The translations under genes and the position numbers were made by a program. A stretch of 63,689 bases of DNA, counting the filler, from Stramenopiles sp. TOSAG23-6 (taxonomy: Eukaryota): NCBI GenBank assembly GCA_900128565.1. It is 10 parts of 10 records of this genome, joined end to end, with 100 filler letters (N's around TTAATTAATTAA, not from the genome) between each part and the next. Parts side by side here need not be neighbours in the genome. Positions count along the whole stretch, not along the records: positions 19,197 to 25,481 come from LT636729.1; 9 more parts are not named here. One strand, given 5' to 3'. The notes beneath the pieces are model-generated. The model did no database searches. It was not told the DNA's origin and saw only the letters and a list, made by a program, of their open reading frames with translations. Shown here one piece after another: positions 1-63,689 of the stretch (positions are counted from its first letter, which is position 1; each line of letters opens with the position of its first letter).

Positions 1-94
1 TTTTTTTTTTTTTTTTTTTTTTTGTTAGGTACAAAATTTCGTACGAAAAAAAAAACTCGATTTTTTTGTTTGAAAAAAAAAAAAAAAAACATAC

Positions 95-507
95 GTTGAT
101 TTCGTTGATTTCGTTGATTTCGTTTTGTTTGTATTTTTCGTCATATTTTGAATATCAGACAATAAAACGTCTCTTGCTGTTTCAGTAGCATGTCGCATAC
201 TCGTGACATGTGTGATAAATTTCTTTTTGAGATTAAATGTTTCCTCAGCTAAAAAGAACAATGAACGAAATGCCAGTTCTAATTCGCCTTCGTACCAGCT
301 TTGATGGATAAAACGTTGTTGTAGTCGTTTAGTTAAAGAATGAGATAGAATACACAAAGAAGATTGCGAAACAAGTTGTATAACGTTTCTAACAATGCAA
401 AGTATCTCTTTTAATGTGTTTGATTTTTCACCTTTACATATCAAGTCATTAACTTTGTTAATTCGAGAGCACGCTTCATCGTGCCACTCTTTACACATAT
501 TACTCAT
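95..507 (-). CDS. First exon of an uncharacterised protein; a family intron starts at 94 and runs off the contig end
   Basis: ATG at 507 and open frame until donor GTATGTTTT at 94; family box TCGTACGAAATTTTGTACCTAAC at about 24-46 on the minus strand. Confidence 0.55.
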
Positions 508-933
508 TATGTTTGACGTTGTTTTCAGTTGTGTCTGACTATATTGTACAATACATACTATAATAAATTATTCTGTTAATACTAAGTATACTAAGTATGT
601 ATATAACAAATTATTGATACATATATTGTAATTAGATTTGAGATTATAGTCTACGTAGTAAGACTAAGAAAAAAAAGAAGTTTAGTATTATAATTGGGTA
701 ACAAAAAGCAAAACATGATCGACGAGGAGAACGCGAGGAAGTTTCAGGAACTTTTGAAGAAAAAAAAAAAAGAATTTGTTACCCGGCACACCACACGAAA
801 TTTTTGAAATTCGAAAAAAATTTGAAAGTTTGTTTTTGAAATTGATTTTCTCAAGTTTCAACAAAAACACACACAAACAACAACAACAAACAAAGTCTCT
901 CTACATTTTTTAAAATTTAGCATTGATATAGTA

Positions 934-1483
934 ATGAAACTTCGCTTACAGGAGCGCAATGTATTGCGTATTCTATTATCATATTTAGAAGAACGTGGTT
1001 ATATACAGACGATGAGAACATTTGAAAAAGAGACTGGTACTGTAGCAAAACAACGTCGAACTGACATTGACTTTTTTCGTTGTCTGGTTTTGGATGGCTT
1101 TTGGGATGAGGTAGAAGAGTTTATCGCTCCGATGAAGGAAAATCCACAATTCGATTATAGAAACGCTATCTTTCATATTCGACGACAAAGATTTCTTGAA
1201 TTGCTGCATTCTCATTATTTGAATAACGAATCAAACGAAAACATCAACCTACAAGATAAAAATGAATCGAGCTCCTCTTTTGGTGTGAAATCAAATAACG
1301 ACAAACCAGTAAGTCAAATTGTGGATACTTTAGCTACAATTGAGAATTATTCTACACAGGTAAGTGATATACATTCATTAGTCATTAAATACTTGAATAA
1401 CAAAATAAGGTTACTTTTCATTCTGGTATATACACCGCGTACGTAGGCATTGTTGTTCAACAATGTCGAATGTCAAAAGTAAG
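934..1483 (+). CDS. LisH/CTLH-domain protein (WDR47-like N-terminus), partial
   Basis: LisH motif VLRILLSYLEERGYIQTMRTFEKETG followed by CTLH-like FFRCLVLDGFWDEVEEFI...RRQRFLELL; GTAAGT donor near 1360. Confidence 0.7.
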
Positions 1484-1485
1484 AC

Positions 1486-1527
<42 letters not shown>

Positions 1528-1544
1528 TTTTTTTCCTAAAAAAA

Positions 1545-1590
<46 letters not shown>

Positions 1591-2086
1591 TTTTTGTACA
1601 CTTCATAAAGAGTAAAAAAACAAATACTGAACATCTACTTCAATACAAAAGTGAGCTTCTTGATGAATTAAAAGATTTACTATATTCATTTCAATTAGAT
1701 GAGTCAAAAACTTCATATATGTTGTTTCATCACAATAATTTTTGAATTTTTTTTTGATTTTTTTTTCATACGAAATTTTGTACCTAACAATATTTTTTGA
1801 TTTTTTTACCACAATTTTTTTTTCATACGAAATTTTGTACCTAACAAAAAACAAATTGTATATTCATAAAACAATTTATCGGTGTTTAAAGAGAATATAA
1901 ATAACACATCAACTGATTGTACAATTACATTGTCTGTAGCTCATTCAACTACAACAAAAAATATTGAAACAAAAAATATTGAAACAAAAAAAATTCAGAA
2001 AAAAAAAATTCAGAAAAAAAATATTGAAACAAAAAAAATTCAGAAAAAAAATGAAACAAAAAAAATTCAGAAAAAAAAATGAAAAA

Positions 2087-2428
2087 ATGAAAAACAAAAA
2101 ATTGAAACGATCTTTTTCAATGTCTAATATTCCTAAAACAAATCCAACAATTTCTACAATTTCTACAAATCCAACCATTGTGGTGACACAATTTCAAAAC
2201 ACGAAATATCCAACAATTGTTGAACAATTTCAAAACACGAAAAAACGGAAAAAAAATGTTTTACCTGTTGACAAAAAATGTAAAGAAAAAAATAATTCTA
2301 CAAATCTAGAACAAGGTATTCAAAATCTTTTTGAAGAAGGCTATAAAATTTATTGGCTCTGTTGTACGTTTTTGTTCTTGTATGAAAATTTTGTACCTAA
2401 CAAAAATAACAAAAATAACAAATTTTTA

Positions 2429-2503
<75 letters not shown>

Positions 2504-4061
2504 CGTACTATATTTTGTACCTAATGAATTTTTTAGTTTTTGTTGAATTTCACAATTTATTTTGGCCACTTGGCATAAAAAAGGAAAAAGCAAAAGGTAA
2601 ACTTATGATAATAGCTTCAGCTATTCTTGGTTTTACAATGGCACAAGCGTATTGTTGCTTTAAAGGTTGGTATATATGTATGTTTTATTTTTTTTTAATT
2701 TTAAATTTGAAATTGAATTTTTTTTTTCATACGAAATTTTGTACCTAACAATTTTTTTTTTTTTTTAATTGTATTTTTTTTTTTGGTTTTCATACGAAAT
2801 TTTGTACCTAACAATTTTTTTTTGAATTTTTTTTGAAATATTATTCTACAATACATACCCGATGAATCATAAAAAAGCATTTCAATTATTTCTGAGTATG
2901 TACGTTTTCAAATATATTTTCTGTATTCTTATCAAAAAAAAATATTTTCATACGAAATTTTGTACCTAACCAAAAAACAAAAAAAAATCAAAAAAAAATC
3001 AAAAAAAAACAAAAATGTATTCTTATCAAAAAAAATTTTTTTTCAAAAAATTTTTGTACCTAACCAAAAAAAATCAAAAAAAATCAAAATTTATATTTTG
3101 TACTACACAGTAAACACTATCGATATGCTCAGTGTTCCCTAGGCACGATGTATCTTTTATTTTTTTTTTTTTTCGGTAAAAAAAAAATCGAAGTTTTTTT
3201 TTCGGTAAAAAAAAATCGAAGTTTTTTTTTTCGTACGAAATTTTGTACCTAACAAATTTTACAAAAAAAAAATATTTTTCACAATACATGTACTTGGCAG
3301 GGCATGGCGTCGCTGAGAATGACACGGAAGCACTTAAATGGTATACTAAAGCAGCAAAATCAGGTCATTCCGAAGCTCAATATTTGCTAGGGGATTGTTA
3401 TTTTCATGTACGTTTTTGTATATAATTTTCATACCTAACAAAAAATTATTATTTTTTTTTTTTTTTTAACAAAATTTTTTTTATATATAATTTTCATACC
3501 AAATTAAAATCATAATTTTTTTTTTTTAACGAAATTTTTTTTATGTATCATTTTCATACGTATAACAAAAATAACAAAAATAACAAAAAATTAATTTTTC
3601 TTTTTTTACAAAAATATTACATATTGTTTTGTATTCAATGTTTATACCAAATTAAAATCATAATTTTGTAACAGTATTACTAACAAAATTGTCAATTTTT
3701 TGAAACATATTTTGTTACTAAACAGGGTATAGGTGGTTCTAAAAATTATAAAGAAGCAATAAAATGGTTAAGTATAGCTGCAGCTCAAGGCCATGTAGAA
3801 GCTCAGTATACATTAGGACAATGTTCGTTTTTCGTGTAAAAAAATATTTTTTCTTTTTTTTTTTTTTTGAAAAAAATTTCATACCTAACAAAAAAAATGA
3901 AATGTTTTGAAATACTTTTTAATGATATATGTTATTATAAAGGATCTGGGGTTGTTACTGATGATAATGAAGCCTTCAAATGGTATACTAGAGCGGCAAA
4001 TGGAGGTCATTGTACTGCACAAACTATTATAAAANGATTNGAAAAAANCACTATNACATGA
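2087..4061 (+). CDS. SEL1-like repeat protein, 7 exons; start uncertain
   Basis: SEL1 repeats (YLAGHGVAENDTEALKWYTKAAKSGHSEAQYLLG; GIGGSKNYKEAIKWLSIAAAQGHVEAQYTLG; YYKGSGVVTDDNEAFKWYTRAANGGH) join in frame after removing introns 2364-2560 (ends AT), 2678-2856 (AT), 2900-3110 (AG), 3150-3289 (AT), 3408-3725 (AG), 3823-3930 (AT). Confidence 0.8.
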
Positions 4062-4297
4062 GTCACATGAGTGAATATTTGAAACCCTAACCCAATACAA
4101 ATTATGATTAAAAAAAATAAAATTTTAAAAAAATTGAAAATTAATTTTGATCAAGAAAATTTTATTTTTTTGTGCAAATGCTGTTCAAATGCTGTTCAAA
4201 TGTGTGATACTGTAACCTTGATATACATTAAAATAAGAAACACACAAAAAATCGAAATCTTCGTGCTTTATTGATCAGAGTATCTCTGCTTCAAAGA

Positions 4298-6295
4298 TCA
4301 TCGTCTTGTTTTGCTTGTTTTGCTTTTTTTGCTTTTTTTGCTTGTTTTGCTTGTGGCGCCTGCTGGTTGGAGTTGTTTTTTTGTTGTGGTTCCGGTTGTG
4401 GTTCCGGGTTTTATCCTGTTGAAAAAACTGGCGACACCCTTCTTAAAACTGGCGGCACCATTCTTCAATGATGAGATAACCCCTTTGTTGTCATCGGCTG
4501 GTTTTTCTCCCTCTGCTGTCTGGTTTGGTGATGTTTTTGCTGGTTTTGCTGCTGCTGCTTTGATCTCTTTATCACGTTGTAATTTTCTTGAAGCAAATTT
4601 AAGTGCGTCGCCATTTTGTTTCACTGCTTCTAAAACAACATCTTTATCATTTTTGAATAGAATAGCATATTCAAGTGCTAAACCATTTTGTCGTACTGCT
4701 GTTAAAACAACATCTCGAACATTCAAAAATTGACCTCCAAATTTGAGACGCATTCCATCGTTTTCTACAACTTTCAAGAAAACATCGTGGTACTTGAAAT
4801 TAGCTTTCTCACCCATTCTTCTTAAATATTCTTGAGTAAACTCTTCGCCCTTTTTAAGTACAGCAACTATCTGAAAATCACGAAAATTGAGAATTTCCGG
4901 ACCATATTCCTTTACTACATCTTTAATTGTCTTTCCCTCTTTTTCCAATGCAGCAATTGCGTCTGCCCTTTTCTTGATTTCCTCAGGATTTAATCGTGGT
5001 TCATCTTTAGGAGGTGTTCCTTCGCCCTCTCCAGGCCAATTTTGCGGTCCATGTTTTTGTATTAAATAAATCAAAGATGGTTCACCCATACGACTTTTCC
5101 CCATGGCATCGTATTGTGCCACACTTGAACAGTCAGTATAAGCTGGAGGATCCGGTAATTGTAAATCTCCGGGTAGTAGATCTTCGGCGTTGCTTGGGCT
5201 TGAATTAGTTATACTTAGGGCGAATTGCACCAGAGGATCTTCCAAGTTAAAACTTAAAAAAGTTCCAAAATTTCTTTCGTAATATCCTTTTGAGTTAGAC
5301 GAGGTAGAACCATTTGAATTTTCAACAGTTGTTGGAAACCAACGAACACGAATCGATTCACAGTACTGGAGTATACCAAAAAACTTCTTATCGTCTTCTT
5401 CCGAGAGTTTTTTTTCTTTTGTACCCATTATAGTATTCACGAATCCAACTTTAACCATATCACGAAAAGCCAGCAAGTCTGCTTGAAAAGTTTGTTCATT
5501 AACAACATCAACTTTCACAGCGTTACGAAAATCTCCAATAAGAGGTTTACCATCTTGTATATATATACTTGTTCTCTCAAGACCATTATGTACATAACCT
5601 GCTTTATGCATACATTCGATGGACTTTGCAATACTCTTAAAATGTTCCCAGTATTGTTTGGCATAATCAATAGGTGTATTCTCTCCTTCTATCCACGAAT
5701 CATATTTTCCCCAATCATCAATAATACTACCCAGTGATCCTTCAGTATAATATGGCATGACAATGATTGGTATACCATAGTTGTCTTCCAAATGTTCCTT
5801 ACCTTCCTCATGTTGGACTTCAACAATTGGAACAAAATTCTCACACTTGGCGTTCTGAACAGCTTTCATTGCATCGATTTCTGCTTGAACTTTTGATTTT
5901 AATTCATCAATAGTACCGTCCCCACTTTTGAAAGTAGCAATCTTTAATGCAACCTTTTCCTCTGCATTCTTAATATCATACGCTTCCCAAACAGTTGCAA
6001 ATTCACCTTTTGCAATCTTTCCTTCAATTTTGTAGTTTCCAAACGTACTTCCGGCTCCGATTTTCATAAGGTTATCTACAACTGCCTGTTTCGCTGTGTC
6101 CACTCCTGTCGTCATAGCATTGGAAACAACTTTTTCTCCCTTACGAGCTAGAACTCTTACTACGCTTGCCATTCCTTTCCGGGCCAAATTAGTAACATGT
6201 TTTTTTCCGTCTTCCAAATGGCCTTTGAATTCACTTTTTATTCTCTCCCCAACTTTCTTTGATTTCGACATTTTTTCTTGAAAACTTTGCTTCAA
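4298..6295 (-). CDS. Protein-kinase-like (probable pseudokinase) fused to DUF4116-type repeats; 5' end may be cut by the contig edge
   Basis: IAKGEFATVW...VALK kinase N-lobe; catalytic loop reads HNGL (no Asp) and DFR replaces DFG; C-terminal repeats DVVLTAVRQNGLALEYA and DKDVVLEAVKQNGDALKFAS. Confidence 0.7.
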   Translation of the reverse strand: MKQSFQEKMSKSKKVGERIKSEFKGHLEDGKKHVTNLARKGMASVVRVLARKGEKVVSNAMTTGVDTAKQAVVDNLMKIGAGSTFGNYKIEGKIAKGEFATVWEAYDIKNAEEKVALKIATFKSGDGTIDELKSKVQAEIDAMKAVQNAKCENFVPIVEVQHEEGKEHLEDNYGIPIIVMPYYTEGSLGSIIDDWGKYDSWIEGENTPIDYAKQYWEHFKSIAKSIECMHKAGYVHNGLERTSIYIQDGKPLIGDFRNAVKVDVVNEQTFQADLLAFRDMVKVGFVNTIMGTKEKKLSEEDDKKFFGILQYCESIRVRWFPTTVENSNGSTSSNSKGYYERNFGTFLSFNLEDPLVQFALSITNSSPSNAEDLLPGDLQLPDPPAYTDCSSVAQYDAMGKSRMGEPSLIYLIQKHGPQNWPGEGEGTPPKDEPRLNPEEIKKRADAIAALEKEGKTIKDVVKEYGPEILNFRDFQIVAVLKKGEEFTQEYLRRMGEKANFKYHDVFLKVVENDGMRLKFGGQFLNVRDVVLTAVRQNGLALEYAILFKNDKDVVLEAVKQNGDALKFASRKLQRDKEIKAAAAKPAKTSPNQTAEGEKPADDNKGVISSLKNGAASFKKGVASFFNRIKPGTTTGTTTKKQLQPAGATSKTSKKSKKSKTSKTRR

Positions 6296-6304
6296 TTTTT
6301 CCTG

Positions 6305-6404
6305 NNNNNNNNNNNNNNNNNNNNNNNNNNNNNNNNNNNNNNNNNNNNTTAATTAATTAANNNNNNNNNNNNNNNNNNNNNNNNNNNNNNNNNNNNNNNN
6401 NNNN
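6305..6404. other. Artificial contig spacer; identical spacers at 12704-12803, 19097-19196, 25482-25581, 31858-31957, 38233-38332, 44602-44701, 50970-51069, 57331-57430
   Basis: 100-nt N run with a central TTAATTAATTAA (stop in all six frames), recurring about every 6.3-6.4 kb. Confidence 0.97.
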
Positions 6405-6869
6405 CGTCCACGACTTTGCGCAAGATCTACAAGTTGTGGAAACGACCGTTCACGGCGTAGTCTAGACCTACAGCTATTGTATTGGCTAGTTTGCACACGG
6501 TTACGTAATCCGCCACGTTCATTGTAGCTTGAAGTATTCGAAGAAGCCGTCATAAGATAATTTTTGCTGAGGATTTCTTCTTATCGATGGAGAGACTACG
6601 TATATTGAGGTACGCGTGTGTGTCTCTCTCACTGTCATGTCATTATTAAATTTTCTAAAGTAGTACGTTACCCGGAGAAAAAAATAACACGAAAACTGAA
6701 CAATATTTTTCTGCATGACATTTGTGGTATTGTTAGGTACGAAATTTCGTATNNNNNNNNNNNNNNAAAACTGATTCTTCTTTGGTGTACAGTTTTTTTA
6801 GGGTTTACCTAGCTCTAGTAGAGTCTACTGTTTACATAAGCTAGAGAGAAGAAACAAAGAAAGAAAGAA

Positions 6870-8311
6870 GTGGCATTTAAGAAAACACAAAAAGAAATAA
6901 ATTTCATGTTTTCAACTAAATCTACTATGCATGCTTCGGAGCTGAATGATTTTACGAAAGCTGAGACGGTAAGTGATACTTCTAATCTTTTCACTTCGCC
7001 TATAAGAGTNNNNNNNNNNNNNNNNNNNNNNNNNNNNNNNNNNNNNNNNNNNNNNNNNNNNNNNNNNNNNNNNNNNNNNNNNNNNNNNNNNNNNNNNNNN
7101 NNNNNNNNNNNNNNNNNNNNNNNNNNNNNNNNNAAGTAGACAAGATTAATAATTCCCAGTTCTCTAAAAAAAACCATATCCGATCATTAGAAGATATAAA
7201 AGAGATCTATTCCAATTTAATAGGTCGTATACCTAGGCGATTTGCAAAAGACGTTGAATGGCTTCGAAAAAAAGTGCTAGAAGTTGAAGAAGGCAAAGAT
7301 GAGTTAAATGAAACTATGTCTACGAAAGACTCTGTTTCCCACCCAACCCTTGAAGAAATAAGGGAGCGATATACCAATGAGATAGGCAAAATACCTAGAC
7401 GATTTGCGCGTAATATGGAGTGGCTTCAAAAGAAATTATCCCAAGCTGAAGCGAGTTCTTCAAAAGTCCCTTCAGTTCAAACTGAACCCGTGAGTGTCTT
7501 TCTTGCCGTAAATAAGGATATAGTAAAACTCTCGAACATGTCAATAGCTGAGCTGCAAAATGAATACAAACGAACAATTGGTATCGTGCCTGTACAGTAT
7601 TTGAACAATAGTAAATGGTTAGAAAGGAAACTTGCTGAAACTATTGCAGGGCCTAGTTATACTCCAATAAGAAAAAATGCGTTGCCTGAGACTAAAAAAG
7701 CTCAGATTTCGTCAACTGCAGCGGACACGACAACACTAGAACAAATAAAGGAGAGATACATGAATGAAATTGGGCGAATACCAAGACGTTTTGCCAAGGA
7801 CATTGTGTGGCTTCAAAAGAAGTTATCAGAAAAGAAAATGAACCCTTCGTCGTCTGCTGTAAGAGAACAAGTTGAAGCATCTGAGAAAGATTTTATGCTA
7901 TTAGATGATACTAGATTTATCAAAAAAAATGCATCTGAATCTTCACCCTCGGAATATACTGAACATTATAAACGAGAAATATCCAATAATATGGTATTTG
8001 AAGACAATGATGCGACAAAGAATGGTCTAGAAGACACTGTTAGTGATACACACGTAATGAAGAGGAAGTTAGTCAGTTCAGTTGAGTCTTTAGAGAAGAG
8101 ACAAAAAATCGAAGCAACAATTCCATTCATTAAGCAAGTTGAGGAAGCATTGAAAGCTACCAATGAATTACAACATTTGAAAAAGTCTTTATATGCATAT
8201 GACCGTGGTGAAATGAGTGTTACATCTATGATGACACATTTCAAAGAATTGATTTCTGACGAGCCTAATTTAATTAAATCTTTCGATGAGTTTGTAAATT
8301 ATCAAGTGTAA
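6870..8311 (+). CDS. Protein with four ~30-aa helical repeats and a C-terminal PAH-like domain (mirror copy at 10854-12185, minus)
   Basis: Repeat LEEIxERYxNEIGxIPRRFAxxxEWLQKKL in 4 copies; C-terminus FIKQVEEAL...SLYAYDRGEMSVTSMMTHFKELISDEPNLIKSFDEFV resembles a Sin3 paired amphipathic helix. Confidence 0.6.
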
Positions 8312-8580
8312 TGTGATGAATATGTGTCTTGCATAAAAACTTGATTTGAAAAGAGATATACAAGTTTTGTTGAAGTATTTTTGATGTTAAAGATTAATAA
8401 AACACGCCTTTATATTTTTCATAGTATATACCAGTCTACGACTCTACTTACCCATTTTTTTCTTCCGACAAACTTCGTTATACATTAGCCCACAAAATTT
8501 ATGTATAATTTGTATAATATGCAAATGATAAAAAAAATGAAAATTTTAATTCCAAAGTGAAACATTCTTTGCATTAATAA

Positions 8581-8895
8581 CTAAAACATACCAAATTCTT
8601 GTAAAGCAAGAACCATGTCAAGTAAAAACACATCAGGGCTACCTTCTTCTATAACTTTTTTAACCTTTTCAAAAAATTCATCTAGTGTTAATCCAGATTC
8701 CGCCTTGACATATTCCTCGACCTCTGTCTCAAACTCTGTACAAAACTGATTGTAAACTTCTGTGTATTGAAGCTTATACTCAAAATATTGGTCAGAAGGA
8801 GGCTTCATATCACGGAATACTTCAATATGTTTGGAAGCAAATTCTTCAAACATAGAAGGAAACTTTGTCATTAAATGTTGCGTGAGTTTATCCAT
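8581..8895 (-). CDS. BART/ARL2-binding-domain protein (CFAP36/ARL2BP-like)
   Basis: EYKLQYTEVYNQFCTEFETEVEEYV...GLTLDEF...LALQEFGMF matches the BART family pattern. Confidence 0.7.
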   Translation of the reverse strand: MDKLTQHLMTKFPSMFEEFASKHIEVFRDMKPPSDQYFEYKLQYTEVYNQFCTEFETEVEEYVKAESGLTLDEFFEKVKKVIEEGSPDVFLLDMVLALQEFGMF

Positions 8896-9437
8896 CGTTT
8901 AATTTTCTTTTGGTGTCCCTAAGAACTCCTCTTTCTTTTAATTCGATCTGACTGGAATAATATAATATTGAACAAATTATAAAAAGAAAGGGGTAAAATT
9001 TTATCTCCTCGTCTTCTGCTCTTTGTGTAGTATTATTACTATTGAAAAAGTCAGAAGAAGAAGAAGAGGGTCAATTTATTATTCAAATTCAATAAAATTC
9101 TCAAATCCCGCGTTACCGGGTACGTTATTACTAATAGTAACTGACGACACAGGTATGCAAAAACCTTGCCTACTACTACTCACAAATCAAGCTTGCGCTT
9201 TTCTTTCTAAGAATGTCACTGATAAAATCTGGCACTCTCCCTCATTAGCGAGCAAAGGCTTTGGCAATGAAAGCAACCCAACAAACATTTCTACAACAGT
9301 GCTTGCATCTGACATATTACTTTCACCCCAAGTTGAATCATGCACATCAAGATTAGGAACTTTTTGGGGGTCTCTAAATACCAGGAAATACAAAGACAAA
9401 AACTGAAGTATTAGTTGAAAAGTAAGAAGGGGGCCTA

Positions 9438-9978
9438 TTGACGTTACTTCGCTCCTTCCCGGAAGATCACGATACGCTTAAATTACTACTAAATCAACAT
9501 ATTCCAGATACCTTAAGAAAGGAAATATGGGCGAAGAATTTAAATAATCCAAAGGCACGTCGACTTTTTGATGAACAAGTCTCTGTAAGTTTGTTGAAAA
9601 CAATTTCGAAACAAGATGTCGAAATAACACGAAATTGTGAAAGACTAGTGGATCAGCATTTTCCATATATAGCTGATGATGTCCACAGCGTGACAATGAT
9701 GAAGACTGTNNNNNNNNNNNNNNNNNNNNNNNNNNNNNNNNNNNNNNNNNNNNNNNNNNNNNNNNNNNNNNNNNNNNNNNNNNNNNTTTAGAGACCCCCA
9801 AAAAGTTCCTAATCTTGATGTGCATGATTCAACTTGGGGTGAAAGTAATATGTCAGATGCAAGCACTGTTGTAGAAATGTTTGTTGGGTTGCTTTCATTG
9901 CCAAAGCCTTTGCTCGCTAATGAGGGAGAGTGCCAGATTTTATCAGTGACATTCTTAGAAAGAAAAGCGCAAGCTTGA
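9438..9978 (+). CDS. Fragment of a possible TBC/RabGAP-like protein spanning an N gap at the palindrome centre
   Basis: LLLNQHIPDTLRKEIWAKNL...KQDVEITR resembles the TBC N-terminal signature; interrupted by Ns. Confidence 0.35.
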
Positions 9979-10269
9979 TTTGTGAGTAGTAGTAGGCAAG
10001 GTTTTTGCATACCTGTGTCGTCAGTTACTATTAGTAATAACGTACCCGGTAACGCGGGATTTGAGAATTTTATTGAATTTGAATAATAAATTGACCCTCT
10101 TCTTCTTCTTCTGACTTTTTCAATAGTAATAATACTACACAAAGAGCAGAAGACGAGGAGATAAAATTTTACCCCTTTCTTTTTATAATTTGTTCAATAT
10201 TATATTATTCCAGTCAGATCGAATTAAAAGAAAGAGGAGTTCTTAGGGACACCAAAAGAAAATTAAACG

Positions 10270-10584
10270 ATGGATAAACTCACGCAACATTTAATGACAA
10301 AGTTTCCTTCTATGTTTGAAGAATTTGCTTCCAAACATATTGAAGTATTCCGTGATATGAAGCCTCCTTCTGACCAATATTTTGAGTATAAGCTTCAATA
10401 CACAGAAGTTTACAATCAGTTTTGTACAGAGTTTGAGACAGAGGTCGAGGAATATGTCAAGGCGGAATCTGGATTAACACTAGATGAATTTTTTGAAAAG
10501 GTTAAAAAAGTTATAGAAGAAGGTAGCCCTGATGTGTTTTTACTTGACATGGTTCTTGCTTTACAAGAATTTGGTATGTTTTAG
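10270..10584 (+). CDS. Mirror copy of the BART-domain gene
   Basis: Protein identical to 8581-8895. Confidence 0.65.
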   Translation: MDKLTQHLMTKFPSMFEEFASKHIEVFRDMKPPSDQYFEYKLQYTEVYNQFCTEFETEVEEYVKAESGLTLDEFFEKVKKVIEEGSPDVFLLDMVLALQEFGMF

Positions 10585-10853
10585 TTATTAATGCAAAGAA
10601 TGTTTCACTTTGGAATTAAAATTTTCATTTTTTTTATCATTTGCATATTATACAAATTATACATAAATTTTGTGGGCTAATGTATAACGAAGTTTGTCGG
10701 AAGAAAAAAATGGGTAAGTAGAGTCGTAGACTGGTATATACTATGAAAAATATAAAGGCGTGTTTTATTAATCTTTAACATCAAAAATACTTCAACAAAA
10801 CTTGTATATCTCTTTTCAAATCAAGTTTTTATGCAAGACACATATTCATCACA

Positions 10854-12185
10854 TTACACTTGATAATTTACAAACTCATCGAAAGATTTAATTAAATTAG
10901 GCTCGTCAGAAATCAATTCTTTGAAATGTGTCATCATAGATGTAACACTCATTTCACCACGGTCATATGCATATAAAGACTTTTTCAAATGTTGTAATTC
11001 ATTGGTAGCTTTCAATGCTTCCTCAACTTGCTTAATGAATGGAATTGTTGCTTCGATTTTTTGTCTCTTCTCTAAAGACTCAACTGAACTGACTAACTTC
11101 CTCTTCATTACGTGTGTATCACTAACAGTGTCTTCTAGACCATTCTTTGTCGCATCATTGTCTTCAAATACCATATTATTGGATATTTCTCGTTTATAAT
11201 GTTCAGTATATTCCGAGGGTGAAGATTCAGATGCATTTTTTTTGATAAATCTAGTATCATCTAATAGCATAAAATCTTTCTCAGATGCTTCAACTTGTTC
11301 TCTTACAGCAGACGACGAAGGGTTCATTTTCTTTTCTGATAACTTCTTTTGAAGCCACACAATGTCCTTGGCAAAACGTCTTGGTATTCGCCCAATTTCA
11401 TTCATGTATCTCTCCTTTATTTGTTCTAGTGTTGTCGTGTCCGCTGCAGTTGACGAAATCTGAGCTTTTTTAGTCTCAGGCAACGCATTTTTTCTTATTG
11501 GAGTATAACTAGGCCCTGCAATAGTTTCAGCAAGTTTCCTTTCTAACCATTTACTATTGTTCAAATACTGTACAGGCACGATACCAATTGTTCGTTTGTA
11601 TTCATTTTGCAGCTCAGCTATTGACATGTTCGAGAGTTTTACTATATCCTTATTTACGGCAAGAAAGACACTCACGGGTTCAGTTTGAACTGAAGGGACT
11701 TTTGAAGAACTCGCTTCAGCTTGGGATAATTTCTTTTGAAGCCACTCCATATTACGCGCAAATCGTCTAGGTATTTTGCCTATCTCATTGGTATATCGCT
11801 CCCTTATTTCTTCAAGGGTTGGGTGGGAAACAGAGTCTTTCGTAGACATAGTTTCATTTAACTCATCTTTGCCTTCTTCAACTTCTAGCACTTTTTTTCG
11901 AAGCCATTCAACGTCTTTTGCAAATCGCCTAGGTATACGACCTATTAAATTGGAATAGATCTCTTTTATATCTTCTAATGATCGGATATGGTTTTTTTTA
12001 GAGAACTGGGAATTATTAATCTTGTCTACTTNNNNNNNNNNNNNNACTCTTATAGGCGAAGTGAAAAGATTAGAAGTATCACTTACCGTCTCAGCTTTCG
12101 TAAAATCATTCAGCTCCGAAGCATGCATAGTAGATTTAGTTGAAAACATGAAATTTATTTCTTTTTGTGTTTTCTTAAATGCCAC
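10854..12185 (-). CDS. Mirror copy of the repeat/PAH-like protein
   Basis: Identical to 6870-8311. Confidence 0.6.
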   Translation of the reverse strand: MAFKKTQKEINFMFSTKSTMHASELNDFTKAETVSDTSNLFTSPIRXXXXXXVDKINNSQFSKKNHIRSLEDIKEIYSNLIGRIPRRFAKDVEWLRKKVLEVEEGKDELNETMSTKDSVSHPTLEEIRERYTNEIGKIPRRFARNMEWLQKKLSQAEASSSKVPSVQTEPVSVFLAVNKDIVKLSNMSIAELQNEYKRTIGIVPVQYLNNSKWLERKLAETIAGPSYTPIRKNALPETKKAQISSTAADTTTLEQIKERYMNEIGRIPRRFAKDIVWLQKKLSEKKMNPSSSAVREQVEASEKDFMLLDDTRFIKKNASESSPSEYTEHYKREISNNMVFEDNDATKNGLEDTVSDTHVMKRKLVSSVESLEKRQKIEATIPFIKQVEEALKATNELQHLKKSLYAYDRGEMSVTSMMTHFKELISDEPNLIKSFDEFVNYQV

Positions 12186-12997
12186 TTCTTTCTTTCTTTG
12201 TTTCTTCTCTCTAGCTTATGTAAACAGTAGACTCTACTAGAGCTAGGTAAACCCTAAAAAAACTGTACACCAAAGAAGAATCAGTTTTNNNNNNNNNNNN
12301 NNNNNNNNNNNNNNNNNNNNNNNNNNNNNNNNNNNNNNNNNNNNNNNNNNNNNNNATACGAAATTTCGTACCTAACAATACCACAAATGTCATGCAGAAA
12401 AATATTGTTCAGTTTTCGTGTTATTTTTTTCTCCGGGTAACGTACTACTTTAGAAAATTTAATAATGACATGACAGTGAGAGAGACACACACGCGTACCT
12501 CAATATACGTAGTCTCTCCATCGATAAGAAGAAATCCTCAGCAAAAATTATCTTATGACGGCTTCTTCGAATACTTCAAGCTACAATGAACGTGGCGGAT
12601 TACGTAACCGTGTGCAAACTAGCCAATACAATAGCTGTAGGTCTAGACTACGCCGTGAACGGTCGTTTCCACAACTTGTAGATCTTGCGCAAAGTCGTGG
12701 ACGNNNNNNNNNNNNNNNNNNNNNNNNNNNNNNNNNNNNNNNNNNNNTTAATTAATTAANNNNNNNNNNNNNNNNNNNNNNNNNNNNNNNNNNNNNNNNN
12801 NNNACGTTTTCATCATGAATTTCAAATTTATTTTTTTTCATACGAAATTTTGTACCTAAGAAAAAAAATATTTTTTTTTGAGTTTTTATTCATTGACGTT
12901 TTCATCATGAATTTCAAATTTTCAATTTTTTTTTAATGGGGAATTTTGTACCTAACAAATGTTTTGAATTTTTTTTAAATATTTTTTTGTAATACAT

Positions 12998-13416
12998 CTT
13001 TGTGTTGAAAAAGATTCGAAGTGGTATTTCAGATAGAAATGAAATCTGCAATTCCGTTTGGTTTTCTACAAAAGAACATATTTTAGATTATGAGTGGTGT
13101 AATATGGCAATTCATTCTATGAGTCAATCGGGTCCAGAAATTACAAATTGGACAAAACTGGGTTGTTATAAATGTATGTTTGATTTTTTTTCAAATTTGT
13201 TTTTTTTTTCGTACGAAAGTTTGCACCTAACGAGTTTTTTTTGAAATACTTTTCCAAAACACATCTGAATCCTACGGTGCCATGGAACTCATCCAGCCTT
13301 GTCCTGAGCAAGCAGTTTGTAGTGAATTAAGAGATTTAAAGGATAATCAATTCTGTTGGACACCAGTTACCGATTTTAATGATGAAAATATGACAAAAGA
13401 ACGAATTTGGAAGGCA
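12998..13416 (+). CDS. Two exons of an uncharacterised Cys/Trp-containing protein
   Basis: Exons join in frame as GCYK-SESYGAMELIQPCP across family intron 13174-13264, which ends AT. Confidence 0.5.
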
Positions 13417-13511
13417 GTATGTTTTACTTTTTTTTATATTTCGAATTTATTTTTTTTCATACGAAATTTTGTACCTAACGATTTTTTTTGAAATATTTTT
13501 TTACAATACGG

Positions 13512-14271
13512 TTCTTCTGGGTGTGAAGTTGCTGTGGATAAATCGAACATGATTTTGCCACGATATAAAGTTTTGCGTAAGAAAACAAGAGAAGGTGCAT
13601 GGGAAGTATCTCAGCTAAATTTTCCTAAAACAGATATTTCTTTCTACAGGCACCAAATATGTATGTTTTACTTTTTTTCAAATTCGAATATTTTTTTTTA
13701 TAAAAATATTGTACCTAACAAATTTAAGTTTTTTTATTTTGAAATATTTTTCCAAAATACATTAGAGGCTGCGAGAGATGCAAAAGAAACAGTTTGTTGT
13801 TGTAGGGCAGAAAATGTACCTCCAATGGGTTCTTCGTTTACTCTTCCTGATGGAACACAAATTCAACTAACAGCTGAGGAAACAACATCAATTCCAGAAA
13901 TGTTATTCAAATCAGATATGATAGAATCATTAGGAATTTTAGAAGGATCAGTACCTTTACAACATTTACTACATAATACTGTAAGTAGTTGTGATCCAGA
14001 AATACGTAGTGAATTGTTACGTAGTATCATTATTGCTGGTGGCGGTGCTTTATTACCAAACTTACACCGTCGTGTAGCAAGTGAATTGCGTCTTTTGTTA
14101 CCATCGTCTTATAGAGTTAGTATTGTTACTCCTGGAAATTTGGGAAGAAAGTTTGCTCCATTTATAGGCGGATCCATTCTATCTTCGTTAGGTTCCTTCC
14201 ATCAGTGTTGGGTTTCTAAACAAGAGTATGATGAACATGGTGCTTCTATAGTAAATACAAAATGTCATTAA
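13512..14271 (+). CDS. ARP4: Actin-related protein 4 (ARP4/BAF53-like), C-terminal half
   Basis: ILPRYKV...FTLPDGTQI...IPEMLF...SSCDPEIRSELLRSIIIAGGGALLP...FIGGSILSSLGSFHQCWVSKQEYDEHG; intron 13661-13762 (GT...AT). Confidence 0.8.
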
Positions 14272-14353
14272 TATTATTAGTGTACGGGATATTTTATAGG
14301 CTATCTTTATTGTCAAGCAATAAATATTAATAATATTTAAAAAAGGTAAAAAC

Positions 14354-16416
14354 TCAATCTGCATCTCTCATTCCTTCAGAATCAGAATCAGAAGGTGTTT
14401 TCTCAACGTCATTAACAACAGCTGTTTCTTCAATGACGTTACCTTTATCATCATATTCTGGACAATACATTTGATTGATTCCAAGTTCTTCATTTTCCTC
14501 TTCTGTTCTTTCGTAATCTTCATTAACAATAAATTCATCTGGAATTGGATGAGTTGGGTTATATACCCAACTACCAGCGGAAGGATCCGATAAAATGACC
14601 GTGAAATCCATTTCACCATTCACTGCCTTGTTAATTTGACTAAAAAATTCTTCAAATTTTTGACGTGATTCTACCGGAGCTGAATCGCCCATGTAAAATG
14701 AAGATACTTCCTTTATTTGATCCCGTGACTGTGTTAGTAACCCTTCTACAGTTGTGTAAATTCCGCCAAGCGTACCACGATTTAACTCCAAACCAATTTC
14801 CGGTACAGCTACGTGACAGTCACAAGATTTCAAGACATCTCGTAGTAAAATATCCTTGGCATTTTCTCTTGTCACATGGATGGTTGTTCTTTTCCCCTTT
14901 TCTTTAATAGCACCACTGGTTTTTACTTCAGCATTTTTGTATCCACAATGAGGACATACAAGACACATTAACATAATATCCTGAAAATGAGGAATGTTTG
15001 TGATGGCCATTCGGTTTTCAGCTTGTCCACTGCATATGTATTATAAAAAATTATGTCAAATTAAAACTTTGTTAGATATGTTAATTAAATTTGGTACAAT
15101 TTTAACAATTCATTTCAAATCCATGATTTATGATTGAAATCCATGATGTAATGGAAAACCTACACAGGACATTTCGTGGGAAATCGAACATCAGTGTTAT
15201 TTCGAGAATCACAATCGAAATACATTCTTTCAATATCTTCCTCGGTAACTAATTTACCAATACGTTTATTTCGCTTCTCTGATAAACGATCACATAACTC
15301 CTTTTGAGCCTTTTTTAATTCATTCTCATCATCATGTGCCGCAGCTATACAACCAGTTTTTTCATCCTGTTCTTGAGAACGAGTATATGTATTGTGAAAA
15401 AATATTTCAAAAAAAAAAAAACATAAATATGTTAGGTACAAAATTTCGTATGAAAAAAAAATTAAATTAGAAATTCATATAAACATACACGCTGTAACTA
15501 CACAATTTGGGTCAGCTTCAGGTGAATTTGGATTTTCAACAGCTGCAACTCCTGAACAATCATCTAAGATAATATCAAATGGTAAATAATCTTCATGTCC
15601 AGTTGCACTAAATGCAAGTTTAGACACCATTTCATTGATTCGATTTAATTTTTCAATTTCGTCGTCTGTTGGATTGTTACCCGTTGACTGCTTCATATTT
15701 TCTGCTGCTTCACTCAAAGCAACAGTCATACTCTGTAGAACACCTTCAAGTGTTGTTAGACGACCATCTGATTTTAAACTAGCAGGTACTTGAATACCTA
15801 TGCTAGGTATTTCAATATCTGTAAATCGTGACAACACAACTTCTCTGTTTAAGTCTGACTTGGACAAAACTGTAATCACAAGTTTTACACCTTGTTCTTT
15901 GATGTCACCAGAAGGTTTTGCTTCATTGTTGCGATGACCACAAGCCCGACACTCGAAGGAAGAAATTATAATTTGCCCAAAAAATGGATATTCCCGCACT
16001 AAAAGTTTTGTCAAACCATTTTCATGACACTTTGGGCAGACACTCTCTATTTCCATTGTATCCTCAAAACCGTCACCATTTTCCTCACCATTTTTCTCCT
16101 TGTCATTTTCTTCGTCACTACTCTCCCATGCATTTTCACAAAACTCCTCTTCTTCATCGATTTTATCATCCTCAGTTATTTTTGATTCCTGAGATTCTTC
16201 AACAGGAATATCCAAATAATAACCAAGACCTTCCTCTCCAGTTCGAAACACAAAACCAGGTCTAGAACCAATAAAGGATTCGCATGGGTCAAACAACTTA
16301 TAAAGACCTTCACCTTGGGCATGACTTTTATCACGCCATAAATATCCAGGCTTTGTTGATTTGTAATCCGGGCAAGGATAAAACACGGGTTGATCATGTC
16401 CTATTGGAGCTGCCAT
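14354..16416 (-). CDS. ZPR1: Zinc finger protein ZPR1, 3 exons
   Basis: Two ZPR1 modules (ESVCPKC...SFECRACGHRNNE; FPTKCPVC...VCPHCGYKNAEVK...GGIYTTVEGLL); introns 15387-15488 and 15036-15163, both GT...AT. Confidence 0.92.
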
Positions 16417-16605
16417 GAGATAAATGTAGAAGTATTCGATGAGTAGAACAGTTAGTTGTACTGTACTTGTCAGTACCCGTAGCACAAGCACAGAAGCGTG
16501 TGCAATTATTATTTTTATTGCACTGAATTTAATTACCGGGTACCCGAATTATAATTATTGTTTTGGAGAATGTTATTCTTTTGTCAGAGACATCTTTTTG
16601 AATTG

Positions 16606-18702
16606 TCAGGTTTCGTCACAAAGAGGTGAAAATCCCAATTTTCCTGTTTTAATATCATCAATAATTTTTAAAACACCAGCAATGCTCATGAGAATAACAG
16701 CACCAATCATTACAATTACTATAGAAAAGACAATAAATGATGCATTGTTATACTTTTTGACTAAATAAATCATAATCTTCTGACCTAAAAAAGTGGCTAT
16801 TAAAGAAGATACTGAAAATGCAATAGAATGTATTTTGGAAAAATATTTCAAAAAAAATTAATTTGTTTTGTTAGGTACAAAATTTCGTACGAAAAAAAAA
16901 TCAAATTGAAAAAAAAAAAACGTACATAATCTTCGAGTAACATTCCAAGAAATATAAACTGCACTGTTGCTGAACCAGATGTTATCATCACAGTTGTTGC
17001 ACTGGTTGCTTGAGTATGTATTTTGGAAAAATATTTCAAAAAAAATTAATTTGTTTTGTTAGGTACGGAATTTCCTATAAAAAAAAAATTCGATTTTTTG
17101 TAAAAAAAAAAATAAAACATACACAATTCGGAGACATTCCTAACTCAAGTAATAAAGGTCCCATTATCATACCTCCCCCGATTCCTAAAAAACCTCCCAG
17201 TATTCCTGCTATAGCAGATAAAAATGGATATAAAAACATATTTTTACCCTTCCAATGTATTTTGGGAAAATATTAATTTTTTTGAAATATTATTGTTAGG
17301 TATGAAATTTCGTACCAAAAAAAAAAAAAAAATGAATAGAAAAAACAAACATGTATATCACCCTCAGCAAATACATATGCAACTCTCGTCTTTTCTATAT
17401 GGAGCTTCTTTAAATCAAAACCTACGACACTAGCGACTAGCAACATCGAAACTATGAGTTGTGAAAAAATATTTCAAAAAAAATGTTTTTTTTTTTAGGT
17501 ACGAAATTTCGTACGAAAAAATAAATTCGAAATTGAAAAGAATAAAAAACATACATTAAAGCTCCAGATAAAATCCAAAACTGTACACTACAATTTTCTA
17601 CTCCGATAATACTAGCTGACCCAGCTTTCCCTCCACGCAACAAAGACAAAATTACTATAATAATAAACACTATAAATACTTTGAGTAAAGGTATTTTCTG
17701 ATCTTTTTCACTGTTTCTAATTTTGTTTCTCGATACTTTTTTCTCAAAATGTTCTGGTGAATCTGATTCTATTTTGTTTGTCTTGGAAAGTTTTTTCTCA
17801 AAATGTTCAGGTGAATCTGATTCTATTTTGTTTGTCTTGGAAAGTTTACCATTTTTTTTACTTTCTAACATTACAATTGTTGGTTTTGAATCTTCAGAGC
17901 TAACGTTACAACAATTTTCAATCGGTACTTCAGTCTGATTTTTAACATTATTATAATTTACATGATTATCAACATGTAAATCTTTTTCATGCTCAGTACA
18001 AGTAGGTAAATATTTTTTTGAATTGTGCCATGTTTTTATACCTTTCAATAAAGTACGAAAAGCACCATATCCAATACATATAATTAAGCAAGTCACAATT
18101 GTCCAATCTGGCATTACTTTATTCATCATTACACCAATTACTGTACCAGCAAGCATTAAAGGTTCCAGCATCAGTACACAGTCATAATCTATCAGAGGTC
18201 GATGATGTTGTGTAGGATGGTGAGAATTATAATTTATACATAGATTCACTAAACTTCCACCAAATATCATAGCTTGTGAAATTGGTACAGCTTCCTTTGG
18301 GGAAAACCCAATCACCAGTATTAGCACTGGTACAAATATACCACCACCACCTAAGCCACCACCGGCTGCTAGTGCAGCTGCAAAAAATAGAACTACCATT
18401 CCAACTATTAAATAAGCATTTATGTTGTCAAGCAATCTTCCTCTTGTACAAAGACCTTTTCTTGTTTTGTCTGACCCTGAAACAATTGAAGAAGCTTTCG
18501 CCTCTTTGCAGACGAAACCTTTGCCACATTCGGTTGGCGACCCAACAATACAATTAGTGCACTTACTCTGAAAACAAACTTGACCCTTGTCATGTGGTTG
18601 GCACTTGTTATGAATATCGCTTGGTGAAAGACTATCATCACACTCTGCTGCAGTTCTTATTAGCAGTATAGAAGCAATGATTAGAGCTGTAGGACGATAC
18701 AT
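16606..18702 (-). CDS. TauE/SafE sulfite-exporter family membrane protein, 5 exons
   Basis: AAGGGLGGGGIFVPVL, RPLIDYDCVLMLEPLMLAGTVIGV, GGFLGIGGGMIMGPLLLELG; introns 17454-17554, 17255-17350, 17016-17122, 16828-16925, all GT...AT and all frame-restoring. Confidence 0.9.
17016..17122 (-). mobile_element. Representative introner-like element (about 50 related copies across the window)
   Basis: GTATGTTTT...T-run...GAAATTCCGTACCTAAC...GAAATATTTTTCCAAAATAC-AT; the same three blocks recur in unrelated genes, essentially always in the sense orientation of the host gene. Confidence 0.8.
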
Positions 18703-19035
18703 TTCACGACCATTTAAAACTCAAACTAAGATTTTAGAACGTCAAGTTGAGACTATATTTTCCTCGACGGTTACGTTTAAAAACGTATATTCTTGAGAAA
18801 TCCGAAATCCAGGCCAAAAGTAAGTACTGTATTTTTCTATAGTCCACTGCAAAGTGCAATTATTGGTACAGTCCAACGCACTTGTCAGTTTACGACAGTA
18901 TCGGCCCTATATATACAATAACTATCTCCACCATACTACCCCACCCATCCACAATGCCACGCTTTGCTATTTATACCCTAATGATGGCGATAAAGTCACA
19001 CATCACTATTATTTAGGTATTTATGTGTTTGAGGA

Positions 19036-19094
<59 letters not shown>

Positions 19095-19243
19095 TTNNNN
19101 NNNNNNNNNNNNNNNNNNNNNNNNNNNNNNNNNNNNNNNNTTAATTAATTAANNNNNNNNNNNNNNNNNNNNNNNNNNNNNNNNNNNNNNNNNNNNAAAA
19201 AAAAAAAAAAAAAAATAGGGAAAAAATTTCCTATGAAAAAAAT

Positions 19244-19289
<46 letters not shown>

Positions 19290-21655
19290 ACAATTTTATG
19301 AAATTGGTGAAATAATGAAAATGTACAAATGTGCTTAAAAATGAATCACATAAATCTAATGTTGTAGAGGATGATGAACACAATGATGTTAATAATTCAA
19401 TGATTGTGCCAACAGTGCTACTTGGCCATTTATATGACAAGTCAATTGGATTATGAATGTGTTCCTATATTTGTAGAAAATATTTCAAAATTTAAAAAAA
19501 TATTTTGTTAGGTACAAAATTTACTACGAAAAAAAAAATGAAAAAAAAATGAAAAAAAAATTCCAAAATTTTTTTTAAACAAAAGATAAAAAAAGATAAA
19601 AAAAATATTCTTATTACAACACGTACCAACATTTTTGGTGTCATATGCCGGGGACACAAAACTGTTTTCATAATTGAATATAAAATGTTTTGAACTCTTT
19701 CATCACTTTTTTCAATTTTTTCACTTTTTTCAATTTTTTCAATTTTTTCAATTTTTTCTTGATGTTGTCGACAAAATCGAACATGAATTATTTTTTCACG
19801 CCCATTACCGGGTATCAGCTGGTCAGGCACATTTTCTATAGTAAAACCTAGTAAAGATGCAATTTCTCTACTTATAGTAGGGTCATACGGTAATGTTTCA
19901 ATAAGCATGTATTTTGGAAAAATATTTCAAAAAAAATCTAAAAAATTTCGTTAGGTACAAAATTTCGTACGAAAAAAAAAATTCGATTTTTTTGTAAAAA
20001 AAATAAAAAAATAAAAAAATAAAACATACATACTATCAAGACAATCAGCAACAGATAAAATTTGTTCGGTAAAAATAAAAGGTTGAAATTGTTTTTTTTT
20101 TTTTTTTGAAATTTTTTTTTCTTCTTCTTTTGAAATTTTCGTTTTTTTTGGACTTTCTTGATTAGGATTAGGGTTAGGGTTTTTTAATGCAGGTATGCAT
20201 TTCATTACTAAATTCCACATCCCTACATAATCAATGACATTACTTGTATCAATAGCATGATATCCATTACTTCCAGGTTGTTTTAAAGGAATTTCCATAC
20301 AATGGTAAAAAAATATTTGAAAAAAAAATTCAGAATTTTTGTTAGGTACGAAATTTTTTTACGAGATTTTTTTTACGAAAAAAAAAAAAAAAAAAAAAAT
20401 GTAGGATAAAAAAATACATGCAATTACCAAATGTAAAAAAACAGCGTATTGTATTGTTTTTGACAGATTTTTGTAGACGAATAAATAATGGTGTCCAAAC
20501 ATTTTGAAGCGTTTTCGCAAATGAAGGTGAACCCACCATATTATCGATTGCATTGCTTGTATTGGTTGTAGTAGAGTTAGGGTTAGGGTTAGGGTTAGGG
20601 TCGTCGAAAATTTCGTCACTAGTTAGTGATGCAAAAGCGCCAACAGGCCCTTGACATTCTAAATATATGGCATGCTGTTTGATCCCATCGATATCATCAT
20701 TCGATATTTCAAAATTTTCAAAATTACATGTAGAAAGTATTGTGAAAAAATATTTCAAAATTTACTATAAAAAAAAAATTTGTTAGGTATGAAATTTTTT
20801 TACGAAATTTTTTTACGAAAAAAAAAAATTTAAATTTGAAATTTAAATTTGAAATTCATATAAAACGTACAACATCAAATAGAGTTGGGTTTATATACGT
20901 CACTGTAGTGTTTGTGAGGGAAGAGTCAACGGAGGAAACCCCATGTTTAAGCCAATCTACAAGAAGATGTGATAAACGTCCATGACCTGCACTTTGGTCT
21001 GAGAGTCTTTTTGCACGTACATAAATTATGAAAAAATATTTCGAAAAAAAAAATCTAAAAAAAATTGTTAGGTACAAAATTTCGTACGAAAAAAAAAATC
21101 AAAAAAAAAAAATTCAAAATTGAAATGAAAACGAACTTGTAATAATTTTTTTGTGTTTGTTTGTACAGATTTCAAAGATAAAATCGTACGCCATGCAATC
21201 CAATGTTGTTTCATAGCACTTAATGTCTTTTTATCTGTTCGAATCCATGAAGGGATTTGTTCAATTAATTGACACAAGGTTTTAAAAAGTTGAGAAAAAG
21301 TTTCTTCATTGAGCAAGACATCACTCCAAATAGCTGTTGCATATTGTATACTCAACTCTCCTTCAGATGCCAAGGTGATCAGTACCACATTTCGTGCAAG
21401 GGCAATCGAATTTAAGTCATTGAAATGTAGTTCAACTCGTGCTTCTGATGGAATATTTATCAAAGTGGTGAGAGGGTTTCGTATATCACCAACTCCAATC
21501 CAAAGCAATTTGATGGGTGTTGCGTTACATAAACTTTGTACTTCTTCTTTTGTTAGCAAGCTGCGAGCAAATGTATTTCCAATAAGAAAGCCACTCATCA
21601 CACTATCGACAAGCTTACGTCGTGCAAGACTAAATGGTTTAGAGTACACCATCAC
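19290..21655 (-). CDS. DUF4470-domain protein, at least 6 exons, 3' end truncated
   Basis: LLWIGVGDIRNPLTTL...LHFNDLNSIALARNVVLI DUF4470 signature; family introns end AT, TT (20735-20870), AT, AT, AG. Confidence 0.7.
20577..20600 (+). repeat. Interstitial telomere-type (TTAGGG)4 inside an exon; one of about 12 such tracts
   Basis: TTAGGGTTAGGGTTAGGGTTAGGG, read as DPNPNPNPN on the minus-strand gene. Confidence 0.85.
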
Positions 21656-21921
21656 TCGAAATAGCGTACTGTGGCAAGTACTCTAAAAGTAGTACTTAGT
21701 AGTAGTACTTTAAAAGTAGTAGTAAACGTCGTAGTAAACGCCAAGAAGACTTCAGAAGTTCAGAACTTTTTGGAGAACACCACGATAGTACCTGGTAACC
21801 TTGAATCTTAACTTCGCTGACTCTAAATTTTAGACACGTGTTCGTTGTGTTGTTGTTCTTTGCACGACTTGTTGTTGTTCGTCTTGTGATTGATTTTTCA
21901 TACTAATCAAAACAATACAAT

Positions 21922-22642
21922 ATGGTACGTGACACTTCAACACATGTGGGAGGTTGTCATCCATGATATTTGGATGACAACCTCCCACGTAGTTATATTT
22001 CGCTTTTATTTACTATCCCTATCCCACTTCGCCTTTCGTTAGTGTTACACGAACCCTAGTGTTACACTAACGTCATGGTTGAGACCGTTGTGCGATTGAA
22101 CTTCCTTCGGGAAGCTTTCCTCATCGAGTATATGTGGCTAAATCATTTATTCACCATCACAAACCCTTTATATATACCCAAATATACATGCTTTAATTGT
22201 AAAGGAAGGCGAGTTTCAGCACATTCTCCGTGTTATGAACACTAATCTTAACGGTAAGGAGAAAATCATGTATGCTCTGACAGCTATCAAAGGCATTGGT
22301 CGTCGTTTTTCCAACTTAATTCTTAAAAAAGCTGAGATTGACCTCAACAAACGTGCTGGTATGATGTCTCAAGAAGAGATCGAAAAAATCGTAGCTATTA
22401 TTGAAGATCCTCTTCGTTTTAAGATCCCAAAATGGTTCTTGAACAAACAGAAGGATCCTGTTACTGGTAAATGGACTCAACTACATGCTCAAGGTGTTGC
22501 TGGTGGTCTTCGTGAAGACATTGAACGTCTCAAGAAGATCCGCTCTCACCGTGGTCTCCGTCATTACTGGGGACTTACTGTTCGTGGTCAACATACAAAG
22601 ACAACTGGGCGTAAGGGCAAATCTGTAGGAAAGAAAAACTAA
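21922..22642 (+). CDS. RPS18: 40S ribosomal protein S18 (uS13); ATG-only first exon, intron 21925-22189
   Basis: [33 protein letters not shown]...[31 protein letters not shown] at 21922-21930. Confidence 0.95.
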
Positions 22643-22925
22643 AGTAGCCTAACCCTAACCCTAACCCTAATGTCGAAATTAGTGAATTTGAAACATGTCA
22701 GGACTCGATTTTTTAATATTTTTGAGTTAATTATATAGCGTGAATTCAGTTCTATATCTTAGTTTGTTGATTGTCATAATCAAGTTAGAATTCTTAGAAT
22801 TGTATTTAAAATATTGAATAAAAACCAGTATGAAAAAATATTTTGTAACCTTAACCCTAAGTACTATCGAATTGAAAAAAAAACACTTAAAATTGAATAT
22901 ACAATTTTATCTACTTAATTTTTTT

Positions 22926-25382
22926 TTACTCTTCAAAAGTTGTACATTGACTAAATTGACTGATAAAAGAAATATGACTTAAATCACTCAAATGATCATT
23001 ATGCAGTTGCTCATTTCTATCAATAAAACATGAAGTAATAAAATCTCTAATAATTTTGATACTCTTTAAAAGTTCAAATAATTCAGTGATTTCATTAGGG
23101 TTAGGGTTATTAGGGTTAGGGCTATTATTTCCATTATTTTCAATGCATTTTGAAGAATTCGTATTTAATTTCGTACCAATTTGTTGAAGAATTTCACCCC
23201 ATAATTGTAGAACATACGAAATCTCAACTGAATGATCAAAAATTTCATCATTTGTTGTTGTACACGAATTATTTTGTGTTTTTTGTGTTTTTTTTGTTTT
23301 TTTTGTTTTTTGTGTATTTCGTGTTTTTTGTGTCTTTTGTTGTTTTTTGAATTGATTCAATGCAGAGTTTGATGTTTTTTTAGAATCATTGGAATTATAC
23401 TTCTTTTTATTAGGAGTTTTTATACGAATAGGAAGAGATTTTATATCCAAATTATTCTTTTGAAATATTGTACCATTAGGGTTAGGGTTAGGGTGTAATG
23501 AGTGATTTTCATTTTTTTCTAATGTTTGCCATTCCTTCTTAAAAACATCAGGATCTTGTTTTTGAAGTGAAATAATATCATCCTCAACTTGTCTATATTC
23601 TTTAATCAATCCATTGGATATTGAATTCCAATGAGATTGCATTTGACTCATTTGAAGTGAACGATGACGAAATAATCTACTTTCATGTATTTGGGAAAAA
23701 TATTTCAAAAAAAATTTTGAAAATTTGTTAGGTACAAAATTACGTACGAAAAAAAAATTCGATTTTTTTGTTAAAAAAAAAAATAAAACATACAGCAAGA
23801 ATTTGTGAAATGATAATATTTCGTGCAACTTGCAAAGAATATTGACTTGACTCAGTTCCATCTTTACTTTTCATACTAGTGTTTTGATATGATATTGAAT
23901 TGTTAGGGTTGGGGTTAGGGCTATAATTTTTTTTTTTTCCATCATTTTTTGTATCATTTTTTAAATCATTTTTTGTATTATTTTTTGTATCATTTTTCAA
24001 ATCATTTTTTAAATCATTTTTTAAATCTTTTGTTAATTCAGAAAATGAAAACTTGACATGAGGGAAACGACCTATATTTTGGAAAAATATTTCAAAAAAA
24101 AATCTAAAAAAAATTGTTAGGTACAAAATTGAAAAATATTTCAAAAAAAAATCTAAAAAAAATTGTTAGGTACAAAATTTACTATAAAAACCAAAAACCA
24201 AAAACCAAAAAAAAAAAAATCGAATTTGAAAAAAAATTGAAAAAAAATAAAACAAACTTGTGAATTTTTTTTCCAAGACTATAGAGGACAAATAAGAAAA
24301 AAGCATATACATTTTTTTTTCAATATCTATTTTTTGTTTTAATCCATTTTTCAAGAATACCAAATGCTTTGGGAGTATACCATCAGCTACTAATGTTTTT
24401 AAAGATTTTTGAGCGACGCGGTTGAAACTGCTAATTTGGAATTTATCTGTACATGTATTGTGAAAAATATTTTTTTTTTAATAAAATTTGTTAGGTACGA
24501 AATTTCGTACGAAAAAAAAAATAAATTCGAAATTGAAAAAAAATTGAAAATAAACGTACATGATCTTTCATCAATATTATTCTCCTCCAAAATATTATCC
24601 ATCCAATGTGCAAGTTTAGTTAATTTTGCCTCTTTTAATTTTTGACTTTGGTCTCGTTTTTTCATTTCTAATTTTTTTCGGATTCTGGGGAGTGAGACTT
24701 TCCTATATACAATGAGAAATTTTTCTGTCAGACTGTTTTCATTTTCTAGAGATATTTCGTGTTGTTGTTCGAATACTTCATTTTGTTTTTGATGACTATT
24801 TTGTGTACTACGTCTGGTGTTCAATTCTGATTTAACCAGACTATACGGTTTGAAAATTTTTCGAATTTTTTTTTGGTATTTTTTTTTGTTAGGTACAAAA
24901 TTTCGTATGAAAAAAAAAATTTCAAAAAATTTCAAAAAATTTCAAAAAAAAAAAAACGTACATTTCAATTGTATCATAAAATTCATTCCAACGACAAAAC
25001 CCTTCATTAAATGAATCACAAATTTTGACTAATTCTTTTTTTTGTGAATTTGGTAATTGAATATTAATCATTCTACAAATTTTATCAATGGCAACACGAA
25101 ATACTTTATTTGTCATACACTTTTTTGGAATTGATTTTGCTAAATCCATGTATTTTGGAAAAATATTTCAAAAATTTTCTAAAAAAAAAAATTTGTTAGG
25201 TACAAAATTTCGTACGAAAAAAAAAATTCATACAAAAAAATATCAAGAATTCGTGATAGATTATTTTTACATTGAAACTCAACAACAAGACCAGTGACAA
25301 ATATCCGTAAGGCTGTATCAAGAGGTAATTCATCACTAAGACTTCCTTGCATTGATTCACATGTGGATAGGATTGTACTAAC
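22926..25382 (-). CDS. Uncharacterised low-complexity multi-exon protein, 5' end truncated
   Basis: Exons join in frame across family introns with acceptors near 25148, 24841, 24453, 24082 and 23685. Confidence 0.5.
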
Positions 25383-25588
25383 ATGTAATTTTAGGAAAAT
25401 ATTTAAAAAAATAAAAAAAAAATGTTAGGTACAAAATTTACTATGAAAAAAAAAAGATTTTTTTTTTTTTTTTTTTTTTTTNNNNNNNNNNNNNNNNNNN
25501 NNNNNNNNNNNNNNNNNNNNNNNNNTTAATTAATTAANNNNNNNNNNNNNNNNNNNNNNNNNNNNNNNNNNNNNNNNNNNNGACTACA

Positions 25589-28823
<3,235 letters not shown>

Positions 28824-29055
28824 TTTCTTAGATTACCTTGTTGTTGTTTTGTGTTAAACAAACCTGCTTCTTGCTGAACAACATCAGTGCATCTGAATGA
28901 ATGCGAATGACACCGCAGCTGACTGATTTGAGATTTCGATTTGCTATCTTTTTTTTGATTTTTTTTTGTGTTTAGAATAGAAATCGTCTATGAAGAGAGC
29001 GAAACAATACGTTTCTTTTACAGTTTTTACATGCTATAGTACCTATACATAAAAA

Positions 29056-30036
29056 ATGATGATGAAATTACTTGTACTATTGATGGTATTTAATACTTAT
29101 TGCGCTAAAGGTGAAGTGCCTAAAGAAGAAAGGGATGCTTTAAAAAGTTTGTATTTCGCAACTGATGGAAAGAATTGGAGGTGGAGTTTTCTTTCTTCTC
29201 ATTTACCTTGGGATATAGATGGAACTGGATCTGTTTGCCGTTGGTCGGGTGTAACGTGCAATTTTGATGAAACCACTGTAGTTGAGTTAAAGCTGATATC
29301 CTCAACCCTGTCTGGTACAATTCCAAAGGAAATTGGTCAACTAAGAAATCTCAAAGAATTGAACTTGTCAGCCAACCACAAACTATCTGGTCCAATACCA
29401 AAAGAAATTGGTCAATTATCAAATCTCAAAGAATTGTACTTGGCTAACAATGAATTATCTGGCGCAATACCTGTGGAAGTTGGTCAACTAACAAATCTCG
29501 AAGAATTGCATTTGAACAACAATAAACTAACTGGCTCAATATCTCCTGCTGCATCTGATCAACTGACAAATCTTGAAGTTTTGGACTTGTCAACCAACAA
29601 GCTAACTGGTTCAATTCCTTCTGAAATTGGGAAACTAACAAAGCTCAAACATTTGGACTTGTCAAACAACAATTTATTTGGTGAAATTCCTTCTGAAATT
29701 GATCAATTATCGAATCTCACATATTTGAATTTGTCAAAGAACTTACAGTTATGCACAAAACTTTCGCGAAATCATTTTTGTAGAGATATGCCTGAATGTT
29801 GGGTATCATATACTTCTGAAAGCGAAGGTATTTATGACAAGTGTAAAAACAATACGACAAAAGTCTCAAAACAACGATGGTTACCATTTGTTATTATTGG
29901 AAGTGGTTTAAGTGTTTTACTAGTAATTGTATTTATATTCTGCTGGTGCCGCCGACAAAAAGCCAACGCTGAGAAAGGAGATAAGCCAACAGTAGATAAG
30001 CCAACAGTTGTCTCTGGTATTTATACAAATGTGTAG
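29056..30036 (+). CDS. Leucine-rich-repeat single-pass membrane protein
   Basis: Signal peptide, LRRNT cap (ERDALKSLYFATDG..W..VCRWSGVTC), about six plant-type LRRs (LxxLxLxxNxLxGxIP), transmembrane segment WLPFVIIGSGLSVLLVIVFIFCWC. Confidence 0.88.
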   Translation: MMMKLLVLLMVFNTYCAKGEVPKEERDALKSLYFATDGKNWRWSFLSSHLPWDIDGTGSVCRWSGVTCNFDETTVVELKLISSTLSGTIPKEIGQLRNLKELNLSANHKLSGPIPKEIGQLSNLKELYLANNELSGAIPVEVGQLTNLEELHLNNNKLTGSISPAASDQLTNLEVLDLSTNKLTGSIPSEIGKLTKLKHLDLSNNNLFGEIPSEIDQLSNLTYLNLSKNLQLCTKLSRNHFCRDMPECWVSYTSESEGIYDKCKNNTTKVSKQRWLPFVIIGSGLSVLLVIVFIFCWCRRQKANAEKGDKPTVDKPTVVSGIYTNV

Positions 30037-30336
30037 TGTATATACTTGTTTTTTTGTACGGAATTTCGTACGTAACGATGTTTTTGACTCAAAACAAAAA
30101 CTTACGGTAAAGTGTATGTCATTTTCAAGAATAAATTAACTAAAATGAAAACCACAAAAGTTTAATTGAAAATATTTTTGTTCCACATAAATTTATAAAT
30201 TAATACTTTTCAAGAATTGAAATGACTGAAATGAGTTAATTTTGAACTTTTTTATATCCTACCAGTTGTCGCCTACTGTACATAAAAAAAGTATGAAAAT
30301 CTCAAATTTATTATTTAATATTACATATCATCGAGT

Positions 30337-31689
30337 TTATTCATTCACAGATGAAATTTTACGTTTCTTAGCNTTTTCTTTTCTCTCTTTCTCTTTGCTA
30401 ATTCTAAGTTTTTCTTTTCTCTCTCTTTTTGCAGTTCCTTCAGTCAATACTCGAAGTTCTTCGTATTTTCGTTCCGCAAGGTCACCACAGGATGTTCTTT
30501 CGAATCCATAATCAATTGAGTTTATTTCATTGTCAACAATATCACCTTCAGCAGTTTGAGAAGCAAACCATTGAGCTTTGATTGCCATCCATGCAATATT
30601 TTCATCGCTGCCTGGTGAGTATGTTACAATACTATTATCCTCGCTATTAAACTTAGGCTTCATTTGAATAATATCAGGTGTATCTCCCACCACTTGAACA
30701 AGAAGTGAACCATCATCAACAAATACAATCCCACGTATCACTGATTTCTTTGATATATCAATTGGTATCGTAGATATATGAGAAATTCTTGGAGAGACAC
30801 CTTCATCCGCAACTTTATAACAGAAGATCATTGACCTCTTTGAGACTAAGACGGCAATAACATTATTAATACTACAATAACTTATCACATCGATCTTGTC
30901 AATGCATTGAGGAATAACATCTTCAGACTCTGTACATTTCTCATTCTTTTTTTTGCCTTTTCGTTTCTCTTTTTTTTCATTTGCTCGCTGCAGAGCTGCA
31001 ACGTCACCACCACACTCAGGCAACAAAACTTTTTGTGTAAGTGTACCTTCACTTAACTTCCACACAGCCATGTTACCATTGCCATCACCGGAAATAAGCG
31101 TATCTGAACAACCTGATAGTTCGTGAATTGCAGTTACATATGTTGAATGGCCAAGACAAAAACACTTCAACTCGTTAGTGCTTGGAAAATGAGAAACGCG
31201 AATCTTTTCATCTCTATCGGCCGTCACCAAATACTTCAAGTTAGAAGTCACAAGCGTTTGAGTAACAATTGAGCCTGTATGACCACATAAAAGTTGATAG
31301 TTCGATGTGATATCAGGTACTGACATTGCAGATACATCACCAACACGATCAGCAACTATTAACACTGGGACTTTAGGTTTTTCTTCACTACCACCTATAG
31401 AACCAAATGTAATTGCGGAGGGCTTCTTTGGTAATACCCTCTGGGATAACACTTTTCCAGTTTTACAACACCAAAGTTTAACAACCTTGGCATCGCATAT
31501 TGATGCTAATACTTTACCTTCTGGGCCAAAACAGATACCCACGATCTTTCCCTCGTGAGCTTGCTCCATACCATCGATAATACACCGAGCAGGGTCATCC
31601 GAAGAAGTGAGAGGAGTAGGTGAAAAAAGTAGTAGTCGCGTGGAAGATGCAATGGCTAATGAATTAGTACTACTGTGAAATTGAATCAT
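30337..31689 (-). CDS. WDR4: WD-repeat subunit of tRNA m7G46 methyltransferase (WDR4/Trm82)
   Basis: LPKKPSAITF...VADRVGDV...LCGH...YLVTADRDEKIRVSHFP...FCLGHSTYV. Confidence 0.85.
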   Translation of the reverse strand: MIQFHSSTNSLAIASSTRLLLFSPTPLTSSDDPARCIIDGMEQAHEGKIVGICFGPEGKVLASICDAKVVKLWCCKTGKVLSQRVLPKKPSAITFGSIGGSEEKPKVPVLIVADRVGDVSAMSVPDITSNYQLLCGHTGSIVTQTLVTSNLKYLVTADRDEKIRVSHFPSTNELKCFCLGHSTYVTAIHELSGCSDTLISGDGNGNMAVWKLSEGTLTQKVLLPECGGDVAALQRANEKKEKRKGKKKNEKCTESEDVIPQCIDKIDVISYCSINNVIAVLVSKRSMIFCYKVADEGVSPRISHISTIPIDISKKSVIRGIVFVDDGSLLVQVVGDTPDIIQMKPKFNSEDNSIVTYSPGSDENIAWMAIKAQWFASQTAEGDIVDNEINSIDYGFERTSCGDLAERKYEELRVLTEGTAKRERKEKLRISKEKERKEXAKKRKISSVNE

Positions 31690-32012
31690 TTTGTTGAAAC
31701 TTGAATGCTGGTACTTCAAAGCTTGTATAATTATGCTACAAAGTAGATGCAAAAGAATCTATTTTTGTTTTGTTGTTAGTAGTACAAGTATCGAAAGAAA
31801 ACAAAAATAGTGCATAGATCGATTCAGCGAAAAAATTTGTTTTTTTTTTCGACCCGGNNNNNNNNNNNNNNNNNNNNNNNNNNNNNNNNNNNNNNNNNNN
31901 NTTAATTAATTAANNNNNNNNNNNNNNNNNNNNNNNNNNNNNNNNNNNNNNNNNNNNTATAAAAATTTTGTACCTAACGATTTTTTTTTTGAAATATTTT
32001 TCCAAAATACAT

Positions 32013-34727
32013 TTGGCCAGAAAGAAAATTTGTGTAATGATAAAACAAATGCGGAAGCGTCAGGAAATTCTGGAACAATAGTGACTACTGTACGTCGTGG
32101 AAGTGGAACCTTTGGTGATGATAATAGTAGTGATGATTCACAAAATAGCGATGACTATTCTTTGCAGTTGAAGCGTGGTACATCTGCTGGTTTTGGTAAA
32201 GGTGTCCGTTTTGAAGAAAATGAAGAATGTGATACAATGGCGAATACAGTTCAAGAGAATCATGTGAAACCAAGAAATAATAATTGGCATTTTAGAGGTT
32301 TTGGTAGAGATGACCAATCTAGTGTGTCCGATTTTAGAAACGGGAGCAGTGGAGGAGGATCTCATAGCGATGTAGGCGGTGCACGCAGTCGCTTTGGTGC
32401 AAACAGTACTGAGAGTGGATACGAATGTGTCGATGTACGTTTTCATAGATGAATTTCAAATTTTGTTTTTTTGGTAGAAAATTTTATACCTAACAATTTT
32501 TTTTTTTTTTTTTGAAATATTTTTCCACAATATATGATCAGAGTGAATCAATGAGTGATGATTCAGGCAATGGTGAACCTCAAGTAGTGTCTGTTTTTGT
32601 ACCTGAAGATTGGCTTGAAGGACAACATATCCTAGTGACCATGACGGATGGTCATAGATATACTCTCGCTGTTCCTCCAGGAATGTACGTTTTACTTTTT
32701 TTTTAATTCCAATTTTTTTTTTTTAGTTTTCGTACGAAATTTTGTACCTAACAATTTTTAGTTTTTTTTTTCAAATATTTTTCCAAAACACATTGGTCCA
32801 GGAGAATCATTTCAAACAGAACTTCATAGTCACATGCCTGAACCTGAGGTTGTTTCTGTTCCTGTACCTTTAGACTGGCAAAAAGGGCAACATATACTAA
32901 TTAGCATGACTGATGGTCGGAGATATACCCTTGCCGTACCCCCTGGCATGTACGTTTTCATTATGAATTTCAAATTTATTTTTTTTTTAATACGAAATTT
33001 TGTACCTAACATTTTTTTTTTTTTTTTGAGTTTTTATTTCGATACGTTTTCATTATGAATTTCAAATGTATATTTTTTTTCCATAAAAAAATTTCACATC
33101 TAACCAATTTAAAAAAAAACAATTTTTTTCACAAAACATTGGTCCTGGTGAAGTATTTCAAGCTCATTTACGGCCAAATAAAAATGGTGAATATGAAGAA
33201 GATAATAGAAGTAGTCAGGAAAATAACGAGGAAGGTACAGATAATCCTAACCCTAACCCTAAAGATACGAATGAAAATCGTGCAGATAAATCTATTCAAG
33301 ATATTGATGATATTGAAATAGACGGTAAACGAGATGATAGCCATATTGATGATAAAGATAATCATTTGGGGGAGGTAAAACAACAAGGAAATTCGGAAGT
33401 GCTTTCAAAGACACCATCCTGTACATTTTCATTTTGATTTCCAAATTGTTTTTACTAAGAAAATGGAAAATTTTGTACCTAACAAATTTTTTAAATCAAA
33501 AAATATATATAAATCCATTCCAGCATCCATTGCTGTAGTGTTGCTCATTTGGAAACCATTGTTTGTCGTTTTGTTTCCGGGTTATGTTTACACTGGTGAC
33601 CTCACAAAGGTGTTTCTCTTCCAAGGTTGTATTGGAGGCTCCACACAGACAGTGTTCGTTTTTTGCCTGCTGGAAGTGTTAATCTCTTGTGTTTTGCTCA
33701 AAGACATTGTTGTTCCTTCTGTATTTGGTGCTTTGTGGGGGAAATTTACTCATCTAAAACGAAGAAAATTAGTAGGCTTCTGTGTGAAAATTATTGTCAG
33801 AGCTTCATGTTTCGTGCAAATCGCATTTTTAGTAGCTCCTCAAGTCGACTTGGAACGTGGATTATTCGGTAAATTTAATATAAAAAAATCCAACATGGTC
33901 CTTTTAAACAAACACACTGCAATGACATGTGAAGAAGCTGGCATGTCACTCACAGATGCAGTTGCTATGCGGGCTTGGATTTTTGCCCGTGACAATATTA
34001 TGGCCGTCATGATTTGGGAATTGGCGAGTATTCCAGAACTACCTCTAGATGCTTGGTTACATCATTTATTTGTCATTCTAGGAGTTTGTTTGGGCACAGA
34101 TCCTCAAGTTATGGCTTCACAAGAAAAGGTACAACCATTTATTGATAATGTTTCATTTTTCTTAATTTTAGGTGGTTCAGGTTCGTTTTCATCATGAATT
34201 TTTTTACCTATTTTTTTTTTCATACGAAATTTTGTACCTAACGATATTTTTTTTTTTTAATTTTTCACAATACAGTTGCCGGATTAGTAGAAAGTTGTGT
34301 TTTAGGCTACCATTTAAATAGTAGCAAACCTGATCGCCAGGCTATTTGGATTCAAAGAAGTATTGCCATTCAATCAATTATGGTGTCTATTTTATTTGTT
34401 ATCCTCCCTTCTTTTGTAATCATGAAAAGTTGGCAACATTTTGGGGCACTTGCATGTACGTTTTATTTTTTTCAATTTCGAATTTATTTTTTTTTCGTAC
34501 GAAATTTCGTACCTAACAAATTGTACAAATTTTTTTTTTTTCACAATACATACGGTTACATGGCCTTAATTCTTATTTTAGTGGCTGTAGAAATTAGAAT
34601 GATTATAGTGAAATTTTCAATTGTGAAACATGCAAAAAAAAAAGCTGCAAATTTACTTCAAAGTGATTCAGAGACGAATCAGACAGATATGAGTGAAATG
34701 TCAAATGTACAAAAGAAATTTGAATGA
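32013..34727 (+). CDS. Multi-exon membrane protein with two VSVxVPxDWxxGQHILxxMTDGxRYTLAVPPGIGPGExFQ repeats; 5' end truncated
   Basis: Frame restored across six family introns (five end AT; 34181-34275 ends AG); several hydrophobic segments and an LHHL motif. Confidence 0.6.
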
Positions 34728-34878
34728 TAAAATTATTAGGCATCAAATTTAGTTTGACAAGAATTATGTTATCACTAATAAGGAGAGAGCTATAATTTAT
34801 AAATATTTCTGGTACACTAGTAGTAGTAAATGCTTGATACACTACATGTTTTACTACATGTTATTTTTTAATATCTTT

Positions 34879-35493
34879 TTAGCATATTTTATGAAGTAAA
34901 AGCCCATCTTTTCCATCATATATACTAAATTTTCTAAAAGATGTTGGATCTTGCCAGACTACACTATCACTAACACTATAAAACTTACCCGACTCAAATT
35001 CTAATGCAGCTTTCCAACAAATTGGCCAGCATATAGGGACACAACAGCAGCACAAAGCAGGGAACAAACAGAGATGATCGTGGCCACTCCTCCATAAATT
35101 GCCACAGAAGCAGCAGGGACATCCCTCGGATCCATACCATACACAACATCCATGATGGGCCTGAGACATCCTCCCTTGCATTGGTGATATTCTTCTATGC
35201 GGTGGAATTCGATTATCCATTCTTAACATTTGGGTTTGTTGATGATGCATCTCAACTGAATGTCCATAGTTTCCTGGCATAGAATATCCGGGATATTGCG
35301 TCTGCATCTGCACACGTGCTTGTTGACCACGATATTGCGCTTGAATTTGAGCCGCAGCATGGTGTTGTTGCTGTGTATATACTTGATTTTGATTATACAA
35401 CGCTGGATTATTTGGAACTATTTGTGGATTATATTGAGCAACTTGTGGATTATGTTGTGGAGCAGATGGTACAACTCGTGACTGCATCATCAT
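34879..35493 (-). CDS. Q/P-rich protein with an IQ-like motif and a Cys-rich region
   Basis: AAAQIQAQYRGQQAR IQ motif; CPCCFC and LCCCCVPICWPIC. Confidence 0.55.
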   Translation of the reverse strand: MMMQSRVVPSAPQHNPQVAQYNPQIVPNNPALYNQNQVYTQQQHHAAAQIQAQYRGQQARVQMQTQYPGYSMPGNYGHSVEMHHQQTQMLRMDNRIPPHRRISPMQGRMSQAHHGCCVWYGSEGCPCCFCGNLWRSGHDHLCLFPALCCCCVPICWPICWKAALEFESGKFYSVSDSVVWQDPTSFRKFSIYDGKDGLLLHKIC

Positions 35494-35654
35494 CTTCTCT
35501 GCTCTTTTATTGAAAATATACGATAATAGTATCTTTTTTATATCTTTCTTTGTTTTCTTCAAATTTTTACGTTGATTTTTCAGATGATTATTTTTTCACT
35601 CATCATACTTTTTTAGTGCTTTAGTACTTTACGCTAAAAAAGTATTTCAATTAT

Positions 35655-37254
35655 ATGATTCTAGGATCTGGTTCGATTGACCGTTTTGCGGCATCTGCCC
35701 CATGGGCAGTATTTCCACGCAAGCGACTTGAAATTAGTTATAGTGATTATGCTCATGGCTTATATCAATGTGTATCATCAAAGGAAGAAGATCGTGCGGA
35801 AGTCTCGACTAAAATTGAGCGCTATTGGTCCCCGCATGGAAATGGTTTTGTTTGCTTATCAGTACGCACAGGATTTGATTTATACTTACAGGCACTAAAT
35901 CTTCCTCATGGATCTGAAGTGTTGATGAGTGCGGTAACAATCAAAGATATGGTTCGAATTGTTGAGCATCATGGACTTATCCCTATTGCAATCGATATGG
36001 ATGAAGATGTACTAGTTCCTAGTACTGAATCTATTTTATCCGCGTTGACTCCACGTACTAAGCTTCTTGTATTTGCCCACTTATTTGGTACTATTGTAGA
36101 TCTTACTGATATTGCATTACTTTGTCAAAATAATGGGATATTATTTATGGAAGATTGCGCTGAAGCATATGCTGGACCTTCCTATAGAGGCCATCCAAAT
36201 GCCAGTGTGACCTCCTTTTCATTTGGAACTATCAAAACTTCAACAGCTTTAGGTGGTTGTTTAATGACAATTAAGGATCCATTTATTCTTGAGAATATGC
36301 AAAAACTTCATTCTGCTTATTCTCCTAGACCTAGAAGTGTATTTACAAAAAGAATAGTAAAGTGTAGGTTTACTTTTTGAATCTCACAAGTATTTACATT
36401 TCATTGACAATTTTGAACCTAACCATTGTAATTTTTCTTCACATTTTCACAACACATATGGGTTATATAACTTCGTATCTTCCCCCGCATTGTTTGGTTT
36501 AGCAGTGGCTGCAATGGATGCTGTAGGATTAGATTATGATACTGTTATTACTAATAATTCTCGAGGCTTCCCTGCCGAAGGTGATGCCTTTTATGACCTC
36601 ATTCGATTTCAACCATCAATCCCTTTACTCCATTTGATGTGGCGACGTCTTCATACGTTTGATGAAAAATTTCTAGAAAGTAGAAAAGAACGAGGTAAGG
36701 TAGTGGCAGAATATCTCCAAACCCTTCAAGGTGTTACAGTACCTGGTTCAGCCGTGAAGACTCATTATTATTGGCTTTTTCCAGTTGTACTTCATGACGA
36801 TATAGATTTAAAAATGGTGTGTTCAAAAATGTTAGAAAAAGGGTTTGATGTCACACCAGGGGCAACCCAACTTGGATGTGTTACAAGCTATGTGTCTAGA
36901 AAAGTTTTAGATAACCAAATGTTTCAAGATAATTTCCCATATAAAATGTCCAAAATGATGCCTCGAGTAATTTATTTACCGGTCCAACCTCTTATGTACG
37001 TTTTCACAATTAATTTCAAATTTATTTTTTTTCGTACGAAATTTTGTACCTAACGATTTTTTTACAAAAAATATTTTTCACAATACATGCCAAAATGGTC
37101 TTTGCGGTTACTTCTTCATTCTTTTACTACTGCAGTTGTTCAAGCAAGCCGAGACCGAAGTGCTCAAGATTCTAAAAAAATAGATCCTACTGGATACGTG
37201 AAGTCTTTCATTCATGAAGATGATGAATGGGTAGGGCCAAAGTCCAGGTTGTGA
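35655..37254 (+). CDS. DegT/DnrJ/EryC1/StrS-family PLP aminotransferase, 3 exons, C-terminal SRL
   Basis: LLVFAHLFG, FMEDCAEA, FSFGTIKTSTALGG; introns 36364-36457 and 36996-37088 (GT...AT); spliced product ends GPKSRL-stop. Confidence 0.85.
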
Positions 37255-37426
37255 AGCCTTTATTAAAAAAAATAGTAATAAAAAAAACGTTGTACCTAGC
37301 TAAAAAAACATTTTTTTTTCGTACTGCACATAGCATTGTACATAACATTGTGTACAATTAAAAAAAAAAAGTAGAAAAATATATATTAAATACATTTTAT
37401 TTTGGGCATTCAAATCAAGATTTAAA

Positions 37427-38162
37427 TCAAGATTTTCGACTTGTCCCACGTTTCGGTCTTTTACTTGCACGAGTGGCAACCTTTGTCTTTGACGCACGAA
37501 GTCTCTTTGATGTCCGCGCAGTGGGCTCTTTTTCAGTCAATTTTGGGGTCGGTGCAACAGAGCGATTCCGGCCCGAAATACGGCGTTTTTTCACTGGAGC
37601 ATTTGAAGTAGATTCAACTGTATTCGAAACAATGTCTACTTTTCCTTCACGTTTTTTTACAGTAGTAGATGTAGTTTTATTTTTCACTTTTAAATTTGTT
37701 TGGGTTTTCGATTTAGGTTTTGGTTTTGGTTTTGCCTTTGTTTTCGTCTTTTGTTTTGTTTTTTCTTTTGGTTTTGACTTTTGCGAATTTTTAGATTTTG
37801 TACTTTTTCCTTTTATTGAATCAGAACCCTTATTGGAACCTGGATGCCAATTACCTCCACGTCGTGCTGCCTTTGGCATTGGCGCAGTAATATTATATCG
37901 ATTTCTAATAGATTCGAGATCAAATGTACCTTTGATGTATGCTAATCGTAAAGTATGTAATTTATCATAATGTTCATCAGTTAATGCATCAGCATCTTCT
38001 TGTTCCTCATGACTAGAACTGTCAGATAATTCATTAGTATCTATTCTACGGTCCATACCCTGACACGCACGAAGAAAAGAACCTCTACCAGCATCACGCC
38101 AACCTTCTTTATCAGTACCTTCGACTGGGAACAGTTCAAGATCACGCTTTGTAGCAGCAGAG
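37427..38162 (-). CDS. Last exon of a Lys/Arg-rich, probably nuclear protein
   Basis: Open frame after family acceptor CTACAATACAT at about 38163; basic C-terminus. Confidence 0.5.
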
Positions 38163-39123
38163 ATGTATTGTAGAAAAATATTTCAAAAAAAATCTAAAAA
38201 AATTTGTTAGGTACAAAATTTCGTATGAAAAANNNNNNNNNNNNNNNNNNNNNNNNNNNNNNNNNNNNNNNNNNNNTTAATTAATTAANNNNNNNNNNNN
38301 NNNNNNNNNNNNNNNNNNNNNNNNNNNNNNNNTTCATTATGAATTTCAAATTTATTTTTTTTTCATACGAAATTTTGTACCTAACAATTTTTTTTCGATT
38401 GTGTTTTTTTTTTTTCACAATACATGCATCTGGATTCACTAAATTTGCCATGGCTATTTGATTCATACCGTCGATCTGAAGTCTGCGAAATTGATCATCC
38501 GTTGATCATATGGAATTTGACTCATGGAGTTATGAATCAAACTGATAATTGGTGTGAAAAAAATAGAAAAATAGATTTGAAACATAGAAATGACTTTCAG
38601 CAACAGCAACAAAAAAGTTTTTTTTGACTTTGGAAGTTCGAGAAAATTAGAAATAAATGGATTACGTGTGTTAGTTCATATGACTGGGTGACGTTACTGA
38701 AAGACTTGCAAGAAACTGAAACTGAATTACATCAAAGTTTGGACAGGCTTAAATAATAAACAATAAAACTTTCTAAGACTATTCATATTTTCTTTTTTGA
38801 TTGGAGGCTGAAAAAAAAAGGAATATTTCTTCAGTTAAACTGGATGAATCCTACTTCATCTACTCTATTTTCTCTGTAGCTAGTACTAGTATACTTAGTA
38901 GCAAGGTTGGTCATCCGTTTTGAACGTTTGAAGTCGCGCGATCCAGCTATATATATCGATATATCGGAGATTTTTTTTCTAAAAAGGGCCGACTGGACAC
39001 GGAGGGTATACGGAAGTACGCACTACGGAGGCCTCTATCGATACTTTTGGTACCATACTTTATCCTACTACTACTGGGTGTATCCTATATATAAAAGGCA
39101 GCATTATCTTTTCAAGGCTAACA

Positions 39124-41154
39124 ATGAATCAAGAACAACAAAATAACAGTGGTAAGAATGATTCGGAAATACAAGTGAAGCAAAAAAAGGTTAAAGAACT
39201 AAAGAAATTGTATCTGCAATGGGTTGACACCATGTCTTTGACTTTGTTTTTCATTGCCATATTCTTCATATGCGGGAATATAATGTCCCATCATAATCCT
39301 GACGGTCTTCCGGGCACTGGTGACGAATACCTTGGGAATATTGAATTGTTAAACAAAACAACAAATAATGCCATTCCAGAGTTAAATCAGAGAGGCCATG
39401 ATTGCCTTTCCGTTTCACCTTTTCTTGGTAAACAAAATGGAACACTCGAAGGGGAGTGGGTATGGGTTGATGGGCTTGCGACTACGACAAGACTACTTGC
39501 TGGTGATACCCAACCCACTAAAGTAAATGTAACCGGTAAAATTGCAGTTGCAAATTTTGGGGCTTCTCTTGATCATAAACCTGAATTTGTGTGTTTTCAT
39601 CATGATTTTTTTAACTAAATAATTGTTTGTACCAAAATTCGTACCTAACGAATTTCGAATTCTAAAATTTGTTTTTCACAATACATGGTGGAGGATTTTT
39701 TTACTCACACCAAGAAATGATTCAACACTTACATTCCGAAGGGGCTATCGGCGGCTTAATCTTGGCAAATGATTTTACAATTGAGGGCATAGGCCAGGGC
39801 CAGGGTTTTCATACTCCATATGAGTATCTTGAAGTTGATCAACCTGATATCTTTTTGGTTTGGATTACGGACTTTTACTTATTTCCAGGTGCACCTACCC
39901 ACAATGCGCCAATTCCAAAATACTTCTATGAAGAATTAGCCAAAAAGAGAGACAAACTTTTTGTTGGTGAGAGTAAGATAAGAATAAGTATCTTTGAAGA
40001 AGATCAGAAAACAGGAATTGTCGCCAAAAATCCATTTTTATGGTGCCAAGCCCACATTCTTTTGCCTTTGATGGGCATGTGTGTAATGAAAGTAGGTTTT
40101 AATACATTGGACGAAATGAACTTAAAATCGAATGCGATAAATGCTCCACGGGTCTCAATTTGGCTTGCAATTTTCACCTGTGTACTTCATGTCATCAAAT
40201 CGCCGATGCTTGGGGTGGGACTTTCGCACAGACACCTAGGAATTTGGGGTAGCGCTTATGGTTTTGGTTATAATTTCTTTAGTCCTTCCGGTGTAGCATT
40301 TTTCAATAATATCTTGGTCGGAATTTCTGTAATGGAACTAGTCAATGCTACTAAGAGAATGAGAAAACAAGCTCAAATTTTTAAAAAGTACAGAACTACT
40401 CTAATAATATCATTTATATTGACAGTCCCTCCTCCTTTTGTCATAACTTTCATTATGATACTTGGATTAATACCAATATATTATTTCGTAGTCTTTAGAC
40501 TCTTTGAAGATACATTTGGAGGTTTTTTATCAGGTGTATATTTTGTTGTTCAATTTATGCGACTTCTTCAAGTTATGGGTGAAAAACAGAGGAAAATGAA
40601 ATTAATGAGACGATCTCGAAATAAAAACAAAAAGAATGATAAACATTCTGCACAAATGCTAAAGCTTCAGCATATGACGTATTGGCTTGGCATCAATGCA
40701 TTTTTTCTACTTATTGCAACTATATTTAATTTAGGTACCTTCCTTCTATTTACTGGTGATGGATATACTATGGAAACGTTCTCGCATGTTTTTTGGTATA
40801 TAAGATATGTATTTCGAAAATCTATCGATGTAATCCTTGCATACTCAAAGATTAGATTGTTTGATCAAAGTGGTTTTCATCGGCGTAAGACTATGTACGT
40901 TTTCATCATTCATTCCAAAATTTTACTTAAATTTATTTTTTTTCGTACCAAAAGTTTTTGTACCTAACGATTTTTTTAAACCAAAAAAAAAAAAAAATTC
41001 ACAATAAATGGATAAAGTTGCCCAAACAATTTCAGGGAAAAGTCGACAGATGTCTCGTATGCTCAGACTGTCACAACGTAAAACTGATGAACAAATAGTT
41101 AAAGAAACTAAATTATTGCTTCAGAAATCTCAAGCAAGTGAAGAAAAGGCATAG
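39124..41154 (+). CDS. Multi-pass membrane protein with a PA-like ectodomain, 3 exons
   Basis: NVTGKIAVA...EGAIGGLILA PA-like motif and about 7 hydrophobic helices; introns 39589-39686 and 40895-41009 end AT and restore frame. Confidence 0.6.
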
Positions 41155-41361
41155 CTGTCTTGCTGTATATCAATCGATATTCCCTACTACCGTTAGGTTT
41201 AGTTACAAAACTTTCGTACGGAATCCAATAACAATTTATTTATTTTGAAAAAGAATAAAAAACCTGTTGACATCATAAATGTAACCGTAACGTCTTCTTT
41301 TGATGTTGACTTTTTTGCCTTACGATTTTTATATAAGATTTACAAAATTGACCCGTCAATT

Positions 41362-42624
41362 ATGAATGACTCACAGGATAGTAAATTTACTTCAGGTCTT
41401 TCGCTTAAGCGTATGCAGAAGGAGCAACGAGCAATTATACATCATGAATTTTCGAAGATGAGAAGGAAGGCGGAGCTTTGCCGTTCTAGACAAAAGAAAA
41501 CGATGAAATTAAAGAATAGGCACACTGCAGTTGGAGGAAAGAAAACAAATGATATTAAAATTCGTGAAGAAGAAAGTGAGACTCCAGTTGATAATAAATT
41601 TGCATTTATTAAAGAACATGAAGCAAAAATTGGAGATTTACTTAGACAAGACTTGTGTCAATGTAATTTCGAAGAGTATCAGACCTTTATTGCAAATCTC
41701 AAGGATAAAGTGAATCCAGATAGAGTTGAGTTACGCGAAATTAGAGACAGAAAGGCTTTGAAACTGAAAAATAATTGTACTAATCCCACTAAAGTAGAGT
41801 TAACAAACACTGGTCGCGATTTGGTTCTACCTTACTCAGAGATATCTGTTAAAAACTCTAGAAAGGAACGAGAACGACAAATGAGTTTTATGCTTGGAGA
41901 TGCGAAGTACAAAAGAAGTTTTCAAGTTGATAACGCTCAATACAAACAAAAATTATCACAAGGAAAAGTAATCGGAGTGAAAACATACATTAGTGACAAT
42001 AGTCTTGATGTAAATTCTCTTGAATCGGAACCAGATCTAGAAGATGAAGTGAAACTGCTACAATCCAAACTTAATACAACTGAGACTAAGTGCGACCAAC
42101 TTGAAAAAATGAATAATTTTCTCAATTCCAAAGCAGATGGAATATACCGTCGATGTACTCAGCTTGGTGCTAAAGAAAGCCAATGGAAAGATATGTTCAA
42201 AAAAGAAGCAGAAAATAGAATTAGAATTGACAATTTACTCAAAGAAAATGAAAGTTTAAAAAAGAGACTCACGGAGCTTAGACTTGCAGCTTCCCGAGAG
42301 CAGTCCAGTATAAAACAAAAAGATGGCTTACGGTTAGAAACTCGATACTACGTGAAACTATTAAAACGATTAAAAAGTCAGAATAGAATGATCAATGAAT
42401 TAAACCAAGAATTAGAACAAACAAAATCTGAAAATATAGAGTTGGAAAGAACAATCCGTGTATTAAAAGCAACAGCAAGCGCTAATAGTACAGCTAAGTC
42501 TAGTGATAATAGTCAAAGAGTCATCCCCACTTCAACTATGAGTGCTGTGGAAGCGGGAGAATTTCCTAAATTACGTCGAAATCATTTCAATGAGCACCAG
42601 AGTTTCGCAAATTTATATTATTAA
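41362..42624 (+). CDS. Coiled-coil protein
   Basis: About 420-aa intronless ORF with a heptad-rich C-terminal half. Confidence 0.6.
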   Translation: MNDSQDSKFTSGLSLKRMQKEQRAIIHHEFSKMRRKAELCRSRQKKTMKLKNRHTAVGGKKTNDIKIREEESETPVDNKFAFIKEHEAKIGDLLRQDLCQCNFEEYQTFIANLKDKVNPDRVELREIRDRKALKLKNNCTNPTKVELTNTGRDLVLPYSEISVKNSRKERERQMSFMLGDAKYKRSFQVDNAQYKQKLSQGKVIGVKTYISDNSLDVNSLESEPDLEDEVKLLQSKLNTTETKCDQLEKMNNFLNSKADGIYRRCTQLGAKESQWKDMFKKEAENRIRIDNLLKENESLKKRLTELRLAASREQSSIKQKDGLRLETRYYVKLLKRLKSQNRMINELNQELEQTKSENIELERTIRVLKATASANSTAKSSDNSQRVIPTSTMSAVEAGEFPKLRRNHFNEHQSFANLYY

Positions 42625-42780
42625 TAAACATTTTTTTTTCTCAACTTTTCTGATGTGTATTTGAAATCATTCTATTTGTTGTGCTCCCCAATTTTTGAAT
42701 TTTCGATATTCTTTTATGATTGCAATTATAGATTGTTTTTACCATTTTTTTTATCCACAGAGAAATTCTCCATCACAAAT

Positions 42781-44481
42781 TCATGATTTCCTTTTATTCA
42801 CAGAGAAATTCTCCATCACAAATTCATTATTGTCGTTCCCAGTGCCTTTAGGCTGTGCCTTAAGAGCTCTATTTAACATTTTTCGTACAGCATTTACATA
42901 AAGACACCAAGCTTGGCGTGCATCTGAGTTTGTTTCTATTGTATCTAGAGAGCTGTTTTGTACAAGTGCATCAAACAATATTCCAACTTCGTCAATATCT
43001 ACAACATAATCAACGCGATTAAGTCGATCTCGATTAGTCAATGACACCCAATTATCTTTTGAGAGAATCGGATCCATGTATTTTAGAAAAATATTTCACA
43101 CAACAAAAAAAATCGTTAGGTACAAAATTTCGTACGAAAAAAAAATCGAATTTGAAAAAAAAAGTAAAACATACATCAATGACGTCACAAGTTCTTCAAT
43201 AAAATTTCTAGTGTCCTCTTTTAATGCAATAGACATACGTATTAATCCTCGAATAATTAGCGGAAGTTTTTTATATATTTTGGGAAAATATTAAAAAAAA
43301 AAAAATGTTAAATATTTAATTTTTTTTTTTGAATTTGTACAAACTTCAATGTTGAAAACCTACACCTAACCGACCCCCAAAATTCTTTCTATCTGATTTA
43401 TCATCAGCGAATTCATTTTGTGTGTCTGAATTAGAATTCGAAGACTCAACATTTCCATTCATTGTTTTACTACCGTGTATTGAATTACCAGTAAGATTTC
43501 TTGTAGCATCCATATTTAAGTTATTGTCATTTTTAAGGGTATCACTTGACAAATTCGAACTTGTAATAGTTGTGTTTAAATTATTTGAAGCGTTATTTGA
43601 ATACTCATTTTTCGAAACTATTACGCCTGGCTTTTGTATCAGTGTATCATATATTCTAGTTGTTTCTCTCGTATAAGCAGCAATACTGACTCGATTGGCA
43701 CTCATCGCTGCACGAAATTGCCCCAGAGGAATAAGAAGAGAATTACGGATAGCAAATGAAAATTCGCCCTCGTGTATTGTGAAAAAATATTTTTTTTTGT
43801 AAAATTCGTTAGGTACAAAATTTCGTACGAAAAAAAAATTTCGAAATTGAAAAAAAATAAAACATACGTCTCCACGAATTATATTATTGTTTTCGTATCG
43901 ACTTTCATGTACAGCTGCTGTGTTTTGGACATGCCCACCTCGATTTCGACGAAGAATTTCAAAACCTCCACGAGCTCCAGCTTTTCCATTATTAGAAAAG
44001 TAAGAAATCATGTATTGTGAAAAAATTTAAAAAAAAATAAATTGTTAGGTACGAAATTTCGTACGAAAAAAATAAATTCGAAATTCGTTATGAAAACAAA
44101 CATGACATCAGCAAAATACTTAAAGTCCTTCCACTTAAACGCTTCAAATCGACGACGTGTCGTAAGCCGAGTGACTCGTATGGATGGTTTCAATCTAAAC
44201 TGATGGTGTAAAAGGAAGCAAGCACATGTATTGTGAAAAAATAAAGTTGAAATTCGAAATGGGTCGAAATATTTGTTAGGTACAAAATTTCGTATGAAAA
44301 AAACATAAATTTGAAATTCATAATGAAACGTACAAGTATACGTATGAGCTAAATCATGGGGAAGGCAGAATGTAACTCCAATAAAAGAGCAAACATCATC
44401 TGCATCTTGAAAAAATGGGTAATCAATGCAAGCGTCAGCAACACGCTGTATGTAATGTAAACACATATTCTTGTGGTACAA
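42781..44481 (-). CDS. Uncharacterised multi-exon protein, 5' end truncated
   Basis: Six exons join in frame across family introns (four end AT; 43772-43867 ends AC). Confidence 0.55.
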
Positions 44482-44758
44482 TAAAAAAATATTTAGTTGA
44501 GGAAATTTTCTGAAAAAAAAAATATATTTAAAAAAAAAATATTTAAAAAAAAAAAAAAAATCATTTGGTATACAATTATCAATATAAAATAAAACCTACT
44601 CNNNNNNNNNNNNNNNNNNNNNNNNNNNNNNNNNNNNNNNNNNNNTTAATTAATTAANNNNNNNNNNNNNNNNNNNNNNNNNNNNNNNNNNNNNNNNNNN
44701 NATTTCGTACCTAACAATTTTTTTTAGATTTTTTTTGAAATATTTTTTCACAATACTG

Positions 44759-45317
44759 AATTCCTCGTGATGACAATCTAAAAGGTCGAATGATTCGCGT
44801 AAATATTACAAATTCTGCTAAATGGCATGTTCTTGCAGAAGTTGTCTCTGTCGAAGGCATTGAAGGTCCTTATAAGAAGAAAGATTTTGTCGCGAAATCT
44901 GCGACTTCTCATAAAAAAAAGAACCTTCAAACTTTTGATATTGACCATAAGAAAAAAACCCTTCAAACTGTTAATAACCCTAACCCTAATGGTGAGTCTG
45001 GTTGTTGTGGTGGTAACTCTTGTAATCCGTCAAAACATGACAAGAAATTTAATAATCAAAATGCTAATACTGCTAATAATTGTGAAGAACGTACTAACGT
45101 TCATAATCAAGTTAGTGATAATAAGAAATCTGGTGAAAATAAATGTTGTGGTGGCGGAAGTTGTGGAGATAACCCTAACCCTAATGGAAAAAAAAAACTT
45201 AAAAATAATCGCGATAATGAAAATTTGTGCAGTGATCAGTCTACTATAAATTCAATAGATAAAAATGAGACCAAACAGAATCAAAGTATTTGGGAGAAAC
45301 TCATATCGTGGACATGA
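44759..45317 (+). CDS. Last exon of a CDKAL1/MtaB-like methylthiotransferase (TRAM domain plus Cys-rich tail)
   Basis: IPRDDNLKGRMIRVNITNSAKWHVLAEVV resembles the C-terminal TRAM domain of CDKAL1; preceded by the 3' end of a family intron. Confidence 0.55.
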
Positions 45318-45577
45318 ATAATATTGTTTCTCCCTTTGAACGTTTCTATAAATATATTGAATATTCGATTTCAATTTCAATTCTTTTATGTTTTTTCAAT
45401 GAACAAAACTGCTTTCCTTAAAAATAACAGTTACGTTAACCTTAGATTCTTTGAAGAAGACAGATCTTACTGTAAAACTACAAAACAAATCTGAACATAT
45501 AATAGAATAAAACGAATGCAACTGTAGATATTTTATTGCATTGACTACACGTGTTCTATATAGAGTAAATTGCAAGA

Positions 45578-48425
45578 ATGTCTCAATATTTTTCGGAAAG
45601 AAGTCATCGTAGGGGTTGGAATTCACCGAGAGAGAAGCGAGTAATTCGTAAGATACGATCAAACGTTGATGAGAACAGCAGTAAAGAGCCTCATAGAAGA
45701 TATTCTTCTGAAACCCCTCCACCTATTCCCATAAGATTATTAGAATCGACGCCACGTTCTATTAGTTCTATAAGCGCAAACTATCAACCGATAGAGAAAA
45801 CACCTTCAAAAAAAACGCAACCAAACAGACGACTATTTCGGGATAATGCCAGGATACCTCCCAGTGACGATTATAGTTATAGCCGCACTTCAAAATTATT
45901 AGATGATATTGAAATTGCTTTATCCAAGTTACCATCACGTACTAATTTTGAGAAGTTGAAATATCGATCCGATAGTGTGGACGAAGCCATTAGCTCTCCG
46001 CTTAGGTCAGAAGATCAAAAAAATCCAACTTTCGAAAAAAAAGACTCATTTGAGCAACAATATCTTGAGGTACAAAATGATAATCATGAATGGTTTCTAA
46101 ATCGCTATAGGGATCTTGTCGATGATGATCTTTTGACAGGGAGTGACACAAAAGTGAATCTTGAAACATCACAATCTTTCGATATTCAGGGCAGTAATAT
46201 GTCAAGTAGTGCAATTAATACACTTCTATTAACATACAAAGAAATTGATTCTGAAATCGATGAAACATTAAAAGACTTTTACGATTCAAATATTTTTCCA
46301 ACTGGACAGAGAAATCATGTTGAGTGTAGTTCAAAACATAATGAAGGACAGACATATGACGAATATCAAATGTTACACAAAATACAGAAAAAGGAATCCG
46401 ATAACTTCAATATTTTAACATTTGAAGACTTATTAAAGAATCCTCGAAGTCAACAGGAAAGTGCCAAGAAATACTTTTCAGAATTTGTTTTTGATATGGA
46501 AAATAATGTGAATAATTCACTGATGAATGTACCAAAAACACAGGAGTTTAATTTGCATGTAGAGAGTGGATACAAAACGAAGATGGGGTTAAGATACACA
46601 CAAAAGACTCTCTATAGAACAAAAAAAATAGCAAAAATTATCCGTGAAGAAAATTTAAAAGCATTACTCAAAGAAAGAGACATTCGCATTAAACACCGCG
46701 AAGAAGCTGGCTTAGAGATATTAGGACCTGATGATTTAATTGTAGAGTACAGGCGGCGCTATGCTCATCGATCTCTCTTAATTCGCCAAAACACTTTTAG
46801 AAAAAAAACATCCGGAGAAATTTACTCAAATGCATTCCGTAGCAAGTTCACTTGCAAAACGCTTGCAAATACCATCGTCGGGAGATCAAGGGAAGAAGTT
46901 GATTATAGAAGAACAAGAAGTTATCCAACCTCATATAATTTACACATTATTAGGTATTACTCCTCTGGAAGGAACCGACAAATCAAAACCACCAAAGGTA
47001 TACCCAGCCCGAGATACAATAGAAGACCCTGTATTTGACGCTATTTCTGCAAAAGTAGATCGAGATAGAAAAGGATTATGTACAAGGGAAGATGTATCTG
47101 AATTTTATAAATTATATTGTGGTGCGGGTGACATCACAAATGTTCCAGCTCTCGTCGGTGAGTATCTATCTAATTTTGTTGACACTTTATTTTCATTTGT
47201 GCCAAATGTTCCCAATAGATTATTCAGTTTGTATCTAAAGGCCATGTTCAGAGGTGAAAAAAGGGAACTTGTAAGAATGGCAAAGTTTATGGGAGTAATC
47301 AAACCTCTAATGAATAGTACAGACAAATACGAGTTATTAAACAGACGTTGGTCACCATTATCACCATTAATTATGCATTGTAAATTGTTCAAGCCTCTGT
47401 GTACTGCCATTGCTGGGACAGCGGAGGTAGCTGGACCTGATGGTGTTACCCATAATGGCATCTTATCTGCAGAGGATGTAAAACAATTCTGTTACGATAT
47501 TGCTGAAACAAGTGTGTCTAGTGATGTAAAAGCACTGAAACCTCTTCAATGGGTTGAAAAATCAAAGTTAATACGCGATGTGAAAGGAGGCACAACAATA
47601 CAACATTTAGCAGACGCTATAGGTCGAGTATATGTACACGATATTAGTGGTCTTGTAAATCTTGCTGATATAAAACAAGTTGTAATAGAATCACTATTTA
47701 GACATTTAGCTAAAAAAGAGAGAGAAATGTTGCGAAATGATCCGAATAAGAAGGGCAAGTCAATATATGTAGATGTTAGAGTTAATGAAATAACAAAGCA
47801 AATGAACATTGATAAAAATGGGCGAATATCGTCAAGTGAAATTGTAGAATTTTGCAAACGATTGATAAAGGCAATGGCAGATTCAAAATTGTCTGATGTA
47901 TTACAATTACCAATCCTTTTGACACGTTTCTGTCATATGTCTTCAGCAGATGTAATGGGCTGTAATATTGATAGATTTACACGCACTGTTGACGTACTTC
48001 TCGCAGGTGTAGATTCTGCGGACCAAATTTATAATACTTTAGTGACAAAAGTAAAAAAAGTAAAACAAAGCTTTATTAAGAAGAATGTAGAAAAAATAGA
48101 GGCAGATGTTGAACGTGTAGGTAGTGTTGTTTTACATGATGTTGAGCATGCAGGTAGTGTTGCTTTACATGATGTTGAACATGCAGGTAGTGTTGCTTTA
48201 CATGATGTTGAACATGCAGGTAGTGCCGCATTACACGACGTTGAGCATGCAGGTAGTGTCGCATTACACGACGTTGAGCATGCAGGTAGTGTCGCATTAC
48301 ACGACGTTGAACGTATATTTAAAAGACGACATAGAGGTAGATCGAAAGTACATGGCGGGGGTGAACAAACTATTGCTAAGAATATCACACAACAAAAGAA
48401 ACAGAAAAATTTAAAGAGAAGATGA
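45578..48425 (+). CDS. Large uncharacterised protein split into two overlapping frames (or two genes); EF-hand-like motifs and an 11-aa repeat
   Basis: ORFs 45578-47038 and 46782-48425 overlap; DRDRKGLCTREDV and NIDKNGRISSSEI are EF-like loops. Confidence 0.5.
48106..48312 (+). repeat. 33-nt tandem repeat, about 6 copies, encoding DVEHAGSVALH
   Basis: Repeated unit GAYGTTGARCATGCAGGTAGTGTYGCWTTACAY. Confidence 0.9.
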
Positions 48426-48480
48426 AAGAAAGCCTTTGAGTTTTGTTGAGTATTCTAAAAGTTATTAATAAAAATATAAA

Positions 48481-48711
48481 TCAATATGTTGCTTCTAAGC
48501 AATCCATTCGAATAACACTTGTGCCACGCAAAACAACCATACCAATTTCATTACGTTCTGTTTCGCTAACTACTTCGACAGCGTCATCTACCACAAGGTT
48601 CATGAACTGATCGAAGCCACGTAACACACCTTCGACCTCTCTTTTGGCATTCAATTTTACAGACATTTTCTTGTCCATATACTTCTTTAAATCAGGTCCT
48701 CTAGAAGCCAT
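48481..48711 (-). CDS. SNRPG: Small nuclear ribonucleoprotein G (SmG)
   Basis: PDLKKYMDKKMSVKLNAKREVEGVLRGFDQFMNLVVDDAVE...IGMVVLRG. Confidence 0.95.
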   Translation of the reverse strand: MASRGPDLKKYMDKKMSVKLNAKREVEGVLRGFDQFMNLVVDDAVEVVSETERNEIGMVVLRGTSVIRMDCLEATY

Positions 48712-49206
48712 ATTTGGTGAAATACTAGAAGATTAAATGACTTATTTCTTGAAACTAGAAGGGAATATTTCTCGATCGAAACAGACTGCTCGCGTATATT
48801 ACCTATGATCGAACCCGATCGATCGAACTTGATGCGAAAATTTTTCATTTTTTCATTTTTCTCTATTTTTTTCGACATCGAGCAGGTTTGTTCTATATAT
48901 ATTTTTGTTATTTTTTTTCAGAGGAACCACAGGAGCAACCCGCAAAAAAACTCAAAGAAAAGAATTTGTGGTGGTCGTGAAACTACCGAAAAAACTGTTC
49001 AAACGACAGGAGCAGTGCATTTAGATTTCTGTATTAAATATTTTGCGTCGAGAGTCACGTTGTTCGACGATTAATCATTGAGTTTTCTGGGCTTCTGTTT
49101 CAAGCAAATTGGTATATACTTGAATAAAAGGGATTGCATCGACAGACTGATTGTTGTAGCAGTGTAGTCGGAACACTTTATTTCTATTTGTTAGAACATT
49201 TTCAAT

Positions 49207-49881
49207 ATGAGTATGCACAGGGACGAAAAATATGACTACGTTTTCAAATTTGTAATCATTGGCGATACAGGCACTGGGAAATCCTGTTTATTACACCAAT
49301 TTGTTGATGGGAAATTTCGTAAAGGACCTACGAAACATACCATCGGAGTAGAGTTTGGATCTCGTGCAGTGACAATTGGTGGAAAAAAAATCAAGTTACA
49401 GATCTGGGATACTGCCGGACAAGAGCGGTTTCGTTCGGTAACTCGAAGTTATTACCGGGGAGCCGCTGGAGCTTTAATTGTATATGACTTAACAAATCGC
49501 GAAACATTTGAACACCTAAAAAACTGGTGTCATGACTCTCGTCTTCTAGCTAGTAAAGATATTTCGATAATGCTTATAGGAAACAAGTGTGATTTAAAGG
49601 GAGATCGATCTGTAAAGTTTTTAGAATCTAGCCGATTTGCACAGCAGCAAGATTGTATGTTTCTGGAAACATCAGCACTCACAGGAGAAAATGTTGACGA
49701 AGTATTTCTCAAATGTGCTCGAACTGTTTTAAACCGAATAGAAAGTGGTTTAATAGACCCCGTAACGTTTGCAGGTATTAGTGGAGAGAATGAGAGTGGT
49801 TTAAGTGAAAAGCTAAACTCGAATAGACGATGGATTTGCTGTAATTGCTGCAAAAAGGAAACGCAGGGGTCATGTTGCTGA
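49207..49881 (+). CDS. RAB4: Rab GTPase, Rab4-like
   Basis: [59 protein letters not shown]-terminal CC. Confidence 0.9.
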
Positions 49882-50317
49882 AAAGGGAAAGAGTTAAAAA
49901 TTGAAAATAGTATATATTTTTTAAATGTAGACTAGCTTAGAAGAGAAATAAAAACTCAAAAAACAAAATGTTTTTTTTTCTTAGGTACAACATTTCGTAT
50001 GAAAACCAAAAAACCAAAAAGAAGAGAAACTACAGTCCTTTTTGTATAGTAAATTTGTATAAAAATATTTTTTTCTAATTGATTTTTGTATGGTACATTT
50101 GTATAGAAATATATTTTCTACGGTATACCTTGAAATAGTCTTGTATCAGGCAAAAACAAAATATAAGACTCTTCATAAATAAGAAATCAAAAGAGGCAAA
50201 GATTTTTTTTTAAATAGTTTTTCTATTTGTTTTATTGTTGAATAATAATATTTTCATTCTTTTTGACATTGGTCGTAGCGGAGCAAATAAAAAAAATGAC
50301 ACCATCGGACGATAATT

Positions 50318-50967
<650 letters not shown>

Positions 50968-51071
50968 CGNNNNNNNNNNNNNNNNNNNNNNNNNNNNNNN
51001 NNNNNNNNNNNNNTTAATTAATTAANNNNNNNNNNNNNNNNNNNNNNNNNNNNNNNNNNNNNNNNNNNNCT

Positions 51072-54000
51072 TGGGCACGGTCTACATCAACTCGTTTTAA
51101 AGGCGAAAGAGGGTCCTCTCGTATTAATGGTTCTTACAGTATTAAACAATCCCAGTCTAAACGTCGAGAAGACTCCCGGGTAATTGGTAGCTCATCTTTC
51201 CCAGCCTCAAGTACAAGAAGTACACCACCTGAAAAAGTATACTCAGAGAGTCACTCACAAGGTAAAAAAAATGGGAAATTAAAATTGAATAGTAAAAAAT
51301 ATACTGATAATCGTAAAAGTGCTGCTGTCGAAAGTAGAATTCACCAAAAAGGACACGTCGATAATAACATACAAACTTATCATTCTTCACAAGGTTATTC
51401 ATCCGCTGCAAGAGCATGTATGTCAAATCATCGACCAGTATACCCCCCGCTTCCAGAAACTCCAGCAACCCCAAATTCGCCAAAAACACCTCATATTCCA
51501 CACAGTTGTCGCGACGACTTGGTCACTAAACTTTGTTTTGATGATGGCAACGACGGAGAAAAATATCCTAAAGATAATTCAACATCCGACACTGCTCCAA
51601 CACTTCGACGAACGGATTCTATACCACAAGGTGGGAATGATGATGGTCAAACTGTATATAGTGTTTCAAGCGTTGCTGATGATGCACCTCAAGGTCTCAC
51701 AACCCCTCTGGCAAAGGGAAATGGATATGACGCAAGAGAAGAATTGTTCCGGTCTTCCATCAAAAAAGCAATCAAAGCACAAACTGTTTTGAAACAACGA
51801 CTTTGTACGTTAGAAGAGCAGCGAAAATCTGATATTCGAAGAGGTGAAGATAAAGTAAACGAAATCACAGAAAAACTTCGTCTTGCTTTAAATAACTGTG
51901 AAAATGCTGAGACTGGTTGGACTTTGGAGTTATCACAAAAGACTGCAGCTCTTGAGAAAGCCAACCAATTAAAAAAATAAAGCTTGCTGATATGGAATTT
52001 AGCGCAAAGTCTGAAAAATATAATGAACTCCGTAAAGTTTCGGCGAAGCAAAGAAAAGAGCTTATACGCATTGACGACGAAAATTTTAATTTATTTCAGA
52101 AAGTAAAATCTCTCGCAGGAAAACTTCGGGCAAGTCAAAAAGCTGCTGAAAAGTCCTGTATTGACGCAAATGAAAGCGCACTTGCCGCCGAAGAAGCAGC
52201 TATTAGTGCTCAAGCAATGGCCGATGCATTAGATATTGAGCGATTTCGTGTTTTACAACTTGAGGAAAATACACAAGTTTTGCTTCAAAGACTTCATCAA
52301 GCTGAAATGGAAGCCGAGACGTATAGTCAGTGTACTGCTTCAACTACAGAATTGAAGGAAAAACTTGATAATGTGAATGAAACTGCTCGGAATGCAATAC
52401 TGCAGTTAGAATTAGAAAAAGGTTCACGAAATGAAGAAATTAATAGACTGAAAAGTAGCCACGCTTACGCACTGCAAATGTGCCATGATATTGCGGAAGC
52501 AGAAATGATTAAAAGTGCTGCCGACGCGGAGCGTAACCAAAACCATGCAATTGAGAAACTGTGTTCAGAGTATGAATTTAAAATACAAGCTTTACTTTTA
52601 CAGGCTGATAATGATTGTATATCGGCTGTGGAAGCTTCAATTGGTGCATCAGAGGCTGAAAATGGGAAATTAAAAAAAGAAAACACGGTATTAAAAGCAT
52701 TGAATAAAAAATGTGAAAGTGAAATCAAAGAATTAATACACATCAAGAAAAAAACAAACGCGGATGTGAATTTATTAGATGCAAAATCGGCCAATATACG
52801 ACATCGTTTACAGCACGAAACTGTTCTAGCAGAAGTTAAGCAATTCGGGAGATTTAGAGCGATGAATAAGAGCAAAACTACAAAAGTGGTTTCTCAGATG
52901 ACAACAGAAATGAATAGAAGAATGGATAGGGTAATTGAAGACTGTGTAAAAGAAACTAGAATTAAAGAGGAGAAAAAATTTACAAATGTTAAAGAGAAAC
53001 TTTTCGCAAAATATCAAAATGAAATTGAACAGTATAAAAAAAGCGCTCAACTTGAAATATCGCGTTTAACATTGATGCTAGAGAATCAATCGAAATCGAT
53101 CGAAATATCGGAGGCAGAACAAATGCTACAAAGAGAAGAGCACGAAATGCAACTTCTTGCAATGGATGACTATCATACGCATGAAATGAATCAAAGAATT
53201 ATCGATACTGAAAAACACACCCGGTGTACAATTGCTAGTGAATTTTCTGCACTAAATCAAAGTGAAATACTTAATCTTCGTTCTCAGATCAAGCAATGTA
53301 CAGCTTCATTGGAATCTTTGGAAGCGAGCAACAAAAACATGAAACATGAATTAAATGCTGCAAAAATAAAAGTTCGTGACATGACAAAAGAAAACTTGGA
53401 GAATATTAAAAATCTCAAACAATTTCACGCTCATGAAATAGAAGCTCTACACGATGATCTCGTAACAAATGGTAACTTGAAGAATGCTCACGAATTACAG
53501 GGAAGGGTATCTCCGCTGAAAACATTGTCTGAAGAATCTCAGCGTCGATCATCTGTTTCAGGTTTTTCAGAAACAAATCGCCGATCATCTGTTTCAGGTT
53601 TTGCGAGAACCACAAAAGCATCGGCAGCTAAAGCATCAGCATTTAATGCACATGCAAAGAAACGTAAATTTAATTCTTCAGCTAAGCGCGTCGTCAAGGA
53701 TGATTTAAAGCTAACAAAAGGAAAAGAAAAACACGAAAGTGTATCCAATGACCGTCTGGCGACCGCGCAGATTAAAGCACAGTTACGAAATGAGGTGAGA
53801 CGAAGAAAAACTGCCGAAGCTAAAAGTGCAGAGCTCAAACGGCAGTTAGAAGAAGCTACCCAAAAGAAAAAACATGAATCAAGTAACAGTCATAAAACAT
53901 TCCAAAGTCAGCGACAAAATATTCAAAGAAATACAAGATTGAAACTTTCAAGAAAAGAATGTGAGCTAAAGAAATCTCTAGGAAGACGTAAAGAATTGGA

Positions 54001-54292
54001 AGCACGAGTAAACCGTATGAATTCAACTAGCTGTGGTAGAGTAATTCATAATGAAGGAGGTATTCCAAAAAAAACAAAGACAACTAAAAGTCGAATTATA
54101 CCAAAATCTTCTACAATAAAATCGAAAAGAATTTTCAGCAGCGGAATCCCTACAAGTAGAAAAGTTCTTAGTTCTGTTCCTATACAGAAAGAGAAGAATT
54201 TTTCGAGAAGTAATCCCCGAAATGCAAGTGCTTTAGGAATATCTCGTCGAATGACATTGCAGAAAAAGAAAAGGGCCAACAAGGAAAATTAA
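51072..54292 (+). CDS. Large coiled-coil protein with one frame break at about 51975; 5' end truncated
   Basis: One frame is open 51072-51980, and coding continues in another frame from 51980 to 54292. Confidence 0.55.
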
Positions 54293-54441
54293 TTTGTGGA
54301 TCATTTAAAAGATTCTAGAAAGTCGTCTATTTATAATGTTGTGATGTTATTTGTCCCAATGTAATGCAATACACTCAAAAACATTCAAATATTTTTTTAA
54401 AACTTCATCAATGTATTGTTTCTTTATTCTAGTCTATATTT

Positions 54442-56610
54442 CTATCTTTTGTGAGTTTCTATATATTTTTCATACTTTAAACGCCACTTTTCTGCCACCG
54501 ATGTTGCTGCCTCTACAGATTTTGCAAACTCAATTTGATCTTTTTCTCGCTCTCGCTTGCTCATTTTTAAGCATAATGTAGAAGTACGAAGTTCTTCTGT
54601 TACGGCATCTAATTTTCTCTTTGCTAGCTTCAGTTTACTCATATTATTATCATCTGCCAACTTAGAAAGTGCCTGTGTTTTCTTCAAATCACGTTTTAGA
54701 AACTCAAGCTCTTTTTGAAGAGTGTTCACTTTATCATTGGCAATTTTCTCATTATGAGAAATGGAAGCACTAATTATAGATTTATCAGACTCTGACTTCT
54801 GTATTTGATTATCTCGTTCTTTCTGGGCTTTGTTTTCATTTGCTTTTATTAATTCCGTAAGCCTTTTCACTTCTGCCTTCAACAGTGATGCAACAGATCC
54901 TAATCTATCAATTTCACTTTGCATTTCCCGTCGTGCTGAGTCCTTTGCAAGTGAAGCAGAAGATTTTAATCTATCTACTTCTGCTTGCATCATTGAAAGC
55001 TGCACTGTAAAACTTGCTTCTCTTTCTCTATGACGAGATGCTTCGCTAACCTTTAATTGACTCACTTGATTCTTTAGTTGACTAATTTGCGCACTCAGCT
55101 GACTTCTTTGCATTTCATATGTAGATTTATTTTTATCTACTATCTTTTGTTGATCTGCTTTTATCTCACCTTTGATAATTTTCATATTACTTTGATACTC
55201 TTTCTCAACTTGTTTTATTGTATCTTCTCTCTTTCTCTCGGCAGTTTGGAGCTCTGACTTATAGAGATCTAATTGTGATTGTAAAGTACTCAACTTTGAT
55301 GAATAAGTTAAGCTGGTCTTTGAAGACTCCTCCTGAAACTCACGCATTATTCTCTGCATTGATTTGACCTCTAATACTTTTTTATTTACCTGATGCTGAA
55401 GAGAAAGTTTCGTACTTTCAGCCGATTCTAATCGACTTACTAAGGAATTTTCATTTGCTTGTATGGCATCTATTTCACAAGTTCTTTCAGTAGCTAAGCG
55501 ATTAGAATGCTCCTGCAGTGATTCTCTTTTTGAATGCGTTTGTATCTCCAAAGATTCAACTTTCTTACGCAGGTTTTCTATGACACTTTCGCAATGAGCT
55601 AATTCAATCTTCGAATGTGAATTGTCTTTTACTTCTTTAATGTCCGTCAATTTATCCTTATCAAATTTATCTTTACTCTCTGGGTCAGACGTACAAATCG
55701 GGTTTATAAGTTTTGTTTGAGTTTTCAGTAATATTTTTTTGTAATACTCTAGTGCTGTAATTTTGTCGGCAGAACTATCATTCTTATATTTTGTTGCTAT
55801 AGATAATGTCAATTGCAAAAGATTAATATTTTCCTTGTATTCATCTATTTGTAACTCAAGTGATTTGATTTGATTTTGAAGTTCTGTGGCTAATTTTGAA
55901 GCATGGAACAAACCTTTCTTTGTCTCTATAGAACTATTTACAAGTTGAAGTAAAGCATTGAGTAGACCTGTCGCCTTATTTGGTGGAAGTAGCTGGTTGT
56001 TTTTCAAATTATTTGTTTTACTCGTTTGAGTTGATACACTTTCATCTATACCTGGAACATTTGGGGGAAATATTTTACTATCCCTAATAGAAGCTGAAGT
56101 TGCAATTTTGAAAAGTTCACAGAGACTACTATTGAGCAAGTCTCCAAGCCGTTTCTCACCTATAGAATTCATTGTTGTAGATGATGTGTATATGTATCTG
56201 CTTAATATTTTATCAATGTAATTTACTCTACTTTGAATAGTTTCTACTTTGGACTGAGGAATAAACGTTTCAAAAGCATCTTTTGACATTTGTTGCTGAT
56301 GAAACAATACTAAACGAATGGCATCTTTTAACAAATCCATGCTGTTCTCATTTTCTCTATTAGTGTTATCACTTTTAGTTTTATTATGTCCTCCGCGTAA
56401 TGAGCGTATCACCGCAGCAGTATTTGTTGGCGTGCGGTGAAACGTGGTCTTTTTATTTTTTTTAACTCTATTAAATGCTGTTTGTGGCCTCCTTTTTCCT
56501 AATTTTACCAAAGATTGGGTTGAAATTTTTCCTCTAACCATCATGTTCAAGCTTTCGGAGTCACTAGTACTCTTTTTGGTATTAGCATCTCGCTTTGCAT
56601 TGAGCATCAC
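54442..56610 (-). CDS. Coiled-coil protein
   Basis: 722-aa intronless heptad-rich ORF. Confidence 0.65.
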   Translation of the reverse strand: MMLNAKRDANTKKSTSDSESLNMMVRGKISTQSLVKLGKRRPQTAFNRVKKNKKTTFHRTPTNTAAVIRSLRGGHNKTKSDNTNRENENSMDLLKDAIRLVLFHQQQMSKDAFETFIPQSKVETIQSRVNYIDKILSRYIYTSSTTMNSIGEKRLGDLLNSSLCELFKIATSASIRDSKIFPPNVPGIDESVSTQTSKTNNLKNNQLLPPNKATGLLNALLQLVNSSIETKKGLFHASKLATELQNQIKSLELQIDEYKENINLLQLTLSIATKYKNDSSADKITALEYYKKILLKTQTKLINPICTSDPESKDKFDKDKLTDIKEVKDNSHSKIELAHCESVIENLRKKVESLEIQTHSKRESLQEHSNRLATERTCEIDAIQANENSLVSRLESAESTKLSLQHQVNKKVLEVKSMQRIMREFQEESSKTSLTYSSKLSTLQSQLDLYKSELQTAERKREDTIKQVEKEYQSNMKIIKGEIKADQQKIVDKNKSTYEMQRSQLSAQISQLKNQVSQLKVSEASRHREREASFTVQLSMMQAEVDRLKSSASLAKDSARREMQSEIDRLGSVASLLKAEVKRLTELIKANENKAQKERDNQIQKSESDKSIISASISHNEKIANDKVNTLQKELEFLKRDLKKTQALSKLADDNNMSKLKLAKRKLDAVTEELRTSTLCLKMSKREREKDQIEFAKSVEAATSVAEKWRLKYEKYIETHKR

Positions 56611-56842
56611 AAGTAGTGATAACGAAATACAACGATATGCAAAGACTTGTCAAAAAAGTATTCGATAGTAGCGACAGTTTGATGAAGTGAAGAGAGCGGT
56701 TAGACTATATTTTTTAACGGTCGTCGTTAGAGAGACCTCCTTAACTACAACTACTACAGGACGTACTTGTATTACGTAGTGTAGCTCGAACTAGTAGTAT
56801 TACATAAGCCAGTAAAACAATATTTGACGTTATAATATTGGA

Positions 56843-57330
56843 ATGGGTATTATTAAATCCAAGTTGTGTTCACCTTTCGGAAAGAAATCTCGATTTTCTG
56901 TGCTTGTAATTGGGCTTGACAATGGAGGTAAAACTACGGTTTTAAGTCATATTCTACCACCTAGACGATATTTCCTTAACTCACACTTTTGTTGTTATTC
57001 CTTTTGGCAGGCACCAAAAAGAAGAGACTCCAACTATGAAGATATCATTTTTCCTACTTGTGGTCTTGAAAGTCATGAGTGTAGAATTGGAAAGGCTTTT
57101 TGGGTTGTAAATGACATGTCAGGACAAGGGCGATATAGATCAGTTTGGAAGGAATATTATGGTAGTAACGGAATAGTATTTGTTGTTGACGCATCAAATA
57201 TTTTACGTTTAGGAAAAGTAAAAGAAGAGTTTTCAAATTTTATAAACCATAAAAGTATACAACTTAATAAACCACCGGTACTAATATTAGTAAATAAAAT
57301 GGATCATGCAACGGATAGTGGAAATAAGCC
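56843..57330 (+). CDS. ARL6: Arf-like GTPase, ARL6/BBS3-like, 3' end truncated
   Basis: GLDNGGKTT, DMSGQGRYRSVWKEYY, FVVDAS, ILVNKMD. Confidence 0.7.
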
Positions 57331-57485
57331 NNNNNNNNNNNNNNNNNNNNNNNNNNNNNNNNNNNNNNNNNNNNTTAATTAATTAANNNNNNNNNNNNNN
57401 NNNNNNNNNNNNNNNNNNNNNNNNNNNNNNAATAAGTTTGAGAGTCTTTTGTTGGATAATATTGGTCCATCACTGATTGAAATTT

Positions 57486-59783
57486 TATCATCACCAACAA
57501 ACCTGTTCCTTTTTGATATTGCTTCAAGACAATTACAATGTAGAAAGAAAGACGATAATCCTGATAAAACATGTGATTACGTTTCTGGTATTTCGTGTTT
57601 GTTACTTGGATGTTGTTTATGTACGTTGCCATGATATAATTTTTTTATCTACATTTTTTGTATTACGAAAATTTCATACCTAACAATTTTTGTACCAATA
57701 TTTTTAATTCTTTCACAATACAGTAGCTGTGTCTTCCGATGATTCCATTAAAAATAAAAATGTAAACAAAGAGTATACAATTAATTCAAAAGAAGTCTTA
57801 AGTTTAATTACTCAGCGAATTGGTCTTGGTCCTTTTCAAAACGCTATTGATTCTCTGGAGAATACAGTTATGTTCCAATCAGCGATTCGTACAGATACAT
57901 GTACGTTTTCACTTCAATTTTTTGTGTAATTTTTTTTTATAGTAAATTTTGTACCTAACAAATTTTAGGGTTTTTTTTGAAATATTTTTTCATCATCCAT
58001 TCACTCAAGGGAGTTCTGAGGAGGAAATTGCAAATTCAACTCCATCATTTTTTGATCGTACTTTTGTATCTTTTTATAGAAAAACAACTCCAGCGATCAA
58101 AAAAGCAATTTATTCAATTTATATGGGGACGGAAGATGTAAAGGCAGATCTGCCAAATGAACCAGGAGAATTAAAAAAAATGGTGATACAATTAAAAAAT
58201 TTAATTAATATACAGTCTAAAAAATTATCAGATCATAGAGACCATCATTCAACTATGAATGAGAAAACATCAAATAATTCAAATAATACAAAGAACCCAA
58301 ATAATACAAATAATAATTGTATAGATCCAACAGTAGATCATTTATCTTTTGAAGAAACAAAAATGATAATGGAAGCTTCGGCGGCAACGAAAACTGAAGA
58401 AATTGAGAAATTAAAATATGAATTGGATGAATCATATCTTGATATTGAAGTTCTCTCCAATGCATTTAATGTACGTTTTGAAAATAACCCTAACCCTAAT
58501 GTACATTTTTTTTTTCGTACCAAAATTTGTACCTAACAAAAAATAATTGGATTTTCTTTTTTCACAATACATGAACTTGAATCTCAATTTTTTGAACTTC
58601 AGGAATCGAATGAAACAATACAATCTAAGATGACAGTAAACGGTACAAATAATTCAAATATCCCGTATACTTTAAAAGATAATAAGCTAAGTATTATCAT
58701 TGCCCCTTTTGAAAGAAAAATCAAAACGCAAAAAAGTGAAATTGATCGACTTTTAAGTTTGGTGCAGAAACAGAATGATAAAATTATAACATTAGAAAAG
58801 ACAGTAAATGAAACACATGCATCAAATGCTATAAAAGTAAAGTATGAGAGTAATGTAAATAGTTCGGATGTATGTCAAAGTCTCGACGACCAAAACCAAT
58901 CTGTGTACGTTTTCAAAATTGAATTTTTTACCTAATTTTTTTTTCATACGCAATTTTGTACCTAACGACGTTTTTTTACTAAAAAAAATCACAATACATT
59001 GCTACTCTGACACATAATAATAGTAAAAATAGTTGTAATAGTAATAGTAGCACTAATTCACTCATTGAAGAAAGTTTATTAAATCTTCAAACTGAACAAA
59101 ATGATCTTCTTCTTATCCTCACTAACCAAAGTGGTGAAACTGACACATGTCAGCAAATTCAAAATTCATTAGATACAAAATTTGACACAGAAAATAAAAA
59201 TGTACCTTTGAATTTGCCGTCTTCGGAGGACGTTTTGATGCCAAAGAATTCTACAGATAGTCAAAAAAATGACTCGAAACAATCTACTACCATGCAAGGA
59301 ATTCATAAATTTGCAAATTCATTTGCCAATGCATTATTTAGCGCAGTTCACACGCCACCTTCAAGTCCTAAAAGTAATCTTAAAACAACAGAAAGTCCCA
59401 AAAGTAATCTTAAAACAACAGAATTTCAAGATAATGTCACTCATCAAGATGGTATTTTTGAATCTACTGATGCTTATGAGTCCAATAAAATTCCTGCCTT
59501 TCCTCAAACTAATTCTGTCTCTGAGCTGCCTACACCGTTTTCGGGCAATACAACCACAAGTATAACAAGTATTTCTGACACGTATGATAGCAATGTTGTT
59601 GGATTATTTGGTGGAAATAATCCTAATAATCCTGTTTCAGACAATTTTGCTTCTACTACATTATCTCATGATAATAATGTTGTTGGATTATTTGGTGGAA
59701 ATAATCCTAATAATCCTGTTTCAGAAAAATCAATAACACAAAAGGCACCTTGTAATAAAACTGCAAGTTCTTTATTTGCATAA
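57486..59783 (+). CDS. Multi-exon coiled-coil/low-complexity protein, 5' end truncated
   Basis: Exons join in frame over family introns starting at 57621 (ends AG), 57901, 58471 and 58905 (all end AT). Confidence 0.55.
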
Positions 59784-59874
59784 TTAAAAGAAATAAACTA
59801 ACTGAATGAAAATTTTCTATTCTTCTTTTTTCCAAACAAAAAGTGAAGCTTTTCTCGACTTTTCCAATTTTTGT

Positions 59875-62800
59875 TTATTCTGATTCAGGACATATTCCCG
59901 TGCTTGTCTAGAAGGCCCATCAATAGCCGGAAGAGAAGAAATACTTCTCATAGGCGCTTCTAACAATTTTGAGGCTCGGTTCATGTATTGTGAAAAAAAA
60001 ATTATAAAAATTTTGTTAGGTACACAATTTCGTACGAAATGTTTTTTCGAAATTCAAAAAATAGAAAAAAGTAAAACATACACTCTCACTTCAATTCCAT
60101 GTAATTTCTGCTTTGCTAACATTTTAGTTGGGCTAATTGAATGCCTCCCGTTCTTTTGATTTTTGTTGGTACACATTGTAATGACAGTCTGGTTCACATT
60201 TTTTGGAGAACTAGAAGTAGTAGTACTGATGCTTTGAAAAGTATTCAAAGGGTTTGGGCTACTTCGAACGAAATCTGGCATAAGCGCAATATTCTCATGA
60301 GCATCGCTAAGTCTCTGCCTAAGATCCAATAATTTTTCTTCATTTTGTTTTTCTATCTGAGTAATATAAAGGTTAGTGTTCTCCAGCTTTATATTAAGTT
60401 GGATAATAGCAGTCTTGAAACTTTCACATTGTAGGGATTTTGATTTCAATTTATCTCCTAAAATTTTTCTTTGGGATTTTTCATTTTCGAGATTTCTTCG
60501 TAATTCTCCAACTTCTGCTTCAACACCAACAGCTGAATTTACCTTTTTCATTTTTAGATTTAAAATAAACTCCAACTGTCCTCCAACGTTAACCAGATAC
60601 TCTATTATAGAATACTCTATACTATTTGCTTCTACGTTTGATTTCTGTTTGACTGCCTGATCTTTCCATATGGCGATGCCTTTGCACATAGATGCACCCA
60701 CTCCAAGGTCAGCACTTTCAAGCATTACATATTTTGTTACTTCGATAGATCTTGTCATTAGTATTTGAATAACGTCTTGGAGAGATGTGATTGAAGAATT
60801 GCTAAATTTATCGGAGTTTGTTTGAATGTCATTAGCAGACGAACTTACTATTGTTTCAACGTGTAATTCACCTTTCTCCATAGAATTTTCGTTTTTTATT
60901 GCTCTATTGATATTTTTTCGAATGTCATCAATATTACCCCCATTGGCAACAGCTACCTCTTGAACAAAAGTCTCGCATTCTATTTTGATAGTGTCATTCT
61001 CAATTTGTATTTTATTCAATAAAGATTCCAAATTAGCAATGATTTCCTCTTCTTTATCATAATTAACTTCAACTTGAGTTATTGGTGATATATTGGAGTT
61101 GAGTAATTCTTTTATTTCCTCTGTGTCTACACTATTAGAAAGGTCAAGAAGCATCGGGAGGGTCTCACGGAGTCGTGTGATCTCCAGGTTTGCAGCATTC
61201 ATTAAAGTACTAGAAGGTATTTCTTTGTCCATATCTTCTAAAGATTGTCCTGTATTTACCATGGATTGTTGTAGTTCGTGTATGTTTGTTACTAATGGTT
61301 CGAAAGCTGTACTGCATCTATGATATTCTGAAATTTCAATCAGTGATGGACCAATATTATCCAACAAAAGACTCTCAAACTTATTCCAGACATTCAATGC
61401 TTCTTCAACATCCCCTGCAGCATGTAATGCTTTTTCTTTGGTGCTTGGTAACAGCTCCTGAAGACGACGCGTTGTTGCATGCTTCCATTCAATATTTTCA
61501 GTTTGGCTTCTATTCAATGATTCCAGAATATCCAACACTATCTTTGCAACGGCTAGTGTTGCCGCTTTTCTCTTCGCCGCTTCTGCATTAGCTTTTAAAT
61601 TTGCATCTATTTGTTTGACCAATGCTGCATTCTCCACTTCTTTAGCTTTCATGCTATTTTTGTATTCTTCTTCTTTAACTAATAAAGCTTCATGCTGAGC
61701 TTCCATTTTTGCTTCCATTGCTGATAATTCAGCTTCCATCGCTTTTCTTGCTTCTCTACTACTTTCAGCAGCTTTAGCTTTCGTATGCTCAAGTTCTACT
61801 TGTATTTCTTTTAAAGATTTCTCAAGATTTTCACATTGTTTTGTATATTCAGCCAAATTAGTATTTGATACTTCCAGTGCCGCTGTAGTTTCTGAAAGGC
61901 GCTGTGCCACTTTCTTTCCTTCTGCAATCATTTCATTTTTTATAGCTATTTCAGCCAGAGCATTGTCACGTTGACTTTGTGTAGATTCCAGTTCCATGTT
62001 AAGTACATCTAATTCTTCCTTGGTGCAACCTTCACTTAGTGCTATTTCCAGAGCATCCCTTTCCCCTTTAAGCGTGTCAATTTGTTCAGTCCAAGTTGGT
62101 TGACCGGGAGGTGGCTCCCACTGTGCTAACTCCTCAATACGTGCTCTTGCTTGTTCAGCTTCTGTAGTCATAAATTCAATTGTAGACTCCTGAGTCGTTA
62201 TTTTTGCTTGTGCAGCAAGGAGTTGACCCTGTACTTCGGCAAGAGCTTCCGCGGCAGCTGCAGAAGATGCTTCAAGTTCCTCTGCTGCTTTTGTTTTCAA
62301 TTCCTCGATTTCATTTGTATGTATTTTGGAAAAATATTTCAAAAAAATCATTAGGTACAAAATTTCGTACGAAAAAACAACCGAATTTGAAAAAAAATAA
62401 AACATACATGCTCTCGGTTTCGAGCTATTGATTGTTCTCGCTCTACATCAAGTGTATCATTAAGTTGTTTTTCTTGCTTTTCTAATTTTATTATTTGAGT
62501 CTCAAGGCTACCAGTACGATTCATCAGCATCATTAATTCTTGATCTTTACCGATAAGCTCTTTTTTTAACTTTTCCAATTCTTCTGGGTCGTAATTTGTC
62601 ATTTTGGGTCTAGTATTTTGTTCTGCTTTTCTCATTTTTTCTCGTGCAGCAGATTCGCCTGCTACTGATAATCTAAGGGCCTTACTAATCTCTTTTAATG
62701 TCGTTTCAAACTCTATTTTTTCTTGTTTTCTTTTTCTATCGATACCTTGCATTTTGGCACCCATTTGGTTCAAGTGTAACTCCAAAAGCTCAAGTTTTTT

Positions 62801-63535
62801 ATTCAAACTTTCATTTACTTTTCTAGCTTGTTCGTCCAACTGAACTAAAGCCTGTGATGAGTTTATCGAACCATTTGCTGCTTGGGCTTGTAGATAAGTT
62901 ACATGTTTTTTATATTTACGTATTGTTGATTTGGCTTCAATCTCTAATGCATTTTTTCTATCTTTCATATTGGATAATACTTTAGCAATTGTTGTTTGCG
63001 CTTCAGCCAAAAAAATAGTATCTTGGTCAATTTCTTCATCTATAGATTCTAAGGTATGTGCAACCTCATTGATATACACAGCTGTGCCAGTATCTTCACA
63101 ATCATCCAGCCATTCTTTTAGCGAACTAATCAACGTTTCTTTTTCAACCGCATTCTTTTGAAATTCACCTAAAAATGTTGACACTTGACATTTCACTTTA
63201 TCTATAACAGTGGCAACGTCTCTACAATAACCATCTTTGTCACATTCTGCCATCAATTTTTCGTCTGCTTTCTCACTTTGTGCTTGGTATGAACTGATTA
63301 GTGTCTTGACACGAGTCTGGGCTTCCAAAAATTGTTCTTGGAGAGTGGCCCACTGTTGTTTATGGTCTTCAGGGATTGTATCTTTAAATGGAGTAGATAG
63401 TGACGTTTTTTTAGTTTTAATCGAGCTGAAGCTTTTTTTCCTCTTAAAATGAAGTGCCTTCTGTACAACATTAGACATTCCCGCATGTTGCAAGCCATTT
63501 TGCTGTTTGATCATCCTAGCTTTCATGACACACAA
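59875..63535 (-). CDS. Large coiled-coil protein, 3 exons
   Basis: ORFs 62351-63535 and 60054-62405 plus a final exon join in frame over GT...AT family introns near 62319-62407 and 59983-60081. Confidence 0.65.
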
Positions 63536-63689
63536 GGCATGTGATGGTTTTTATGAATCTTTATTTTGTTCTCGTGTCAAGTAGTAAGTAACTGTTACAA
63601 AAAGAATGACCTGAAACGGGCGATCAAAAAACATGAAAAAAAACAAAAAATATAAAATAATATTTATTTGAATCTATTGCTAGATTTCA

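What the first reader, a model, noticed from the sequence alone, without database searches (positions are those of the whole stretch)
14354..18702. Most introns appear to end in AT, not AG: a largely AG-independent 3' splice-site system (window-wide; best examples in ZPR1 and TauE)
Seen: about 50 introns have normal GT donors (GTATGT, GTACGT, GTTCGT, GTTTGT, GTAGGT) and a CCTAAC branch-like box. Frame and protein conservation are restored by cutting after ...AATAC-AT. Hand tally: about 40 AT, 7 AG, and single TT, AC, TG and possibly GG ends. Discriminating cases: (1) ZPR1 intron 15036-15163: the AT end gives the zinc finger CPVC, whereas the next AG deletes the second Cys. (2) TauE 17016-17122: no AG lies between the branch box and the end, and the next three AGs are out of frame. 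(3) ARP4 13661-13762: the next AG creates TAG. (4) DegT 36996-37088: the intron contains no AG and the next two AGs are out of frame. Established: U2 introns almost always end in AG (read by U2AF35 and Prp8); genome-wide exceptions are rare (e.g. Fritillaria, Amoebophrya, euglenid nonconventional introns). Inference: this lineage has a spliceosome with relaxed 3' dinucleotide recognition. I do not know this pattern to be described.
Basis: partly seen in the sequence, partly recalled or inferred. Interest (0 to 1): 0.95.

Follow-up and report, generated by a model that had tools for sequence, protein, structure and literature searches.

The report
Repeat-derived introns ending in AT
In this marine protist DNA most introns are copies of one small repeated element that start with the normal GT but end in AT instead of the near-universal AG, and environmental RNA shows that two of them are cut out exactly there.

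Summary
I catalogued 44 short introns (86-190 nt) plus one unrelated intron in RPS18. All 44 start with GT, and 43 carry a CTAAY branch box. Their ends are AT 36, AG 5, AC 2 and TT 1. Where both ends were set by consensus alone, excision joined the flanking reading frames in 31 of 33 cases. PolyA metatranscriptome contigs skip two of these introns exactly, and one keeps the next downstream AG. DNA contigs retain the introns. Homologue alignments are seamless at the ZPR1, DegT, actin-family and RPS18 junctions.

Best reading: transposon-derived U2-type introns carry their own 5' site and branch site, and their 3' cut falls on the duplicated target, usually AT. This implies AG-independent 3' site choice. 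I found no description in print. The splicing machinery could not be examined.

The parts
14354..16416 (-). ZPR1 zinc-finger gene, three exons
   Evidence: Homologues carry PF03367/PF22794. The spliced protein aligns to four homologues.
15036..15163 (-). ZPR1 intron 2, GTAGGT..TAATACAT, ends in AT; a diverged copy not hit by nhmmer
   Evidence: PolyA RNA contig X7 record 19 joins 15164 to 15034 with one unplaced letter and keeps the downstream TGCAG. DNA contig X3 record 4 runs into the intron. CPVC is restored.
15387..15488 (-). ZPR1 intron 1, GTATGT..CAATACAT, AT
   Evidence: Phase 1/2 join. The junction codon T|AT gives Tyr, as in two of the three homologues that cover this column.
16606..18699 (-). 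TauE/SafE-family membrane protein gene, five exons
   Evidence: Pfam PF01925, E 2.6e-14 on exon 1.
16828..16925 (-). TauE intron, GTACGT..AAATACAT, AT
   Evidence: in phase with the 40-codon upstream frame.
17016..17122 (-). TauE intron, GTATGT..AAATACAT, AT
   Evidence: the next three AGs are all out of frame.
17255..17350 (-). TauE intron, GTTTGT..AAATACAT, AT
17454..17554 (-). TauE intron, GTATGT..CAACTCAT, AT
13174..13264 (+). Intron, GTATGT..AAACACAT, AT
   Evidence: PolyA RNA contig X9 record 25 skips 91 nt (13172-13262). This is the same product because AT is repeated at both ends.
13417..13511 (+). Repeat copy ending ..ATACGG; the 3' end is unresolved (AC, GG or GT)
   Evidence: Frames do not join at the consensus end. 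Upstream ORFs have no actin similarity. An RNA contig starts at 13510 with 79 unmatched letters before it (table 7). A scaffold mis-join inside the repeat is possible.
13661..13762 (+). Actin-family gene intron, GTATGT..AAATACAT, AT
   Evidence: Seamless alignment to P0246 across the junction. The next AG gives a stop.
21925..22189 (+). RPS18 intron directly after the ATG; not a family member; GTACGT..AAATATACAT, AT
   Evidence: The AT splice gives [16 protein letters not shown], matching homologue N-termini that start MALVV../MSLV...
36364..36457 (+). DegT-family aminotransferase intron, GTAGGT..CAACACAT, AT
   Evidence: Gap-free alignment to 8 homologues across the junction.
36996..37088 (+). 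DegT-family intron, GTACGT..CAATACAT, AT, with no AG inside
34181..34275 (+). Intron ending in AG; the upstream exon also ends in AG
43772..43867 (-). Intron ending in AC; the upstream exon also ends in AC
20735..20870 (-). Intron ending in TT; the upstream exon also ends in TT
19465..19626 (-). Intron ending ATATAG (AG); the upstream exon ends in TG
   Evidence: acceptor placed using the frame.
24072..24257 (-). Composite (two-copy) intron ending in AG
   Evidence: acceptor placed using the frame.
24841..24961 (-). Intron ending in AG
   Evidence: acceptor placed using the frame.
57621..57723 (+). Intron ending CAATACAG (AG); the upstream exon ends in AT
2364..2463 (+). Possible intron, AT; the acceptor lies in an A-run and is weakly defined
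2678..2856 (+). Composite intron, AT
3150..3289 (+). Intron, AT
19907..20029 (-). Intron, AT
20297..20417 (-). Intron, ..CATTGTAT, AT
21021..21136 (-). Intron, ..TAATTTAT, AT; the upstream exon ends in AA
23685..23793 (-). Intron, AT
24453..24559 (-). Intron, AT
25148..25233 (-). Intron, AT
25962..26055 (-). Intron, AT
28017..28117 (-). Intron, AT; the upstream frame cannot be evaluated because of Ns
32435..32535 (+). Intron, ..CAATATAT, AT
32685..32793 (+). Intron, AT
32950..33139 (+). Composite (two-copy) intron, AT
34456..34551 (+). Intron, AT
39589..39686 (+). Intron, GTGTGT donor, AT
40895..41009 (+). Intron, ..CAATAAAT, AT
43076..43174 (-). Intron, AT
44010..44101 (-). Intron, GTTTGT donor, AT
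44226..44333 (-). Intron, AT
50666..50766 (-). Intron, AT
57901..58000 (+). Intron, ..TCATCCAT, AT
58471..58572 (+). Intron, AT; holds a CCCTAA-type repeat
58905..58999 (+). Intron, AT
59983..60081 (-). Intron, AT
62319..62407 (-). Intron, AT

Best explanation
The window comes from an AT-rich marine eukaryote. Its best named protein relatives are a MAST-labelled stramenopile entry and oomycetes.

Nearly all of its introns are copies of one roughly 100-nt introner-like repeat. Each copy supplies a yeast-like 5' splice site (GTAYGTTTT), a branch box (..GTACCTAAC) and a T-rich tract followed by CAMAATAC. After insertion the element is followed by a copy of the last one or two bases of the upstream exon. 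This looks like a target-site duplication and is usually AT.

The RNA is cut at the GT and just after that duplicated base pair, so element plus duplication are removed and the original coding sequence is restored. The last two intron bases are therefore whatever the target was: mostly AT, sometimes AG, AC, TT or TG.

This means the 3' cut is placed without an AG, presumably by a major-type spliceosome that reads the conserved ..AAUAC context rather than the terminal dinucleotide.

What is shown:
- Removal from RNA at these positions for two introns.
- Frame restoration for 31 of 33 introns.
- Homology-perfect junctions at seven junctions.
- The repeat family itself.
- The locus-specific match of the last base.

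What is inferred: the spliceosome is the agent, the element is a DNA transposon, and AT reflects target preference.
For: 1. Repeat family. nhmmer with a profile built from 10 copies finds 62 hits in 63.7 kb on both strands. An alignment of 28 copies shows three conserved blocks.

2. Frames. 31 of 33 copies with consensus-defined ends join the longest flanking open frames. Intron phases are 14/14/16.

3. RNA.
- PolyA metatranscriptome contig X7 record 19 covers 15274..15164 and then 15034..14927, with no mismatches and one unplaced letter between the two pieces. It skips the ZPR1 intron and retains the downstream TGCAG.
- Contig X9 record 25 skips 91 nt at 13172-13262.
- DNA contigs X3 records 1 and 4 run from exon into intron.

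4. Homology.
- ZPR1: CPVC plus spacing, and a junction Tyr shared by two of the three homologues that cover that column.
- DegT: both junctions are gap-free against 8 homologues.
- Actin-family junction at 13660|13763.
- RPS18: the N-terminus MALIV.. matches the MALVV/MSLV of homologues.

5. AG is not usable. 21 of 44 introns have no AG. In 24 of 39 non-AG introns the first downstream AG shifts the frame or makes a stop.

6. Duplication.
- The last intron base equals the last exon base in 39 of 44 introns (shuffle mean 32.2, P=1e-5).
- Both bases match in 27 of 44 (shuffle mean 21.5, P=8e-4).
- Three of the eight introns that do not end in AT are exact two-base repeats: AG/AG, AC/AC and TT/TT.

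7. Register.
- The ZPR1 RNA contig keeps ..CCTGT, which excludes a cut two bases upstream.
- In RPS18 a cut one base upstream would destroy the ATG.

8. The architecture in which an introner carries its 5' site and takes its 3' site from the duplication is in print for AG-ending families (PMC9860276, passages read).
Against: - Only two junctions have RNA support, and both come from assembled contigs rather than raw reads. One letter at the ZPR1 joint is unplaced; DNA run X3 shows a T>C variant at 15035 that could account for it.
- One contig from an RNA library (X5 record 13) runs unspliced into both flanking introns.
- The duplication makes a cut one base upstream indistinguishable in most introns.
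- The match at the second-last base is not significant on its own (31 of 44 against a shuffle mean of 29.5, P=0.14). The duplication may therefore be only one base long.
- Terminal inverted repeats are only 3-4 nt (GTA(T)..(A)TAC). A test on the consensus gave nothing longer at the ends. No autonomous element or empty site was seen, so the transposon origin is not proven.
- Copies are only about 69% identical pairwise.
- No spliceosomal RNA or protein of this organism could be examined.
- 10 of the 44 acceptors were placed using frame information.
Confidence: 0.75

Rival explanations
1. The same segments are removed from RNA, but the true cut sites are shifted. One option is one base upstream (intron N-GTA..ACA). 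Another is two bases upstream, so that most introns read AT..AC, the known alternative terminal pair.
For: - The last one or two intron bases repeat the last exon bases, so the mRNA is identical under these registers in most introns.
- In the two-base reading, 26 of 44 introns would be AT..AC.
- A-C is reported to be isosteric with G-G at intron ends (PMC13326754, section 30 read).
Against: - The ZPR1 RNA contig retains ..CCTGT without a mismatch up to 15164, which excludes the two-base shift there.
- In RPS18 a one-base shift removes the G of the start codon, whereas the GT register gives the conserved MAL.. N-terminus.
- GTAYGT is a perfect major-type 5' site, whereas ATGTAY or TGTAYG match no known 5' consensus (consensus recalled, not from a call).
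Confidence: 0.08
2. These are minor (U12-type) introns that were multiplied by a mobile element. The minor spliceosome is known to tolerate odd 3' dinucleotides.
For: - GT-AT appears among rare splice-site categories in comparative surveys (PMC1557818; search listing only, 7 occurrences of the term).
- The first four bases (GTAT) and the T-run resemble /GTATCCTTT (consensus recalled).
- A massive minor-intron expansion is reported for Physarum (preprint, title and start of abstract in the search listings only).
Against: - Positions +5 and +6 are G in 42 and T in 42 of 44 introns, and no donor hexamer has CC there.
- The CTAAY box lies 31-63 nt from the 3' end, far beyond the roughly 10-20 nt typical of U12 introns (recalled).
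- No U11, U12, U4atac or U6atac match in the window, though 64 kb says little.
Confidence: 0.05
3. The segments are excised from RNA by a non-spliceosomal or structure-guided route, as proposed for euglenid nonconventional introns and Amoebophrya introners, in which paired intron ends define the cut.
For: - The intron ends can form 3-4 base pairs (GUA(U) with (A)UAC), leaving the two duplicated bases as an overhang (sequence).
- Direct and inverted repeats at intron borders are described for Amoebophrya (PMC7789003, passages read).
Against: - RNAalifold on 28 copies predicts 0 conserved pairs.
- There is no covariation between 5' position 4 (C or T) and 3' position -6 (A).
- The 5' GT and the branch box are conserved, unlike in those systems.
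Confidence: 0.05
4. The segments are removed at the DNA level (programmed elimination, as for ciliate internal eliminated sequences), so the RNA contigs simply reflect a processed somatic genome.
For: The elements are short, AT-rich, numerous and precisely excised, and a precise loss of element plus one duplicated copy resembles transposon excision.
Against: - DNA metagenome contigs X3 records 1 and 4 run from exon into intron.
- The assembled DNA carries the element in every gene examined.
- No joined form in DNA appears among the rows shown, but 249 joint rows were not shown.
- The boundaries are not TA..TA. Retaining one TA would shift the ZPR1 frame (worked out by hand from the sequence).
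- GT plus a branch box argue for RNA splicing.
Confidence: 0.02
5. Artefact: the genes are pseudogenes or mis-assembled around a repeat, and the apparent AT ends come from forcing frames together.
For: - The window is a chain of draft scaffolds that often break inside this repeat.
- One junction (13417) looks mis-joined.
- Scaffold 2 is an inverted self-duplicate.
Against: - 31 of 33 joins defined without frame information are in phase.
- RNA contigs from two studies show the joins.
- Seven junctions fit homologues without gaps.
Confidence: 0.02

Closest known systems
[quoted passage not shown] 2022, PMC9860276, passages read)
   Same: One repeat family supplies many introns in unrelated genes. 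The 5' site lies inside the element. The 3' end falls on the duplicated target. Element plus one duplicate are removed, so the mRNA length is unchanged.
   Different: The published families end in AG, and survey pipelines start from annotated introns (PMC12130899, methods passages read). Here the duplicated target is usually AT and is used as the 3' end anyway. The duplication is only 1-2 bases against 3-9 in the published families.
Non-canonical introns and introner elements of Amoebophrya (Farhat et al. 2021, PMC7789003, passages read)
   Same: A marine protist in which most introns break the GT-AG rule. Repeated introns with short direct repeats overlap the borders, so the borders are ambiguous.
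   Different: In Amoebophrya both ends vary with no dominant dinucleotide, 8-20 nt inverted repeats form hairpins, and there are many families. Here the 5' GT is kept in 44 of 44 introns, only the 3' dinucleotide departs, one family dominates, and no conserved hairpin is predicted.
Fritillaria borealis non-GT/AG introns (Soo et al. 2026, PMC13326754; abstract, introduction and section 30 read)
   Same: A genome-wide departure from the rule, processed by the U2-type machinery, with weak-site introner transposons discussed as one possible origin. The 3' end is recognised by divergent U2AF paralogues, which gives a concrete precedent for a mechanism.
   Different: Fritillaria is an animal in which fewer than 10% of introns obey GT/AG and the 5' ends are also non-canonical (AG-A(N) patterns, as cited in PMC7789003). 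Here the 5' site is fully canonical. The U2AF status of this organism is unknown.
U12-type introns with unusual termini
   Same: There is tolerance for 3' dinucleotides other than AG, and GT-AT is listed among rare classes (PMC1557818, search listing only).
   Different: The 5' consensus and the branch-to-3' distance were tested here and do not fit.

Membership tests
U2-type (major) spliceosomal intron | 5' GT with an extended consensus able to pair with U1/U6 | tested here: met
   44 of 44 start with GT, and 32 of 44 are GTAYGT. Positions +5 (G) and +6 (T) hold in 42 of 44 each.
U2-type (major) spliceosomal intron | Branch site CURAY upstream of a pyrimidine tract | tested here: met
   CTAAY is present in 43 of 44 introns, 31-63 nt from the end. 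T occupies positions -14 to -12 in 39-41 of 44.
U2-type (major) spliceosomal intron | 3' terminal AG | tested here: not met
   5 of 44 end in AG and 36 of 44 end in AT. The ZPR1 RNA contig retains the next AG.
U2-type (major) spliceosomal intron | Removed from RNA while present in DNA | tested here: met
   Shown for two introns (X7 record 19, X9 record 25), with DNA contigs X3 records 1 and 4 crossing the borders. The other 42 were not covered by the rows shown.
U2-type (major) spliceosomal intron | Lariat at the branch A; dependence on U1/U2/U4/U5/U6 snRNPs | not testable with these tools
   No raw reads, no genome and no snRNA in the window.
U12-type (minor) intron | 5' /RTATCCTT | tested here: not met
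   None of the 44 donor hexamers has CC at +5,+6.
U12-type (minor) intron | Branch site close to the 3' end (about 10-20 nt, recalled) | tested here: not met
   Distance is 31-63 nt, median 42.
Introner (transposon-derived intron family) | Many similar intron copies in unrelated genes | tested here: met
   62 nhmmer hits. 43 of the 44 catalogued introns were found through these hits and are spread across at least 20 ORFs. Median pairwise identity is 0.69.
Introner (transposon-derived intron family) | Locus-specific target-site duplication | tested here: met
   Position -1: 39 of 44, P=1e-5. Both positions: 27 of 44, P=8e-4. Position -2 alone: P=0.14.
Introner (transposon-derived intron family) | Terminal inverted repeats, an autonomous partner, or empty sites | tested here: inconclusive
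   Only GTA(T)..(A)TAC at the ends, and the consensus test gave no longer terminal repeat. No transposase was seen. The metagenome scan for the core 20-mer found 0 loci.
Ciliate-type internal eliminated sequence | Absent from the bulk (somatic) DNA; TA-bounded | tested here: not met
   DNA contigs carry the element. The borders are GT..AT. Retaining one TA would break the ZPR1 frame (worked out by hand from the sequence).
Amoebophrya/euglenid-type nonconventional intron | Variable termini at both ends, with conserved pairing between the intron ends | tested here: not met
   5' GT in 44 of 44. RNAalifold predicts 0 pairs across 28 copies.

The most novel reading that the evidence does not exclude
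A whole lineage of marine heterotrophic stramenopiles (MAST-3-like) runs a major-type spliceosome that places the second-step cut without an AG. It keeps a strict GTAYGT 5' site and a CTAAC branch site but accepts AU, and also AC, UU and UG, as the last two bases. About four in five introns genome-wide are then GT-AT. This happened because one introner with a two-base AT target flooded the genes. If so, the terminal G is dispensable in a natural major-type spliceosome, and the 3' site factors (U2AF small subunit, Slu7/Prp18/Prp22, Prp8) should show loss or change. The non-family RPS18 intron also ends ..ACAT, which hints that this is a property of the machinery and not only of the element.
Probability: 0.55. 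Interest if true: 0.85.

Novelty: new variant of a known kind. Interest (0 to 1): 0.8.

Why it matters
The terminal AG is one of the most constant signals in eukaryotic gene expression. Natural genomes that abandon it are very few (Fritillaria, Amoebophrya, euglenozoans), and each has taught something about how flexible the spliceosome is.

This case would be the cleanest so far. The 5' site and branch site stay textbook and only the last base changes, so it isolates the question of how the second-step 3' site is chosen.

It also shows a simple route to such a state. An introner whose target duplication is not AG can spread only if the host can splice it.

There is a practical consequence as well. 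Gene finders that assume GT-AG will fail on these genomes. Public predictions for this locus and for close relatives already read through introns or start at internal methionines. Gene counts, "pseudogene" calls and functional profiles for these uncultured marine grazers may therefore be distorted.

Tried and rejected
- Whole genome: none is held, so no search for splicing factors or snRNAs was possible.
- Rfam at gathering thresholds over the window: 0 matches.
- Scan of metagenome contigs for the 20-nt core of the repeat: 0 loci.
Table 5 was filled with cross-copy joints of the repeat, with 249 joint rows not shown, so the absence of further intron joints or of DNA joints in the listing says nothing. 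Depth over the repeat bins is thousands-fold above the exons in all four runs, but the tool warns that this is not a copy number.
- RNAalifold on 28 copies: no conserved structure.
- Test for terminal inverted repeats on the consensus: the best local match was internal, not terminal.
- Exon-by-exon Pfam scan of TauE to check profile continuity across junctions: the exons are too short to be informative.
- Regex and frame hunt for further non-family introns: 108 candidates, mostly noise. I inspected two (10574 region and 43288-43363) and neither was convincing.
- The first two junctions of the supposed actin-family gene could not be checked by homology, because the upstream ORFs show no actin similarity.
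- Literature. Seven searches went through. No paper describes a GT-AT-dominant intron set or introners in MAST lineages.
  - PMC5778133: the main text has 'intron' twice and 'splice' never.
  - PMC12614181: the main text has neither word.
  - Supplements are closed and may hold relevant notes.

Full report
WHAT THE WINDOW IS

The 63,689 bases are about 32% G+C. They are not one locus. Blocks of 44 N, TTAATTAATTAA and 44 N recur, and the pieces between them have sizes falling from 6304 to 6259 bases. The window is therefore a chain of about ten separate draft scaffolds sorted by length. Several scaffolds begin or end inside the repeat described below.

No whole genome is held.

Protein relatives point to a heterotrophic marine stramenopile:
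- RPS18 is 91% identical to a EukProt entry whose label contains MAST, and about 70% identical to everything else.
- Among the hits that carry an organism name, the best for the DegT-family gene are oomycetes at 42-47%.
- The public runs that hold the stretch are two small DNA runs of one organism plus seawater metagenomes and metatranscriptomes.

THE OBSERVATION

Reading the finding's region on the minus strand shows two genes. One is ZPR1 (homologues carry PF03367). The other is a TauE/SafE-family gene (PF01925, E 2.6e-14). Both are broken by roughly 100-nt AT-rich segments that start with GTAYGT and end with ..AATACAT.

These segments are not merely similar in their signals. They are copies of one repeat:
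- A profile built from 10 copies finds 62 hits at E up to 1e-3 on both strands of the window.
- An alignment of 28 copies shows three conserved blocks: GTAYGTTT at the 5' end, TTTTCGTACGAAATTTTGTACCTAAC in the middle, and TTTTYCAMAATACAT at the 3' end.
- Median pairwise identity is 0.69.

IS THE AT END REAL?

1. Frames. I set both ends by consensus matching only (5' score at least 7 of 9, 3' score at least 9 of 10) and then asked whether excision joins the longest open frames on each side. It does in 31 of 33 copies. One copy has two open upstream frames and is in phase with one of them. One has Ns upstream and cannot be judged. Chance would give one in three.

2. Catalogue. With 10 further acceptors placed using the frame, the catalogue holds 44 introns.
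   - 3' ends: AT 36, AG 5, AC 2, TT 1.
   - All 44 start with GT.
   - Seven more copies are cut by scaffold ends or Ns. By position they end in AT six times and TG once.

3. AG is not an alternative. 21 of 44 introns contain no AG. In 24 of the 39 non-AG introns the first AG downstream shifts the frame or makes a stop. The 15 in-frame cases are what chance gives.

4. RNA (the only read-laying run allowed, on 12804-19096).
   - A polyA metatranscriptome contig (X7 record 19, 220 nt) covers 15274..15164 and then 15034..14927 without mismatches, with a single unplaced letter between the pieces. It therefore skips the ZPR1 intron 15036-15163 and keeps the TGCAG that contains the next AG. DNA run X3 has a T>C variant at 15035 that could be the unplaced letter, and it would be synonymous.
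   - A contig from another sample of the same study (X9 record 25) covers 13104..13171 and then 13263..13361. It skips 91 nt, the same product as removing 13174-13264, because AT stands at both ends.
   - DNA contigs of a metagenome (X3 records 1 and 4) run from exon into intron at both places.
   - Against: one contig in an RNA library (X5 record 13) is unspliced at both borders of a TauE exon.
   - Only these junctions appeared in the rows shown.

5. Homology.
   - ZPR1: the AT splice gives FPTKCPVCSGQAENRM, which aligns with CPxC plus 8 residues in all four homologues. The in-frame AG six bases downstream deletes Cys-Ser.
   - ZPR1 intron 1: the split codon T|AT gives a Tyr that two of the three homologues covering that column share.
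   - DegT: both junctions align without gaps to 8 homologues (..FTKRIVK|YGLYN....YLPVQPLM|PKWS..).
   - Actin-family gene (PF00022, E 9e-43): the junction 13660|13763 is seamless against its closest relative.

A NON-FAMILY INTRON

RPS18 has a 265-nt intron directly after its ATG (21925-22189). It lacks the repeat's central block, yet it starts with GTACGT and ends with ..CCAAATATACAT.
- Cutting after AT gives [16 protein letters not shown].., which matches the MALVV../MSLV.. N-termini of homologues.
- The next AG would give MEGEFQ...

This suggests that the odd 3' end is a property of the host's splicing and not only of the repeat. The intron could, however, be an old decayed copy.

WHY AT

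The base before the GT is T in 38 of 44 introns, and the one before that is A in 30.

Within each locus the last intron base equals the last exon base in 39 of 44 introns (shuffled pairings give a mean of 32.2, P=1e-5). Both bases match in 27 (mean 21.5, P=8e-4). The second-last base alone is not significant (P=0.14).

The informative cases are the introns that do not end in AT:
- Three are exact two-base direct repeats: cag|GT..ATAC-AG, gac|GT..ATAC-AC and gtt|GT..ATAC-TT.
- Three of the five AG introns have AT or AA before the GT, so they do not match. A later T-to-G change could explain this.

This is the signature used to call target-site duplications in introner families (PMC9860276, methods passage). 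The layout in which the element carries the 5' site and the 3' site comes from the duplication is already described for AG-ending families (same paper, Fig. 2 legend).

Here the duplicated target is usually AT. The cut falls two bases after the element's ..AATAC, whatever those two bases are.

The branch-to-3' distance varies from 31 to 63 nt, so the cut is not placed by distance from the branch.

REGISTER

Because of the duplication, the same mRNA results if both cuts are moved one base upstream, and in 27 introns also if they are moved two bases upstream. The two-base shift would make most introns AT..AC.
- The ZPR1 RNA contig keeps ..CCTGT up to 15164 with no mismatch, which excludes the two-base shift there.
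- In RPS18 the one-base shift would destroy the start codon.
- Together with the perfect GTAYGT, I take the GT register as right. This rests on two loci.

WHAT IT IS NOT

- Not U12-type. None of the 44 donor hexamers has CC at +5,+6, and the branch box is too far from the end.
- Not like Amoebophrya or euglenid nonconventional introns. The 5' GT is constant, and RNAalifold finds no conserved pairing in 28 copies (PMC7789003 passages).
- Not DNA elimination. Bulk DNA carries the elements, and TA-type excision would break the frame.
- Not an assembly artefact overall, although one copy (13417-13511) does look like a mis-join within the repeat. Its frames do not fit, the ORFs upstream have no actin similarity, and an RNA contig begins at 13510 with 79 unmatched letters before it (table 7).

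MECHANISM, WITH ODDS

I put 0.75 on the following reading. These are major-type spliceosomal introns created by an introner, and their 3' cut uses the duplicated target, so the host splices GT..AN introns routinely.

How the 3' site is read is not shown. The conserved T-tract plus CAMAATAC just before the cut is the obvious candidate signal. The Fritillaria work shows that diverged U2AF paralogues can take on non-AG ends (PMC13326754, abstract).

The transposon nature is inferred from copy number and the duplication. Terminal inverted repeats are only 3-4 nt, and no autonomous copy or empty site was seen. A scan of metagenome contigs for the core 20-mer found nothing.

NOVELTY

Seven literature searches went through. 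With targeted reading of papers on MAST genomes and introners, I found no description of a GT-AT-dominant intron set or of introners in these lineages. Supplements could not be seen.

Introner surveys start from annotated introns and treat AG/AC as the accepted 3' ends (PMC12130899, methods passage), so such a family would be missed.

I rate it a new variant of a known kind: introner-derived non-canonical introns, with a canonical 5' end and an AG-independent 3' end.

Noticed in passing
whole window; linkers at 6305-6404, 12704-12803, 19097-19196, 25482-25581, 31858-31957, 38233-38332, 44602-44701, 50970-51069, 57331-57430: The window is a chain of about ten separate scaffolds (6304 down to 6259 bases, sorted by size), joined by linkers of 44 N, TTAATTAATTAA and 44 N. 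Genes on different pieces are not neighbours. Many pieces break inside the intron repeat.
   Followed up: partly
6405-12703: The second scaffold is an inverted self-duplicate. Identical sequence appears at minus-strand 7623 and plus-strand 11542, and again at minus 6737 and plus 12371. This is what a chimera from whole-genome amplification would look like.
   Followed up: no
20581-20599, 23105-23120, 23486-23492, 23907-23919, 33246-33252, 44979, 45174 (inside ORFs); 22648-22665 (just after the RPS18 stop); 58489 (inside an intron): Short runs of the telomere-type hexamer CCCTAA/CCTAAC sit inside reading frames, where they encode Pro-Asn repeats. They also occur in a 3' region and in one intron. 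They contain the same CCTAAC as the branch box.
   Followed up: no
13661-14268 (P0245); relatives' RPS18 entries P0005 and P0032: A public predicted protein from this very locus reads straight through the intron as coding sequence. The closest relatives' RPS18 predictions start at internal methionines. Database proteins for this lineage therefore seem damaged by unrecognised introns.
   Followed up: partly
21946-21988: The RPS18 intron holds a perfect 18-bp inverted repeat with a 7-nt loop. It could be a small RNA or a tiny mobile element.
   Followed up: no
17720-17850: A tandem duplication of about 60 nt in the large TauE exon repeats a 19-residue peptide (KLSKTNKIESDSPEHFEKK) twice.
   Followed up: no
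12806-12997, 2678-2856, 24072-24257, 32950-33139, and 49968-50033: Some introns hold two copies of the repeat head to tail. Two of them, and a partial copy near 50000, share an internal junction motif (..GAGTTTTTATT..). This hints at a longer parent element.
   Followed up: no
13417-13511: This repeat copy does not restore the frame at its consensus end. The exons to its left show no actin similarity, whereas those to its right do. An RNA contig starts at 13510 with unmatched sequence before it. The two sides may belong to different genes joined through the repeat.
   Followed up: partly
12804-19096 (table 2): Bins that hold the repeat have summed contig depths hundreds- to thousands-fold above the exon bins, in the DNA run and in all three RNA runs. 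This fits a very high-copy element, though the tool warns that depth is not a copy number.
   Followed up: no

What the first reader, a model, noticed from the sequence alone, without database searches (positions are those of the whole stretch)
20735..20870. The introns look like a transposon-derived introner family: short terminal inverted repeats plus a 2-bp target-site duplication that becomes the splice acceptor
Seen: elements in unrelated genes share one ~95-135 nt architecture. The ends GTAY(GTTTT)...(AAA)ATAC are reverse-complementary. The two bases after ATAC often equal the two exon bases before GT: AT/AT in many copies, TT/TT at 20735-20870, AC/AC at 43772-43867, AG/AG at 34181-34275. 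Mismatches also occur (GT/AT, CT/AT, AA/AT, TG/AG), so the match is partial. Established: introners in Micromonas and Aureococcus are non-autonomous DNA transposons that take one splice site from the target-site duplication. Inference: here the element plus one duplicated copy is spliced out whatever the dinucleotide, so insertion is scarless without needing an AG target, with a preference for AT sites.
Basis: partly seen in the sequence, partly recalled or inferred. Interest (0 to 1): 0.88.

Follow-up and report, generated by a model that had tools for sequence, protein, structure and literature searches.

The report
Mobile introns that end in AT
The genes of this uncultured marine protist are peppered with copies of one ~100-base intron that looks like a mobile element and is cut out at a GT...AT boundary instead of the near-universal GT...AG, which standard gene annotation gets wrong.

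Summary
The 64-kb window carries 46 complete copies, plus about a dozen cut by gaps, of one 89-211-nt AT-rich intron family, all in sense orientation. Each has a GTAYGT 5' site, a 24-nt core ending in the branch motif TACCTAAC, and a 3' block ...CAMAATAC followed by two bases. Those two are AT in 36 of 45, AG in 7, and TT and AC once each.

Removing GT...ATAC+2 keeps the reading frame in 33 of 37 regular copies. Two junctions match solved homologues residue for residue, and environmental RNA contigs show two spliced junctions. One of these is a GT/AT mismatch case, which puts the cuts before GT and after AT. A public CDS of the ZPR1 gene forces GT-AG and loses a conserved cysteine.

The flanking-dinucleotide match exceeds shuffled pairings (28 of 45 against 22.7±1.5, P≈0.001). 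That excess rests on three non-AT cases, TT/TT, AC/AC and AG/AG, none of whose cuts has RNA proof. The inverted repeat is only 3-4 nt, and predicted RNA end-pairing is no better than a control. No transposase lies in the window.

Verdict: a real introner-like family with a non-AG acceptor. A transposon origin with a 2-bp target-site duplication is plausible but unproven.

The parts
20735..20870 (-). The flagged intron (136 nt): GTACGTTTT 5' site at 20870, TACCTAAC branch motif at 20789-20782, CACAATAC at 20744-20737, then TT (20736-20735); exon before it ends TT
   Evidence: Removing it keeps a 130-codon frame open downstream, against 25 and 3 codons for the other registers. The exact 3' cut is not proven: an in-frame ...AAT 12 nt downstream cannot be excluded.
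15036..15163 (-). Best-proven GT...AT intron (128 nt; exon GT / intron end AT), in the second zinc ribbon of ZPR1
   Evidence: RNA contig X7 record 18 places letters 1-111 on 15274-15164 and letters 113-220 on 15034-14927 with no other letters. Exon ends ...KCP+[GT|A]+CSGQAENRM align to mouse ZPR1 ...CPECNAPAQTNM. Public CDS P0001 uses an AG 6 nt downstream and loses Cys-Ser.
15387..15488 (-). ZPR1 intron, GT/AT pair
   Evidence: (74 codons in frame). P0001 instead skips 15498-15310.
13174..13264 (+). Intron, AT/AT, in an actin-family gene
   Evidence: RNA contig X6 record 10 joins 13171 to 13263, a skip of 91 nt, with 0 other letters. Frame supported.
13417..13509 (+). Odd member: exon CA, bases after ATAC are GG; the frame requires the cut right after ATAC (or 3 nt later)
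   Evidence: 253 codons at offset 0, 4 at offset 2. An RNA contig of X7 starts fitting at 13510, but its upstream 79 letters lie nowhere in the window.
13661..13762 (+). Intron, AT/AT
25962..26055 (-). Intron, AT/AT, in an ethanolamine-phosphate phospho-lyase-like aminotransferase gene
   Evidence: Flanking exons align to residues ..318 and 320.. of chain 6tor_A, with the split codon as residue 319, so there is no gap. An in-frame YAG 27 nt upstream is not used.
43772..43867 (-). Intron with AC/AC pair
   Evidence: An in-frame AG 3 nt downstream of the assumed cut cannot be excluded.
34181..34275 (+). Intron with AG/AG pair (ordinary GT-AG ends)
33421..33523 (+). Family member using a canonical ...CCAG acceptor
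   Evidence: the frame fits only offset -5, which equals offset 1 modulo 3. Also.
2678..3930 (+). Cluster of four delimited introns: 2678-2856 AT/AT with doubled core, 2900-3110 AT/AG, 3150-3289 AT/AT, 3823-3930 AT/AT. Further partial copies at 1757-1849 and 2369-2556.
16828..17554 (-). Four introns in a TauE-family gene: 17554-17454 AT/AT, 17350-17255 AT/AT, 17122-17016 GT/AT, 16925-16828 AT/AT
   Evidence: The frame test is ambiguous for 16925.
19465..21136 (-). The flagged gene's other introns: 21136-21021 AA/AT, 20417-20297 AT/AT, 20029-19907 AT/AT, 19626-19465 TG/AG
23685..24961 (-). Four introns: 24961-24841 AT/AG, 24559-24453 AT/AT, 24257-24072 AA/AG with an internal tandem duplication, 23793-23685 CT/AT. 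Partial copies at 25145-25229 and 25381-25454.
27662..28117 (-). Introns 28117-28017 (AT/AT; Ns nearby, frame untestable) and 27761-27662 (TT/AT)
32435..33139 (+). Introns 32435-32535 AT/AT, 32685-32793 AT/AT, and 32950-33139 AT/AT ('double' element)
34456..41009 (+). Introns 34456-34551 AT/AT, 36364-36457 GT/AT, 36996-37088 AT/AT, 39589-39686 TT/AT, 40895-41009 AT/AT
43076..44333 (-). Introns 43174-43076 AT/AT, 44101-44010 AT/AT, 44333-44226 TT/AT (43867-43772 is listed above)
50666..50766 (-). Intron, AT/AT
57621..58999 (+). Introns 57621-57723 AT/AG, 57901-58000 AT/AT, 58471-58572 AT/AT, 58905-58999 GT/AT
59983..62407 (-). Introns 60081-59983 GT/AT and 62407-62319 AT/AT
49944..50035 (-). 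Variant copy outside a reading frame, about 280 nt past the stop of the minus-strand gene and in sense to it. It has the core but ends ...GAGTTTTTATTTC instead of the ATAC block. The same right half occurs inside the double introns at 12812-12998 and 32950-33139.
30045..30094 (+). Core-only fragment just past the stop codon of the LRR gene, in sense orientation

Best explanation
This is a very abundant family of about 100-nt mobile introns ('introners') in an uncultured marine protist. A source name on the public CDS suggests a MAST-3 stramenopile.

Each copy carries its own splicing signals: a yeast-like 5' site GTAYGT(TTT); a 24-nt core TTCGTACGAAATTTYGTACCTAAC, whose end is a standard CTAAC-type branch site; a T-rich tract; and a 3' block ...CAMAATAC.

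The major spliceosome cuts before the G of GT and, typically 35-50 nt past the branch site, two bases after the ATAC block. The intron therefore ends in AT (80%) or AG (16%). The acceptor rule looks like YAT≥YAG in a fixed context rather than 'first AG'.

Shown:
- family membership;
- precise removal of the element plus 2 nt;
- the GT...AT register at one intron.

Inferred, about 45% likely: the family spread as a non-autonomous DNA element that duplicates 2 bp of its target, with a preferred site (C)AT|G. Splicing out the element plus the downstream duplicate would then be scarless. The intronic duplicate has since been driven towards AT/AG by selection for splicing, while the exonic duplicate is held by coding constraint.
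For: Family. There are 73 profile hits and 49 matches to a 17-nt core, against 0 expected by chance. Similarity runs along the whole length: median pairwise identity 72%, maximum 93%.

Orientation. Every substantial copy is in sense to its flanking ORFs.

Precise removal:
- Offset +2 is the best of three registers in 33 of 37 copies, 2 of them marginally.
- 7 of 7 irregular copies are in frame at the predicted ends.
- The ZPR1 CxxC motif is restored only by the GT...AT cut.
- The aminotransferase exons abut at residues 318/319/320 of chain 6tor_A.
- RNA contigs join 13171|13263 and 15164|15034-5. The second keeps the exonic GT, so the cuts are |GT and AT|.

AG is not the rule. 9 introns have an unused YAG between the branch site and the used end, 4 of them in frame.

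Abundance. In seawater metagenome run X3, bins holding well-conserved copies reach summed depths of 1,245-39,848, against mostly 2-6 (up to 15) in the other bins. The tool warns that this is not a copy number.

Duplication. 28 of 45 pairs are identical against 22.7±1.5, P=0.001. 3 of 9 non-AT ends match, P=0.0003. 16 of 17 mismatches differ at one base only. Exon -3 is C in 12 of 37 and exon +1 is G in 18 of 37, giving a near-palindromic (C)AT|G site.

Phases. Intron phases are about even, 12/14/11, counted.
Against: - The excess of matches rests on three introns (TT/TT, AC/AC, AG/AG). Their cuts have no RNA or homology support, and AG/AG is also what an ordinary exon-AG|GT...AG intron looks like.
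- 14 of 17 non-AT exon dinucleotides face AT or AG, which needs many parallel substitutions.
- The inverted repeat is 3-4 nt, and predicted end pairing is no better than the control.
- No antisense or clearly untranscribed copy occurs in the window.
- No transposase domain was found in 40 ORF translations scanned.
- Linkage between a 5' and a 3' diagnostic base is weak ([[10,10],[2,12]], P=0.066).
- The GT...AT register, as against AT...AC, is shown by RNA at one intron only, and that contig has one unplaced letter at the junction.
- Intron 13417 breaks the +2 rule.
- No presence/absence comparison could be made.
Confidence: 0.5

Rival explanations
1. Same introner family and same GT...AT splicing, but no target-site duplication. 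The element includes its own terminal AT and spreads by an RNA route (reverse splicing into transcripts, reverse transcription, recombination) or by blunt insertion, preferring sites after ...AT or ...T. The three matching non-AT cases are later mutations or chance.
For: - All copies are in sense orientation, including two in likely 3' UTRs.
- Element ends coincide exactly with the splice sites.
- 36 of 45 acceptors are AT whatever the exon has, and TT, AC and AG are each one substitution from AT.
- The inverted repeat is minimal.
- No transposase was found in the window.
Against: Three of nine non-AT ends coincide with rare exon dinucleotides (exon TT 4, AC 1 and AG 1 of 45), which has P=0.0003 under random pairing. 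No reverse transcriptase was seen in the window either.
Confidence: 0.33
2. The true register is shifted by two. The introns would be AT...AC (NN+GTAYG...ATAC), a terminal pair compatible with known A-first/C-last splicing chemistry, and the 'GT' would be internal.
For: In the 28 of 45 introns with identical flanks the two registers give the same mRNA. Intron 13417 seems to be cut right after ATAC.
Against: At the GT/AT intron 15163-15036 the RNA contig fits the exon through 15164, keeping GT with no other letters, and resumes at 15034. Under the shifted register it would stop at 15166 and resume at 15037. The first six intron bases are a standard U1/U6-type GTAYGT: GTACGT 18 and GTATGT 14 of 45.
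Confidence: 0.05
3. These are old introns that converged on unusually long splice signals. They are not a mobile family.
For: The conserved blocks include the 5' site, the branch site and the 3' end. Intron-poor lineages are known to have long consensus signals (recalled, not tested here).
Against: - Conservation extends to about 16 nt upstream of the branch motif and to spacer segments.
- Composite 'double' copies and a variant right half recur at three loci.
- Density reaches 4-7 introns in 1.3-2.2 kb next to exons of 2 kb or more that have none.
- Phases are even.
- Metagenome depth over the copies is very high.
Confidence: 0.04
4. The elements are removed from DNA, like ciliate internal eliminated sequences bounded by a 2-bp direct repeat, rather than from RNA.
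For: Short AT-rich elements bounded by a repeated dinucleotide, with one copy kept, formally resemble such sequences (recalled).
Against: The 5' splice site and branch site are canonical. RNA runs hold both spliced and unspliced forms (X8 record 27 runs from an exon into both neighbouring introns). No listed DNA contig of X3 joins across an intron, although most rows were not shown.
Confidence: 0.02

Closest known systems
Introners of Micromonas and Aureococcus and the wider introner survey (PMC9860276, passages read; Huff et al. 2016 and Worden et al. 2009 recalled, not read here)
   Same: Hundreds to thousands of sequence-similar short introns in unrelated genes and in sense orientation. They are non-autonomous, and in some families one splice site comes from the target-site duplication, so insertion is scarless.
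   Different: The reported duplications are 3-9 bp and supply a canonical GY or AG. Here the putative duplication is 2 bp, mostly AT, and the acceptor is not AG. Inverted repeats are nearly absent. The survey papers I read rely on annotated introns and treat AG/AC as the accepted 3' ends, so a GT...AT family in an unannotated or mis-annotated assembly would be missed.
Amoebophrya introner elements among non-canonical introns (PMC7789003, passages read)
   Same: Repeated introns with direct repeats across the exon/intron borders, non-GT-AG ends and a MITE-like interpretation, in a marine protist.
   Different: Amoebophrya: 8-20-nt inverted repeats forming hairpins, 3-5-nt direct repeats, no dominant terminal dinucleotides, and U1 not found. 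Here: a canonical 5' site and branch site, one dominant acceptor (AT), and no end pairing above the control.
Fritillaria borealis non-canonical introns (review PMC11282704, passages read; preprint 10.1101/2025.08.15.670264, abstract read; Henriet et al. 2019 not read)
   Same: Introns thought to derive from MITEs, removed by a U2-type spliceosome, with 3' ends AC or AT rather than AG.
   Different: The Fritillaria 5' end is AG (AG-AC, AG-AT); here it is GT within a full GTAYGT site. Fritillaria is an animal with duplicated U2AF subunits; nothing is known of this protist's splicing factors.
Nonconventional introns of euglenids and of hemistasiid/eupelagonemid diplonemids (PMC6221363 and PMC12621601, passages read)
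   Same: Abundant non-GT-AG introns suspected to come from MITE-like elements.
   Different: Those lack a U1-complementary 5' site and depend on strong pairing of the intron ends. Neither is true here.
U12-type (minor spliceosome) introns
   Same: Terminal dinucleotides other than GT-AG are tolerated, and the branch motif is long and highly conserved (recalled).
   Different: The 5' site here is GTAYGT, not the U12-type consensus. The branch-to-acceptor distance is a median 38 nt, against the short spacing typical of U12 introns (recalled).

Membership tests
Introner (mobile, intron-generating element family) | Many sequence-similar introns in unrelated genes, similar beyond the splice signals | tested here: met
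   73 profile hits; 49 core matches against 0 expected; median pairwise identity 72% over the full length. Host genes include ZPR1, an actin-family gene, a TauE-family gene and two aminotransferases.
Introner (mobile, intron-generating element family) | Copies are precisely spliced from mRNA | tested here: met
   2 RNA junctions; 2 junctions checked against solved homologues; frame kept in 33 of 37 plus 7 of 7 copies.
Introner (mobile, intron-generating element family) | Target-site duplication: a locus-specific match of the flanks | tested here: inconclusive
   28 of 45 against 22.7±1.5 (P=0.001), but driven by 3 informative loci; 17 mismatches.
Introner (mobile, intron-generating element family) | Terminal inverted repeats (6 nt or more in the survey's criterion) | tested here: not met
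   Only GTA(T)/(A)TAC, 3-4 nt. In one subfamily up to about 10 of 12 with a 2-nt gap if the flanking AT is counted, read from the rows. No RNA pairing above the control. The survey notes that many accepted introner families lack TIRs.
Introner (mobile, intron-generating element family) | Recent mobility: presence/absence between relatives, or lineage-specific positions | not testable with these tools
   No genome is held for the window. The metagenome scan found 0 matches to a 22-mer, and later retries did not complete. Metagenome contigs break at the copies.
Non-autonomous DNA transposon (MITE) | A cognate autonomous element with a transposase and the same ends | tested here: inconclusive
   No transposase domain in 40 ORF translations of the window. 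The rest of the genome could not be searched.
Non-autonomous DNA transposon (MITE) | Copies in both orientations and outside transcribed regions | tested here: not met
   No antisense copy beyond partial hits to the palindromic core. The two copies outside ORFs lie just downstream of stop codons, in sense orientation. The window has little intergenic DNA, so the test is weak.
U12-type intron | U12-type 5' splice-site consensus and a branch site close to the 3' end | tested here: not met
   First six bases: GTACGT 18, GTATGT 14, others 13 of 45. Branch-to-end distance 16-50 nt, median 38. The consensus and spacing of U12 introns are recalled.
Euglenozoan/Amoebophrya-type nonconventional intron | No canonical 5' site; extended pairing of the intron ends | tested here: not met
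   definitions taken.

The most novel reading that the evidence does not exclude
This lineage's major spliceosome has moved its acceptor preference from YAG to YAT. It tolerates other ends when they sit two bases after a conserved ...AATAC block. It did so in step with a 2-bp-duplicating DNA element that can therefore create scarless introns at almost any site. That would be a natural system in which the 3' splice site is set by position within a mobile element rather than by AG, at roughly one intron per kilobase.
Probability: 0.3. Interest if true: 0.9.

Novelty: new variant of a known kind. Interest (0 to 1): 0.8.

Why it matters
Three reasons.

1. Splicing. A GT...AT acceptor used by most introns of a genome, together with a normal 5' site and branch site, would be an unusual and clean natural experiment on how the second catalytic step picks its site. 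AG is passed over in 9 of 45 introns.

2. Intron origins. It adds a stramenopile-type heterotroph with an extreme, apparently recent intron invasion. It also offers a candidate case in which a 2-bp duplication, rather than a duplicated AG or GT, makes insertion scarless.

3. Annotation. The public CDS of ZPR1 from this assembly forces GT-AG ends, drops 29 residues around one intron and removes a zinc-binding cysteine at the other. If that is typical, predicted proteomes of this lineage used in phylogenomics and marine gene catalogues are damaged at about one site per kilobase. Introner surveys that start from annotation would miss the family as well.

The two MAST single-cell genomics papers I could check say nothing about intron type.

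Tried and rejected
- Whole genome: none held.
- Rfam and tRNA scans of the window: nothing.
- JGI metagenome contigs: 0 matches to a 22-nt core. Four retries with a 19-mer did not complete, so no extra copies or orthologous loci were obtained.
- Read laying could be used once, on 12804-19096 only. The flagged intron, the AC/AC intron and the AG/AG intron therefore have no RNA evidence. Most joint rows were not shown.
- Homologues of the flagged gene's exon 20420-20734: none at 'near' or 'longer' lengths, so its junction could not be checked by homology.
- Protein atlas on the kinase/DUF4116 ORF, tried for a lineage hint: only generic kinase clusters.
- RNA end pairing: not above the control. 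The hairpin-intron idea was rejected.
- Subfamily linkage between a 5' and a 3' base: odds ratio 6, P=0.066, suggestive only.
- Exon-length periodicity as a nucleosome-linker signature: best R=0.35 at 125-130 nt with n=29, not significant after scanning periods.
- Literature search for the motifs themselves: only unrelated primer hits.
- 'GT-AT' with marine single-cell terms: no paper held the term 'GT-AT'.
- Diplonemid origin, considered because of the reported non-canonical introns: not supported, given frequent strand switching of genes, canonical 5' sites and the source name on P0001.
- Gawryluk et al. 2016 is not held.
Introner family tables in the supplements of PMC9860276 and PMC12130899 might list a related family, and I could not see them.
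Full report
**What the window is**

The window is a gene-dense, AT-rich eukaryotic scaffold, 22-37% G+C in 2-kb windows. It contains N runs and 12-nt linkers. No tRNA or Rfam family lies in it. Genes recognisable by Pfam or by solved homologues include:
- ZPR1 (14354-16548, minus strand);
- an actin-family gene (about 12.9-14.3 kb, plus strand);
- a TauE-family gene;
- an ethanolamine-phosphate phospho-lyase-like aminotransferase (E=2.4e-98 to chain 6tor_A);
- a DegT-type aminotransferase;
- ribosomal protein S13/S18;
- a Rab, an Arf-like GTPase, an LRR protein and a WD40 protein;
- a kinase with DUF4116.

A public CDS of the ZPR1 gene (P0001) carries a source name that suggests a MAST-3 stramenopile. 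I take that as a label only.

**The observation**

An nhmmer profile iterated from one copy finds 73 hits. A 17-nt core pattern with up to one mismatch occurs 49 times, against none in 100 shuffles.

The consensus, read on the sense strand, is: AT | GTAYGTTTT - T-rich segment, often with ...CAATTTCGAA... - TTTTTTTTCGTACGAAATTTYGTACCTAAC - A/T-rich spacer, often ending ...GAAATATTTTT - C(C/A)(A/C)AATAC - AT | G.

I could delimit 46 complete copies of 89-211 nt, 39 of them 89-128 nt. About a dozen more are cut by assembly gaps. Median pairwise identity is 72% and the maximum is 93%. The longer copies have internal duplications of the core, or are 'double' elements.

**They are introns, removed exactly as element plus two bases**

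- Frame. For 37 regular copies I asked which offset after the ATAC block keeps the upstream reading frame open. Offset +2 wins in 33 of 37, two of them marginally. The four exceptions are 13417 (offset 0), 33421 (a canonical ...CCAG five bases upstream), 16925 (two upstream frames of similar length) and 28117 (Ns nearby).
- Irregular copies. Seven irregular copies are all in frame at their predicted ends.
- Homology, ZPR1. The exon before 15163 ends ...F-P-T-K-C-P, the split codon is GT|A, and the next exon starts C-S-G-Q-A-E-N-R-M. Mouse ZPR1 (2qkd) reads ...N-C-P-E-C-N-A-P-A-Q-T-N-M at the aligned place, so the zinc-ribbon CxxC is rebuilt exactly.
- Homology, aminotransferase. The exon before 26055 ends at residue 318 of chain 6tor_A. 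The next exon aligns from residue 322 at its third residue, so it begins at residue 320, and the split codon fills residue 319.
- RNA. In polyA seawater metatranscriptomes, one contig joins 13171 to 13263, a 91-nt skip with no other letters. Another fits 15274-15164 and then 15034-14927.

**Which register**

Where the flanks are identical, GT...NN and NN...AC give the same mRNA. Intron 15163-15036 has exon GT and intron end AT, so it can tell the two apart.
- The RNA contig fits the exon up to 15164, including GT, with no other letters, and resumes at 15034.
- One record letter at the junction is unplaced, which amounts to 128 nt removed.
- My reading, which is inference, is a base difference at 15035, the third position of a valine codon.

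This fits cuts at |GT and AT|, not the shifted register. It is one intron and one contig.

**The acceptor**

Among 45 introns the last two bases are AT in 36, AG in 7, TT in 1 and AC in 1. Including 13417, the last three bases are CAT 30, CAG 4, TAT 4, TAG 3, and TAC, CTT, AAT and CAC once each.
- Nine introns carry an unused YAG 27-34 nt upstream of the used end, four of them in frame.
- 34 of 45 carry unused YATs.
- So neither 'first AG' nor 'first AT' is the rule. The context ...AATAC-NN matters.
- The branch-like motif TACCTAAC is present in 34 of 45, a median 38 nt from the end.
- The 5' sites are GTACGT in 18 and GTATGT in 14 of 45.

Together these point to the major spliceosome with an altered or relaxed 3' rule. 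How the site is read is unknown.

**The public annotation**

P0001 maps to 16416-15499, 15309-15163 and 15028-14357. The model uses GT-AG ends. It skips 29 residues around intron 15488-15387, and it uses an AG 6 nt past the real end of intron 15163-15036. The product reads ...KCPVGQAENRM and lacks the cysteine. The RNA contig and the mouse homologue both disagree with that model.

**The flank match**

- In 45 introns, 28 pairs are identical, against 22.7±1.5 under random re-pairing (P=0.0011).
- Of nine non-AT ends, three match (TT/TT, AC/AC, AG/AG; P=0.0003).
- In the 37 regular copies alone: 26 against 21.6±1.1, P=0.0007.
- Sixteen of 17 mismatches differ at one base.
- Exon -3 is C in 12 and exon +1 is G in 18 of 37, so the uninterrupted site approximates (C)AT|G.

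The asymmetry is strong. Of 17 exon dinucleotides that are not AT, 11 face AT, 3 face AG and 3 face their own copy.

Two readings fit.
- (a) A 2-bp duplication at insertion, after which the intronic copy is pulled to AT/AG by selection for splicing.
- (b) The terminal AT belongs to the element, and the three matches are accidents. The permutation test makes this unlikely, but only three events carry it.

None of the three matching introns has RNA or homology support for its cut. An in-frame AG lies 3 nt beyond the AC/AC end, and an in-frame ...AAT lies 12 nt beyond the TT/TT end (read).

**The inverted repeat**

GTAT and ATAC are complementary. In GTAC copies only three bases are, and the 3' ATAC does not co-vary with the 5' Y. 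Counting the flanking AT, one subfamily reaches about 10 of 12 with a 2-nt gap, in low-complexity sequence. Predicted pairing of the two ends averages 1.2 bp, against 1.8 bp when the 3' end is reversed. This sets the family apart from the hairpin-type introns of Amoebophrya, euglenids and hemistasiids.

**Evidence for copying**

- Similarity extends well outside the splice signals.
- A variant right half (...CCTAAG, A run, T run, GAGTTTTTATT) recurs at three places. Two are inside 'double' introns and one is about 280 nt past a stop codon.
- Copies cluster, 4-7 within 1.3-2.2 kb, next to exons of 2 kb or more that have none.
- Phases are even, 12/14/11.
- In seawater metagenome run X3, bins holding well-conserved copies have summed depths of 1,245-39,848, against mostly 2-6 elsewhere. 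In the RNA runs the contrast is several-fold smaller. The tool warns that these sums include other organisms and are not copy numbers.
- Linkage between a 5' and a 3' diagnostic base is only suggestive (P=0.066).

**Evidence that leaves the mechanism open**

- All substantial copies are in sense orientation. The only opposite-strand hits are partial matches to the palindromic core GTACGAAATTTCGTAC.
- The two copies outside ORFs sit just past stop codons, also in sense orientation.
- No transposase or reverse transcriptase domain was found in the 40 ORF translations scanned.
- Presence/absence could not be tested.

**Comparison with what is known**

- Introners whose duplication supplies a splice site are established, with duplications of 3-9 bp and canonical GY/AG (PMC9860276, passages).
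- Non-canonical, transposon-like introns are known in Amoebophrya (PMC7789003), in Fritillaria as AG-AC/AG-AT (PMC11282704; preprint abstract), and in euglenids and some diplonemids.

None of these combines a canonical 5' site and branch site with a dominant AT acceptor.

My searches for 'GT-AT' with marine single-cell terms, for the motifs themselves, for non-canonical splicing in single amplified genomes and for MAST-3 with introns found no description of this family. The two MAST genomics papers I opened mention introns only in their methods. Supplements were closed, and Huff 2016, Henriet 2019 and Gawryluk 2016 were not readable here, so 'undescribed' is provisional.

**Verdict**

- This is a real, striking intron family. 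I put introner nature and removal of the element plus 2 nt at about 0.9.
- GT...AT as the general register: about 0.8.
- A DNA transposon with a 2-bp target-site duplication: about 0.45.
- Spread without a duplication: about 0.33.

Noticed in passing
window 6308-12800: A perfect (100%) inverted duplication in three blocks around about 9.58 kb that even mirrors the N/linker blocks. Two identical HIRAN-domain ORFs (6986-8311 plus strand, 10854-12215 minus strand) result. It looks like an assembly, scaffolding or whole-genome-amplification chimera rather than biology.
   Followed up: partly
window 14357-16416 (ZPR1) and protein P0001: The public CDS of this gene forces GT-AG introns. It omits 29 residues around intron 15488-15387 and deletes Cys-Ser of the second zinc ribbon. 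Other gene models of this assembly may be damaged in the same way.
   Followed up: yes
window 13510: An RNA contig of run X7 starts fitting exactly at the first base after the ATAC block of intron 13417-13509, but its preceding 79 letters match nothing in the window. It could be an alternative or misplaced upstream exon, a paralogue, or a chimeric contig.
   Followed up: partly
window 46782-47038 and 51956-51980: Long ORFs on the same strand overlap in different frames at A-runs, with no intron copy there. These are probably homopolymer length errors in the assembly.
   Followed up: partly
window 20578-20608 and 58480-58500: Telomere-like CCCTAA repeats occur inside a coding exon, read there as Pro-Asn repeats on the minus strand, and inside intron 58471-58572.
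   Followed up: no
window 22142-22642, 49195-49881, 4298-6352, 54442-56649: The ribosomal protein S13/S18 gene, the Rab gene and several exons of 2 kb or more carry no copy, while other genes have 4-7 copies within 1.3-2.2 kb. Exon lengths between neighbouring copies bunch at 142-156 nt (6 cases) and 267-281 nt (5 cases), but a periodicity scan was not significant.
   Followed up: partly
core of every copy, e.g. window 43812-43833 (minus strand): The most conserved block is not a terminal repeat. It is a central near-palindrome, GTACGAAATTT(Y)GTAC, directly abutting the branch motif. Its role is unknown; candidates are an RNA hairpin presenting the branch site, a protein-binding site or a remnant of the element's origin.
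   Followed up: no
window 44702-44756: A copy whose 5' half is lost in an assembly gap ends ATAC+TG. This is another non-AT end that could test the duplication idea once the gap is filled.
   Followed up: no

Follow-up and report, generated by a model that had tools for sequence, protein, structure and literature searches.

The AG at the end of introns is nearly universal and is among the most conserved signals of eukaryotic genes; it is read twice, early by U2AF and again, during the second step of splicing, by the catalytic core. The first and last bases of an intron can change together with splicing kept, as in U12-type and U2-type AT-AC introns. Unlike these, the intron described here, located in a stretch of 63,689 nt of DNA analysed as a whole (hereafter the window), differs in its last base alone, with G...U instead of G...G or A...C.

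The closest precedent for an AT acceptor is found in the larvacean tunicates Fritillaria borealis and F. pellucida, for which the available text of the report gives a 3′ AT in 34% and 44% of introns, respectively, and YAY as the last three bases (PMC13326754). According to the same text, the main classes are AG/AT and AG/AC, only about 5% of the introns are GT/AG, and the U2AF subunits are duplicated (PMC13326754). The present window resembles Fritillaria, as portrayed there, in the regular use of a 3′ AT and of a YAY end (CAT at 22187-22189 in the intron of the RPS18 gene; T or C at position -1 in 26 of 28 copies of an introner family). In Fritillaria the 5′ site frequently has a matching triplet before it, and here xAT mostly precedes GT; in both, introns are tied to transposon-like elements and are removed by the major spliceosome, which for the window is a probable reading. 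On the other hand, the 5′ end here is a strict GTAYGT accompanied by a yeast-like CTAAC, and the host is a protist and not an animal. The RPS18 intron has the YAY type of ending (CAT), but it begins with GT after an exon ending in ATG, where the Fritillaria type as reported has a non-GT 5′ end preceded by YAY.

Introners, intron families derived from transposons, are a second point of comparison. The published surveys, as far as their text goes, accept only GT, GC, GA or AT at the 5′ end and AG or AC at the 3′ end, with GC and GA 5′ sites being rare (PMC9860276, PMC12130899), and families with unfamiliar splice sites are discarded unless supported by RNA (PMC12130899). No AT-ending introner family is described in the text of these surveys, whose supplementary tables may list GT/AT classes (PMC9860276, PMC12130899). 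The family of about 100 nt in the window is like the introners in that text (PMC9860276, PMC12130899) in having inverted termini, dozens of copies on both strands and its own splice signals. Unlike the published introners, the RPS18 intron itself lies outside the introner family.

In the marine protist Amoebophrya, more than 60% of the introns are not GT-AG, and the available text describes inverted repeats at the element ends and short direct repeats across exon/intron borders (PMC7789003). In that genome, as presented there, no pair of dinucleotides dominates, and the 5′ and branch sites lack a clear consensus (PMC7789003), whereas in the window GT...AT dominates and the 5′ and branch signals are strong and canonical. 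The literature on GT-AT (GU-AU) introns yielded only scattered single junctions in animals and plants, and no report from a protist. What appears to be new here is a 3′ AT acceptor in a protist, in the GT...AT form and with otherwise canonical signals; non-AG 3′ AT acceptors used by a host spliceosome were already known.

Genomic context of the RPS18 gene

The DNA of the window is AT-rich and eukaryotic, with GC content mostly between 0.25 and 0.38. Nine identical spacers (44 N + TTAATTAATTAA + 44 N) divide it into separate pieces, so that genes on different pieces are not neighbours. The pieces between spacers measure 6299, 6293, 6285, 6276, 6275, 6269, 6268 and 6261 nt, as if contigs had been strung together in order of their length.

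6305-6404, 12704-12803, 19097-19196, 25482-25581, 31858-31957, 38233-38332, 44602-44701, 50970-51069, 57331-57430: spacers

The piece 6405-12703 is a perfect inverted self-duplication, with 100% identity over 2245 + 348 + 243 nt around a run of N at 9710-9786; it looks like a chimeric amplification or an assembly artefact and not like biology.

The uS13/RPS18 gene lies wholly within the piece 19197-25481. Its features, in which a caret in the text below marks a splice site, are as follows.

21901..21924, plus strand: 3′ part of exon 1, with 5′ UTR letters seen in RNA and the ATG at 21922-21924; the 24-letter side of the RNA joint
21925..22189, plus strand: phase-0 intron of 265 nt with GT...AT ends, from the RNA joint 21924 to 22190
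21925..21930, plus strand: 5′ splice site GTACGT, a hexamer of the class seen in the introners, GTAYGT
21944..21990, plus strand: perfect 20-bp hairpin with a 7-nt loop in the intron, found in both MFE and centroid structures
22065..22071, plus strand: CACTAAC, best branch-site-like motif and sole CTAAC of the intron, 119 nt before the 3′ end
22137..22141, plus strand: GCTAA, alternative candidate branch site, 48-52 nt before the intron's 3′ end
22184..22189, plus strand: 3′ terminal ATACAT, with the acceptor dinucleotide AT at 22188-22189, from the RNA joint
22190..22642, plus strand: exon 2, uS13/RPS18 codons 2-151 and stop TAA (22640-22642), from translation, homology and RNA contigs of 4 runs
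22203..22204, plus strand: in-frame AG, unused as acceptor in any contig seen
22653..22670, plus strand: telomere-like repeat (CCCTAA)x3 within the 3′ UTR of the RPS18 transcript, covered by record 19 of RNA run X5

The frame open from 22190 encodes a product that ends in GKKN. This product matches solved chains of 40S ribosomal protein S18 with E = 6.9e-64, its residues 3-148 corresponding to residues 4-148 of 4v6w_AS, and the similarity to eukaryotic 40S S18 runs over the full length, including the N-terminal motif FQHILR, as in members of the uS13/RPS18 family. Its homologues carry the Ribosomal_S13 domain (PF00416), and the alignment with relatives has 50 invariant columns. Among 10 neighbouring ORFs searched against Pfam, five had no family. 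Public runs that contain the stretch include two small DNA runs, which are a possible source of it; the others are metagenomes of marine origin and poly(A) metatranscriptomes, and come from several studies.

Structure of the RPS18 intron

We consider it probable that positions 21925-22189 are intron 1 of a nuclear gene, uS13/RPS18, in a marine protist with AT-rich DNA, and that the major, U2-type spliceosome removes it as GU...AU. The 5′ GT stands in a hexamer compatible with U1 and U6, GTACGT, the joint starting after 21924. At the other end the intron reads AAATATACAT, followed by GCT at 22190, so that the joint follows ...ACAT and not the canonical terminal AG.

The reading frame 5′ of the GCT is closed by the TAA at 22139-22141 and has no ATG after it, and no AG is present in 22142-22189; an AG acceptor is therefore unable to yield the N-terminus beginning ALIV, and the conserved N-terminus is reachable only through the ATG at 21922-21924 joined to 22190. 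No second ATG occurs in the approximately 100 nt upstream of that ATG.

Two candidates for a branch-site consensus are present upstream of the acceptor: CACTAAC, 119 nt before the 3′ end, and GCTAA, about 49 nt before it. The preliminary description had correctly located the second, about 50 nt from the end, and had overlooked the first, which is the better match to a branch site; either of the two may be the one used. Downstream of CACTAAC the intron bypasses three AG and 14 other AT dinucleotides, and the sole ACAT is the site used.

The whole intron is strongly structured (folding z-score of -6.74). In addition to the hairpin at 21944-21990, it contains a tandem duplication of TAGTGTTACAC at 22040-22068 and a CUUCC-UUCG-GGAAG hairpin at 22101-22114; these hairpins and the duplication might bring the two splice sites and the branch site effectively closer to one another. 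A snoRNA or miRNA within the intron was considered and rejected, since no Rfam family fits: there was no match at the gathering score across the window, and at E ≤ 1 the region 21800-22300 gave only hairpin-driven hits resembling miRNAs, which at 25 bits stay below the gathering scores of 65-94.

Splice junction in RNA

Contigs of four RNA runs, from four studies, were placed on positions 19300-25470 at 90% likeness; they represent environmental populations and not the sequenced cell. Record 22 of run X6, a 219-nt contig of a poly(A) metatranscriptome, joins 21924 to 22190 and skips 265 nt with the ends GT..AT. The mRNA thus reads ATG^GCT and not ATG^GAA, in agreement with the preliminary description, which had placed an intron of 265 nt at 21925-22189, between ATG^GTACGT and GCT, and had looked to transcripts for a decision. 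On one side of the joint, 195 letters of this contig lie on 22190-22384 with 1 other letter, and on the other side 24 letters end at 21924; since 24 + 195 makes 219, nothing lies between the two sides. The exact joint is found in one contig, in one of the four runs, and its short side of 24 letters is below the advised 30, a length flagged as error-prone in metagenomes.

Contigs from relatives that are about 91-93% similar, from two studies, meet the gene at the same point. The alignment of record 21 of run X6, with 18 other letters in 195, begins at 22190 and has ...AAAATG directly before it; that of record 5 of run X15, from another study and with 21 other letters, also begins at 22190, which is its seventh letter. 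No contig of the four runs crosses 22189/22190 unspliced. Coverage starts at 22260 in X5 and at 22279 in X12, so that these runs do not reach 22190 and speak neither for nor against the joint. The RNA junction at the AT end indicates that the host's own splicing machinery accepts AT ends.

The same contigs gave no usable joints for introner junctions in 19300-25470. Other RNA joints in this region were taken as artefacts, since they fall at telomere-like or introner repeats and have extra letters between their two sides. A sequencing error turning AG into AT was also rejected: the two DNA runs that are a possible source contain all the words sampled, and 27 of the 31 scored introners likewise end in AT.

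N-terminus and intron position of RPS18

Alignments of the product (ALIV...) with solved uS13 chains start with query residue 2-3 at chain residue 3-4. Relatives that are 66-73% identical begin with MALVVGDEF, MALVLEESEF, MSLVQSPSF or similar, and the A encoded at 22190-22192 corresponds to their residue 2; the join of ATG to GCT had been said to give the usual uS13 N-terminus, and it does. Four in-frame codons reading [AS]-L-[IV]-[IV] would be expected by chance, at the local base composition, with a probability of about 3e-4.

These data bear on the AG at 22203-22204, which had been named earlier as a caveat and does exist in frame. If it were the real acceptor, the codons for ALIV would belong to the intron and would resemble coding sequence by chance. 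Nearly all eukaryotes follow the AG rule, and two of the 31 introners end in AG, which indicates that the host can use it; still, this explanation is extremely improbable, because no contig of the four runs joins 22205, the AG is read through in three contigs (from two studies) that begin or join at 22190, and the resulting protein would be 5 residues shorter than all six full-length relatives aligned.

The position of the intron was compared with that in other eukaryotes, as had been suggested. A metagenome search with the RPS18 protein gave 12 loci, the best 66% identical, and the eight in which the match starts at query residue 1-3 were examined, leaving out L008 and L010-L012 with late, partial or distant matches. 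In five of the eight environmental eukaryote loci an ...AG^ stands exactly before codon 2 with no adjacent ATG, and in the other three the ATG is contiguous. Three of those five have an ATG^GT donor upstream, at a distance of 52-95 nt (or 497 nt); for the remaining two, the available 215 and 327 nt contain none. Distant eukaryotes therefore have an intron at the same place, directly behind the start codon, and there it ends in AG. The sharing of this position with other environmental eukaryotes makes that of the RPS18 intron look old and not the result of a recent insertion.

The closest public gene model, P0039, is 100% identical over its 113 residues, and its source label points to a marine stramenopile of the MAST-3 type. 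It starts at an internal methionine (MYALTAIK), without the RPS18 N-terminus, and also lacks the 11 residues encoded by 22391-22423. These 33 coding nucleotides begin with GT and end with AG, and RNA contigs (record 12 of X5 and record 1 of X12) run straight through them; it is as if a gene finder had forced canonical ends and cut them out as a false GT..AG intron.

The introner family

The box of the family, GTACCTAAC, occurs 73 times in the window with at most one mismatch, on both strands, some of these by chance in coding sequence. A typical copy reads [AT]GTAYGTTTT...TTTTCGTACGAAATTTTGTACCTAAC...GAAATATTTTTC[CA]A[AC]AATACAT, is about 100 nt long and MITE-like, and has the inverted termini ATGTAY...RTACAT. 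In a scripted frame test both ends were found for 35 copies, four of which were dropped for having fewer than 30 open codons on one side, and 31 were scored. In 29 of these 31, the dominant frame upstream is joined to the dominant frame downstream by the family end (chance 1/3, p = 3e-12), and the first downstream AG, taken instead of the family end, joins them in 11 of 29, which is the level of chance.

The last two bases of the 31 introners are AT in 27, AG in two, AC in one and TT in one. In 28 introners, position -2 is always A (28/28), position -3 is C in 26, and position -1 is T in 25, G in two and C in one; the few copies ending in AG, AC or TT suggest that the last intron base is loosely constrained. 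The 3′ site ...AYAU^ lies 33-51 nt after the box, and an AG situated between the box and the used end is skipped in seven of the 27 copies scored for this. In the introner 19907-20029 (minus strand) and six other copies, a pyrimidine-rich TTTAG about 12-14 nt after the box is bypassed for an ACAT about 30 nt further.

One introner serves as a reference, in a gene similar to ethanolamine-phosphate phospho-lyase.

25962..26055, minus strand: introner AT^GTATGG...TACAAT ACAT^G, with the AT-ending junction confirmed by protein colinearity

The exon before this intron (26055-25962) extends to residue 318 of 6tor_A, and the third residue of the following exon corresponds to residue 322; with the split codon as residue 319, the join is free of gaps. 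In a DegT-like aminotransferase gene with an intron at 36364-36457, the upstream exon matches solved structures and the downstream exon has 0 matches.

Introners also occur as tandem or nested double copies with one donor and one acceptor (1780/1837, 2741/2804, 12852/12948, 24173/24124 and 33002/~33090). In a protein repeat at 32560-33200 (...GQHILxxMTDGxRYTLAVPPG^IGPGExFQ...), the introners 32685-32793 and 32949-33140, the latter a tandem double copy, interrupt the same codon in successive units. Either introner and repeat were duplicated as one, or insertion was repeated at the same motif.

Comparison of the RPS18 intron with the introners

The preliminary description had held that the RPS18 intron is more GC-rich than the introners, lacks their box and is no introner, and these points are borne out. 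The family box TTTTGTACCTAAC is absent from it at up to one mismatch. For the comparison of similarity, 28 of the 35 copies were hand-picked for clean ends; with blastn-short, the best matches of the RPS18 intron to these 28 were 9-nt words at E = 2, against 33 matches at E ≤ 1e-3 for a family member used as control. Its GC content is 0.408, against an introner mean of 0.200 (range 0.15-0.28, n = 28), and its length of 265 nt is 2.6 times the introner mean of 100.5. By box, similarity, length (~100 nt) and GC content (~20%), it therefore falls outside the family, and all that it has in common with the introners is the end motifs, namely the GTAYGT class of donor and the terminal ATACAT.

These shared ends could reflect a host consensus or a very old kinship. 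A kinship would make the RPS18 intron an old degenerate member or a chimera of the family, with an AT acceptor carried by the element. Favouring this are the termini, GTACGT and CCCAAATATACAT, compared with CCAAAATACAT in the family, and the presence of a CTAAC-type box in both; however, no likeness extends beyond the ends, length and GC content differ, and distant eukaryotes use the same position with AG acceptors, so that we regard this origin as unlikely. Even if it were true, the cutting would be done by the host spliceosome.

The data thus support the view, put forward in the preliminary description, that AT acceptors are a property of the host spliceosome and not only of the introners, on the basis of one non-family intron in one 63-kb window, whose ATACAT and GTAYGT are shared with the introners. 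A check of 44 GTAYGT sites without the box, two of them read closely, gave no convincing further non-family intron in the window.

Splicing register and type of spliceosome

One G fits either side of the RNA joint (G at 21925 or G at 22190), and a register TA...TG (21926-22190) gives the same mRNA. If the cut sites were shifted by this one base, neither GT nor AT would truly be used. The two G are interchangeable in RPS18, but the shift would break the GTAYGT donor hexamer common to the RPS18 intron and all 31 scored introners, and only 15 of the 31 introners, those followed by an exon beginning with G, permit a +1 shift, so that it is not a general rule; the TA...TG register is accordingly very improbable.

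An AT...AC register was rejected as well. The exon before the donor ends in AT in 19 introners, where this reading is also possible, and in GT, CT or TT in nine AT-ending introners, for which the non-AT exon end makes AT...AC impossible; the RPS18 RNA excludes it too. The RPS18 RNA allows register 0 or +1, and the introners allow 0 always, -1 or -2 only after an exon ending in T or AT, and +1 only before an exon beginning with G (15/31). Only GT...AT fits all, and the earlier argument for this register was right and is sharpened by the RNA and the introners, which leave a single register in common.

U12-type introns tolerate unusual termini; their consensus is [AG]TATCCTT at the 5′ end and a branch box TCCTTAAC 10-20 nt from the 3′ end. 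Removal of the RPS18 intron by the minor spliceosome (U12-type), or without a spliceosome through end pairing as proposed for introns of euglenozoans and Amoebophrya, would be in keeping with an MFE fold that pairs the 5′ GUA with the UAC just before the terminal AU, and with the inverted termini ATGTAY...RTACAT of the introner family. We find both routes highly unlikely. The intron's 5′ end is GTACGTGA and not [AG]TATCCTT, and no box like TCCTTAAC lies 10-20 nt from its 3′ end; in terms of the general consensus, the 5′ end GTACGTGAC and the lack of CCTTAAC in the last 50 nt place it outside the U12 type. The complementarity of the ends is not extended, being limited to 3 bp (GUA/UAC) in the MFE structure and absent from the centroid. 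Moreover, a strict GTAYGT together with CTAAC are the signals of U2-type introns in organisms with intron definition.

Removal by the major spliceosome is, then, the preferred reading for both the RPS18 intron and the introners, as the yeast-like GUAYGU and CUAAC signals and the lack of U12 signals suggest. The acceptor rule would be a motif ...A-Y-A-U^, usually ACAU, and not the first AG after the branch site; position -2 would stay A, and the last base would be mostly U and sometimes G or C. With its end AUACAU^G and its donor GUACGU, the RPS18 intron would follow the same acceptor rule that serves the introners filling the neighbouring genes. In the established spliceosome structure, as summarized in the available text of the Fritillaria report, the A at -2 contacts the branch adenosine and the first and last bases form a G-G pair (PMC13326754). 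The retained A(-2) would still touch the branch adenosine here, a G(+1)-U(-1) contact would take the place of the usual G-G in the second step, and early recognition of the intron would probably be independent of the AG-reading small subunit of U2AF.

We lean, by a modest degree, towards a broader proposal: that in a lineage of free-living marine protists the major spliceosome has been re-tuned, independently of Fritillaria, so that ACAU^ is the default 3′ site genome-wide, ancestral introns included. If so, the second catalytic step would exist here in a naturally occurring G(+1)/U(-1) form, with the strict GUAYGU and CUAAC kept, and the current gene models for this group would be systematically wrong. 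Textbook 5′ and branch signals combined with mostly AU ends isolate one variable and offer a handle on the recognition of the last base. The case also bears on whether transposon-like introners adapt to the splice code of the host or reshape it. For this abundant group of marine grazers, gene prediction that presupposes GT-AG will give wrong models, with effects on all functional and phylogenomic uses of the genomes.

Telomere-like repeats in the window

Short telomere-like runs, (TTAGGG/CCCTAA)n, are present inside genes and UTRs of the window, some of them in frame as Asn-Pro repeats, for example at 33251-33262.

20168-20179, 20577-20600, 22653-22670, 23095-23121, 23476-23493, 33251-33262, 44978-44989, 45173-45184, 58488-58499: telomere-like runs

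These runs draw many foreign metatranscriptome contigs, with a depth of up to 537 at 23107. The run in the RPS18 3′ UTR lies in the transcript itself, as record 19 of X5 spans 22604-22829 with 0 other letters.

Follow-up and report, generated by a model that had tools for sequence, protein, structure and literature searches.

The intron at 34456..34551 (plus strand, 96 nt) in the genome of Stramenopiles sp. TOSAG23-6 raises the question of what a conserved 25-nt box does in an intron whose 3' end lacks AG. The box, TTTCGTACGAAATTTCGTACCTAAC (34493..34517, plus strand, 0 mismatches), lies in a span, 34489-34551, that runs from the T-run ahead of it through the last base of the intron and that a preliminary description had flagged as a possible extended branch signal, a hairpin or ruler for the 3' splice site, or a binding site for a dimeric transposase. 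We analysed the box in the context of the whole stretch of 63,689 nt in which it lies, ten parts of the genome joined end to end, here called the window. Judged by its conservation and its position, the box is the best-kept core of a repeated element and most likely supplies the branch site. The overall reading that we hold to be probable is that the elements form an introner-like family, that the last eight bases of the box, UACCUAAC, serve as a U2-type branch site, and that the palindromes of the box are dispensable in introns.

Across both strands of the window, the box is matched 43 times with at most 3 mismatches, against an expectation of 0.00 from 100 shuffles, and 50 times with at most 4 substitutions, while a profile of the whole element gives 69 matches, of which some few are partial or spurious. 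The sequence at the right end of the box, TACCTAAC, occurs 58 times in the window compared to 6 occurrences of TACTAAC. The repeats are introns of about 90 to 125 nt with the box in their 3' part; they occur at a density of about one per kb and supply nearly all introns recognisable in the window. Their host genes are unrelated, belonging to Pfam families that include the actin family, ZPR1, aminotransferases, TauE, Arf and others. The ends of the element are also the ends of the intron, and excision as GTAYGT...ACAT restored the reading frame in 33 of 37 copies with well-defined ends, where chance would give 1 in 3. Among copies with confident flanking frames it did so in 24 of 26, and the two misses had mis-set 5' ends. 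Many similar copies within introns of unrelated genes, with element ends at the intron ends, are hallmarks of introners, and we read the elements as introner-like: in this uncultured marine stramenopile they would form a family whose members bring along a 5' site, a branch site and a pyrimidine tract of their own. A search of the window for introns outside the family found no clear canonical GT-AG intron, and the ORF breaks without a family match were mostly antisense noise, N gaps or a homopolymer frameshift. Rfam gave no match at the gathering score in the whole window and none at E values up to 1 for 34150-34600.

Homology confirmed the exact junctions of three introns, 34456-34551, 25962-26055 and 15036-15163. 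The first is a family member of the form GTACGT...CACAATACAT whose excision restores the frame. A tblastn search with the relatives P0138 and P0140 left a gap of exactly 32 amino acids at its position, the spliced translation aligned without gaps to four of five relatives, with the junction checked against P0138-P0141, and the relatives' proteins were colinear with the spliced form of the gene. The exon before this intron ends in AT, and the cut could therefore equally be written AT...AC. Its 5' splice site, GTACGTTTT (34456..34464, plus strand), follows the family consensus GTAYGTTTT; the putative branch site occupies 34510..34517 (plus strand), and its branch A would be 34516, 35 nt before the last intron base. 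The 3' module (34530..34551, plus strand) consists of a T-run at 34530-34541 followed by CACAATACAT at 34542-34551. The neighbouring intron in the same gene (34181..34275, plus strand; box at 34218-34242) ends in ACAG after an exon that ends in AG; its excision restores the frame between confident flanks, and across this junction the public CDS P0137 reads ..ILGGS|VAGLVE.., as do the relatives. P0137, the public CDS for this gene and the sole gene model inspected, begins within one family intron and translates straight through another, with the box rendered as the peptide FVRNFVPNK.

The second confirmed junction, 25962..26055 (minus strand, GTATGG...ACAT), lies in an ethanolamine-phosphate phospho-lyase-like gene, where the upstream exon aligns to residue 318 of 6tor_A, the third residue of the downstream exon corresponds to residue 322, and one split codon fills the space between the exons without a gap. 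The third, 15036..15163 (minus strand, GTAGGT...ATAATACAT), belongs to a decayed family copy in a ZPR1 gene. Splicing there creates CPVC, matching the CPKC of the zinc knuckle in the first ZPR1 domain, and the downstream exon begins to match Pfam PF03367 with its very first residue, at profile position 12. The box of this copy has been lost, and a new TATCTAAC lies further downstream, at a similar distance from the 3' end. A fourth intron, in an actin-family gene (13417..13509, plus strand, 93 nt, GT-AC, ending ...ACAATAC), must end in AC since the exon before it is in phase 0 and the codons after it begin at 13510; by ending directly at ...AC, it counts against the rule, described below, that the cut lies 2 nt beyond the conserved end.

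That the box is better kept than the intron around it, as previously claimed, was borne out by 35 full-length copies: the mean majority fraction was 0.98 for TACCTAAC, 0.91 for the middle of the box and 0.88 for its left part, compared to 0.64 and 0.70 for the left and right intron interior, in a profile-based alignment that is biased toward conserved columns. The 5' site (0.91), the last 15 nt (profile columns 88-102; 0.88) and the T-run just ahead of the box (0.93) are likewise conserved. None of the 68 aligned copies departs from the T, A and A of CTAAC, and this core, which is the U2-type branch consensus (YTRAY), is followed by T-runs; the host-gene sense strand reads GTAYGT, CTAAC, U-tract from 5' to 3'. 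At the 5' site, GT is present in 100% of the aligned copies, G at +5 in 98% and TTT in 98 to 100%; the hexamer, presumably complementary to U1 and U6, is GTATGT in 13 and GTACGT in 12 of 33 copies. The putative branch point lies 32 to 48 nt from the 3' junction (sd 4.4, 32 copies), and the end of the box lies 31 to 47 nt from the 3' end in the 32 frame-restoring copies with well-defined ends, in agreement with the 25 to 50 nt given in the preliminary description. The idea of a branch signal thus appears sound for the right end of the box, which behaves like one in its invariant TAA, its distance and its apparent replacement by TATCTAAC in the decayed copy, while the contrast drawn with TACTAAC was overstated, the CTAAC core being identical, and a U12-type reading is unlikely. 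The yeast-type branch site UACUAAC is read by U2 snRNA and BBP/SF1. The family shares with it an invariant CUAAC core 30 to 50 nt before the 3' junction, but it has AC rather than UA before the core in UACCUAAC, and its 3' splice site is not the first YAG downstream.

The claim that the introns end without AG was also confirmed. The 32 copies end in AT (28), AG (2), AC (1) or TT (1); position -2 is A in 31 of them and position -3 is C in 28, and the cut falls 2 nt beyond a conserved ...AATAC end. A second self-complementary block, AAATATTT, had been said to be usual before the acceptor; 20 of the 32 copies indeed have it downstream of the box, ahead of the 3' end, and intron 34456-34551 lacks it. 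The last two intron bases are identical to the last two bases of the upstream exon (positions -2 and -1) in 22 of the 32 copies (permutation mean, 16.8; p ~0.00015), and each of the rare ends AG, AC and TT is also found at the end of its own upstream exon. Almost all of the 10 mismatches are at exon position -2, a bias that a simple target-duplication model does not predict. Exon and intron pairs differ at introns 15387-15488, 17016-17122, 21021-21136, 23685-23793, 27662-27761, 44226-44333 and 59983-60081 (minus strand), at intron 39589-39686 (plus strand), and at the copy with its box at 58942-58966 (plus strand). In three mismatch introns, near 15438, 44282 and 33476, the registers GT...AT and NN...AC give the same protein, and a search of representative proteins with the gene downstream of intron 39589-39686 returned 0 matches. 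Between one and seven AT dinucleotides are skipped before the 3' site in every copy, and AG is skipped in 10 of 32, and hence the 3' site must be defined by something besides AG. The exact excision without AG, seen in the reading frames and at the three homology-checked junctions, implies that canonical-looking 5' and branch sites can coexist with a 3' end that is AT, AC, TT or AG depending on where the element inserted. We are evenly divided on the wider proposition that the host spliceosome routinely joins exons at a non-AG (A-N, mostly AU) site fixed by the 3' module of the element, 2 nt past ...AAUAC, skipping upstream AU and even UAG, in a single and so far unrecognised introner family that carries a rigid UACCUAAC branch box and has entered genes at a density of about one per kb.

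In the mechanism that we propose, each element would bring, in order, the 5' splice site GTAYGTTTT, the box, a U-rich tract and the end ...YCAMAAUAC. The last eight bases of the box, with CUAAC as their core, would act as the branch site for a U2-type spliceosome, and the exons would be joined 2 nt past ...YCAMAAUAC, mostly after AT, but after AG, AC or TT if that pair also closes the exon upstream. These two nucleotides would be a repeat of the last two exon bases and resemble a 2-bp target-site duplication. In its left two thirds the box would consist of inherited element sequence, common to all subfamilies, and since both palindromes fall within that part they would be inherited in the same way and would be unneeded once a copy has become an intron. 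The branch function of CUAAC, removal by the major spliceosome and the insertion origin of the 2-nt repeat are all inferred from these patterns.

Overlapping palindromes had been described in the box, and TTTCGTACGAAA and GTACGAAATTTCGTAC are both present in it. They look dispensable: the left 9-mer of the box has at least 3 mismatches in 9 of the 32 frame-restoring copies, while the middle 8-mer has at most 2 in all 32. The box varies mostly at its three CpG sites (CG to CA or TG), and the CpG columns are 76% conserved versus 97% for the other 19 columns (35 full-length copies). Outside the CpG sites, the left and middle parts of the box are 93 to 100% conserved too, and this could reflect an undetected function in DNA mobility or in the binding of a splicing factor.

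An alternative that we consider unlikely is that the palindromic part of the box works in the DNA, where a dimeric transposase or some other mobility protein would bind it, and is kept since spread is confined to master copies that possess it, with the branch site merely abutting it. TTTCGTACGAAA is a perfect 12-bp palindrome that leaves no space for an RNA loop, the whole box is common to all subfamilies yet decays in single copies, the element has a 2-nt repeat like a target-site duplication and short inverted termini (ATGTAY/RTACAT; about 6 nt, with an end pairing of 3 to 6 bp and no covariation), and solo box-like copies occur outside introns (30052, 41192 and 49980), the last of them flanked by a 10-bp direct repeat. 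However, no transposase was present among 26 ORFs scanned in the window, and no autonomous partner was seen. In cut-and-paste elements the binding sites are usually terminal, whereas this box is central. Nor is the element a foldback, as alignment to its own reverse complement was no better than for shuffles in four of five copies. A DNA-site role would in any case be compatible with the branch-site reading and does not exclude it.

We find it improbable that the box, as a hairpin (GUACGA/UCGUAC) or as a fixed-distance ruler, stands in for AG in setting the 3' splice site, as had been suggested. Some non-AG cue is needed, given the skipped AT and AG dinucleotides, and the isolated box of intron 34456-34551 does fold, at -6.5 kcal/mol (z -3.05). 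Against this, RNAalifold across copies predicted 0 pairs and no consensus structure, compensatory changes were seen in 0 of 10 tested pairs, and the paired fraction was 84.0% compared to 83.9% in shuffles. The substitution seen most often in the box, G to A at position 5, disrupts a pair in 6 of 25 copies, variants with TATAGTAAA lose three pairs while the frame is still restored, and the folding of entire introns is no stronger than that of shuffles (z -0.4 to -1.7). A hairpin would moreover tie up the UAC of the branch site. Positioning by distance fares no better: the box-to-acceptor distance spreads over 16 nt, and the 3' end has a conserved 15-nt module of its own.

It is very unlikely that the box has no function of its own and only looks conserved owing to the youth of the copies and to rapid length changes in the A/T runs beside it. 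The family is young, and part of the conservation of the box is therefore mere recency; the interior variation is largely homopolymer length and subfamily difference, and the T-run ahead of the box is conserved as well. Mutation has nevertheless had time to act, since the CpG sites decay freely, and conservation is graded inside the box with its peak on CTAAC. The box is also common to subfamilies that diverge elsewhere, and the decayed copy at 15036-15163 has gained a new CTAAC.

We give hardly any credence to these being AT-AC introns of the minor spliceosome with the box as a U12-type branch site. Of 33 copies, 19 follow an exon with AT at its end, which allows an AT...AC cut, and ACCTAAC is one base short of CCTTAAC and, like U12 motifs, unusually rigid. 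U12 introns have a 5' consensus of the RTATCCTT type and a branch motif, TCCTTAAC, about 10 to 20 nt from the 3' end. The family 5' end, (AT)GTAYGTTTT, is unlike that consensus, its branch site lies 32 to 48 nt from the end, a roughly threefold longer distance, and its variable ends mean that 10 of 32 copies cannot be written AT-AC. In the window, TTCCTTAAC occurs once and CCTTAAC 3 times. By these general features, U12-type identity is unlikely.

Contigs from four seawater metatranscriptome runs were compared with 19197-25481. The aligned contigs (63 to 1568 per run) were short, word depth was in the thousands on the repeat versus about 0 to 15 on exons, and the joints listed were cross-joins between repeat copies, with no clean exon-exon joint among them; one contig (X4 record 25, 19785-19933) is unspliced across a 3' junction. 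That the elements are removed from DNA rather than spliced from RNA, or are artefacts of single-cell amplification or assembly, as the lack of a spliced junction among the joints listed and a chimera-like inverted duplication in the assembly might suggest, is barely credible against the spliceosomal layout of GTAYGT, CTAAC and U-tract in the host-gene sense, the abundance of element sequence in the RNA libraries, and a separate metagenome contig, L001, with a copy that has the same ends. This contig was the only locus found in the metagenome scan with a 20-mer of the box, and it holds one complete family intron. A scan of viral contigs with a 16-mer gave 35 loci, all within unrelated coding sequence, and these are chance matches since the family profile matches none of them.

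Introners are intron-generating, non-autonomous transposable elements known from Micromonas, Aureococcus, dinoflagellates, Chrysochromulina and others, and those of Chrysochromulina carry a 5' site and co-opt a 3' site (Gozashti et al. 2022, PMC9860276; 2025, PMC12130899). As far as those accounts describe them, the family resembles introners in its many near-identical short copies in unrelated genes, with ends that are intron ends, and in carrying some splice signals while recruiting others from what may be a short target duplication (PMC9860276, PMC12130899). It differs in ending in AT instead of AG, in a repeat of only 2 nt, in inverted termini of only about 6 nt, and in that no autonomous element or empty site was seen. 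Our literature search found no introner report for this marine stramenopile lineage. The closest parallel at the 3' end is in larvacean tunicates, where AT is the commonest 3' end in Fritillaria borealis and F. pellucida (44% and 34% of introns) and where the introns are described as derived from introner transposons and removed by a U2-type spliceosome, with duplicated U2AF and snRNA m6A as the mechanism (NAR 2026, PMC13326754; bioRxiv 10.1101/2025.08.15.670264). According to the available parts of these reports, those introns share with our family the 3' AT after a uridine-rich tract and probably the introner origin; by contrast, 5' ends there are mostly non-GT (AG/AC, AG/AT) whereas GTAYGT is strong in ours, those parts mention no strict yeast-like branch box, and the host is an animal, not a protist. 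In the accounts located, many in part only, 3' AT introns are described solely for these tunicates, with nothing comparable for stramenopiles; as a motif, TACCTAAC was found only in primers, and no paper was found that joins "GT-AT" with "introner." The nonconventional introns of euglenids and hemistasiid diplonemids and the introner elements of Amoebophrya are, in the available parts of the sources, similar in their non-GT/AG ends, short direct repeats at the borders and pairable inverted ends (PMC12621601, PMC7789003, PMC6221363). Those introns depend on extensive end pairing and lack a U1-type 5' site or clear branch motif, whereas the family here has a strong 5' site and branch motif and end pairing of just a few base pairs.

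If the reading with a non-AG 3' site is true, the family would be a protist parallel to Fritillaria and would offer a natural case of a 3' splice site set by a transposon and not by AG. Such a dense, young family, with about 60 copies in 62 kb, bears on the origin of introns, and since the copies differ mainly at CpG sites, intron gain here has been recent and massive. Gene sets for this lineage that assume GT-AG introns are likely to be widely truncated, as P0137 illustrates, and the box is a ready 25-nt probe with which such introns can be counted and dated in ocean metagenomes.

The 25-nt box is best interpreted as the core of an introner family, a core that bears the branch site, and the larger point lies beyond the box, in this family and the non-AG 3′ ends of its introns. 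The 25-mer had 43 matches in the window at ≤3 mismatches, compared to 0.00 expected, and 50 at ≤4 substitutions, confirming it as a real recurrent motif, while TACCTAAC occurred 58 times and TACTAAC 6 times. A family profile built from 25 full copies gave 69 hits in the window, a few of them partial, doubled, or spurious, and the density of the family is about one copy per kilobase. The introns are 89 to 179 nt long (median, 101 nt) and begin with (AT)GTAYGTTTT, followed by a variable stretch that differs by subfamily, a T-run, the box, a variable A/T stretch, and a YCAMAATACAT end. The second self-complementary block placed before the acceptor in the preliminary description, GAAATATTTTT within the A/T stretch 3′ of the box, was found in about two-thirds of the copies (AAATATTT in 20/32) but not in all. 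The mean majority fraction over 35 full-length copies was 0.91 at the 5′ site, 0.64 in the left interior, 0.88 in the left 9-mer of the box, 0.91 in its middle 8-mer, 0.98 in TACCTAAC, 0.70 in the right interior, and 0.88 in the last 15 nt, which bears out the statement that the box is better conserved than its surroundings. The six CpG columns of the box (44-45, 48-49, and 56-57) reached 0.76, compared to 0.97 for its other 19 columns. Changes there are mainly from CG to CA or TG, and the same pattern is seen family-wide at column 9 of the 5′ site, where GTACGT and GTATGT occur about equally often. Such CpG-concentrated variation is compatible with gene-body cytosine methylation or with subfamily history.

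With the G of GTAYGT taken as the first intron base and the T of ...ACAT as the last, excision restored the frame in 33/37 copies with well-defined ends and in 24 of the 26 with unambiguous flanking frames, both misses among the latter being copies whose 5′ end was wrongly set by the script. Three junctions were also checked by homology. For the intron at 25962-26055 (−), the alignment to human ethanolamine-phosphate phospho-lyase (6tor_A) extends through residue 318 in the upstream exon and places residue 3 of the downstream exon at residue 322, leaving room for exactly one split codon. Splicing of a decayed copy in a ZPR1 gene, 15036-15163 (−), yields CPVC, the counterpart of CPKC in the first ZPR1 domain, and the match of the downstream exon to Pfam PF03367 starts with its first residue, at profile position 12. 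The 96-nt intron at 34456-34551 (+), which contains the span 34489-34551 where the box was described, runs from GTACGTTTT... through a T-run, the box TTTCGTACGAAATTTCGTACCTAAC (34493-34517), and another T-run to CACAATACAT. In tblastn, relatives with 82% and 74% identity leave a gap of exactly 32 residues over it, and the spliced translation is gap-free against four of five relatives (...HFGALA|YGYMALILILVAVE versus ...HFGGLAWGYIALIAILVAVE). The public coding sequence of this gene, P0137 (33463-34526, +), begins inside a family intron (MENFVPNK...). Just one intron is spliced in it, and correctly: the AG-ending sister at 34181-34275 (+), which has a near-identical box and ends in ACAG. The AT-ending intron at 34456-34551 is read through, with the box translated as FVRNFVPNK. 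Many table-11 ORFs likewise end in peptides such as SYEILYLT, which come from translation of the box in its three frames.

The 3′ ends were indeed mostly non-AG, as had been noted: among 32 copies, the terminal dinucleotide was AT in 28, AG in 2, AC in 1, and TT in 1. Position −2 is A in 31 of these copies, and position −3 is C in 28. In a further copy, 13417-13509, the frame requires an end directly at ...AATAC. Between the branch motif and the used site, every copy skips one to seven AT dinucleotides, and 10/32 skip an AG located 4 to 18 nt past the putative branch A, three of these 10 AGs being frame-compatible. The AG at 26005 was excluded as the 3′ site of 25962-26055 (−) by homology to 6tor_A, its frame compatibility notwithstanding. 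In 22/32 copies, the exon ends in the same two bases as the intron (permutation mean, 16.8; p about 0.00015), position −1 alone is identical in 29/32, and the rare 3′ ends agree with their own exons (AG/AG, AC/AC, and TT/TT). Given this 2-nt border repeat, the cut can be written as GT...AT or, in most copies, as AT...AC, with the same mRNA resulting; the 10 copies whose exon and intron dinucleotides differ would be informative about the register. Because U1/U6 naturally pair with GTAYGT, a 5′ cut before GT is favored.

The right end of the box includes the U2-type branch consensus core, CTAAC, whose T, A, and A show no change in 68/68 aligned copies; the final C is the sole variable position of the 8-mer TACCTAAC. 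The idea of an extended branch signal is partly supported, in that the right end of the box behaves like a branch signal. Among 32 frame-restoring copies, the left 9-mer had ≥3 mismatches in 9, including a TATAGTAAA variant in which three stem pairs are lost, whereas the middle 8-mer had ≤2 mismatches in all 32. In established introns, it is therefore about 16 nt, AAATTTYGTACCTAAC, that is constrained, most strongly at CTAAC. The full 25 nt is nevertheless common to all subfamilies, which speaks for descent from the source element and, perhaps, for a part in its spread; a role of the palindrome at the DNA level is one candidate. The suggestion that the box positions the 3′ site by distance fails, since the branch motif precedes the junction by 32 to 48 nt (median, 40.5; SD, 4.4), a normal branch distance that is not fixed, so that the box cannot be a ruler, and the 3′ site comes with a conserved module of its own. 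The proposed hairpin fares no better: RNAalifold returned no consensus pair in the family, none of the six hairpin and four terminal pairs specified showed a two-sided change, pairing was 84.0% versus 83.9% in shuffles, whole introns folded no better than shuffles, and the element was not a foldback in the foldback test.

Introners are well described (PMC9860276 and PMC12130899); in some families, the element brings its own 5′ site and the target duplication supplies the 3′ site. The sections covered on Fritillaria provide a likeness, with 3′ AT dominant in F. pellucida (44%) and F. borealis (34%), accompanied by a U-rich tract and U2-type removal. No report of stramenopile introns of this kind was found in the literature searched, which took in part of the supplementary material of PMC12130899, and none was found that joins "GT-AT" with "introner." In the portions of the MAST genome papers covered, introns are mentioned only in methods, and those of the 2022 survey supplement (PMC9860276) name the stramenopile single-cell assemblies solely in the list of all genomes.

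Box-like units also occur outside introns. One without a 5′ splice site lies at 49970-50075 (−), just beyond the stop of a Rab gene on the opposite strand. TTTCTCTTCT borders this unit at either end and could represent a 10-bp target duplication made by a related element, and the ...GAGTTTTTATT with which the unit ends is found again at 12836 and 32986. Diverged intergenic palindromes at 30052-30076 (+) and 41168-41200 (−) lack the family 5′ and 3′ ends. Some introns (1725-1852, 2676-2861, 12804-12998, 24070-24190, and 32945-33142) contain a second box or repeat the element's 5′ half in tandem, suggesting internal duplication or the insertion of one copy into another. Word depth summed over family copies (19827-20036, 20877-21086, 24027-24236, and 25077-25286) reached thousands in four RNA runs from seawater, compared to about 0 to 15 on adjacent exons, and up to 1568 distinct RNA contigs matched; the repeat or its close relatives are very abundant in these libraries.

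The window has a G+C content of 32% and consists of contigs of about 6.3 kb, with sizes falling steadily (6293, 6285, ... 6259 bp), separated by N-TTAATTAATTAA-N spacers (e.g., 12704-12803, 19097-19196, and 25482-25581), and several contigs start, stop, or break within a family copy. Its Rab4-like protein is 76% identical to a EukProt record labelled GSMAST32..., a label shared by P0137, to which the gene at 33463-34526 is 100% identical, and we read the prefix as that of a MAST-3-type marine stramenopile. Parts of the window sequence are contained in seawater metatranscriptome runs, and the best relatives of its WD-repeat protein reach ≤38% identity. The contig at 6405-12703 is an inverted duplication, with the same protein encoded at 7274-8311 (+) and 10854-12185 (−) and blocks of 348 and 243 bp repeated in mirror order, and looks like an amplification or assembly chimera. 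The ORFs at 51285-51980 and 51992-54292 look like one gene split at an A-run (AAAAAAATAAAG, region 51960-51995), probably by a homopolymer error. Telomere-like hexamer runs (AACCCT/CCCTAA) lie within ORFs, where they encode NPNPN, and within one family intron (22640-22680, 23100-23130, 44790-45317, and 58490-58510; about 1250-1310 in L001, a separate metagenome contig with one complete family intron), and CCTAAC at the end of the box is one unit of this hexamer.
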